A DNA stretch of 64,000 bases from Chrysomallon squamiferum (Eukaryota > Animalia > Mollusca). Shown in pieces: positions 1-64,000 of the stretch (the stretch's first letter is position 1; each line of letters begins with the position of its first letter). The notes under the pieces were generated by a model that saw only the letters and a list, made by a program, of their open reading frames with translations, did no database searches and was not told where the DNA came from. The translations under genes were made by a program, and so were the position numbers. The stretch covers positions 23,002,001 to 23,066,000 of the forward strand of contig CM022679.1 of assembly GCA_012295275.1 (NCBI GenBank), written 5' to 3'.

Positions 1-49
1 TCTAATTTTAAACGTATCTTAACGATATGTTTTTAAAAATATACAAACA

Positions 50-540
50 TAAACGAATTAATAACGTATTTGAACGATTCGGATTTATAACGTAATTTAA
101 AGATATGTTTTAAAAATATTCTTAGTAAACGAACTGATAACGTGTTTGAACGATTCGGATTTATAACGTAATTTAAAGATATGTTTTAAAAAATATTCTT
201 AGTAAACGAAATGATAACGTATTTGAACGATTCGGATTTATAACGTAATTTAAAGATATGTTTTAACGAAATGATACCATATTTGAACGATTCGGATTTA
301 TAACGTAATTTAAAGATATATTTTAAAAATATTCTTAGTAAACGAACTGATAACGTATTTGAACGATTCGGATTTATAACGTAATTTAAAGATATGTTTT
401 AAAAAATATTCTTAGTAAACAAAATGATAACGTATTTGAACGATTCGGATTTATAACGTAATTTAAAGATATGTTTTAACGAAATGATACCATATTTGAA
501 CGATTCGAATTTATAACGTATTATAAAATTGTATTTATAA
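50..540. repeat. Minisatellite of 76-78/59-bp units (intronic); homologous arrays at ~8690-9190 and ~17620-17960
   Basis: Motif ataacgtatttgaacgattcggatttataacgta recurs at about 61, 137, 214, 273, 349, 427 and 486. Confidence 0.9.
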
Positions 541-2224
541 CGATACGAATTTTAACGACATGGGTGTATAACATAATAGATTAATGATACAGGCTGATAA
601 AACCAGGCTTATGATTTTTCAGGTGATATGGATTTATGAAGTAATCTAACTGTATGGATTAAAGACGTATTTTAATGATATAGGTTTATAATTTGTTCCA
701 GTAATATGTATATATAAGGTATTATAACGATATAGCTGATTAATGCATTATAATGATATGGATGTGTAATGTATTCTAACGTTACGAATGTATAATGTAC
801 TCTAACGATATCGGCATATGACGTATTATAACGATTTGATTGTATAACGTATTTTAGCGATATGGGTCTATAATAGTGGGTGTTTTTTTTTTTAATGATA
901 TGCATATATAATATATTCCAACGATATGTGAATATAAGTTATTCTAACAATGTGGACTTGTAACATATTCTAACAATATGGTTGTATAACATATTCTAGC
1001 TATGTGAGTTAATATAACATTTAACGGTATGGGTGTACAACGTATTTTAACGATACGTGTGTATAATGTATTCTAACAATATAAGCGTTAACGTATTCTA
1101 ACGATATGAGCGTTAACGTATTCTAACGACCTAGGTGTATAATGTATTTTATCGATATGAGTGTATAACATATTTTAGCGATATATATGTATAACATATT
1201 CTAATCATATGGATAGGGCCTACAACAGAAATTTTGCAAGACGGTACAAGACCTTTTTGGGCCCCAATCTTAAGGATATGGGGTAAATATTTTACAATCA
1301 TAGTAACACAGTAATTGCGATTCTACTGAAACAACATACACTAGATTGAGAGCACCCAGTCTGAATTACTTTTGATGAAACCGTAACTTAATACAGTTTG
1401 TATCTTATTCCTTGCAAAATAAATAAATAAACAAATAAAGGTATTATGAAGAAGATGATGATGATAACAGTAATAAAACAGTAAAATATAGCAGTGTTAA
1501 TGTCTTACAGTTATACGAAATAATAATAATAATAAAAAAAAAAAAAAAATAAAGAAACGAAATTGTTACGTTCTGATAACAGTAGAAAAATAAAACCATA
1601 TTCACAAATATCATTAGTTTCATTATTATTCAGTACTTATCAGATAAATATATTACCATTACAGATATAACAAAGTACTTGAACAGTAAGTATAGTTTTC
1701 TTTTGGTGTCATGAATAAATTAACAGTTGTTTTAATACAACTCGACGAGATTTTAAATGATCCCTGCCACTAGATGACATACATGTGATTTGTATAATGA
1801 AGATATACAAGGCTTACCCAGCCGTTGGCGTATTAGAGAAACGCTCACAGATTCGGACAGTATGGTTAGGAAAAACTTAAAACTGTTTATACTTTTTATG
1901 TGCAAATAGTCAACCAAATCAATCCGTATCCATCATATGAGCTCAAAACAAGTTCTCATCTATCCAGTCTAGTTTCTACTCACAGATCTGTCCGCTTGTT
2001 TGTCTGCCTGTCTGTCTATCTATCTGTCTGTCTGTCTATCTATGTGTCTATGTATCTCTCTGTATATCTGCATATCTAGTTACCTCTCGCTGCCTGTTTA
2101 TTTTTTCTCTCTGCTTTATAGCAATTCACTGAATAAGGTGAAATAGGATATCCTATAATGAACTCATTACTTTTTATTATACTATATTATTATCATAATA
2201 ATCGCATTTTCTTCTTTGACGCAG

Positions 2225-2341
2225 ACGGGTTGGTATGAAATTCGATCTAAATGAGTAAAAATTTCCATTACTGTCATTTGTTTATTAAATACACTTACAA
2301 ATATTATAAATCTTGGTTTGGTTCTGTCCTTCAAATAGAGA

Positions 2342-2380
<39 letters not shown>

Positions 2381-2587
2381 TTTTCAATAATTTCTCCTTA
2401 TTCCTTATGTTCCTCTGTTTATACTGCTTTCATGGTATGGTTTGTGGCTATTGTAATATTTCAAGGATTTTTTGTTTATACATTTATTTACTTATTTATT
2501 AATTATTTTTGTGGTTGTTGTTGTTAACATTAAAACTATTTTATTCTCTTTGAATCGATGTCATTATGATATGTGTCTGTCTGTATG

Positions 2588-2618
<31 letters not shown>

Positions 2619-2684
2619 GTGTGTATGTGTATGTATTCGTTTTATTTCCCTTTATTAGTGTTTTCAAAAAAGCGGGAGTTGACC

Positions 2685-2725
<41 letters not shown>

Positions 2726-3456
2726 GCATGCATCTGTTTGTGTGTGTTTGTTGCGTGTGTGCGTGTGTCTGAGTGTATTTTTAAACGAATAGTCTACTGC
2801 AGTGTCATTAATATCTGTAACATTGTTTTTCAAATATCCACAGGATTCGATATTTCTGCTATAGGCTCTGTGAGAGAACAGATTGGGTAAATAAAATATG
2901 TTTTGAAACTTTACATAGGGCATGGTTTTCAGATAACAATAAAAAGAAATAAATGGTTGCCGTCATAAGTTACCAGCTTTATGCAGCGAAGGAAAATGTT
3001 TGTTTTATTTCTTATCTCGTTGATCTCGAGAACAGTATCTTCACGCATATTTTCGCTATATTTCACAATAAATTAGTTCTTAAATAAAAATTTCTTTGTT
3101 TGTTTGTTTGTTTTCTAAATGAAAAATGCTTTCAAAGTGGTATTTTAAGAAGTAAATGAGAAACTGAACACAAATGAAGTAATTCTGAAATATATATATA
3201 TATATGTATATATTTTGTTGTGTGTGCGTGTGAGTGTGTGTGAATACGCATATTAAAGAAAAATACACATATATATATATTTATTTATTTATTTATTTAT
3301 CCGATGATTATAAATGTGTGCCCATGTGTATACATACACATGTAGATTGAAACATTTACTTATGGATAAATACAGATTACTTATTTTCTTTCTTTGGAAG
3401 CATGTGCACAAATTAAGATTTCTTTCTTTTTCGTTTTCCAGCTTAGTCGGGAATAA
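2225..3456 (+). CDS. Secreted Cys-hairpin peptide, copy 1 (partial; signal exon lies upstream of the window). Exons 2225-2254, 2844-2886, 3442-3456
   Basis: AG/GT-bounded exons identical to those of copy 2; encode ..RVGMKFDLNEIRYFCYRLCERTDWLSRE*; AATAAA at ~3488. Confidence 0.75.
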
Positions 3457-3789
3457 CGCTTTCAAAACCGACCAAGAGTTCGGGATTTAATAAAAGATCT
3501 CTAAGACACCAGTCTGGAATATTGACAATAAAGCACTGACTGAAAACAGAACCACCAGTGTTTTTGTTATTTTTGTTTTTTCTTATAAATGTTCCAGTTC
3601 TGTTTCTGAGAAATCTTGTAGGAAGGTGGTGTAATAATATTCGATTTCGAAACGGAAAAACAAAGTTAAGATAGTATAATACAGGATTAGGGGATCCTAA
3701 CGTTTTCTGTGGTGTGTATTTGGATACTGTAGGTATCGAGATGTCTTTGGATATCTTACTGTGGCTTGGTGAGTGTCACTGTGTGTGTG

Positions 3790-3823
<34 letters not shown>

Positions 3824-4499
3824 TGTTTGTGAATAGCCTGGTTAACACTATGTGCAGAGATATCACAGGCATCTTGATAAATCCGGTATCTTAATATCAC
3901 TTTGATGGTGATACGACTGTATCTTGAAATCTTGTGTATCACTGTGTGGGGTGGGTATCACTATGTGGGGTGGATATCACAGATTTCTCGATACCATGGG
4001 TATCCTGATATCTTGGTTATCAATTTGTCTGGGATATCACAGGTATCTTGATATTTTGGTATCACTGTGTATGTGTAGGCGCCGGATTTCATAAGAATAT
4101 TTATATACAGTGTATGACTGTGAGTGACGCACGTAAAATTCATATATCCACATTACCTATACCAATATAAAGGTAATGTAATAGTTTTAATGGTAATGAA
4201 CAAACAAACAAAAAAAAAACAACAACAAAAAAAAGAAAAAAAAAAAACAAAACAAAAAAACAACAATAACAACAACAACATTCAGATTTGTTGTTTGATT
4301 AAACACGAAACGAAACGTTAAAAAAACAACAACAAACAAACAAATAAATAAATCCAAAACCTCGGAATTATGAAAACACTATCATAACCACTGTGCAGCA
4401 CTGATTATATTGATACTCATACATAATTCATAAATAGCACCTTTTCACACTGATATCTCAGTTTTGTTGTCGTTTTATAGTACCTGCAGTGTGGTAAAC

Positions 4500-4568
4500 A
4501 TGAATTTCTATTTGCTCTTTGTCGCTAGTGTGATTGTGAAAATTGTTCTAAGGGAAGCAAACTCGCAA
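4500..4568 (+). pseudogene. Orphan duplicate of the signal-peptide exon of the Sushi/HYR gene
   Basis: MNFYLLFVASVIVKIVLREANSQ followed by donor GTACGT; nearly identical to 22088-22156, but the downstream exons are not part of the duplicated unit. Confidence 0.75.
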
Positions 4569-4851
4569 GTACGTTCAAAACTATTGCTACCACAACGTCA
4601 ACGACCACCACCACCATCAGCAGCACCATCCAGCCATAATTATGACTATGAATATTGCACTGTTTAGCTACTGCTGAATAGAACAGCAACGACTACTGCT
4701 ACTACTATTATAATTATTATTACTACTACTGAAATCAATACTACTCCACTATAACCAACACTATCACCACCATCACTACCACCACCACCACAACAACAAA
4801 AACAACTATTACTACTACTACTACTACTATTATTATGACTACTACTGAAAT

Positions 4852-4901
<50 letters not shown>

Positions 4902-5332
4902 GTACTACTACTACTACTACTACTACTAATAATAATAATAATAATAATTACAATAACAACATCTACGTCAATACCAATGTAGTAATTATACTGCCGGTGC
5001 CTCTATTTCTGCCATAAAAGCCAGTATTATTACTGTTAATACGTCTGTCTGTCTTTCTGTCTATCTATCTATCCATCTGTCTATCTATATGTGGGTATGT
5101 CTGTGCGTGTGTGGGTGTGTGTGTGTGAAGCAGTTTGTATGGGTGTACGTTAATATATTTATGTGGGTGTTTGTGTTATGTGATATATATATATATATAC
5201 ACACAAACACATGCATACGCACAGACCGATACGCATACACTGTAATGTGCTTAAGTCTGTGTATAGTGCAATCGATGTCGTAAAATATGCTAATCTCTAT
5301 ATTTCACTTGATGGTCATTTTTATACTAGCAT

Positions 5333-5430
<98 letters not shown>

Positions 5431-7344
5431 AGAATCCACATAAAGAATCCAAATAAAAATAAAATAGTTAGTTCATTTCAAACCTACTTACATACATTCG
5501 CTTCTGTTTATTCCTATAACTTCTCTGTGATTTTTATTTTTATTCAAACACTGCTATAGAGTAATATTATCGCTCTGTATATTAATTTTATGTAGCGAAT
5601 ACTTGTCAGACACTGTAACCTGACTTAATTTTCATAACAGTGTTCGTCCTGTATTGGAATTCATATCGTAAAGTAAGAGAAAAATCAATTTAAAAAAAAA
5701 AAAAAATCAATATAAAAGCTGTTATTAGTATCAGAAAAGAAAACAGTATTTTCTACACATGCAGTATGTTAAAAATTTGTATAAACTGATAACACGAATA
5801 AGTATGAATAAAAACATCAACAGTATAAGAGATAAAATATATATATTATTTTATTATTCCCTAAACAAACACATTGTATTAACTCAAGTTCCACTTCGTG
5901 AACTGTAATTTTTACCTATATGTAATTTATTTTGTTTTTGCAAATAAATAAAATATTGTTATTTCTGGCTCTGCATTATCTTTGATTGATCAGTAGAACA
6001 AAACACTAAATACACGAGTTTTAAATCTGATCCCTTTATTTCAGCGAACTTAGGTGAATTGTGCAAATACATGCTCTAATATGCGTTTATAGATTTAGCA
6101 AATAAACGTATTAAAGTGACACTATAAAAATTCTACGTAAGTCAAAAACGCAGATATTACAGTTGTATAAAGATATAACATGATTATTATTATTATTATT
6201 ATTTTAATTAATAAATAAGTTTAGCTATGTACATAAGTAAAAAATGGTGCATGTAACAGTAACTTAAACTGTTGTTAGTCAATACAAAAGATACATTGTA
6301 TTAAAAACGACGTTCACCTTGTTAGCCATAATTAGATACACAAACACGCACACACACACATGCACACATATATAATACACAACACACAAACACATATACA
6401 GACACGCACACAAAAACACACATACAGACACACACACATAAAACATACATACACAGAAACAAACGGGCACATAACAGACACAAACACAGTAATAATAATA
6501 ATAATAATAAATCATTATGAAAAGTATGCGATCTTACGTATATATGTGTAAATATGGATAGATAGATAGAAAGATAGATAGATAGATAGATATAACAATA
6601 TACAAAATGGATGTATGAGACAAATTTTGTTCACGAGTGAATTATTTTAAAAGTACGCCTTACTCAAAAAACAACAATATCAAAAGGCAGACAAAATTGT
6701 TTATTCTGCATGTGTTCCACGCTTCATCAAACGGAGCGTCAGTTAACGCATCTGTGTAATTATGAAATTAATACAAGTGCATTTAGGTAAAACCTTTTTG
6801 TCTAACTGTTACGCTGAAAACGATTTTCATTCAGTGCATCTAGTGCGGCTGAAAGTATTGGAAAACAGAAATCTGAATTACGTCTTGCTTTAAAAGAAAA
6901 AAAAAAAAGAAAACCCATGGCTAACACCCTCACATAAGATAACAACAAACATGCACGTACCTACATTCTTTTCTGAAATGTAGTTTCCAGTGGTGCGGTC
7001 ACTTCATCATTGTGGAATTCTAGTGTGCCACTGTTTGGCGAGATCCACAGCATGATAGATAAAACACATCCCTGTCGTGCCTGACTGTCACCACTCATCT
7101 GTTTCCACCTGTCCTCACTGTCTCTCCCTGACCTATTTTCCTCGTGTGATTTCCAAATGTTAATACGTAATGATCACCTTTAGTCAACCCAGGGACCATT
7201 TTAGGTTTGGTTTTATCTTCTAAACCTCATTTGTTTATTTATTTTTAATTTATTTTTAACTTTAAATATAAAAAAGAAGAAAAAAAAAACAAATGAAGGA
7301 AAAAGAAAAGAAACGCATAGATGAAATATTCTAGGAATTCATCT

Positions 7345-7703
7345 TTTCGATGCAGACGGATACACATGCGACCCTGTAGTCTCAGACGCCTTCCACAACT
7401 TTTGAATGCCTTGCAAGAAGAATGAGCCAGGATTCAACGTGCCCAGATTCAGTCTATGCTAAGCAGATGATGTCCTTATAGTGATTGCTGATGATGGCTA
7501 ACAAAAAAAATATGTTGATTTGAACGCCCTTCAGCAGCGCCGTTTGCGTGACGAAATCTCCATCAGTCCATAACAAGAACCCCTGTCACATATTCATGTG
7601 AAATTTTACTGTGAGACGATCATAAATAATGAAATTATGACACTTAGTATCAAAGAGATAATCCAGTGAATACATCATGACCTAACTTTTTTCACAGAGT
7701 ATA
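7345..7703 (+). mobile_element. Tc1/mariner transposase C-terminal relic with probable right end
   Basis: Translation RRIHMRPCSLRRLPQLLNALQEE*ARIQRAQIQSM resembles the Tc1 C-terminal 'L..ALQEEW..I....I..L..SM..RC' motif; the segment ends in AACTTTTTTCACAGAG-TATA, a Tc1-like terminus plus TA. Confidence 0.5.
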
Positions 7704-7751
7704 AGTCTTCCCATCTTTGAGCGGCGTCTGCTAGTTCATCTATCTTTGTTT

Positions 7752-7951
7752 NNNNNNNNNNNNNNNNNNNNNNNNNNNNNNNNNNNNNNNNNNNNNNNNN
7801 NNNNNNNNNNNNNNNNNNNNNNNNNNNNNNNNNNNNNNNNNNNNNNNNNNNNNNNNNNNNNNNNNNNNNNNNNNNNNNNNNNNNNNNNNNNNNNNNNNNN
7901 NNNNNNNNNNNNNNNNNNNNNNNNNNNNNNNNNNNNNNNNNNNNNNNNNNN
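7752..7951. other. Assembly gap (200 N)
   Basis: Run of N. Confidence 1.
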
Positions 7952-8307
7952 TTAAAAATGGCAGATTAATACCAAATTAGATGCGCAGATGCAGTAATCC
8001 ATTGTTGGAAGAAGCCTTCATCTAGACAACTGTATGGTTTCCAAGCAGTGTTTGAACGACTGCCAGTTAAATTCTTCGCCTGTTTGATTTCCGTCTTGTA
8101 TGTCGTTGCTGAAAAGACGCATGACTTGCAAATTTGTGTCTTCAAGCAGGTTTCAAGCTTTCCGTAGAAGATGTCACGATACGTTTTGCAAATGCAGTTC
8201 ACACAGTCATGATTCTTCTGTGAATCTCTTTTTCGTCGCCGTAAAATTCGTCTATCAATCATTCTTTTTGTACCTGCATATTATTTATTTATTTATTTCA
8301 GACAACA

Positions 8308-10988
8308 ATGAAAACTGCGGTATTTCTGACTATGCTGCTCTTTATGGCTAATTTTGTACTAACGTATGGAACATATAGAGGAGCAATTTGTTCTCGGTTG
8401 TGCTTGTAAGAATATTTTTAATGTTTTTAACCTCTTAATTATTAAGTGAAAAATTCTAAATATTTATCAGTTTGTAAATTACCCTCAAACAGTTTTCAAA
8501 TATAATCATACTTGCACACACCTACTTTGTTTAAATACATCAACATATCTTAATTATAATATGGAAGCGGTTTATAAAGAAACATAACCATAAATAATAA
8601 ATTGTATCTTTTATTTTAACGAAACTGAATTATAACTACGTTTACGATTCTAATTTTAAACGTATCTTAACGATATGTTTTTAAAATATACAAACATAAA
8701 CGAATTAATAACGTATTTGAACGATTCAGTTTATAACGTAATTTAAAGATATGTTTTAAAAATATTCTTAGTAAACGAACTGATAACGTGTTTGAACGAT
8801 TCGGATTTATAACGTAATTTAAAGATATGTTTTAAAAAATATTCTTAGTAAACGAAATGATAACGTATTTGAACGATTCGGATTTATAACGTAATTTAAA
8901 GATATGTTTTAACGAAATGATACCATATTTGAACGATTCAGTTTATAACGTAATTTAAAGATATATTTTAAAATATTCTTAGTAAACGAACTGATAACGT
9001 ATTTGAACGATTCGGATTTATAACGTAATTTAAAGATATGTTTTAAAAAATATTCTTAGTAAACAAAATGATAACGTATTTGAACGATTCATATTTATAA
9101 CGTAATTTAAAGATATGTTTTAACGAAATGATACCATATTTGAACGATTCGAATTTATAACGTATTATAAAATTGTATTTATAACGATACGAATTTTAAC
9201 GACATGGGTGTATAACATAATAGATTAATGATACAGGCTGATAAAACCAGGCTTATGATTTTTCAGGTGATATGGATTTATGAAGTAATCTAACTGTATG
9301 GATTAAAGACGTATTTTAATGATATAGGTTTATAATTTGTTCCAGTAATATGTATATATAAGGTATTATAACGATATAGCTGATTAATGCATTATAATGA
9401 TATGGATGTGTAATGTATTCTAACGTTACGAATGTATAATGTACTCTAACGATATCGGCATATGACGTATTATAACGATTTGATTGTATAACGTATTTTA
9501 GCGATATGGGTCTATAATAGTGGGGTTTTTTTTTTTAATGATATGCATATATAATATATTCCAACGATATGTGAATATAAGTTATTCTAACAATGTGGAC
9601 TTGTAACATATTCTAACAATATGGTTGTATAACATATTCTAGCTATGTGAGTTAATATATATAACATTTAACGGTATGGGTGTACAACGTATTTTAACGA
9701 TACGTGTGTATAATGTATTCTAACAATATAAGCGTTAACATATTCTAACGATATGAGCGTTAACGTATTCTAACGACCTAGGTGTATAATGTATTTTATC
9801 GATATGAGTGTATAACATATTTTAGCGATATATATGTATAACATATTCTAATCATATGGATAGGGCCTACAACAGAAATTTTGCAAGACGGTACAAGACC
9901 TATTTGGGCCCCTATTCTAAGGATATGGGGTAAATATTTTACAATCATAGTAACACAGTAATTGCGATTCTACTGAAACAACATACACTAGATTGAGAGC
10001 ACCCAGTCTGAATTACTTTTGATGAAACCGTAACTTAATACAGTTTGTATCTTATTCCTTGCAAAATAAATAAATAAACAAATAAAGGTATTATGAAGAA
10101 GATGATGATGATAACAGTAATAAAACAGTAAAATATAGCAGTGTTAATGTCTTACAGTTATACGAAATAATAATAATAATAAATAAAATAAAAAAAATAA
10201 AGAAACGAAATTGTTACGTTCTGATAACAGTAGAAAAATAAAACCATATTCACAAATATCATTAGTTTCATTATTATTCAGTACTTATCAGATAAATATA
10301 TTACCATTACAGATATAACAAAGTACTTGAACAGTAAGTATAGTTTTCTTTTGGTGTCATGAATAAATTAACAGTTGTTTTAATACAACTCGACGAGATT
10401 TTAAATGATCCCTGCCACTAGTTGACATACATGTGATTTGTCTAATGAAGATACAAGGCTTACCCAGCCGTTGGCGTATTAGAGAAACGCTCACAGATTC
10501 GGACAGTATGGTTAGGAAAAACTTAAAACTGTTTATACTTTTTATGTGCAAATAGTCAACCAAATCAATCCGTATCCATCATATGAGCTCAAAAACAAGT
10601 TCTCATCTATCCAGTCTAGTTTCTACTCACAGATCTGTCCGCTTGTTTGTCTGCCTGTCTGTCTATCTATCTGTCTGTCTGTCTATCTATGTGTCTATGT
10701 ATCTCTCTGTATATCTGTATATCTAGTTACCTCTCGCTGCCTGTTTATTTTTTTCTCTCTGCTTTATAGCAATTCACTGAATAAGGTGAAATAGGATATC
10801 CTATAATGAACTCATTACTTTTATTATACTATATTATTATCATAATAATCGCATTTTCTTCTTTGACGCAGACGGGTTGGTATGAAATTCGATCTAAATG
10901 AGTAAAAATTTCCATTACTGTCATTTGTTTATTAAATACACTTATAAATATTATAAATCTTGGTTTGGTTCTGTCCTTCAAATAGAGA

Positions 10989-11030
<42 letters not shown>

Positions 11031-11333
11031 TTTCAATAATTTCTCCTTATTCCTTATGTTCCTCTGTTTATACTGCTTTCATGGTATGGTTTGTGGCTAT
11101 TGTAATATTTCAAGGATTTTTTGTTTATACATTTATTTACTTATTTATTAATTATTTTTGTGGTTGTTGTTGTTAACATTAAAACTATTTTATTCTCTTT
11201 GAATCGATGTCATTATGATATGTGTCTGTCTGTATGATATATATGTATGTATGTATGTATGTATGTGTGTGTATGTGTATGTATTCGTTTTATTTCCCTT
11301 TATTAGTGTTTTCAAAAAAGCGGTGTTGATTGA

Positions 11334-11393
<60 letters not shown>

Positions 11394-12124
11394 GCATGCA
11401 TCTGTTTGTGTGTGTTTGTGCGTGTGTGCGTGTGTCTGAGTGTATTTTTAAACGAATAGTCTACTGCAGTGTCATTAATATCTGTAACATTGTTTTTCAA
11501 ATATCCACAGGATTCGATATTTCTGCTATAGGCTCTGTGAGAGAACAGATTGGGTAAATAAAATATGTTTTGAAACTTTACATAGGGCATGGTTTTCAGA
11601 TAACAATAAAAGAAATAAATGGTTGCCGTCATAAGTTACCAGCTTTATGCAGCGAAGGAAAATGTTTGTTTTATTTCTTATCTCGTTGATCTCGAGAACA
11701 GTATCTTCACGCATATTTTCGCTATATTTCACAATAAATTAGTTCTTAAATAAAAATTTCTTTGTTTGTTTGTTTGTTTTCTAAATGAAAAATGCTTTCA
11801 AAGTGGTATTTTAAGAAGTAAATGAGAAACTGAACACAAATGAAGTAATTCTGAAATATATATATATATATGTATATATTTTGTTGTGTGTGCGTGTGAG
11901 TGTGTGTGAATACGCATATTAAAGAAAAATACACATATATATATATTTATTTATTTATTTATTTATTTATCCGATGATTATAAATGTGTGCCCATGTGTA
12001 TACATACACGTAGATTGAAACATTTACTTATGGATAAATACAGATTATTTATTTTCTTTCTTTGGAAGCATGTGCACAAATTAAGATTTCTTTCTTTTTC
12101 GTTTTTCAGCTTAGTCGGGAATAA
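8308..12124 (+). CDS. Secreted CxxxC-x15-CxxxC hairpin peptide precursor, copy 2 (61 aa). Exons 8308-8405, 10872-10901, 11511-11553, 12110-12124
   Basis: Phases 2/2/0 join to MKTAVFLTMLLFMANFVLTYG-TYRGAICSRLCLRVGMKFDLNEIRYFCYRLCERTDWLSRE*. Hydrophobic signal peptide, all introns GT-AG with pyrimidine tracts, AATAAA at ~12157. Confidence 0.8.
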
Positions 12125-12459
12125 CGCTTTCAAAACCGACCAAGAGTTCGGGATTTAATAAAAGATCTCTCTAAGACACCAGTCTGGAATATTGACAATA
12201 AAGCACTGACTGAAAACAGAACCACCAGTGTTTTTGTTATTTTTGTTTTTTCTTATAAATGTTCCAGTTCTGTTTCTGAGAAATCTTGTAGGAAGGTGGT
12301 GTAATAATATGCGATTTCGAAACGGAAAAACAAAGTTAAGATAGTATAATACAGGATTAGGGGATCCTAACGTTTTCTGTGGTGTGTATTTGGATACTGT
12401 AGGTATCGAGATGTCTTTGGATATCTTACTGTGGCTTGGTGAGTGTCAGTGTGTGTGTG

Positions 12460-12490
<31 letters not shown>

Positions 12491-13170
12491 CTGTTTGTGA
12501 ATAGCTTGGTTATCACTATGTGCAGAGATATCACAGGCATCTTGATAAATCCTGTATCTTAATATCACTTTGATGGTGATACGACTGTATCTTGAAATCT
12601 TGCGTATCACTGTGTGGGGTGGGTATCACTATGTGGGGTGGATATCACAGATTTCTCGATACCATGGGTATCCTGATATCTTGGTTATCAATTTGTCTGG
12701 GATATCACAGGTATCTTGATATTTTTGGTATCACTGTGTATGTGTAGGCGCCGGATTTCATAAGAATATTTATATACAGTGTATGACTGTGAGTGACGCA
12801 CGTAAAATTCATATATCCACATTACCTATACCAATATAAAGGTAATGTAATAGTTTTAATGGTAATGAACAAACAAACAAACAAAAACAACAACAACAAA
12901 AAAGAAAGAAAAAAAAAACAAAACAAAAAAACAACAATAACAACAACAACATTCAGATTTGTTGTTTGATTAAACACGAAACGAAACGTTAAAAAAACAA
13001 CAACAATAACACAAATAAATAAATCCAAAACCTCGGAATTATGAAAACACTATCATAACCACTGTGCAGCACTGATTATATTGATACTCATACATAATTC
13101 ATAAATAGCACCTTTTCACACTGATATCTCAGTTTTGTTGTCGTTTTATAGTACCTGCAGTGTGGTAAAC

Positions 13171-13239
13171 ATGAATTTCTATTTGCTCTTTGTCGCTAGT
13201 GTGATTGTGAAAATTGTTCTAAGGGAAGCAAACTCGCAA
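13171..13239 (+). pseudogene. Second orphan duplicate of the Sushi/HYR gene signal-peptide exon
   Basis: Same sequence as 4500-4568 with intact ATG and donor. Confidence 0.75.
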
Positions 13240-14001
13240 GTACGTTCAAAACTATTGCTACCACAACGTCAACGACCACCACCACCATCAGCAGCACCAT
13301 CCAGCCATAATTATGACTATGAATATTGCACTGTTTAGCTACTGCTGAATAGAACAGCAACGACTACTGCTACTACTATTATAATTATTATTACTACTAC
13401 TGAAATCAATACTACTCCACTATAACCAACACTATCACCACCATCACTACCACCACCACCACAACAACAAAAACAACTATTACTACTACTACTACTACTA
13501 TTATTATGACTACTACTGAAATCACTACTACTACTACTACTACTGCTACTACTACTACTACTACTACTAATAATAATAATAATAATAATAATAATTACAA
13601 TAACAACATCTACGTCAATACCAATGTAGTAATTATACTGCCGGTGCCTCTATTTCTGCCATAAAAGCCAGTATTATTACTGTTAATACGTCTGTCTGTC
13701 TTTCTGTTTACCTATCTTTGTATCTGTCTATCTATCTATCCATCTGTCTATCTATATGTGTGGGTATGTCTGTGCGTGTGTGTGTGTGTGTGTGTGTGAA
13801 GCAGTTTGTATGGGTGTACGTTAATATATTTATGTGGGTGTTTGTGTTATGTGATATATATATATATACACACAAACACATGCATACGCACAGACCGATA
13901 CGCATACACTGTAATGTGCTTAAGTCTGTGTATAGTGCAATCGATGTCGTAAAATATGCTAATCTCTATATTTCACTTGATGGTCATTTTTATACTAGCA
14001 T

Positions 14002-14107
<106 letters not shown>

Positions 14108-15250
14108 AGAATCCACATAATAAATAAAATAGTTTGTTGATTTCAAACCTACTTACATACATTCGCTTCTGTTTATTCCTATAACTTCTCTGTGATTTGT
14201 ATTTTTATTCAAACACTGCTATAGAGTATATTAATTTTATGTAGCGAATACTTCTCAGACACTGTAATCTCACTTAATTTTCATAACAGTGTTCATCCTG
14301 CATTGGAATTCATATCGTAAAGTCAGAGAAAAATCAAGTTAAAAAAAAAAAAAAAAAAAAAATAAATAAATAAAAAAGCTGTTATTAGGTATCAGAAAAG
14401 AAAACAGTATTTTCTAGACACGCAGTTTGTTTTGACTCGTCCATTTTCTAAGTATGTTAATAATTTGTATAAACTGATAACACGAATGAGTATGAATAAA
14501 AACAGCAACAGTATAAGAGATAAAAAAAATATCAAAAAAAAATATTATTTTATTATTCCCTAAACAAACACATTGTATTAACTCAAGTTCCACTTCGTGA
14601 ACTGTAATTTTTACCTATATGTAATTTATTTTGTTTTGCAAATAAATAAAATATTGTCATTTCTGGCTCTGCATGGTCTTTGATTGATCAGTAGAACAAA
14701 ATACTAAATACACGAGTTTTAAATCTGATCCCTTTATTTCAGCGAACTTAGGTGAATTGTGCAAATACATGCTCTAATATACGTTATAGATTTAGCAAAT
14801 AAACGTATTAAAGTGACACCTACAAAATTTCACTGCGAAATTCTACGTAAGTCAAAACACAGATATTACAGTTGTATAAAGACGTAACATGATTATTATA
14901 ATTATTATTTTAATTAATAAATAAGTTAAGCTATGTACGTAAGTAAAAATGCCGTGGCATGTCACAGTAACTTAAACAGCTGTTAGTCAATACAAAAGAT
15001 GCATTGCATTAAACGAAGTTCACCTTTGTTAGCCGTAATTAGATATACAAACATGCATTGTATTAAACGATGTTCACCTTTGTTAGCCGTTATTAGATAC
15101 ACAAACACGCACACACACACATGCACACATATATAAAACATATACAAACATAAACATATATACAGACATATACACAAACACGCATACAGACACACAAACA
15201 TAAAACAAACAAACACAGAAACAAGTGGGCACATAACAGACACAAACACA

Positions 15251-15297
<47 letters not shown>

Positions 15298-15967
15298 AAA
15301 TCATTAGGAAAAGTATGCGATCTAGGTATATGTGTGTAAATATGAATAGATAGATAGAAAGATAGATAGATAGATAAAACAATATAAAAAATGGATGTAT
15401 GAGACAAATTTTGTTCACAAGTGAATGACCTTAAAAGTACGCCTTACTTCAAAACAACAAACTCAAAAGGCAGACAAAATTGTTTATTTCGCATGTGTTC
15501 CACGCTTCATCAAACGGAGCGTCAATTAATACATCTGTGTAGTACGAAATTAATACAAGTGCAGTTAGCTGTAAAAACCTTTTGTTCAACTGTTACTCTG
15601 AAAACGATTTTCATTCAATGCATCTAGTGCGGCTGTTTACCGTTATTTACGTACCCACAGAAAATCACATCGTAGAATTTTCAATGTGGATCAGATATAA
15701 ATATTTTAAAATACAGTTTTGGGTGATTTGAAAATACAGTTTAAATATTCTGAATACCACCGTGTTATGCTTTTTTTTTTTCATCTTTTTTTTTTTGTGT
15801 CGTTTATCTGTTAATCTTGATTAATAATGAAATGTAGCAAATAAAGAGTATACATGTCAAAAATATCAGGGCGACGCCATTTTTATTTATTTTTTATATT
15901 TTTTTTATAGTTATCGGGTTATCGCGTCCTGGTGAGTTAATTTATTTGAAACTTTCTGTGAAGAAAA

Positions 15968-15998
<31 letters not shown>

Positions 15999-16424
15999 AA
16001 AATATAGCTGTCAGTTCGCTATCTACGTGATGACGTCACGACTCCAACAGTGAAGGGGAAAATGGCGGCGCTCAAATGTTTTGTAACGGTGTTGTTTTTT
16101 GGCCATAATTTGCTATGAGCGATTCCAGATAGAGCGAAGCAATAAAACAATAACTTCGAACTGATTAGATTCTTTTTCGAAAGTTTATGCAAATTACCAC
16201 AGGTCACACTTTAGTGCAGATTCTCAGGAAATGACAACAATAATATTATTATAATTTACTGTAACAGCTTTTCCTTTCAAATATTGTGGTCAGAATGAAT
16301 TTCTTTCACTACAGAAAGAGCGCTAATTTATCCAGCAAATGAAGTGTACGTAGCACTGTTGTTATATTTTCTGAAACTACACATTCATTATTGATCTGTT
16401 CTAGCTAATTGTTTCGTGCATTGA

Positions 16425-16516
16425 TATAAATAAGAGAAAACAGAATTAGAGCATTACAGACATATTGGAGGACGACATAAAATACACCTAGACAAAAAAA
16501 AAACAAGTTTGTAAGT
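16425..16516 (+). promoter_or_regulatory. Candidate TATA box and non-coding first exon of hairpin peptide copy 3
   Basis: TATAAA at 16425 and a consensus GTAAGT donor at 16511. The coding exon at 17248 starts with an acceptor 6 nt before the ATG, so an upstream UTR exon is implied. Confidence 0.4.
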
Positions 16517-16619
16517 AGTTGTCTTGTTTTCTGAATTTTCAAAAATTTGATTACAATTAAAGGGTACTTTGATAATACGAAGAAATAGCCTAAACAGCTT
16601 TTATATATTTCCAAATTAC

Positions 16620-16668
<49 letters not shown>

Positions 16669-17189
16669 ATTACGTAACTTTTAACAGGAAACTATTGTTA
16701 TTACTTCACGTACTTCTTTCACCAGTTAACAAGAAAACAAACTTTAATTTGAGTTCAGATAACTGTATGGTTTCCAAGCAGTGTTTCAAGATGTCCATCG
16801 GTTATATTGCACGCTAGTGATAACGTCCTGCGAAGGTCAACTTCAGTTTTGTAACCTGTTCAGTTATATCTGTGACATTTGTTTATTTCACTTTTAACCA
16901 GATGTTTATTTTTCGATCCTGGTATGTGATTTTCTTAACATACTTTTTTTCCCAGTCTTTGTTTGAGCGACTGCTAGTTAAATTCCTCGCCTGTTTGATT
17001 TTCGTCTTGTATGCCATTGCTGAAAAGACGCATGACTTGCAAATTTTTGTCTTCAAGCAGGTTTCAAGCTTTCCCTAGAAGATGTCACGGTACGTTTGCA
17101 AATGCGGATCAGACAGTCATGATTCTTCTGTGAATCTCTTTTTCTTCGCCGTAAAATTCATCTACCCAATCATTCTTTTGTACCTGCAT

Positions 17190-17241
<52 letters not shown>

Positions 17242-17253
17242 TTTCAGACAACA

Positions 17254-21030
<3,777 letters not shown>

Positions 21031-22087
21031 CGCTTTCAAAACCGACCAAGAGTTCGGGATTTAATAAAAGATCTCTCTAAAACACCAGTCTGGAATATTG
21101 ACAATAAAGCACTGACTGAAAACAGAACCACCAGTGTTTTTGTTATTTTTGTTTTATCTTAGAAATATTCCAGTTCTGTTTTTGAGAAATCTTGTAGGAT
21201 GGTGGTGGATGTTGATGGTTTAATAATATGCGATTTCGAAACGGAAAAACAAAGTTAAGATTAGTATAATACAGGATTAGGGGATCCTAACGTTTTCTGA
21301 GGTGTGTATTTGGATACTGTAGGTATCGAGATATCTTTGGATATCTTACTGTGGCTTGGTGAGTGTCAGTGTGTGTGTGAACGTGTGTGTGTGTGTGTGT
21401 GTGTGTGTCTGTTTGTGAATAGCTTGGTTATCACTATGTGCAGAGATATCACAGGCATCTTGATAAATCCGGTATCTTAATATCACTTTGATGGTGATAC
21501 GACTGTATCTTGAAATCTTGCGTATCACTGTGTGGGGTGGTTATCACTATGTGGGGTGGATATCACAGATTTCTCGATATCATGGCTATCTTGATATCTT
21601 GGTTATCAATTTGTCTGGGATATAAGAGGTATCTTGATATTTTGGGTATCACTGTGTATATGTAGGCGTCGGATTTCAGAAGTATATTTATATACAATGT
21701 ATGACTGTGAGGGACGCACGTAAAATTCATATATACACATTACCTATACCAATATAAAGGTAATGTAATAGTTTTAATGGTAATGAACAAACAAACAAAC
21801 AAAAACAACAACAAAAAAGGAAAAAAAAAAAAAATAGAACAAAAACAACAACAATTACAACAACAACATTCAGGTTTGTTGTTTTATTAAACACGAAACG
21901 AAACGTTAAAAAAACAACAACAGACAAACAAATAAATAAATCCAAAACCTCGGAATTACGAAAACACTATCATAACCACTGTGCAGCACTGATTATATTG
22001 ATACTCATACATAATTCATAAACAGCACCTTTTCAGACTGATATCTCAGTTTTGTTGTCGTTTTATAGTACCTGCAGTGTGGTAAAC

Positions 22088-27892
<5,805 letters not shown>

Positions 27893-27967
27893 TAACCCAG
27901 CATCCTAAAGTATTCGATAATATGATAGTTCAGCCAGCTTTAAGACTAATACATGTAGCTTGGCTTA

Positions 27968-28036
<69 letters not shown>

Positions 28037-28303
28037 CATAATAATAATAATAAATAAATAAATAATAAATAAATCAGTCAATCAATAATGTTCTGTCTTT
28101 TATTTTTTTATGTTATCGTTTACGTAAGTGTACTGATATAGTTTTCATGAGAGGCAATAAAATAATGTTCTTTGATACATGGCTTGCACACAAATGTAGG
28201 AAAATACAATATACTGAACCACAGAACGAGTTATATAGAAACAGGTATTGACAGTCAAAATGTCTACATGGTACAGTTTCTTCCCTTAGTTATACATCTT
28301 TTT

Positions 28304-28393
<90 letters not shown>

Positions 28394-28989
28394 GAGAGAG
28401 ATTTCTATCTTTATTTCAACAAAAGTTCAGGCTTGTAACGTTCTCCAGATTGCCATTAAAAAAACAAACATTTAAAGTAAATGACGATTTTGCCAGCTTA
28501 TAATCTTTTACACTTTTATATACAAAATCTTTTTAGACTCAAAATTCATCGGTATTTTCTCTCAATATTTAAAATGCATTAAAATGCATAATTCTAATGT
28601 TTAGAATGAAAAGACTTGTGTAAAGGTCTATTAAAAGACGTACTTCAAACCATAAACGTGGACGAGGAAAATACTGGGAGGAGGGTGTGGTCAAATGACC
28701 AAGTACGACAGGCTATGTTTCACTTCACCACCCTGATCAGTAGAGCAGTAAGTTTATAAAACTAAATATATTTCAGTTTGTTTTTCTCGAGGGATTTTCA
28801 AGTTCTTTAGGATTTTCTGGCTTCCAAAATGCGACTATTTGATGTTGATGACTGACAAAATTCAACACGTGACAATTTATCAGGTCCTGAGTAAAGAGCT
28901 TTTTCAGTTCACCTTTAATTTCAGTCATATGAAAAGCTTTTAGACATCTAGACAGTTTGTGTGTGTGTGTGTCTGTGTGTGAGGGAGGG

Positions 28990-29173
<184 letters not shown>

Positions 29174-29299
29174 AATAATATCTGCGATTGCTCACAGAAC
29201 TGCCTACATGATTTTACCACCAGCCTGAAAAGAGGTGAAGACAAAGGCAATTTAGATCTAAATTCTTTTTTCTTATAATTTAACATGAAACACAATGAC

Positions 29300-29670
29300 G
29301 AAACACTTACGATATACCGAAGAACAAAGAAAGATAACAACACTGACGAACACAAAAAATATCGCGACAAACTACCCAAAAACTGAAGTACACATAGTAC
29401 ATAAATATAAGTCGATTTGATATACGCTGTTCCGAAAACTTCTGGCCATTTATCAGGCATGTTTGGGATTTTTGGATTGCTCTTTTTTTCTGGCTTATAT
29501 AGTTGTAGCAGTAATAGTAGTAGTAGTAGTGGTAGTAGTAGTAGCAGTAGCAGTAGTGGCAGTAGTAGTAGTAATAGTAGTAGTAGTAGTAGTAGTAGTG
29601 ATAGAACTGGTGGTAGCAGCAGCAGCAGTAGTAGTAGTAGTAGTAATAGTAACAATAAAACAAATGAATG
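29300..29670 (+). repeat. Dispersed repeat with internal (AGT)n; inverted homologues at ~38700-39050 and ~47075-47400
   Basis: ccatttatcaggcatgtttgggatttttggatt..tatagttgtagcagtaatagtag matches the reverse complement of 47200-47277 and, more weakly, of 38830-38890. Confidence 0.7.
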
Positions 29671-30110
29671 TTACTTGCCAAAAAATGTCCAGTGTTCTAC
29701 ACTCACCCAAGAAGCATAGCTACTTTGTTTAGTTATCATATTACGACTAAACTTTGCGATACAAGGGGCATTAATATTTTTCTTCCAGCTCCAGATGTTA
29801 AAAAAAAATTCAATAATGAAAGAAAGAAAGAATTTTATTTTCATTTTCATTTTCACCAGCTTTGCGGAAGCTTTGAATGCGAACTGTTACTTCTAAGAAA
29901 GGAAGTTTGGTTAATTTAACAAGACAGAAATCGTAGCAAAATCTTCTATACAATCTGTACGAAACCTCAAGATTTCCACTGTTTTTTTCACAATAAAACA
30001 ACAACAAAAAGGCCGAATTATATATCATTTAATTGTAATCCTTCAAACTTCTTAAAATCTGTGCGGTCAGTTGTACCTGATAATAATAATAATAATAATA
30101 ACAATAATAA

Positions 30111-30860
30111 TTAAAGAACAATAATATTAGCATGCTTACTCTTAATAATCGCAAAAACTGAACTCAATTTATCAGTATCCCTCAATCCATTCACATTTAA
30201 GGTAAACAAAATTAATCTAAATTTAAAAAGTTATTATAACTTTATCCACTCTATACGTTCTAAAGCTTATTAATGTCCACCTCTTCATACTCATTCATAG
30301 CTTTTAAAACACTTTCCACTCACACCTTTCATATGGGCAGCTTGTCTTCCTTTGTTTTCTTTTTTCAACGAAGCTCCAAATTTTCTCATGCGACGGACAC
30401 TTAATAATGTTAGTCTAGACCGACGTGTTCATTTTCTCGACTGATTCTTTTCTGTCGGCGTTCTTGTTGATACTTTTCATTGTTGTGTTTTCATCTGAGT
30501 TGTCTTCTGTGTTCATTCCATCCTGCGTTTTTGTTTTCTTTTTCCTGAATACTCTTCATTCCTGTTGCTTTTGTTTGCTTCTAGTTTCATTTTCGTTTTC
30601 CCGGTCATGTGTGCTTACAACAATCCGTGCTGTCACTGTCATTTTCACTGTCTTGCTTGTCATCACTGTCATATTCATACTTGCTTTGACCACATGGCTG
30701 TCAGACAAACAGTTACAGCAAACTTTTATTTGATTATAATGTAAAACTTTAAAGTATTTGAAGCTTTCCACCGTCTTAAATTTCTTTGAATAGAGTAAAC
30801 TTTTTTACTTCTGAGAGAATGCTGATTGTAGCTCGTTCCGTTCGCTATTTTTGTTCACTG
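30111..30860 (-). mobile_element. Decayed Tx1/L1-type non-LTR retrotransposon relic (ORF1 zinc knuckle + ORF2 AP-endonuclease start)
   Basis: Minus strand gives IANGTSY../KSLLYSKKFKTVESFKYFKVLHYNQIKVCCNCLSDSHVVKA (CX2CX4H knuckle, frameshifted), then ~450 bp on FTLNVNGLRDTDKLSSVFAIIKSKHANIIVL* (APE motif I) at 30206-30111, in the expected ORF1-ORF2 order. Confidence 0.75.
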
Positions 30861-31181
30861 ATAAAACCTTATGTAAACTGGTGTTAATATCTCAATATTC
30901 GCTGCTTTCAGCTTTTCTTCCCGAAAACAAATAACGCGTGTACTTGTGAATTTTTATTTTAAAAGTATATAAGTCTTGAAACTTTGTATTGCATCGACAG
31001 TATTATGTTTCCATAATTAGATTTTCAGATATTTAATTGGATCAGTTATGTACTTAGAAACTGTGTATTTCACTAGGATAAGATCGGGAGTTTTGGAGAA
31101 TGGGTGGTGATGAAACTTTATAACGATTAAAAAAGATGAATGAATAAATATAAAAATATAATAAAACAAAAACAAACAAAC

Positions 31182-31193
31182 AAAAAAAAAAAA
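31182..31193 (-). terminator. Pol III terminator (T12) of the tRNA-Gly gene
   Basis: T-run on the minus strand starting 10 nt after the tRNA discriminator base. Confidence 0.6.
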
Positions 31194-31202
31194 GTATACA
31201 GA

Positions 31203-31251
31203 TGCGTCGGCCGGGAGTCGAACCCGGATCGACTGCTTGGAAGGCAACCAT
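31203..31251 (-). tRNA. tRNA-Gly(TCC), 3' part (gene interrupted)
   Basis: ATGGTTGCCT-TCC-AAGCAGTCGATCCGGGTTCGACTCCCGGCCGACGCA: anticodon loop, T-arm/B-box and acceptor 3' strand. Confidence 0.92.
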
Positions 31252-31589
31252 TTTTTTTTTTTTTTTATATGTATGTATTTTATTAATTATTACAATTGTT
31301 CTATGCATTTTAAGACAATACTTTTTTAATATTTTGTAATTGACAAAATAAACAATACAGATGTAATTATTTGATAAAATAACGAAAACAGATGTGAAAC
31401 CCATATAAAAATTTAAAAAAAGAAAAACCATAAACTGAATTTCAAGAACATTTAATGTTATAAATATTATCAGTAATTTTTTCTTTAAGTTCTTTTTTGT
31501 TTAGAACAAAATTAAATAAACATCTTTTCAGCATTAAGATATTATTTCCTCATAATCATTCTCTATTTATTACATGTATTGCACGTTTT

Positions 31590-31622
<33 letters not shown>

Positions 31623-33975
31623 AGAATTAATTAAAATCTGTGTATTTCCTTCTTTAATATCCTATAAAATCTATCTTTGTCATAAAGAAAAAAAACACAT
31701 AACACTGTTTAGTAATAGAGATTATTATTTTTTTAATTTTGAGACTAGAAGTGAAGAATGTTGAGCTTCAAATGCAACAATAAAAAGGCTTGCAGGTAAA
31801 GACATTACACCACATGCAAAATAACAGCATGAATGAAGAGAACGATAATATTTCAATTTCACCGTAAATTAAGAAATAATTCTGTATTTCTAAAATTTTA
31901 TTTACTCTTTTCCGTATCAATAATTTTTTTTTAGTAAATATACATCTTTTTTTAATAATTTAATTTATATTTGCTAAATTGCATTTTTATTTCACCAAAC
32001 CATTACTTAATTAACCTAATATAAAACACAGCACATACATATATTTTTGTCTATAGATACATGCATGTAGAAAGAAAGCAAAAAATGGAAATTACATTTT
32101 CAAAACCTTTCTGCAAGTACAATTATTTAACATATCACACATCTAAGTGTATCAGTTAAGTAAATAACAACACTAACTATATACACAATACAATTAAATT
32201 AACAAATATACTTTGTCAAATAAAGATAGGATAATTATTTCTCAATTTTTGCCAAGGCTTATTTTGATGAAATATACCTGTTAAACAGTAAATGAAACCA
32301 ACACTTATAAAAACTAGACTGAAAATTTATTATGGTAAACAACTTATTTTACTGGCAAAAATTATTTTAAGTCATTAGGTTTTCTTTGATCAAATGCTCT
32401 CAAATGTGAACTGATGTTTTACCATTTTAGAATTGTGAATTGATAAACAATAATCTGTAATTCAGTATAAAATAAGTAAGTGAATAAATAAATAATTCAA
32501 CAACTAAAATAACAAATAAAAAACCCCTAAAAAAGAACACCCAAACATTTATAAGTGATTTTTGCTTATTTTAACTGATCCATAAATATATCAGGCAAAT
32601 TAACATTAGACAAAATCAAGCATTTATATTCCTTTCACTGTTATTTACTAAATTAATTTATGTAATATTTAATTATTTTATTTTCTCTTGCAACTGTATG
32701 GATATCAATTATTAAAGACATTTTATTTTAATAATAATAATAATAATAATAATTATAATAATAATAATAATAATAATAATAAACACGTGTATTATATAGA
32801 ATACAATGAATCAACAGATATATAAATTATAAGCAACATCCAAGTATAATGACAAAATACGAATACTACAGAGAAAATTCATCTAATAACTGAGACTTAT
32901 TGAAATGATTATTTTTAGATCAACACTTTTTTAAGTCACCTAAATAAACTATATATGCATGTATGTATGTACCATGAATTATCAGAAAAATAATCATAAT
33001 TTAGATCATTATGAAACATTTAACATTTATACTCATATACATTCTGTTCACACAAGTCTGTTACATGCACACAGACACATGCTGAGAAAAAGAAAAACAA
33101 CTTGCAAAAAAATTTAATCTGACAAAAGAAAATGTCAAATTTTAGCCTGTCTAGAAAGCTTTTTTAACCTGAGTGATTATTTCACTCATTGACCGACTCA
33201 CTACCAAGACTACAACACACAGCCAATATCGAAAACAGTTTTAGTCTATGGCAGGAGTACTTTAGTTTATTTCATACTTTCTGTGAGTGTATGTTCACAA
33301 GAGTCATTCATAATATACAGAAACTGTTATGCCAGTATAACTTTTAGTGACCTCCCTTGGAATGCTGTATCAACCATTGTAAAGTTATGTCTATATTTTC
33401 CTTTTCCTTGCATGAAATCGAATAGCAACATATTTCTCTGTCCTGGATAGCTGAAAGATTCATCCTCTCTATAAGTTCCTTTTCATCAAGTGCTTCAGAT
33501 AAATCTCTTTTGTTTCCCAACACAAGTACAGGAATGCCCTGCAGCTGTGGTTTATCAAGCAGGTTGTGTAGCTCATTGCGGGATGCCTCCAGTTTGTCAT
33601 GATCTGCTGCATCAACCATAAATACTATAGCATTTACACCTCTGCAGTATCGTTCCCACATGCTCCTGAAACGAGGCTGGCCACCAATGTCCCACAGCTT
33701 GATTGTTACATTTCCTTTAGTAATCTTCCGCATATTAAAGCCAACTGTAGGAATCATATCTTCACTGAACTGACCCGACGCAATAACATTTACAAATGTG
33801 GTCTTTCCTGAGTACTGCAACCCTACTAAAGTTAATTCCATCTCTTCTTTCCAGAAAAGACTTCTAAACCAATCTAATATTCTTTGTAAAAACGCAAACA
33901 TGATGGCTTTGTGATAATAAAGAATGATAGAACGAACGCCTTCTTTCTTCTTCCTGATTACAGGAAGTACATCCC
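31252..33975 (-). mobile_element. Processed ARL8 mRNA retrocopy (74-nt 5'UTR, CDS, ~2.1-kb 3'UTR, poly(A))
   Basis: Intronless CDS; AATAAA at 31284-31279 followed by A16 (31266-31251); flanking direct repeat aggcaaccat at 31242-31251 and 33976-33985. Confidence 0.9.
33344..33901 (-). CDS. ARL8: ADP-ribosylation factor-like 8 GTPase, 185 aa, intronless
   Basis: [92 protein letters not shown]: classic Arl8. The true start is the ATG at 33901, not 33985. Confidence 0.97.
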
Positions 33976-34008
33976 AGGCAACCATGCTAACCGTTACACC
34001 ACCGACGC
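33976..34008 (-). tRNA. tRNA-Gly(TCC), 5' part (gene interrupted)
   Basis: GCGTCGGTGGTGTAACGGTTAGCATGGTTGCCT: acceptor 5' strand pairs perfectly with CCGACGC of the 3' part; contains the A-box/D-arm. Confidence 0.92.
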
Positions 34009-34213
34009 CATATTATGTGCATTTCAGAAATGTGTCCTGACCCGGTATTTTCTTCATCGCAGGCGTTGGAAAGAAAAAAACACTGTTACTACAATGTGTA
34101 AATCGTGGCCGTCTTTGATGCCACTCTGCGGCGGAAATAAATATATCTTAAAAAAATCACATAAAAACAAGTACAGAGTCAGGAAACATTTCTGAAATAT
34201 AACATATAGTACA

Positions 34214-34239
34214 GCGTCGACGGAGTAACGGTTGCCTTC
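34214..34239 (+). pseudogene. Degenerate tRNA-Gly 5' fragment
   Basis: GCGTCGACGGAGTAACGGTT-GCCTTC matches the tRNA 5' end at 17/20, with a 9-nt deletion between the two GGTT repeats. Confidence 0.45.
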
Positions 34240-34647
34240 TTGTTCTGTTGATATTTCGGAGATTTTTGTGGTTACGGTGATTAAATAAAACGAGTTCTAC
34301 ACCTGGGTGGATTAAACATATTTCTTATAGCGGTGTCGGAAATGTTTAATCTAATAAAAAATACTACGAGTCTTAGTGTTTATTAGCAACCACCCCAACG
34401 ATAAATAACCGATTAAAACTTACTGAGCAATGAAAAACATAATACAAAGCTATCACAAACTGTTGGTGTATTATATAATAACAAATTAATATAATTATCC
34501 TTCTCAGTATATTTCTTTCTTATTATGTGGCGTACTATTAAACAGTATATCTATTTTGTGATATAAGTCTATTTATGAGATTTTTTTTTTTTTTTTTTTT
34601 TTTTATTTTTTTTTTTTTATCACATGGTTTTCTTTTCCCAAAGATTA

Positions 34648-34678
<31 letters not shown>

Positions 34679-34842
34679 ATAGTCTCTCATATCTCTTAAA
34701 TAGTCTCTCTTATATCTATCTATCTATCTATCTATATGGTATTTATTTTTCTTTATGATTTAACGCAGAAACACCAATTTTTATCTAAATTGGGACAGAC
34801 AACATTATATGCATCCATAATCATCAAGTATTTTACCTAACT

Positions 34843-34991
34843 GGGCAATTCCATGACTCAGAAGACAAAAGAATAATAATAATTTCAATATTTCATTATG
34901 CAAAGCGTGAAAATGTATTCCCAAAACTTCTAACTTACCAAAAAAAAAAAAAAAAATAAAAAATAAAAAAAATAATAAAAAAGTAAGTAAA

Positions 34992-35023
<32 letters not shown>

Positions 35024-35931
35024 TTAAAAAAATGAAAATGAAAATTCTTACTCACTGTTATTTTTTCCTTGTCAATCTGACATGTTCTTTCTAATTCGCT
35101 TAGTACTATCCAGGGCAAAATAAAATAAAAAAATGTATCTGAGACAGAAAAGAAAACTGTAACATCAGTCACAAGTAAAGTAAGTGCAGTGTAACATCCG
35201 TCACATGCATACAAATCAAGAAAAGATTTTACAGCTGCAGCATTTTTTTGAACAAAATGTCATTGCACAAAATACCAGTGATACTGTTACCCACAATTCG
35301 TCGGTACTGCCTCTGATGAAGAAACACGAAATGAATCCCTCAGTGGAAAGAGGTGTTTGCTGCTGTCGGAACCATCAGAGGAATTTCTCGGTTCCACTAC
35401 CTCACCCCTGAGAATAGTCGCTGTGTCACCTTCATTTTGACGAACGATAAAGTATAATGAAGAGTTCACCCATTGTGATTAATCATGCTTTTGAAAAAAA
35501 AAAAAAAAAAAAAACACTCACATTCTGATCATGCATTAAAATGAGGTTTTCATCACCAGATGCTGCTTAATACGGACAGATAAGTTAATGTTACGTTATC
35601 GGACAAAATGTAACATCCGTCACACAAGATGAATTAAAACTGGTTGTCTTCTGTAGACTTTCACTCCAATGGAAAATATTTATTTCAACAATTTATAGAT
35701 TTCAGACAGTTTTTCACCCATGTCCTTTTCATGTAGCATCCGTCACGCTAATACTTCTCATTACATATCAGCCCATTCATATTCCTGATCTCCTTTCTCT
35801 GTGACACCAAATAGTCCTGGACACAGGCAAGCCTGTTACTTAGAGCCATGTTCCTACGACTTTAGTAAACAGAGCAGTTGGAATGATCTCCAACCCCTTT
35901 GAATGTAACGTCCATCACCGTCGAATTGCCT
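34843..35931. mobile_element. Probable non-autonomous DNA transposon
   Basis: Short terminal inverted match GGCAATTC/GAATTGCC and five copies of tgtaacatccgtcac-like motifs (~35159, 35190, 35609, 35733, 35904). Confidence 0.45.
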
Positions 35932-38709
35932 ATGTACATATTATTTGTTATGCTAACACTTTTTTATGTCGTAGCACATATTTCTGTGTAATATTAAATG
36001 ATAAATGATGATAATAATACCAGCACTAATAATATAAATCAATCAACAATTTGTTCATAGTAACGATATCTGTATTTCGCCATGTTCTTTTTATTTTATT
36101 TTATTTTTAAATTCTGGATAGTTGTTTATTTGAAATTTTAGATGCCAAAGTATTCTCGTTATGTTTCGAGGACTTTTTATATCAAAACTGCAAAGATATT
36201 TGAGAATACGTTCTTTTATATTCCAACATTGTGAGATATATATCTGTAATACCTTTGTAAAAAATACGCTTGAAGATATTAACAATAATATTTTGTTTCT
36301 TTCTTTCGTATTCTAGACATTATCTACTTACGTTAGAAGTTTCTAACAAATAAACCTGTTAAGCAGAACGTATTTCTTTGAGAAAATTCGGACAGTTCAA
36401 AGAAATTGCGTTATCTGACAACGTGACTTCAAATAAACGAGTTAAGCGGATCGTATTTCTTCGAGACAATGTAACTGTGACTTCAAATTACCCAGTTAGA
36501 AATAGATAAACATTGATCACCCAGCAAGGATTGTCAAAAATGTTTTACTTTATGCGTGGATAGAATAGAGAAATAATAGCTATTGTTTCCTATTCTATAA
36601 AGGTCATAATTTAATGTTTTTAAAGTAATTGGTGGGGAGTAGGGCTAGCAAGATAGTTTAAGATGACTGCCTCCTATTGGAAGCGTTTGTTAGCATTGGG
36701 GACTGTATGGTCATCTGACAATGCAAATTCTGCTTGGAATTTAAGAGGGGCGACATTCTCAGAGAGAAAAGCGTTGCATTCTGGCCTTGGACATAGCAGG
36801 ATCTTAACCAACTGCTAGTGAAGGTAAGCAGTTTTATATTTAGTTACAGGTGTAACGAGAATCACTTTCTCAACTCTTTTCTGGGAAAGTCACGCCCTCT
36901 GTCTTGTCAGAGAGAGTGCCTATTGTAGACGTCCTTCACAACAGCTCTCTCTGATTAGCACGTTATTTGTTTTCTGTCTGGCTGTCTGGTAATTGAAGGG
37001 AGAAGGTAAGCGCCAACACGAGAGCTCAGTCAGTCGGGGAAAACCAAAGTTTTTGAACGCATTGTCTTTACGGAAGAACGTGGTAAGCCATTGTTTGTTC
37101 ATATTTTGATATACATTAATATACACACATTTTTAATTATTTAATCAGTCCTCCGTGCAGATTCTTATCTTATCTTGGTTTTCCCCGTATGACCTTACCC
37201 GTATCATTACTAAAAATGATTTAATTACATGTTTTATTGATTATATAATGTATTATCGTCAAGTCACATTTATATCATAATTAAATAATTAACTTGAACC
37301 TTAAACTGTGTTATGTTTATTTCTCCAGTGCATAGATCAGATTAATTGATTTTTATCACCTTCTGTCATTTCAGCGTTTGTATTCCTTGTTGCATGGCCC
37401 TTAAAGCACGTCAGCGAATGAGTGCCACGCGAATCTCGTCAGCGACATCTGACGGGTTTGTGATTGGACTTTGTTTTCCTGCAGCAGTTCGTCCCCAAGT
37501 ATTGTCTATGTGCAGAGTCTAATCATACGTACATAAGACAGAGAATATTCAAATTCATATACATACGCACAAACTCATATAAAGATAGATAGATATCTCT
37601 TTTTGCGTCTGTATTTGATATAAAAGTCTCTACATTCCAAAACGTCTCCCAACCTGCCCCGGTCTCTCCTATTTCTTTTCCATGAACCGGCCACCCCGAC
37701 AGACACGCAGATTCATTGCTCGTGAGTCTCACAACTGAGATTTTTATGATTACGGTGATTAAGTAAACGAGATCTAACCCTGCATGTATTACCCAAATTT
37801 CTTAACAATAACAGCTGCTCTAAAAATAGTGAATGATGAGTCATTGTGTTTATTAGCAGCCAACCTAACGATGAATAACCGATGAAAAGATACTGGTGAA
37901 TCAAAAACATAACACAAACCTATTACTGGTGTTTTACGTGATAATAAATAGACGATAGGTAGAATAACTAATATAATTATCCTTATATATATATATATAT
38001 ATTCCGTGTTTAGGCTAGAATCAAACAAGTGTTATTATCATATTAACGTTGCTAATTTCAGACACATAAATCATACTAATGTTTTGCTGGTGTTGTTGGA
38101 TTTTTTGTGTGTTTGTGTGTTTTCTTATTATTATTTTTTTGTTTTGTTTTGTTTTCGTCTTATAAGTCTATCGATTGACTTAGTGCTGATTTAATATGTT
38201 TCATTGTTGATATAATATTTATGTGATTATAAAAGAGTTCACAATCATCATAAATAATATAAAACAGATCAAAACAGACGTTTTCCTATGTTTTATCTTA
38301 CATGACACCCATTAAAATTATAATATTGTGTTCAGTCCTGAAATCTACTTCCATAGTTTCAGGACTTTATCAAAAAATGTTTTTCCATACTTATTCCATT
38401 TAATTTTAAAAGCTTACTGATCCCAAAATTTCATCGAAGTTGCATTTTAAAACAAATATTGATCTCTTAATATCTTTTAGTATCTAACTTATAAAATAGA
38501 ATCTACATGGTTAGAAAAATACATTATCCTTGTTCGACACACAAACACTGACATGCATACAGATTTGACTGAGAAAAATAATAATCCCAGATAATGTCAT
38601 TTTAAGATACAACACATTTTGATCATCTCTTTTGTTATGAACCTGTAGGTAAAGACATTCTCGCTCGATTTACATATCAGCCAGTAACTTTATTCTACTT
38701 ATGCTTACA

Positions 38710-38799
<90 letters not shown>

Positions 38800-39096
38800 G
38801 ACCCTATTACTACTACTACTACTACTACTAGTATGAAAGCAAGAAAAAAGAGAAATCCAGAAATCCCAGATTTGTCTGATAAACAGGCAAATCAACGAAT
38901 TGTGTAGTTTTCAGAATATCGTATATGAAATTGACTATGTTTATTTACTTAAGATTCTGGGTGGGTTTTTTTGTTATGTTGTCTTGTACTCGTTTTGAAC
39001 TCTTTGTTCTTCAGGATATCCTTCGTGTTTCTTCAGTGTGTTTATCTGGAAAAATGTATTGGTGCCACTCTTCGTTAAGTGACTTTATTTACTTTT

Positions 39097-39154
<58 letters not shown>

Positions 39155-39302
39155 CATCATCATCATCTAGCCATACGTTACGTGTTTGTGATTTGCTTTT
39201 ATCGGCTCTAAAATAAATGAATATGTCCATATAAAACAGCGATAAGTCACGGTATGACAATGTAACAGTAATAACATCAAAATTAAATAAACAGCTAAAC
39301 AA

Positions 39303-39349
<47 letters not shown>

Positions 39350-39688
39350 GAAATACAAAATCTTAAATAAGGTCCAGGGATTGCACCAGTTTAAAAACTA
39401 TTAGATTATAAACAAGATGAAATAAAATTATTAACTGATTCATATTTCCATTTGATGTCATCAATATTTGACATTCAGATAAGTCAATCGGCCACCTCCA
39501 TTTTCCGTACATCATCCAGTCTTAACGAACATAAGTGGGTCAGCCACAAATGTTTACCATTCAAACAGTTTTAAGCCGAATGAATTTGAACTATCATATT
39601 TTCCCATCACAATTTCCTTATATTTATCTTTTTTATTTTTATATTATTATTATTCTTTATTCATTTGTTTTATTATTATTATTATTAT

Positions 39689-39804
<116 letters not shown>

Positions 39805-39866
39805 TTATTTTGCCTTTTAAATAAAATTCATTTCGTAAACAACGTTCTGTGTGAAATTCTAAAACT

Positions 39867-39922
39867 TTCCCGGAAATGAGCTTTATAAGGCAATAATTAC
39901 AAGATCAAAACATTTCCTGGAA
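39867..39922. promoter_or_regulatory. Pair of STAT/GAS motifs upstream of IFI44L-like copy 1
   Basis: TTCCCGGAA (39867) and TTCCTGGAA (39914) both match TTCN3GAA. Confidence 0.5.
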
Positions 39923-40690
39923 TGTAGAATATGTATTTTTCAGTGATTCTTTCGACTTTCTGTTAAATAAATATAGTATAGAAAGAAATGCACTGCAATT
40001 TAAATTTTTGTTGAATCTAACATTTACTTCCTTGAGCTAAACAAAACTTCAGTTAATTCTAATTGACATATATGGATGTAATTTTCATATGGTTAATACA
40101 TTGTGTCTGTATTTGTTATTCCGGATTGTCTTCGCGAACGAACTTTTGAAACCTGTAATGGTAAATATCTGAATGATTAGTGATTAATTATTAGATTATG
40201 AGCGTATATATTTTTTCTCTTCGTTTTTTTATTTTTCAAAGTAACTACATAACGACAGACTAAACTTGAAAAACGAAACCATAATATAATTAGTCCTATG
40301 TTACAATCTGAAGTACTTAAATGATTACTATTCAGTGTGAATTGTCATCAGTAAATTTAATAAGGTATCACTGCAGCTCATTTGCTGGATAAATTTGGAT
40401 CATTCGATCCAAAGCGGTACATGTCACGTGACTCACTCTATACTCAGTAGGTTTGTCATACTACCTGAAACTTGTCTTTTGTCACTGTGATTATTTTAGT
40501 CTTAACCTTTAAATTAAATATTTCATTTTGTGGTATTAGAATTCGTGTTATAATATTACAATATTATCATTTTAAAAACCTATGCAATTTAATTACACAT
40601 TTTTGCAATAATTACTTAAATAAAGTCTCCACTAAATGTCTGTATGTGTGTGTCTAAGAATTTTATTATTTTATTTTCAGATTTGAAAGA

Positions 40691-42347
40691 ATGGCTGTGG
40701 TTTTTAGTGACATTGACAAGAAACAAATTTCAGAATGGATAGGAGGAAACAAAGATTACACTTTGCTGTTCAAAGCCTCCAGAGATGGATGTAACGCCTC
40801 AGACATTTCACACAAGATGTGACTACCAGGGTCCGACTATTACACTCTGTTACAATATAGATAACTGTGTGTTTGGTGGATACAACCCACTTAGCTGGAA
40901 CAGCTCTGGAACATGGACAACAGATAACAATGCTTTTCTCTTTCGACTGAAATTTAAAGGAGCTAGTTCTCCCAAAAAATATCCTATTAAAGCAAATAAT
41001 AACAATGGAATGTTAAATCATAGCGCTCATGGACCAGTATTTGGTTCTGGCCATGATTTAAGCCTGTTCAAAATAATATTGACAAAACTGGAAACTATTT
41101 TCAAGGAAATACTACTTGCAAATTTGGCACTAGTTATGAAGCATATGGTGAATCTTTTGACCAGATCACAAACAACAACAGTTATTTGGACATTGAAGTG
41201 TATCGCGTCTCGGATGAAAAAACAACACCTTCCAATCGTGGTAAGGTCCAAAGCTATGTTTTTAAAAAAAATAATAAAAGGTAGGTCATTAATATGTATT
41301 GTCATAATCACACATGTTCAATATCTCTAAAGAACAATTAGTATAGTTGTAGATATGTACAAAAAAAAAAAAAAAAATATATATATTTCTTTCTAATTAT
41401 TAAAATATTAATCATTAATTTTTCAGATGCTTCAAAAGAGCTGGAAAGACTGTGGCGCAAAATGCCAGAAGTTTCAGTGAAGGTGAAAACCAAATAGTAA
41501 AACCCAAAATTTAATTTTCAATTTTTTTGTTTCATTTTTAAAATCAAGATTTAATTTTCAATTGTTTATTTTATTTTCTTTCTTCTTTCAGGATGGCATC
41601 TGTGATAAAGTTTTTGCTTTTGGGATATGATAATGTCTTGGTTTAAATTGGTGTAAAGTATTTCTCTTTTCTACCTGACAGTCATTACTGGTTACTGTAT
41701 TTTTTTGCGTTACTGTAATTTAAATATAATCTGAAATAAATAAAGGAAACTGTGAGATTCATATACATTTTTTTCTTTGTTATTTTGTCAGTCGCTGAAA
41801 ACAGATTTAGAGAAATACTGTCCACCAGACAGCACCAAAGTTCCATTTGTAAACATACTGCTGATTGGTCAAATTGGAGCAGGAAAATCCAGTTTCTTTA
41901 ACACAGTCAATTCTATTTTCAAAGGGGAGATAACAAGCAAGGCAAGGAGTGGAACAGCAGAACATAGTCTGACAACTACTGTAATATTGTCTCTATTTAA
42001 TTCAGTCTTTCAAAAATAACATCTATTTAATTTACAAAATAATACAGTTATAATCTTCCATTATGGCAAATCTTTAATCACTGAGCACTTACCTACACAG
42101 AATTATTAGGCATATCTATGAAATGACAGAAGCCAGATGGAATCAAAAATAACATGTATGACATAATGAATATAAACATTTGAATATTAGCAAAAGTCAG
42201 TATCCTCAGATTGTGATTTAAAATCCCTGATTCAGTGAACAAGATGACAAGTATCATGATGTCTCTGATATATAGGTATTTTCTTTAATGTGTCAGTCAA
42301 CAAATCATCAAGTTTAGTTGCCAAATCAATTTTAGTAAAGAGACTTT

Positions 42348-42412
<65 letters not shown>

Positions 42413-43418
42413 AAAAAAAAAATAAATAAGTAAATAAATAAGTAAATAAATAAATAAAATATAAAACATTGTCATTTTTCTATTTCTGATATACCTTTAT
42501 CAAGCACAAACAGTTTAGTTTGCAGCATCTTGAATATAAACTCTAACTCAGAAAACTATCAAGAATTCATAGTGCTAAAGCTGCTTTTCTTAAACTCTGA
42601 TAGAAGATGTTAATAATGTGATATCATGTGTCTGTCTCCAGTTTCGAATGTACCAAATAAAGTCTGGAACATCAGGGAAACCTTTGAAATTTCGACTTTG
42701 TGACACCAGAGGTCTTGAAGAAGACATAACTTTGGATCTTGTGGATCTGATTGCCATCATAGAAGGACATGTATCAGACAGATTCCAAGTGAGCAAATTC
42801 ACAGATAATCAGACAACTAATAAACACTATTTATTTGTAAGAAACTATACAAACAGTTATTTGAGCACGCACACACACTCACTAACTCACACATTCCTGT
42901 GTATACATACAATTAGTTGTCAGTTAACATTTTAAGAAAATGAAAATAAAACTGTAAATGAATGTCTCCAGAAAGAATGTTTGTTTATTCTCTGACTGTC
43001 ATTGTGTTCCTTGTGAAGTCTGTTTATCAGTAAGCAGTCATTTCTGTATATATTTATTCTAAAAGTGTATAATAAAAACGTATCTGTATAATCCATCTAC
43101 ATATAATTCTTTTTTCTCTTAGTTCAATCCATCAAGTTCAATAACACCAAAAAGTCCAGGGTACATCAAAAGCCCCACAATGGCTGACCAAATGCACTGC
43201 ATTGCCTTTGTTGTAGATGGCAGCACTGTGGACATGATGCCAAAGCATATTATAGAGTTGTGGAAGAATCTTCAGAAAAGGGCAAATGATTATGGTAAGT
43301 GCAGTATCAACAACGTGTTAAACATATAGTTAATTGTTATTTTCAAAATTCGAAATCATTATCATGTTTTTTTTATTATTAAGAGGAAAAAATATTTCAC
43401 TCTTAATAATATTCATTT

Positions 43419-43487
<69 letters not shown>

Positions 43488-43810
43488 TGCAAAGTGTTAC
43501 TTAAATCTCAAACCATTTATATTTTTGCAGGATTACCCCAGGTGGTCATTTTGACCAAAGTGGACAAAGTTTGCCCTGTGGTTAATGAAGATGTCAGCAA
43601 AATGTTCCTGAGCAAAGCACTGGAAGATATGACTGAGAAAGTTTCTGAACTGATGGCAATTCCACAGAATCATGTGTTTCCTGTGAAAAACTACGAGAAA
43701 GAAGTAGAGATGGATGAAAATGTCGATCTGTCTTCGCTTATCTGCATCAAACGGATGCTACGTTTTGCTGATGATTATTTGGAAGATAATCTGATGAAGA
43801 TGAAGATTAA
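40691..43810 (+). pseudogene. IFI44L: IFI44L-like copy 1 (TLDc + P-loop GTPase-like), three 1-bp indels as assembled. Exons 40691-41240, 41427-41482, 41792-41980, 42642-42788, 43123-43294, 43531-43810
   Basis: Exon-by-exon paralogue of copy 2. +1 at ~40797 (stop at ~40820), -1 at ~41070, -1 at ~43793. May be an intact gene with consensus errors. Confidence 0.8.
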
Positions 43811-45532
43811 ATATAGATTAATTCAAGCTCTCTCTGACTGTATATTATATCAACTTTTAAAATTTAAACATTTGATAAAATATTCATTAATCAGTTGTAC
43901 CGATCAGAATATTTCTGATAGTTTTGACATGTGATAGGCTGGTAACAAATCCAAATAGGCTAAATACTTTGAGGCAAAAGCTGTTGTGACTTTTTTATCT
44001 CTGCATTCTGTCAACAAGGTGAATACGAATATCATTCCAACTGGTATTATTTCTGAAAGATACTGATCATATCCTTTCATTATCATGAAAGCATTGTCTT
44101 GTACTCTTTTTTCTTCTTCTTTTTTTAAACTCTGATTTTATCATATACTTAAATAAGACAGAATATTGTTCAAGTGTTCTCCAAACAACTGACTTTTTTT
44201 AATGGAATAAATATTAGCAGCAGCAGTAGTCAGATATTTCAGATCTGACTAATTATCTGCTAATTATATGCGTTAGGAATATTAAAACATGTTGTGTGAT
44301 TCATTTTAATCCTTTGTAGACAATGTTGTATAACATGGAATTTTATTAAATCTTAGATTGATTTTAATATTTTAATATTTTATATACTGTATACATACTA
44401 ATACTATATATATATATACGAACAAACATACATTCATATATACATATTGATTTCCATGATTAATATCTTTTGTTAGTACATGTACTTATTATTTTACAGA
44501 AATTACAGAAAATAATTTTCGGTGTTTAACTTTTTTTTCTTAAATTTAATGGAAAAGAAAAATGTAACTGCTTTTTATAACACATTGGTTACAGGAATAA
44601 AGACTGATTTTTATTATCATATTTGTTATTGTTCTTTTTCCTATAGAATTTTGTTTGTTTGTTTAATATGTTTATATTTGTAAAATGAATACTGTCTCTT
44701 TTGATGCTCCAACACATCTTGGCACCAAACACGAAAGACAGAGAGGTAGTCCTCGCTGCAGTAACAACATACATTCTGAACACAAAACACAAACTTTGGA
44801 CTCTTTTTTTTTCTTTTCTTTTTATGACACAAAAACAAACAACAGTTATATGAATTTATTGACTTACGGATTGATTGGTTGAACAGCTGATGGATCTATG
44901 GATGGATCGGCTGGTTGACGGATCAATTTGAATAGCCAATTAAATTAATAATTAAAAACAATTACTATATGTACCTAGTTTCAGACCATACTAATCCGGG
45001 TTTTTTATGTTTTTTTTTTTTTTAAATATAATAAAAATGAAAATAAGTTCATGTTCTTCTTCTTAGCTGCAGGTATTTATAACATCTTTTAAAATAAAAT
45101 AAAATAAAATAAAATAAAATAAAATGTAAATAAGTTAACTACATTCATGTTCTTATTCTTTTAAGTTACACTGTTTACAGCATCTTTTAAATCAATAAAA
45201 ACACCATTGGCAAACAAATAACAAAAAAGCAGACAAGAAGAGAACAAACAAACAGGACCCAACCAACACAGACCCGGTGATGACTAGGAGACCTTCAACG
45301 CGCTAGACAAGTGCCGGAAACAACAAGGAGCGGATAACGTCTACGAAACATCGGAACCGACTCGTTGCGATCCGATATGCTGGACACTCTCAGCTTGCTC
45401 TGAGTAGCACGTTAATTTTTTTCATTTCATTTCATTTGTTAGGGCAGAACTGTAGAACGACTGCCGTGGAACGGTCGCTGTCGAATGAACACACTGGTGT
45501 AACTAGTTACATATAAATAAATAAATAAATAA

Positions 45533-45573
<41 letters not shown>

Positions 45574-47467
45574 CTGTTTTCATTGCATTAACCCATATGT
45601 GACTGGTGTGACAGATTACTACATTTCTGTTCATCTATATTAGTCTTTATGACTATACTGAATGTTCAACGCTAGTGCGAACACATTTTTTTTTCTTCTT
45701 TTTCTTGTGTTCTAGTGTACAAAAACGTGAATACGGTATTCATAATATACTGCATACATAGATCCATATCTGATACCCCTATGGAAGCCAACTCGAGTAG
45801 TAACCTGCCCGAGACAGATACATACTGTACAACTTAGTGGAATCCTCGTGACTCCGAGAAATCAGTACTAGAATATACGCCTGTATGTCATATTTACATG
45901 TAAATAATAAAAAGTACAAAACAATAAATGAAACAACATTACCAATAATCCCTATTTTTGTTTAGGAAATTGTAAATATTGTTTCCTTGTAATGACACTG
46001 CTAAATGGAATATGATTTAAACAGAAGAAAAATATCACGTATAATAATAGACAGTTCCTCTGTTCGAGTATAACACTCCTTGGTATGCACGTCCCGTTGA
46101 ACACTCATCCGCAGAGAAACTGTGTATTATTATTAATTATATTTTTTATATTGCAGTTATATTAAAGTCAGTTAAATAGAAGCGTGCGACGTAAAACTGA
46201 ATAAATATTCAAAGGAGTTACCTCACACTGTTATGCCATCTGAATCACCATGTCCATTTTAAAATGCACACATTGTTTGTTTCTTGCTTTGTTGGTTTTT
46301 TTTTTTTTCTCAAAAAATATAACTGATCAGGGAATTTCTAGTGAAAAAAAATAGAAAACTTTCGTTCGATTTTAAACAGGAAAAACATCATTTTCAATGG
46401 AAGTTTATGCTGTCTCAAGTGACACTCTTTCTTTGCCTTCTTGTGGCATTAGAGAAAACGCGAAACGGACGAAAAGTAACAATGTGTATTTTCATTAAAA
46501 AGCAATAATAATGAAAAAATAAATAAAACTAAAAATCTGGCTCATTTTCAACTAAACAAAAACAAACAGTTCATTGCAAAGATGAAATGCTGCTCATTAT
46601 GATGGAAGACATTTGTTGTATCTTTGAAGAATAGTTTATTCGAGCCAGGCTGAGAACAGATGACAATTTTCAGCCGATTCAGGCTTCACGGCCATCTGCA
46701 AGGTGAAGGCGCCAAAATCTAACTGTACACAGTTAATTTTTAATGCCATACTTTCTTCTTTTCTCAACACACACAAGTGGAATACTAATTTGTGAGTTTA
46801 GACAATAATTGTAAGCCCTTATTTCGTTGTACACTTTAACAATATTGTAAAACGATGTACAATAAAACTTGCCAGTATCACTGGCTATTTTGTACGATAA
46901 CAATTTTTTGTTTTATTGTACTGCAGTATTCCATATATATCGTGGGTGTTTCATTGTATTTATGTTGAGGTGTTTTTTTCGGGGGATTGGATTTTTCCTT
47001 TAAGTGGAGTCGTAATATAAGTAAGCCAGGTAGCTCCTGTTCTTGTGTGACTGAAGAAACCCGAAAAATATTTTAGCAAGTAACTTTATCTACATTCGTA
47101 TTACTATTACAACTACTATTACTATTACTGCAATTAATACTATTAATGCTGCTGCTGCTCCTATTACTACAACTGCTACTTCTACTACTACTACTACTAC
47201 TACTACTATTACTGCTACAACTATACAAGCGAGAAACAAGTGAAATCCAGATATCCCAAACCTGCTTGATAAATGGCAAGATATCCGAATTCTCAAGTTT
47301 TCGGTACCTTGTCTATCAAATCGACAATATTTAAATAGTTTTTCGGTGGTAGTTTTGCAATGTTATTGGTGTTAGTGTTATTATCTTTCTTTGTGTTTCA
47401 GTACATCGTATGCGTTTAACTCTATTAGTCTTTTTTTCTCAAACAGCTGTAAGTCATTGTATTATTT

Positions 47468-47515
<48 letters not shown>

Positions 47516-47997
47516 CAACAAAAAACAATAATAAAATTAAAATAAAACTTTAAAATAAAAATAATGAAATAAAAAAAACATATAAAAAATAAAAAATATA
47601 TATTAATCTCAATTTAGGTCCAGTGGTCGCAAGATTTTAAAAACCTGTTAGATTATAAATCAGGTAAGTTAATATTTTTAACTGTTTGACATGATCACCA
47701 CGCCGACGATATTTGATATTCAGAGAGGTCAATCTATGACCTCGATTCTCCGTACATCATTCAGGATTAACGAACGTACGTCGTTCATCCACAAAGGTAT
47801 GGCATTCAAATCGTTTTAACCCGAATCAATTTGATCGATTTTATTTTGTCCATCATTTTTATTTATTTATCTTTATCTGTTCTGATTCCCCCCACACCTA
47901 CTTAAATAAAATTCACTTCGTAAAAAAACGTTCTGTGTGAAATCCAAGAACTTTTAGGGAAATGAACCTTATAAGGTCAAAATACTTCCTAGTAGAA

Positions 47998-48009
47998 GAA
48001 AGGGAAAGT
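47998..48009 (+). promoter_or_regulatory. ISRE/IRF-type element upstream of IFI44L-like copy 2
   Basis: GAAAGGGAAAGT matches GAAANNGAAA(G/C)T. Confidence 0.45.
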
Positions 48010-48519
48010 AGAGCTTGTATTTTTCCGTGAAATTTTTCGACTTTTTGAGAAATAACTTATAGTATCTAAAGAAGATACAGCAATTTAGATTTTCGTTGAA
48101 TCCAACATTTACTTCTGTGAGTTAAACAAAATTTTATTTAATTCTAACTGATATACCTGTAACATAGGGTGTTCATTTTTAAAAAGTTATCGGTATACTG
48201 TCAAAGATATAAGTCTCGGTAAGTGTTATTTTCATATCATTAACACAATGTGATTCTGTCTGTTGTTTTCAACTGACTTAACTTTTGAATTAAATATTTC
48301 GTTTTGTAGTATTACAATTGGTGTTATGATACTACAATATTATGACTTTAAAATCGTACACAATTTAATGACACCATTTTGCACTAATTAGTTAAATCAT
48401 GGGACTACTTACCGTATAATAAAAGGAAATGAAACTTTTAATATTTTCATTTAATATACGTATGTCTGTCTGTCTGTGTGTGTGTCTAAGAATTTTATTA
48501 TTTTTATTTCAGTGAAAGA

Positions 48520-50723
48520 ATGGCTGTAGTTTTTAGTAACAGTGACAAGAAACAGATTTCAGCATGGATAGGAGGAAACAAAGATTACACTTTGCTGTTC
48601 AAAGCCTCCACACATGGATGTAACGCTCAGGCATTTCACACAAGATGTGACTACCAGGGTCCGACTATTACACTCTGTTACAATATAGATAATTGTGTGT
48701 TTGGTGGATACAACCCACTTAGCTGGAACAGCTCTGGAGAATGGACAACAGATAAGAATGCTTTTCTCTTTCGACTGAAATTTAAAGGAACTAGTTCACC
48801 AAAAAAATATCCTATTAAAGCCAATAATGACAACGGAATGTTAAATGATAGCTCTTATGGACCAGTATTTGGTTCTGGCCATGATTTAAGCCTGTTCGAT
48901 ACTTATACTGACAAAACTGAAAATTATTTTCAAGGAGATACTACTTGCGACTTTGGCACTAGTTATGAAGCATATGGTGAATCTTTTGACGAGATCACAA
49001 ACAACAACTGTTATTTGGATATTGAAGTGTATGGTGTCTCAGGTGAGAAAACGCCACCTTCCAATCGTTCTAAGGTCCTAAGCGTTTTTTGATAAAAAAA
49101 AAAAAAATAACAAGCAAAAAGTCAACAGCAACAACAAAATAACCAGTACTTCATTGATATTTATTGGCATAATCATACATACATGTATATCTGCACACAT
49201 GCTCACTTTACAGCAGAATCAGTGTATTTGTAGATATGTACAAAAATAAATAAAAAATTACTTCTTTCTAATTATTAAAACATTAATCATTAATTTTTCA
49301 GATGCTCCAAAAGAGCTGGAAAGACCGTGGCGCAAAATGCCAGAAGTTTCAGTGAAGGTGAAAACCAAACAGTAAAACCCAAAATTTAATTTTTCAATTT
49401 TTGTTTAATTTTCAGTTGTTTATTTTGTTTCTTTCAGTATGGCATGTGTGATAAAGTTTTGACTTTTGGGATATGATGTTTGGTTTAAAATAGTATAAAA
49501 CGCTTCTGTTTTTTACCTAACAATCATTACTAGTTACTGTGTTTTTTGTATTACAGTAATTCTAATATGCTTTGTATTCAGTAAAGAAAACTGTCAGATT
49601 CATATACATTTTTTTCCTTGTTATTTTGTCAGTCGCTGAAAACAGATTTAGAGAAATACTGTCCACCAGACAACACCAAAGTTCCATTTGTAAACATCCT
49701 GCTGATTGGCCAAATTGGAGCAGGAAAATCCAGTTTCTTTAACACAGTCAATTCTGTTTTCAAAGGGGAGATAACAAGCAAGGCAAGGAGTGGAACAGCA
49801 GAACATAGTCTGACAACTACGGTAATATTGTCTCTATTTAATTTAGTCTTTCAAAATAAACATCTATTTAATTTACAAAATAATAAAATTATAATCTTCC
49901 ATTAATGGCAAATATATGTTTAATCAATGAGCAGTTATCTACACAATGAAATTATTCATAATGATGAAAACAAGTTGTAATTTTTGATATAGCATAAAAA
50001 CTCTTTGATTTAGAAAAATATCCTACATAAATAGTTATTTAATGATCCAAACAAAAATAAACCTTAACCCAGAAACCAAGATGGTATGAAAATAACATTT
50101 TGATGACAGTATTTTTATATGATATATTTTCTGAATCAAGCACAAACAGTTTAGTTTGTTTTAAAATCTCTTGACTGTGCAGCATCTTGAATATAAACCC
50201 AAACCCTCAAGGTTAAAATCAATTATGTTAATAAAGAGACAAGCAATGCAGCTTAATTGGAATATCAGTCTCAATGAATAGTATATTGGATAAAACTGTC
50301 TTTTAGGTTATATTTTATTTGTTTTACTTAAAATATTACTCAGATAAATAATAATAATGATAATAATAATATTAATATTATGAATAATAATAATAATGAT
50401 AATGAGAATAATAAAAATAATAATAATTATATTAATAATAATAATAATAAATTGACAAAATGAAATAAATTGTCATTATGATATCAACTTTCTCTCTCCA
50501 GTTTCGAATGTACCAAATAAAGTCTGAAACATCAGGGAAACCTTTGAAATTTCGACTTTGTGACACCAGAGGTCTTGAAGAAGATAGAAGTTTGGATCTT
50601 GTGGATTTGATTGCCATCATAGAAGGACATGTATCAGACAGATTCCAAGTGAGCACATTCTTTGATAATCAGACAACTAATAAACACTATCTATTTATAA
50701 GAAACTATAACCACAGTTGTTTG

Positions 50724-50761
<38 letters not shown>

Positions 50762-51713
50762 CTCACACACTCTTGTGTGTGTACACCTACAATTAGCTGT
50801 CAATTAACATTTTAAGAAAATGAACCTAAATATATAAATACATATCGCTACAAGAAATCTTACTGCAACATAAAATCATTTATTTTATTTGGGGATTATC
50901 TGCAAATATTATATTGTTTGTTTTTCTTGGACTTTCATTGAATTCCTTGTAAAATCTATTTATCAGTCAGTATACCCATTTTTGTCTGTGTATATTCTAA
51001 AAGTCAATAATAAAAATATACCAGTATATTCAAAAAATGTATCTGCATAATCTAAATATATATACTTCTTTTTTTCTCTTAGTTCAATCCATCAGTTTCA
51101 ATAACACCAAAAAGTCCAGGGTACATTAAAAGCCCCACAATGGCTGACCAAATGCACTGCATTGCCTTTGTTGTAGATGGCAGCTCTGTGGACATGATGC
51201 CAAAGCATATTATAGAGTTGTGGAAGAATCTTCAGAAAAGGGCAAACAATTATGGTAGGTGCAGTTGAACATAATTATATTTTAATGTAATTTTGAAAAT
51301 TTTAAAAATTATCATCTTTGTATTTTATATATGAAAAATGTTTTACTGTTAGATTCAATAAAATTATTAATAATATTCATTTGTTGATAACAGTAATAGC
51401 AAAGTTACTTAAATCTTACACCATTTATATTTCTGCAGGATTACCCCAGGTGGTCATTTTGACCAAAGTGGACAAAGTTTGCCCTCTGGTTAATGAAGAT
51501 GTCAGCAAAATTTACCTGAGCAAAGCACTGGAAGATATGACTCAGAAAGTTTCTGAACTGATGGCAGTGCCACGGAATCATGTGTTTCCTGTGAAAAACT
51601 ATGAGAAAGAAGTAGAGATGGATGAAAATGTGGATCTGTCTACACTTATCTGCATCAAACGGATGCTACGATTTATTGATGATTATTTGGAAGATAATCT
51701 GGATGAAGCTTAA
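48520..51713 (+). CDS. IFI44L: Interferon-induced protein 44-like (TLDc + P-loop), 453 aa. Exons 48520-49042, 49302-49357, 49633-49821, 50502-50648, 51083-51254, 51439-51713
   Basis: TLDc motifs LLFKAS.HG....FH..CD.QGPT..VFGGY...W..AFLF..GPVFG.GHDL; GQIGAGKSSFFNTV (G1), DTRG (G3), TKVD (G4), FPVKNY; 1362 nt in frame. Confidence 0.93.
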
Positions 51714-52627
51714 CTTTTATAATTAAATGAATTAACATTCTCTCTGTCTATTTGATGTTATATCATACCAAGTATTTTTTTACATCTGTATATCTGTATA
51801 TATTGATTTCCATGATTAAGATTTTTTTATTACTACATGTACTTATTATTGTATAGAAATAAATAATTGTTGGAGTATTTAGTTGGGTTTTTTCTTAAGT
51901 TTAATGGAAAAGAAAAATATAATTGCTTTTATAATAATTGTTTATGGGAATAAAGATTGATTTTTATTATCATATTTGGTATTGTTCTCTTTTCTGTGGA
52001 AACTTTTATTAAATATGTTTTTATTTGTAGAAAGAATACTGACTGTTGATGCATGTATATCTTATATATCATTGCATATATATACATACATATTCATTAA
52101 TTAGGAAAAAATATCACATATTGTTTCAATTATTTCATTATAATGCTCCTCACAATCAACTTTTGGGGTAAATGATCTGACTTCAAAAAATGTATGATAT
52201 TACTAAATTAAATTATTCCAAAAGTTACATTCTGAATCAGTGGTTTTCACAACAACTTGTAAACCAGTATTAGAATGGTAACAACAGTGACAACTGTATG
52301 TTAATTTTGAAGAGATTATTAATATTTTTGTATGATTTCTTTTAATAGAATAATTATATAATCATTATACAACCCGTAATTTTATCATGAAATTAATATA
52401 GATTTCAACAAAGATTTGTTTTGTTTTGTTTGTTTGTTTGATTTAAATGAATCTACCATACATGTCTTTGGTAAACCTCTCAGTCTGTTTGGAACAGGAA
52501 ATAAGTTTAATAACACAATTACAATTATCATTATTATCATAATTATGTGACAATATAATTGAATATTAATTATTATGCATATAATGATATAGATATACTG
52601 GGAATTTTATAGAAATAGTACGTTTAA

Positions 52628-52838
52628 CACTTGACCGAAACGATAACTATGCATCCAGTGCTACAGATGGATTCTTCTGAGAACGAATGAATATTTGTTT
52701 CCATATATGATATAATGATACAGATATACTGAACGAAATGAATATTTCACTTGACCGAAACGATAACTATGCATCCAGTGCTACAGATGGATTCTTCTGA
52801 GAACGAATGAATATTTGTTTCCATATATGATATAATGA
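52628..52838. repeat. Exact ~91-bp direct repeat, period 120 bp
   Basis: cacttgaccgaaacgataactatgcatccagtgc...tataatgata at 52628 and 52748. Confidence 0.9.
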
Positions 52839-53923
52839 TAATTACTGCCGCTACGTTCTTTCAATTAAAAAACCCCACCACTTTCTGCATACGACAATCA
52901 ACAATGGTTAAGACCGGAAACGGAAAAAGCAACTTTAACCGAGAAATCAGTACTAGAATATAGACTATTTTGTCGTGTTTACATCTAAATAATTAAAATA
53001 ACAAACTTACGGATAATCCATGTTCGTGTTTAGAACATTGTAAATGTTGTTTACTAGTAAATGATCAGAACAAAACTATTAAATCGAATATGACGGTGCG
53101 TTTATTTAGATAGAAGGAAAATACTATATATTATAATAGACAATTCCTCTGTTCGAACATAACAGTCGTTGGTCAACACGATAGTTTGCCGACTCATTCG
53201 CAGAGAAACAGTGTAATATGGAGCGCTAGCAGAAAGTAATTTTATGTTATTAAATAATTATTATGTTTGTTGTATTTTTTGTTTTCTTTTTTAACTTAGA
53301 AAATTAGATATGCCTGCATTGAAGAAAATATTTCGTGTATTGTTTATGGCATGTATTATATTAATATTTAATGCAATTTTGTTGAAATATGTTTAATTTT
53401 TAGTTCACTGTTGTAAAAGTTGTTTTTAATGACGCAGTAAAATCTAAAAACGAAGCCGTATTCTGTGATCAGTGATATTTCGATAAATTCTTTATCATAT
53501 TTAAAACACAGTTTAATTCTTTATTTGGTATGATATATTATATATATTATATAACATATATGAACCTGTTAACATAATGATAATCATTATTATTTATTGC
53601 AACTAAACTTTAAACATTCTGCATACACATCCATAACCACACAGTGACACTCACTGAAAGTAATGATACTGATAGTATAAAATTATTAATTTTATATATA
53701 TCACTGTCTTCAGAAACTGAGAAAAGCAATTTAGAAATTATTTGTACATAACATTATATTTCTTATTTTTCTTTTTTCTTTTTGTTTTCTTTTTTAATTA
53801 TTGACATTTTGCCTTGCCGGTTAGTTTTGGAACATTATCTACATTTAGGAGTTTAATCAAGACAATAAAAAAAAAAAAGCAACAAAACAAACACTTCATA
53901 TTTATCTTTGATTACTAATAAAT

Positions 53924-54041
<118 letters not shown>

Positions 54042-54127
54042 CCTCTCTCTTTCTCTCTGCCTCTCTGCACTTGTACTGTTACTTTTAAATGCATACAATC
54101 ATATGTTACTGTATTTGTTTTACAGAA

Positions 54128-57100
54128 ATGAGTCGTAAACGTGGTCTGTTGCCAGATATTTACAAGCACAAAAAGAAGTGCATACATCCTGCTCAAGATG
54201 AGTCGGAGAACCAGGAAGGAGATCTGTGTTCTGCTGACTGTGAGTGCTTGCCTTTGTGTGCACATTTCTCAATCAGTAAATGAATATACAACAACAGCTC
54301 AACATATTTTAAACATAAATCATTAAATGATTATTATATTTGGAATCGGTGGGTTCTCTACATATTTAGCAGAAAACGTGTCTGTAAATGTAATGTACTT
54401 ACAGTTGATCCTTTCAAGGGTTCTGACCCAGATATATTAGGTTATTAAGTGTTAGGCATAGTTGGAGTTTTGGGGTTTATTTTCCTCTACATACTAATGA
54501 CTGAGAGAAAAAAATAGCTATAGGAGCTATTCTAATTTGCTGATTTGTGAAACAGTAATTTGCAGACAGTAGAAAAAAAGGATGGACTGAACTTCAGCTT
54601 GCATCTAGAGTTTTCAGTGGAAGATAATTTATATAATAATGACAATGTAGATACAATTTTAAAATTTTAATAACATTGTTGAAAGGAATAATTTTATTAA
54701 CAGACTGAATTGAGGCTTTATAGAAAAACATTTGCTTGTATATATATATGAAGTGACTTTGATTATAACAAGCATTTTATTAATAATAATGTACAATAGT
54801 AATGGTTAAACTTAGTTAAAGGCTGTAATTTGATTCCATATGTTTGGTCCAACACAAAAATAGAAAGATCTCATGGATTAAGATAAAATAATTTCAAATT
54901 TAAAAAAATGAATCTAGATAATGTCTGAAGATTTGTTATTACTAGATTCTTTTATGCAGATAATGATTTTGTGAGTTTTTTTTTTTTTAGTGAACAGCAT
55001 GCCAAATGACACCCATGCTGCAATCCTGTACATGATTAAGTTATTTCCTACAGAGAAATTTACTGACAGAATACCACCAATTGTGCTTAAACATCAGCTT
55101 TATAGCATTGTGAAAAACAGAACACTTGTCGACAAGCAAGTGGTGAGAGTTTTTTGTTTTATTATTATTATTATTGTTTTTATTACCTTACTGAATTATC
55201 ACAGGAGCTATGAAAATAATGTGTTTAAGAATTTCATTCATTGGGTTTGTGAGAATTGAATAGTTTACATATTATGTTTATGTTATTGAAAAAAACTAAA
55301 TCAATCTTTACTTTTTTCATTTTTACTACTGCTGAATATTTATTTTTCTTAGATATCTTTTTCTCTTTTTCAGAATGACCTGAAAGAGAGTGGATTGATA
55401 AGAGTGGTTAAACTTGGTGCTGAGCCCAATGATCTGAGCATAGTGTTATCACATGACTATGAAAATCATGTATACAATGTCATGAAAGATCTTGGAATTC
55501 ACAAGCAAATTATAGGTTAGCTGTCGGTATGGTATCTATTGATGTTTTGTTCTTGCACAATTTCAAATTGTTTTCATCTGTAGTTACTTTAAGAAATTAT
55601 TTTCCCATTTTGTAACTGGCAAACAAATAATCATAGATGATAAATTTTCATCATTCTGCCTTTAAACAACAAAAAAAGTAATAATAATAAACATTTTTTT
55701 TTTTTTTTTTTTTTAAATGAATAAATAAACAAATAAAATAAAATGTAGTGCTGATGTTTATGCTTTGATGTTATAATCAAACATTATTTTTAGGCATTTT
55801 GAGAAAGGGCACTGTCATCTATGAATAATAGATATTTTTATCAATTTTGTTACAACTTTTTATTTTAGTAAATTAATATTTTGTTTCTAATAATCCAGAG
55901 TTTTATGGTTCTACCATGATTAATATTTATATTAATTATTAAACATCCATATTAACAAATTCTTTATTATTACTTTTAATTAATTAATAATTATTCACTT
56001 AAATAAATGTATAGTGTTTTTATTGCTCTTATGGTTCGCACTATTCATGTGAATAAAATAACTGTTTCCAGTATTAAATAATTTCCTATTAACAAAATAA
56101 TAGTTTCCTTTATTCATTTTAGTAAAATTAACACTGTTACCATGTTAAGATGAATAATGGAAATCATTAATACTAAAAACTATTGATGATAGTTTCTGTT
56201 AATGAATTAATAGTTTCCATTATTCATGTTATCTATATTTATTTAGGTTAGTTTCAATTTTCAATTTTATAAAAAATAGTTTCCATTAACCAAAAAAAAA
56301 TAAAAAAAATGTTTTCCATTCTATTAATTCTGTACAGTTTGTTTTCTTTTGTGACTTTTTATTTTGAAATTATGTAAGTAATATACTCTCCATATCTTGT
56401 AATGATTATCTGTCGTCTCTTTGATTAAGCTATTTACTGAGATATTATTAAATGCATATCTTCCAAAAAATTTACTTATTTTTTAAGAAACCCTCTATAT
56501 AATAATAATAATAATCATAATAATAATAAGATTTATTATATTTACTGGCATGTTGAAACGATTCATTTCAGGCATAAAAAGAATCCTAAAACAAATTAAA
56601 TATCTCAAATTATTATTGCTATAAATGTCTTTTGTTAAATTATTAAATTGTATTTGTCAGATTGTTTAAGATTTCGTTTGTTTTGACTTTCAGAGAAGTT
56701 TGTAACAAAAGTTATAAAAAACTGTCATGACATCTGTCTTGACAGAGAGACACTGATGAAGAACTTCCATGTCAAAGATGAAGAAATCACGTAAGTAGAA
56801 AAATTACAGTGCTTGGTTGTTTTTAATCATGTATATACATCTTGTAGCATGAACAAACAGCTATATTATATTTCTTTGTTTTAATATATGATTCTTGTAT
56901 GAGAATTAGTTATATATTTTTGCCACTGATAAATCACGACACAAAATCATAAGAATATATGAAAATGTTTTCCATTTTCCTGTGTTGTTATTTATGACCA
57001 GCCTTTGTTAATAAAGTATAGCAGTAATAAAACAAAAACACAAGATTGCATGGAAATTACATTTTCCTATTTGATTATGATCAATTTGTGTTAATAGTAA

Positions 57101-59299
57101 ATGGTAATGAAACAACAAATTTGTAAGATGCCTGTGGATTGATGTTATTAACTTTTATCAAGCTATTTGTTTCCTACAATTCAGCAGGTATGCAAAAATA
57201 TGTTAAAAGCAGATAGTGCTGGAAAATTTACAAAGATTTAACTCAAATGATTGCTTTTATTGTCATATTTTTGATATTATAAGCTAGTAAAAAAGCTAAA
57301 CAAATTTAAAGTAATAATAATACAATCAGACGTTACAGTGGGTATTAATTATTCAAATATATTCATGAATTATTTTCACAAACAAATTCTGTTTATATAA
57401 CATGGTGGATTTTCTTTGTTTGTTTTAGGGTTTTATTTTAATGTGAATTGTAAGATGTTTGTTTGGTGCTTCATTTCTTTTTGGTGCATTTTTATTTGGC
57501 AGTCAGTTAGTCCGAGCATCTGTGTTGACTGTTCGAGATGTTGGCAGCTATTGGCTATCCATTCCCAATGCTGGAATTTTCATCAAAAGCTTTGTGTGGG
57601 GACGCAAGGCTATTCTTATGATGATTAAGAAAAGCAAATACAGAGAGGTGCTACAGAAGGTTCGTGAAGTGACATATAGTTATTATATTAGTGCTTACTA
57701 ATGAATAACAGTAAAGTACTAGTTATTATATTAGTGCTTACTAATGAATAACGATAAAGTGCTAGTTATTATATTAGTGCTTACTAAAGAATAATGATAA
57801 AGTACTTTTTAAATGTTATGATTTTTGCTTCTTTTAAACCCATTTATTATCTTTCATATGTTTTGTCATTAATATTGACTTAAAAGAATAACCTTTCTTT
57901 ATATTTTATTTTTAAATAGATATTAATATTACATAGCAGATCTGATATTTTTTTCATTATTTATTTATTAATTTGGAATTTTGTGTGTGCATTTTAAGAA
58001 TGTGTAAATGTGTTGTCCTCTGTTGATATATGTTGTCTTTTTTGTTTGTTTTTACTAATTTGACAAGCTGAATTATTTTATCATTTGCTGATTGTTTTTT
58101 GATTTATTAATTTTTAAAAAATCTTACCAGTTTTTTTATTTGAAATACTTGTATTATGGGGATATTTTTAATTAAGAGAGTATAAAAATGAAGCATTGCA
58201 TAACCATACACATCAACGTGTCATTGTCATGATATTTTTCTTTTAAAGATTCAAATCTGAAGTCTTAATATCTAAATAAGTGAATAATTATTTTGTTTAA
58301 AAACATAGGTTCAGGTTATTTTTTGATGATATTAATCTTTTCAGTGACTGCTATAACCATTGTGATTTAAACTTCTTCGCCTGCAGTGAACAATCAGTCC
58401 AGTATGTAATAATAACCAAATATCCATTAGATCGTATCTTGTTTTCATCATTTTTAGAAAAAATATATTTTTTATTTCAGGATCTAGAACAGCGGAGATG
58501 GCCAAAGATGGCTAAGCTGGGTGTTGTCTACCATATCCATGATGTAATTGGAGCAGATCTTGTAGAAAAGTGAGAACCAACTTTCTCCCAAAAATCTTTA
58601 TTTATAGTTATCATTTTAAAATTATTTTGTTATGGTTCTTAAATTATGAATTTATCAAAATATTTATTATCTGTATTATATACCTGTTAACTTCTTCTGA
58701 GTGTGCAGCATTTCAACAGTCCAGTTGTCTTTGAAGATAACTGCATACACTTTAAATCTTTAATATTTCATAGACTATTACTTGTCTTTATGGTACAAAG
58801 ATTGTTTGGGTAAATTTAACAAGCAGATTACAGACTATATTTGTTTTTTTTTTACTTTTCACATGAAAATTTCTATAAATGAAACACTTTGAAGAATTTC
58901 AAGTGTCAGACATAGAAAAGGAAACTAACTTAAGTGTAATGTTTTCCTGTTTATTTCTACAATGGTTGGTTGTTTTGGATAATCGCCACCCAGACTTTAT
59001 GCTAATTATTATTATTATATTTTTAATTTTAATATTCATTTTGTATGTCATTTGTAAGACTATATATATATGTGAGTTTTATTTTGTCCTTATGGCATAT
59101 AAAGTTCCAATTTGTTATTTTTACTTACTGTTCCATTTATGATATATGTTTTATTTAATTTTTCAGCATAGTAATTTATTATTAATATTTAATATTAACC
59201 TTTTCAACATAATTATTATTTATAACATTAATAATTTATTATATTATCTTTTTCAGCATACAGACTACTTCTGGAAAACTTATAAGACTTAAAGAGTGA
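54128..59299 (+). CDS. STK19: STK19 / winged-helix repair factor (transcription-coupled repair), 263 aa. Exons 54128-54239, 54991-55142, 55374-55515, 56694-56790, 57503-57659, 58481-58569, 59257-59299
   Basis: Seven exons join in frame (792 nt). Motifs PPIVLKHQLYS..NRTLVDKQ, LTVRDVGSYWLSIPNAG.FIK.F..GR.A...KYRE, LG..YHIHD.IGA.LV..I.TTSG.L.RL. Confidence 0.92.
57677..57806. repeat. 43-bp tandem repeat x3 at the start of STK19 intron 5
   Basis: tagttattatattagtgcttactaatgaataacagtaaagtac at 57677, 57720 and 57763. Confidence 0.9.
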
Positions 59300-60228
59300 T
59301 AATTATAAAAGCTAATAAGAAAGATTTTCCCAAAGGATTTTGTGATATTAACTAATTAAGAAGGAAAGATGAATTGTGCAAAACATGCATTTATTATTAT
59401 TATTATTATTGATATAAGCATTAAATGAATTTTTTTGTGAAATGAAATTAATAAAGATTTGAATCTGTGACATTATTTATATTTACATATGGTATTTTAT
59501 TTATGTGTGGCTTATTTTTTATGTGTCTGTGGCATTTATGAATGAATAAACATATTAATGAACAAGATTTCATCTTTCTTTAAAAAATGGTTGAATGTTA
59601 ATTTATAAAATAAAAAAAAAAAAAAATTTAAAACAATTGTTGTTGTTTCTTATAATTAATAAATACAAAGTTTTAATGTAAATATGACACTGTTTTGTGT
59701 CATGATATTATGGTAATATTTCTACATTATGCCTCAAAATCTGAAGTAATTAAAAAAACCAGAAACTACCACTGTATCAAATCTCTGAATTTTAATGGAT
59801 TCTTAGAAAAACTGATATTTGAATATATTCTACTACAGTAAACAATGTGGCCAACTATGCACAGTAAGGAGGTATGATCACATGTCCATTCACAGAATCT
59901 TTCATTAATTTGATTTGTACTCTGATGATGTATTTTCAACATTAGCTGCCTCCACATCAAGTAAACTAAAGGTAAAATAATGAATAAACATTACCTTAAT
60001 AAGTTTGTTATTAATAAAAATTCTTTAAATTTCACTTGATAACAAAAGGAAAAGATAAGTAAATGCAGATAGTTTATAATTCTTGGTAACATTTCTCAGT
60101 ACTTAATGATAATTTTAACAATTTAAATCTCCCTTTATAACAAAAATAATTTTAAAAAATTATTGTATTTGTTTAGCAGTTTCAGTTATGTGTAGATTAC
60201 ATAATTATATAAACAGATTTATAAAAAT

Positions 60229-61119
60229 TTACTTTTCAGAAACAAATCCAGTGCTGAAGGGGTTAATTTTCTCAACTTCATGGAGTTCTGATTTGTGGAT
60301 GTTCAATGGATTGAAATTTCCCCACAGTTTGTCAAATTCTTCTTTGTATTTTGTCAAAACTTCTGAACTGTTGGTTATCAGAATATTCTCCTGGTTTCCT
60401 GTGATGGCGTTTCTGGTCCAGTTGAAAGAGCCATTTAACAAAATCTCATTGTCAACAATAACAAACTTGTGATGCATGAAAAATGAAGGGTTCCCAGTCC
60501 GCACAGGAACACCTGAAATAATAATTAATTCATTGTCAATGTTGTTTCTGAGGACACTGTAAGTTATATTTCTTAAGTAAAACCATTCTTGGAAAATCTA
60601 ATTTGTTAAAGATTTGAATGAATGAATGAATGAATGAATGAATGAATGAACGATGAAAATATTTATTTAACAAAATGCTATTTACAGTTAATTATAGGAT
60701 GTCCAGTCATAATGTCCCAGCATACAATGGATACCATAAAAAGTAACCAATGTTTATTATGTTGCATGGATGCAGAATTAAGTATGCAGTTTTAAAGCTA
60801 AATAAACAAGTAAACGTGGTAGGTGGAAACATCAAAGAATTAGTCTTGTTATAATCGAGATTTAGTGGACTCATTTTGGTTTTAAAATGGATACCCATAT
60901 TGGGCATTAACTCCTCAAAACGAACAACAATCAAATTTTAAATGGCTTGTCTCTGATGTTTGGCCTCTTTCATTTAACATGGATAAATATACACAGTGGG
61001 AATTCAACAGAAAACACTAACAACTATGACCGATTTAAGACAAGATGTCTGCATTTCCTGAACTGTGGCGGGGACGATATGACTGGTAACCAATTATAGG
61101 ACTGATGTCTGATTTGTGT

Positions 61120-61156
<37 letters not shown>

Positions 61157-61737
61157 CGATAATCAAGTACACATTTATCATTTATGACAGAATGAGAGGG
61201 AAACTGAAGGACAAGTGAACTCATGTAGCAGAATAAAATGAGGTTGAAAACTCAGAAAAGGAATGTGAGAAAGAGAGAGATGGATAGAGAGAAAGATGAT
61301 GAGATCAATATACCACCTTCTTTACGAAGTCTCCAGACCTGTGCTCCACTAACATTAAGTTGATCATAATCTGTTAACACGCGAACCGTTATTCCCCTCT
61401 TGTAATGTAAAATAACAATATCACATAACTCCTTGCAGCATATTGTGTAGACGCATATATCCAAACATTTCTTAGCGCTACCTAGATACTGATAGAGTTT
61501 ACTGAGTGAATTTTTCTTATGAGCAAACCTGCAGTGATTATTTGAACATCCGTTCGGTTTGTTAAAAAAGTCGAAACATGCTACTTGTTTGTCCGGAAAA
61601 AATAGTACGTCTGTAATTATGGCTGGCTTTCGCTCCTGATGTTTTCCTTTCCACCACAGATAAATCTGAAACAGGATTTCTGAGGCAATTCCAAAAGCAA
61701 GAAGACCCCCACCTATCTCCAAGACTTTACTAACCAT
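60229..61737 (-). CDS. PLD6: Mitochondrial PLD6 / Zucchini (piRNA endonuclease), ~234 aa. Exons 61737-61317, 60512-60229
   Basis: N-terminal hydrophobic anchor, VLFFP, CCCH zinc finger (C-x9-C-x4-C-x3-H), single HKD motif MHHKFVIVD..GSFNWT..NQEN; phase-1 intron (an alternative donor lies 3 nt further). Confidence 0.93.
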
Positions 61738-62030
61738 TTCAGAACAGAAACGAAAGTGGGAAACTACAATAGATTGGGTTAAAGTTATAATTTTACATCA
61801 AGGTGATTCAGCGTAACACAGCGAAATAACCATTGCATTTAAAAAAAAAAAAAAAAAAAAAAATGACTATAAAAATAGAATAGCAATAAAAAAAAAATAA
61901 TAAAAATAAAATAATCTACTGTATTAGATTTTATTTAATAATCATTTATTACAGTTAAGAAAATAATAATGATGATGATGATAAATCAAATAAAAAATAA
62001 AATATTTGAATAAACGGGGGATGTTTCTAA

Positions 62031-62074
<44 letters not shown>

Positions 62075-62127
62075 CAACAACAACAACAACAACGAAATAG
62101 ATTCTAAAATAATTTAGACTGCACAAG

Positions 62128-62202
<75 letters not shown>

Positions 62203-62983
62203 GAAGCTTACAAGTTCATCAGTAATAATATATAAAAATTCTGTCGTTAGCCAAATGATGTTATTTTAAGACAAATACTTATTTATACTTAGTTAAACTC
62301 TGCCAGTCTGATATATCATCATTAACACTATCATCAGTTTCTGTGGCGGCCATCTTGTATGATATAACCTGATTTGCATAAATAAAACTCTTCTAATTAT
62401 TTTCAGTTAATGTTATTAATTAAGTCCAGTTTTCTGGTTGCTCTATATCGTAATCTTAATACGTTGTGGAATGTCACAATTAACCAGGTTACCCACAACA
62501 GCTTTGTCTCCTGCTGCTGGATTCGCCCAAAATATCGTAAAGTACCGTAACGTTACGTAACCACAAATTGTCAAAAGGGATCTAATTGCATAGTTATTTA
62601 AAATAAAACTTTTTCAATCATAATAAATTTCATTCGCAAATAATTATGAAAGAAATTTGGTAACTGAACGAAAATACACATAAAAAAAAAAAAAAAAAAA
62701 AATCACGGAATGACATTAAACTATCGATAATTACATGATTATTAACATTCATTTACCTTTAAATTATCGATAATACATTATCGATTGCAACCATTACTCA
62801 CAATGCAGTCCATTGTTGGCATAATAAAGTTCGGTGGTAACTGAACTGTTACAGTAATAGAATGAAAAACACTTTATTTGAACATGATTTTATAATAACC
62901 TCTTTCTCTTTTATTATAATATTTATTCATATTTTACATAAATATTTGATATATATATATTTGATATATAAATATATCATAAC

Positions 62984-63028
<45 letters not shown>

Positions 63029-63054
63029 TATTAGGAGGTCGGAGTCGCTAATAC

Positions 63055-63098
<44 letters not shown>

Positions 63099-63479
63099 TT
63101 TGTATTAATTAACTAATTAATTTTTACTGAACTATTTTACACTGTGATTATTTTGTCTCATCAGTATAAAATGCTTCGATGTAAAGTTTTGTAAATATTT
63201 GCCCGATTAATTTCCTAGCTCGTGTTGATAGCGAGATTGAAGTAAATGCAGTTGTCTCCCCTATGTCATTTGTAGTAAATATAATGTTTGGTAGTAACCG
63301 AATCAACATTAGAAATGACGTGAGCCGCTCGAGTTGCTATTGCGATAAATATACAAAACAAGCATGCTTAGTCGCAGAAGCTGGTTAAAATCTCTGGAAT
63401 CGACTTTCTAACTGCTGTGACAAAAATACTTGATTATTCCAGGTGAGTTTATTAAGTTTATTAATTGATTATTTATCTA

Positions 63480-63570
<91 letters not shown>

Positions 63571-63906
63571 CAATAACAACAACTATTATTATGATATTAT
63601 TATATATGAAATATTATAATTAAAAATATAAAATATATATATTACTATAAAAGAGAAACAGGTAAATAACGTTTTTTATTTTGATAAATTAATTTTCTTT
63701 ACAATAATATTAATAATGTTTTACTTTTATGAATTTATTTGAAACATATGTTAGAATTACATAATCACACAAATCCATCAATACTGTTAACATCAAATTA
63801 AATTGAAAATAAATCATAATATTAAAAAAAAAAAATAATAATAATAATAATTTAACCAAAAATATATCTTTACCACAGCAGAAGTGACATCATCAACATC
63901 AGCAGA

Positions 63907-64000
63907 ATGACATCCAACACCTCCACGTGTAACATTAACAGCTACCAGTGCTCCGATGTTGGTCTTCTCATGCCCTTTGTTAACGAATACACATGGCCAT
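63907..64000 (+). CDS. 5' end of a probable Na+/Ca2+ exchanger (NCX/SLC8 family), runs off the window
   Basis: Acceptor at 63878 (CAGCAG), upstream donor CAG|GTGAGT at 63443. MTSNTSTCNINSYQCSDVGLLMPFVNEYTWP resembles the NCX N-terminal C...SY.C..G..LP motif. Only 31 codons are visible. Confidence 0.5.
   Translation, partial: MTSNTSTCNINSYQCSDVGLLMPFVNEYTWP

Follow-up and report, generated by a model that had tools for sequence, protein, structure and literature searches.

An intronless ARL8 retrocopy inside a tRNA-Gly(TCC) gene of Chrysomallon squamiferum

The window analysed here is a stretch of 64,000 nucleotides of contig CM022679.1 (assembly GCA_012295275.1) from the mollusc Chrysomallon squamiferum, and all positions are counted from its first letter. 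Between 31203 and 34008, read on the minus strand, positions 1-33 of a tRNA-Gly(TCC) gene are followed by an insert of 2,724 nt and then by positions 24-72 of the gene. The insert (31252-33975, minus strand, sense to the tRNA) is composed of a 74-nt 5' part, an ARL8 open reading frame of 185 amino acids (33901-33344), a 2,077-nt 3' UTR, and a tail. Five of eleven sequencing runs were compared with the region as contigs: X1, X2, and X7 (DNA), X8 (RNA), and X6; the runs X3, X4, X5, X9, X10, and X11 stood outside the contig comparison. Nine runs of one organism, from three studies, share at least half of the region's words. The features of the locus and the basis for each are as follows.

34009-34124, minus strand: upstream flank common to a multicopy class of tRNA-Gly loci (contig depth)
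33986-34008, minus strand: tRNA-Gly(TCC) positions 1-23, with the 5' acceptor strand, the A box (about 33990-34001), and the D arm (identical to intact genes in other organisms' contigs)
33976-33985, minus strand: 5' copy of the 10-bp target-site duplication, tRNA positions 24-33 (sequence)
33975, minus strand: extra G, likely a reverse-transcribed cap (absent from the parent, whose pieces end at 33974 in X1, X2, X7, and X8)
33902-33974, minus strand: ARL8 5' UTR (within the parent's first exon piece, 33779-33974)
33344-33901, minus strand: intronless ARL8 reading frame, 185 amino acids, open (parent exon edges are joined here)
31267-33343, minus strand: ARL8 3' UTR, 23% GC, with AATAAA at 31279-31284 (much of its length covered by RNA contigs of X8)
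31252-31266, minus strand: poly(A) tail of 15 A (sequence)
31242-31251, minus strand: 3' copy of the target-site duplication, with the presumed first-strand nick at its tail-side edge (nick position from the geometry of target-primed reverse transcription)
31203-31241, minus strand: 3' part of the tRNA-Gly, with the anticodon TCC, the B box (31214-31224), the 3' acceptor strand, and the discriminator (sequence; multicopy contig depth)
31182-31193, minus strand: T12 run resembling a Pol III terminator, 9 nt beyond the tRNA (sequence)

Excision of 2,734 nt, that is, the insert and one 10-bp repeat, gives a computed empty site in which ARAGORN finds a 72-nt tRNA-Gly(TCC) with a 7-bp acceptor stem; a sequence-only reading of the locus had claimed such a tRNA with its full acceptor stem, together with a T-run terminator downstream and an insert oriented like the tRNA, and the T12 run and the shared minus-strand, sense orientation confirm both. 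As the window stands, ARAGORN finds no intact tRNA in its 64 kb, and an Rfam search of 28000-38000 returned nothing but a 17-nt T-loop match below threshold. Among 138 distinct contexts in other organisms' contigs, 15 agree with the rebuilt gene at 72 of 72 bases. The 10-mer at 31242-31251 and 33976-33985 is the sole duplication of at least 10 bases between the two junction regions, and the chance of finding it at one fixed place is 3.7e-7 for the composition of the window. A scan of the 27 A-runs of at least 12 in the window returned the ARL8 insert and two A-rich 10-mer matches separated by about 7.1 kb. The single match of a neighbouring phospholipase D exon is to Gigantopelta aegis, at 69%, which makes a gastropod host likely.

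The reading frame belongs to ARL8, with an E value of 6e-112 against human ARL8A in the PDB and a Pfam Arf assignment. Its protein is identical to the closest homologue at 174 of 184 residues, and the protein collection searched holds no identical entry. Codon 5 is Leu in the window, and Phe in X1, X2, X7, and X8 (G at 33887) as well as in the closest homologue. The 5' UTR, intact 185-residue ARL8 frame, AATAAA, and poly(A) described earlier are all present, as judged from Pfam, the PDB match, and the sequence. The AATAAA ends 12 nt ahead of the A15 tail; the sequence at the parent's cleavage site falls in a coverage hole in all runs. An in-frame upstream ATG inside the duplication, which would lengthen the frame to 213 amino acids, was set aside as a chance occurrence, with no promoter and an early T5 run. 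Pol III would meet that T5 run 117 nt from the tRNA start, and because the A and B boxes now lie about 2.8 kb apart as well, expression of the ARL8 copy from the tRNA promoter is unlikely.

Exon-sized pieces (33779-33974, 33461-33623, and up to 33393) cover the insert in X1, X2, and X7 and lead on into sequence that does not match it. The loose end beside 33461 carries an AG-type acceptor, and all three DNA runs have the joint 33623|33624 with unseen sequence between. The exon-sized pieces of DNA running into unlike sequence show that an intron-bearing ARL8 parent is present in the same species. Its exon edges lie at nucleotides 123, about 204, 278, 440, and 511 of the coding sequence, and all are joined in the window copy. 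The search for an intron-containing parent, advised in the sequence-only reading along with a measure of divergence, was therefore successful: across 2,045 aligned nucleotides, the four long pieces of the parent in X2 show 5 substitutions and 1 gap relative to the window, or about 0.2%. By comparison, 11 of 168 positions separate two flank haplotypes in X1. Since divergence from the parent is well below this difference between haplotypes, the copy is younger than much of the standing variation. The view that the event was recent agrees with this low divergence and with the signs, described below, that the copy is missing from one run.

Parent pieces end at 33974 in X1, X2, X7, and X8, while an RNA contig of X8 runs 12 nt past 33974 with a different first letter. 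Some parent transcripts begin further upstream than 33974, and the other letter in this contig indicates that the G at 33975 is extra. The insert had been said to start with GGG, which is correct for the letters, but the first G (33975) has no counterpart in the parent. Extra 5' Gs on full-length insertions have been attributed to copying of the cap (PMC3287187). By analogy the G at 33975 likely comes from a reverse-transcribed cap, with untemplated addition or a parent allele as other possible sources.

The presence of the copy differs between the DNA runs. Contigs of X2 break exactly at 33974, 33779, 33623, 33461, and 33393, and their depth is 24-30 for contigs made of coding exon only, 21 for the 3' UTR contig, and 11-15 for the flanks; breaks and depth are as expected if the X2 DNA carries an intronless copy starting at 33974, and are indirect signs of it. 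X2 may be the source of the assembly and hence not independent of it. Contigs of X7, 1,685-2,903 nt long, pass the exon edges unbroken at a depth of 52-58, with the UTR contig at 62, equal to diploid flanks. Unbroken contigs at diploid depth show that the ARL8 copy is absent from X7. X1 has breaks at 33393, 33461, and near 33699, and none at 33974, 33779, or 33623, while its depth climbs with the share of exon (74, 90, 126), a pattern that a carrier could give after uneven graph cleaning but that is no proof of one. Given the indirect signs in X2 and their lack in X7, the copy is probably polymorphic for presence and absence. The check for an empty allele, also advised earlier, was answered in part by X7, which is without signs of the copy; no contig among the pieces listed for X1, X2, X6, X7, and X8 bridges either junction with 31 nt on each side. 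Hardly any contig in the runs compared covers the AT-rich end of the 3' UTR, and the absence of the 3' junction from X2 is accordingly uninformative.

The target belongs to a large gene family. Contigs on the tRNA 3' half have depths of 3,918 (X1), 1,332 (X2), 9,900 (X6), and 2,710 (X7), corresponding to 56, 105, 73, and 71 copies, respectively, relative to an assumed single-locus contig, or to about 45 for X7 on diploid depth. The target is therefore one of roughly 45-105 near-identical tRNA-Gly genes by depth ratio. Contigs over 33983-34124, with 6 other letters and 3 gaps, have depths of 1,603 (X1) and 2,094 (X7) against about 50-70 for unique flanks, and the upstream 116 bp are common to a class of about 25-35 copies. 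With dozens of copies present, the loss of one is unlikely to matter.

Positions 24-33 of the tRNA are the part that is duplicated. From the geometry of target-primed reverse transcription, the first-strand nick would lie in the 3' strand of the D stem, at 23|24, or at 24|25 if that A belongs to the tail, and the second-strand cut at U33|U34. The insert had been placed right after the U preceding the anticodon; this fits the second cut, but the first nick would be in the D stem instead. The consensus of mammalian L1-type endonucleases is a T-tract. The nick context here is GC-rich in a window of about 30% GC, the primer strand ends in a single T, and the T-tract expected at the first nick of a mammalian-L1-type insertion is lacking. 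A multicopy target and sense orientation, both expected of a tRNA-specific non-LTR insertion, are found here; they are necessary for such an insertion and not sufficient.

We are highly confident that the locus holds a very young processed ARL8 retrocopy made by target-primed reverse transcription. The hallmarks of a processed retrocopy are present: the parent introns are missing, poly(A) follows a polyadenylation signal, and a target-site duplication flanks the insert, with an empty site that can be restored. That a processed cellular mRNA had been copied by this route was the central proposal of the sequence-only reading, and the intronless frame, tail, duplication, and intron-bearing parent bear it out. 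Whether the LINE reverse transcriptase that was likely responsible also came with a nicking enzyme that may prefer the tRNA-Gly site is a different matter, and the whole reading with such a preference included stands at about even chances. The mobilising LINE was probably of the L1 superfamily and Tx1-like.

Under the preferred reading, a LINE protein would have bound a capped, spliced ARL8 mRNA in trans through its poly(A) tail. The template strand of the tRNA gene would then have been nicked at 23|24 or 24|25, as the duplication suggests, and cDNA synthesis primed on the tail with a single T available for pairing. All 2.7 kb would have been copied through to the cap; the extra G is observed, and its cap origin is conjectural. 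A cut of the second strand at U33|U34 would have duplicated positions 24-33. The outcome is seen directly: the insert divides the tRNA gene and leaves about 2.8 kb between its A and B boxes. This loss would be harmless among dozens of copies, and the promoterless retrocopy is probably silent and segregating.

The evidence for targeting must be weighed against a chance hit, in which an untargeted LINE made the same young retrocopy by target-primed reverse transcription and struck a tRNA gene by accident, perhaps aided by open chromatin at Pol III genes; this account is a serious competitor, to which we give rather less than an even chance. With assumed values for genome size and tRNA gene number, any one untargeted insert has a probability of about 5e-6 to 5e-4 of landing in a tRNA body. 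The event was, however, a single one picked out of a very large scan, and with 100-1,000 young retrocopies and 1,000-3,000 tRNA genes, again assumed, the probability of at least one hit per genome is 0.7-38%. Hundreds of young retrocopies are plausible, as a land snail has 492 retrocopies, mostly recent (PMC9719178). Against chance, the insert lies in sense orientation at 23|24, the same tRNA position as the planarian element LIN15_SM, although, with three sites known, an agreement to within one base would be expected by chance about 1 time in 8, by our estimate. The nick is also not T-rich, unlike the L1-type sites of mammalian retrocopies (PMC3747384). Only one of 51 contigs on the tRNA 3' half, among the pieces listed for X1, X2, X6, and X7, enters the T-run, and it comes from the non-carrier X7, where it is a hint of targeting. 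This contig of 48 nt (depth 54) runs from 31226 across the same edge, reaching the end of the aligned T-run and 15 nt beyond, where its letters are unseen. It has 2 other letters and, with 26 nt on the tRNA side, falls below the 31-nt rule for a bridge; a tRNA copy truncated at its 5' end and adjoining A-rich DNA could account for it. Loose ends at the duplication edge all continue as tRNA, that is, as the empty type, among the pieces listed, which favours chance. However, X2 shows signs of the copy and yet has no 3' junction contig among the pieces listed, and the junction test is therefore insensitive both ways. In other organisms' contigs, a search with the motif of tRNA positions 24-42 gave 138 distinct contexts from 139 loci, or 137 once L077, which is not a tRNA, was dropped. 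No foreign junction at 23|24 was found in the 137 tRNA-like contexts, which come from an unspecified set of taxa and concern 3' junctions only, and the flanks of the locus have no match among these tRNA loci. The tail-plus-tRNA junction pattern was found in none of the metagenome contigs and none of the viral contigs. By eye, none of the 12 stop-free frames of at least 150 amino acids in the 64-kb window resembles a reverse transcriptase; the absence of an autonomous element from the window and of foreign junctions from the 137 contexts is consistent with chance. The tRNA-targeting element that the sequence-only reading had raised as a possibility is neither shown nor excluded, while the retrocopied mRNA of that reading is supported.

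Two other explanations would deny that an ARL8 mRNA was inserted into the tRNA gene in this way. A cDNA or chimeric read might have been joined into the tRNA locus during library preparation or assembly; no junction-bridging contig is present among the pieces listed, and the tRNA is a high-copy repeat, of the kind where assemblers err. This is nevertheless very improbable: the duplication is exact over 10 bp, an extra G stands at the 5' end, the insert differs from the parent at positions of its own, and X2 breaks at every exon edge and at 33974 with exon depth about doubled, while both flanks are unique and matched by contigs in all DNA runs. Alternatively, a tRNA 5' half cut at the anticodon could have been ligated or template-switched onto ARL8 mRNA before insertion. 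The 5' piece does end at U33, the cut point of tRNA halves, and tRNA/LINE-1 chimeras exist in mammals (PMC13174262). We nonetheless regard such an RNA chimera as extremely improbable, because the 5' half continues into a genomic upstream flank common to many tRNA loci, the 3' half continues into trailer and T-run, the duplication lies inside the tRNA and not around a tRNA-mRNA unit, and the extra G points to a cap that was still in place; in the published chimeras, moreover, most tRNA halves are antisense (PMC13174262).

If the retrocopy by a site-preferring LINE is taken further, the source would be an active, hitherto undescribed, site-specific LINE whose cut in tRNA-Gly(TCC) genes falls between D stem and anticodon and which takes any mRNA with a cap and poly(A), a proposal that we put forward tentatively and consider somewhat more doubtful than probable. 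The site-specific LINEs examined to date (R2, SART1) strictly require their own 3' UTR (PMC4176376), a point against a site-preferring source here, and an L1-superfamily LINE with relaxed choice of RNA would contrast with that type. Tx1 is widespread in molluscs and gastropods (PMC10294476, PMC11203168) and is the L1-superfamily clade recovered in gastropods, with 7 sequences in the Gigantopelta column by our reading of the table (PMC11203168). Multicopy targets are of the kind that such elements use (PMC4640811, PMC4494074). In the partial literature covered, which lay outside Repbase and the Tx1 target lists, no paper was found that describes a retrocopied mRNA within a tRNA gene, or a non-LTR family that targets tRNA-Gly.

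The insert offers a snapshot of a retrocopy at birth, full length and apparently marked by the cap, and it can serve as a presence/absence marker. If the site preference is true, tRNA-Gly 23|24 would be an added non-LTR target, and a site-specific element would have mobilised a host mRNA in trans. A fixed multicopy target combined with relaxed choice of RNA is what RNA-templated gene-insertion tools look for, and a relaxed tRNA-Gly LINE, if real, would have delivered a whole host transcript of 2.7 kb to a multicopy site that is fixed and harmless, as a natural writer of mRNA to a safe harbour. If the hit was by chance, the insert is a young retrocopy of the usual kind, which disabled about 1-2% of one tRNA family.

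Among known systems, Dada inserts in the anticodon region of high-copy tRNA genes, including tRNA-Gly, but it is a DNA transposon, is antisense at anticodon sites, makes short duplications, has no poly(A), and cannot yield a copy of a spliced mRNA (PMC8869645). Its anatomy excludes it here, as the insert is a sense, polyadenylated copy of ARL8 mRNA.

The NeSL-related non-LTR elements LIN15_SM (tRNA-Arg), LIN25_SM (tRNA-Glu), and NeSL-1_TV (tRNA-Pro) lie inside tRNA genes (PMC4640811). In the numbering of this analysis, the 3' ends of LIN15_SM fall at 23|24 in four tRNA-Arg isoacceptors, with the element in sense orientation (PMC4640811, S6 Fig). These elements share with the ARL8 insert the sense insertion in multicopy tRNA genes, and the 3' boundary of LIN15_SM corresponds to the ARL8 site within one base. 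They differ as autonomous elements of planaria and Trichomonas with other target sequences (PMC4640811). LIN15_SM is without a poly(A) tail and without the 10-bp duplication, and the one 5' boundary shown implies a far longer overlap, while NeSL-1_TV deletes target bases (PMC4640811). At the ARL8 locus a host mRNA has been carried in, flanked by a 10-bp duplication, and the window shows no element.

Tx1 elements are target-preferring members of the L1 superfamily that often aim at repeats or small-RNA genes (PMC4494074). For example, Keno lies in U2 snRNA, and Tx1-Mar has a poly(A)-tailed passenger, SINEU (PMC4494074). They are inferred to bring non-autonomous RNAs with poly(A) tails to their target, making duplications of about 10-16 bp, which resembles the event described here; unlike this event, the available part of the source contains no family inside a tRNA-Gly body and no full-length host mRNA at a Tx1 target (PMC4494074).

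The ARL8 insert is a processed retrocopy and is not shown to belong to any tRNA-specific family. Its site, GC-rich rather than a T-tract and inside an otherwise intact tRNA gene, differs from those of the retrocopies mobilised in trans by L1. In its structure, it resembles these LINE-mediated copies: an intronless copy of a spliced mRNA with poly(A), a short duplication, and an extra 5' G (PMC3747384, PMC4176376, PMC3287187), an intron-bearing parent elsewhere and, at this locus, a likely polymorphism for presence and absence.

In X7, the public run of the same organism judged to be without the ARL8 copy (diploid contig depth 52-62), one contig connects window position 30934 with 34132, with unread sequence between the two, at a depth of 30.8, or about one haplotype. 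This contig suggests a haplotype that is without both the insert and the entire tRNA unit (~460 bp).

Beside the split tRNA-Gly(TCC) gene, at 34178-34240 (+), its upstream flank and 5' half occur a second time in decayed form, head-to-head with the split gene and ~170 bp away. The match has 3 mismatches in 20 positions, where 0 such matches are expected by chance; a short stretch seems to have been deleted from within the remnant, which also seems to lack a 3' half. Several damaged tRNA-Gly copies were also seen among the contigs of four runs (X1, X2, X6, and X7): one variant class has a 4-nt duplication at 31226, with a depth of 291 in X7, and other copies have internal deletions.

Within the copy of the 10-bp duplicated target at 33976-33985 there is an ATG in frame with ARL8, which would add 28 residues and give a 213-aa ORF; this extension is probably due to chance. 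Part of the ARL8 3' UTR (32440-32530) has very high contig depth in DNA runs, with bins up to 3,879 (X1), and therefore contains a short repeat.

The remainder of the window holds the following features:

1-6851 and 8649-15635: tandem segmental duplication, ~7-8.6 kb, 94% identity
16960-22552: partial third copy of the segmental duplication
39264-46130 and 47524-53219: TLDc-domain genes, a pair of tandem paralogues, ~70-82% DNA identity
61252-61737 (-): mitochondrial cardiolipin hydrolase (PLD-like) gene, first coding exon

A 200-N gap at 7752-7951 lies in the interval between the first two segmental duplicates, and the duplication could be either genuine or a haplotype duplicate. The PLD-like exon has 69% identity to the Gigantopelta aegis protein.
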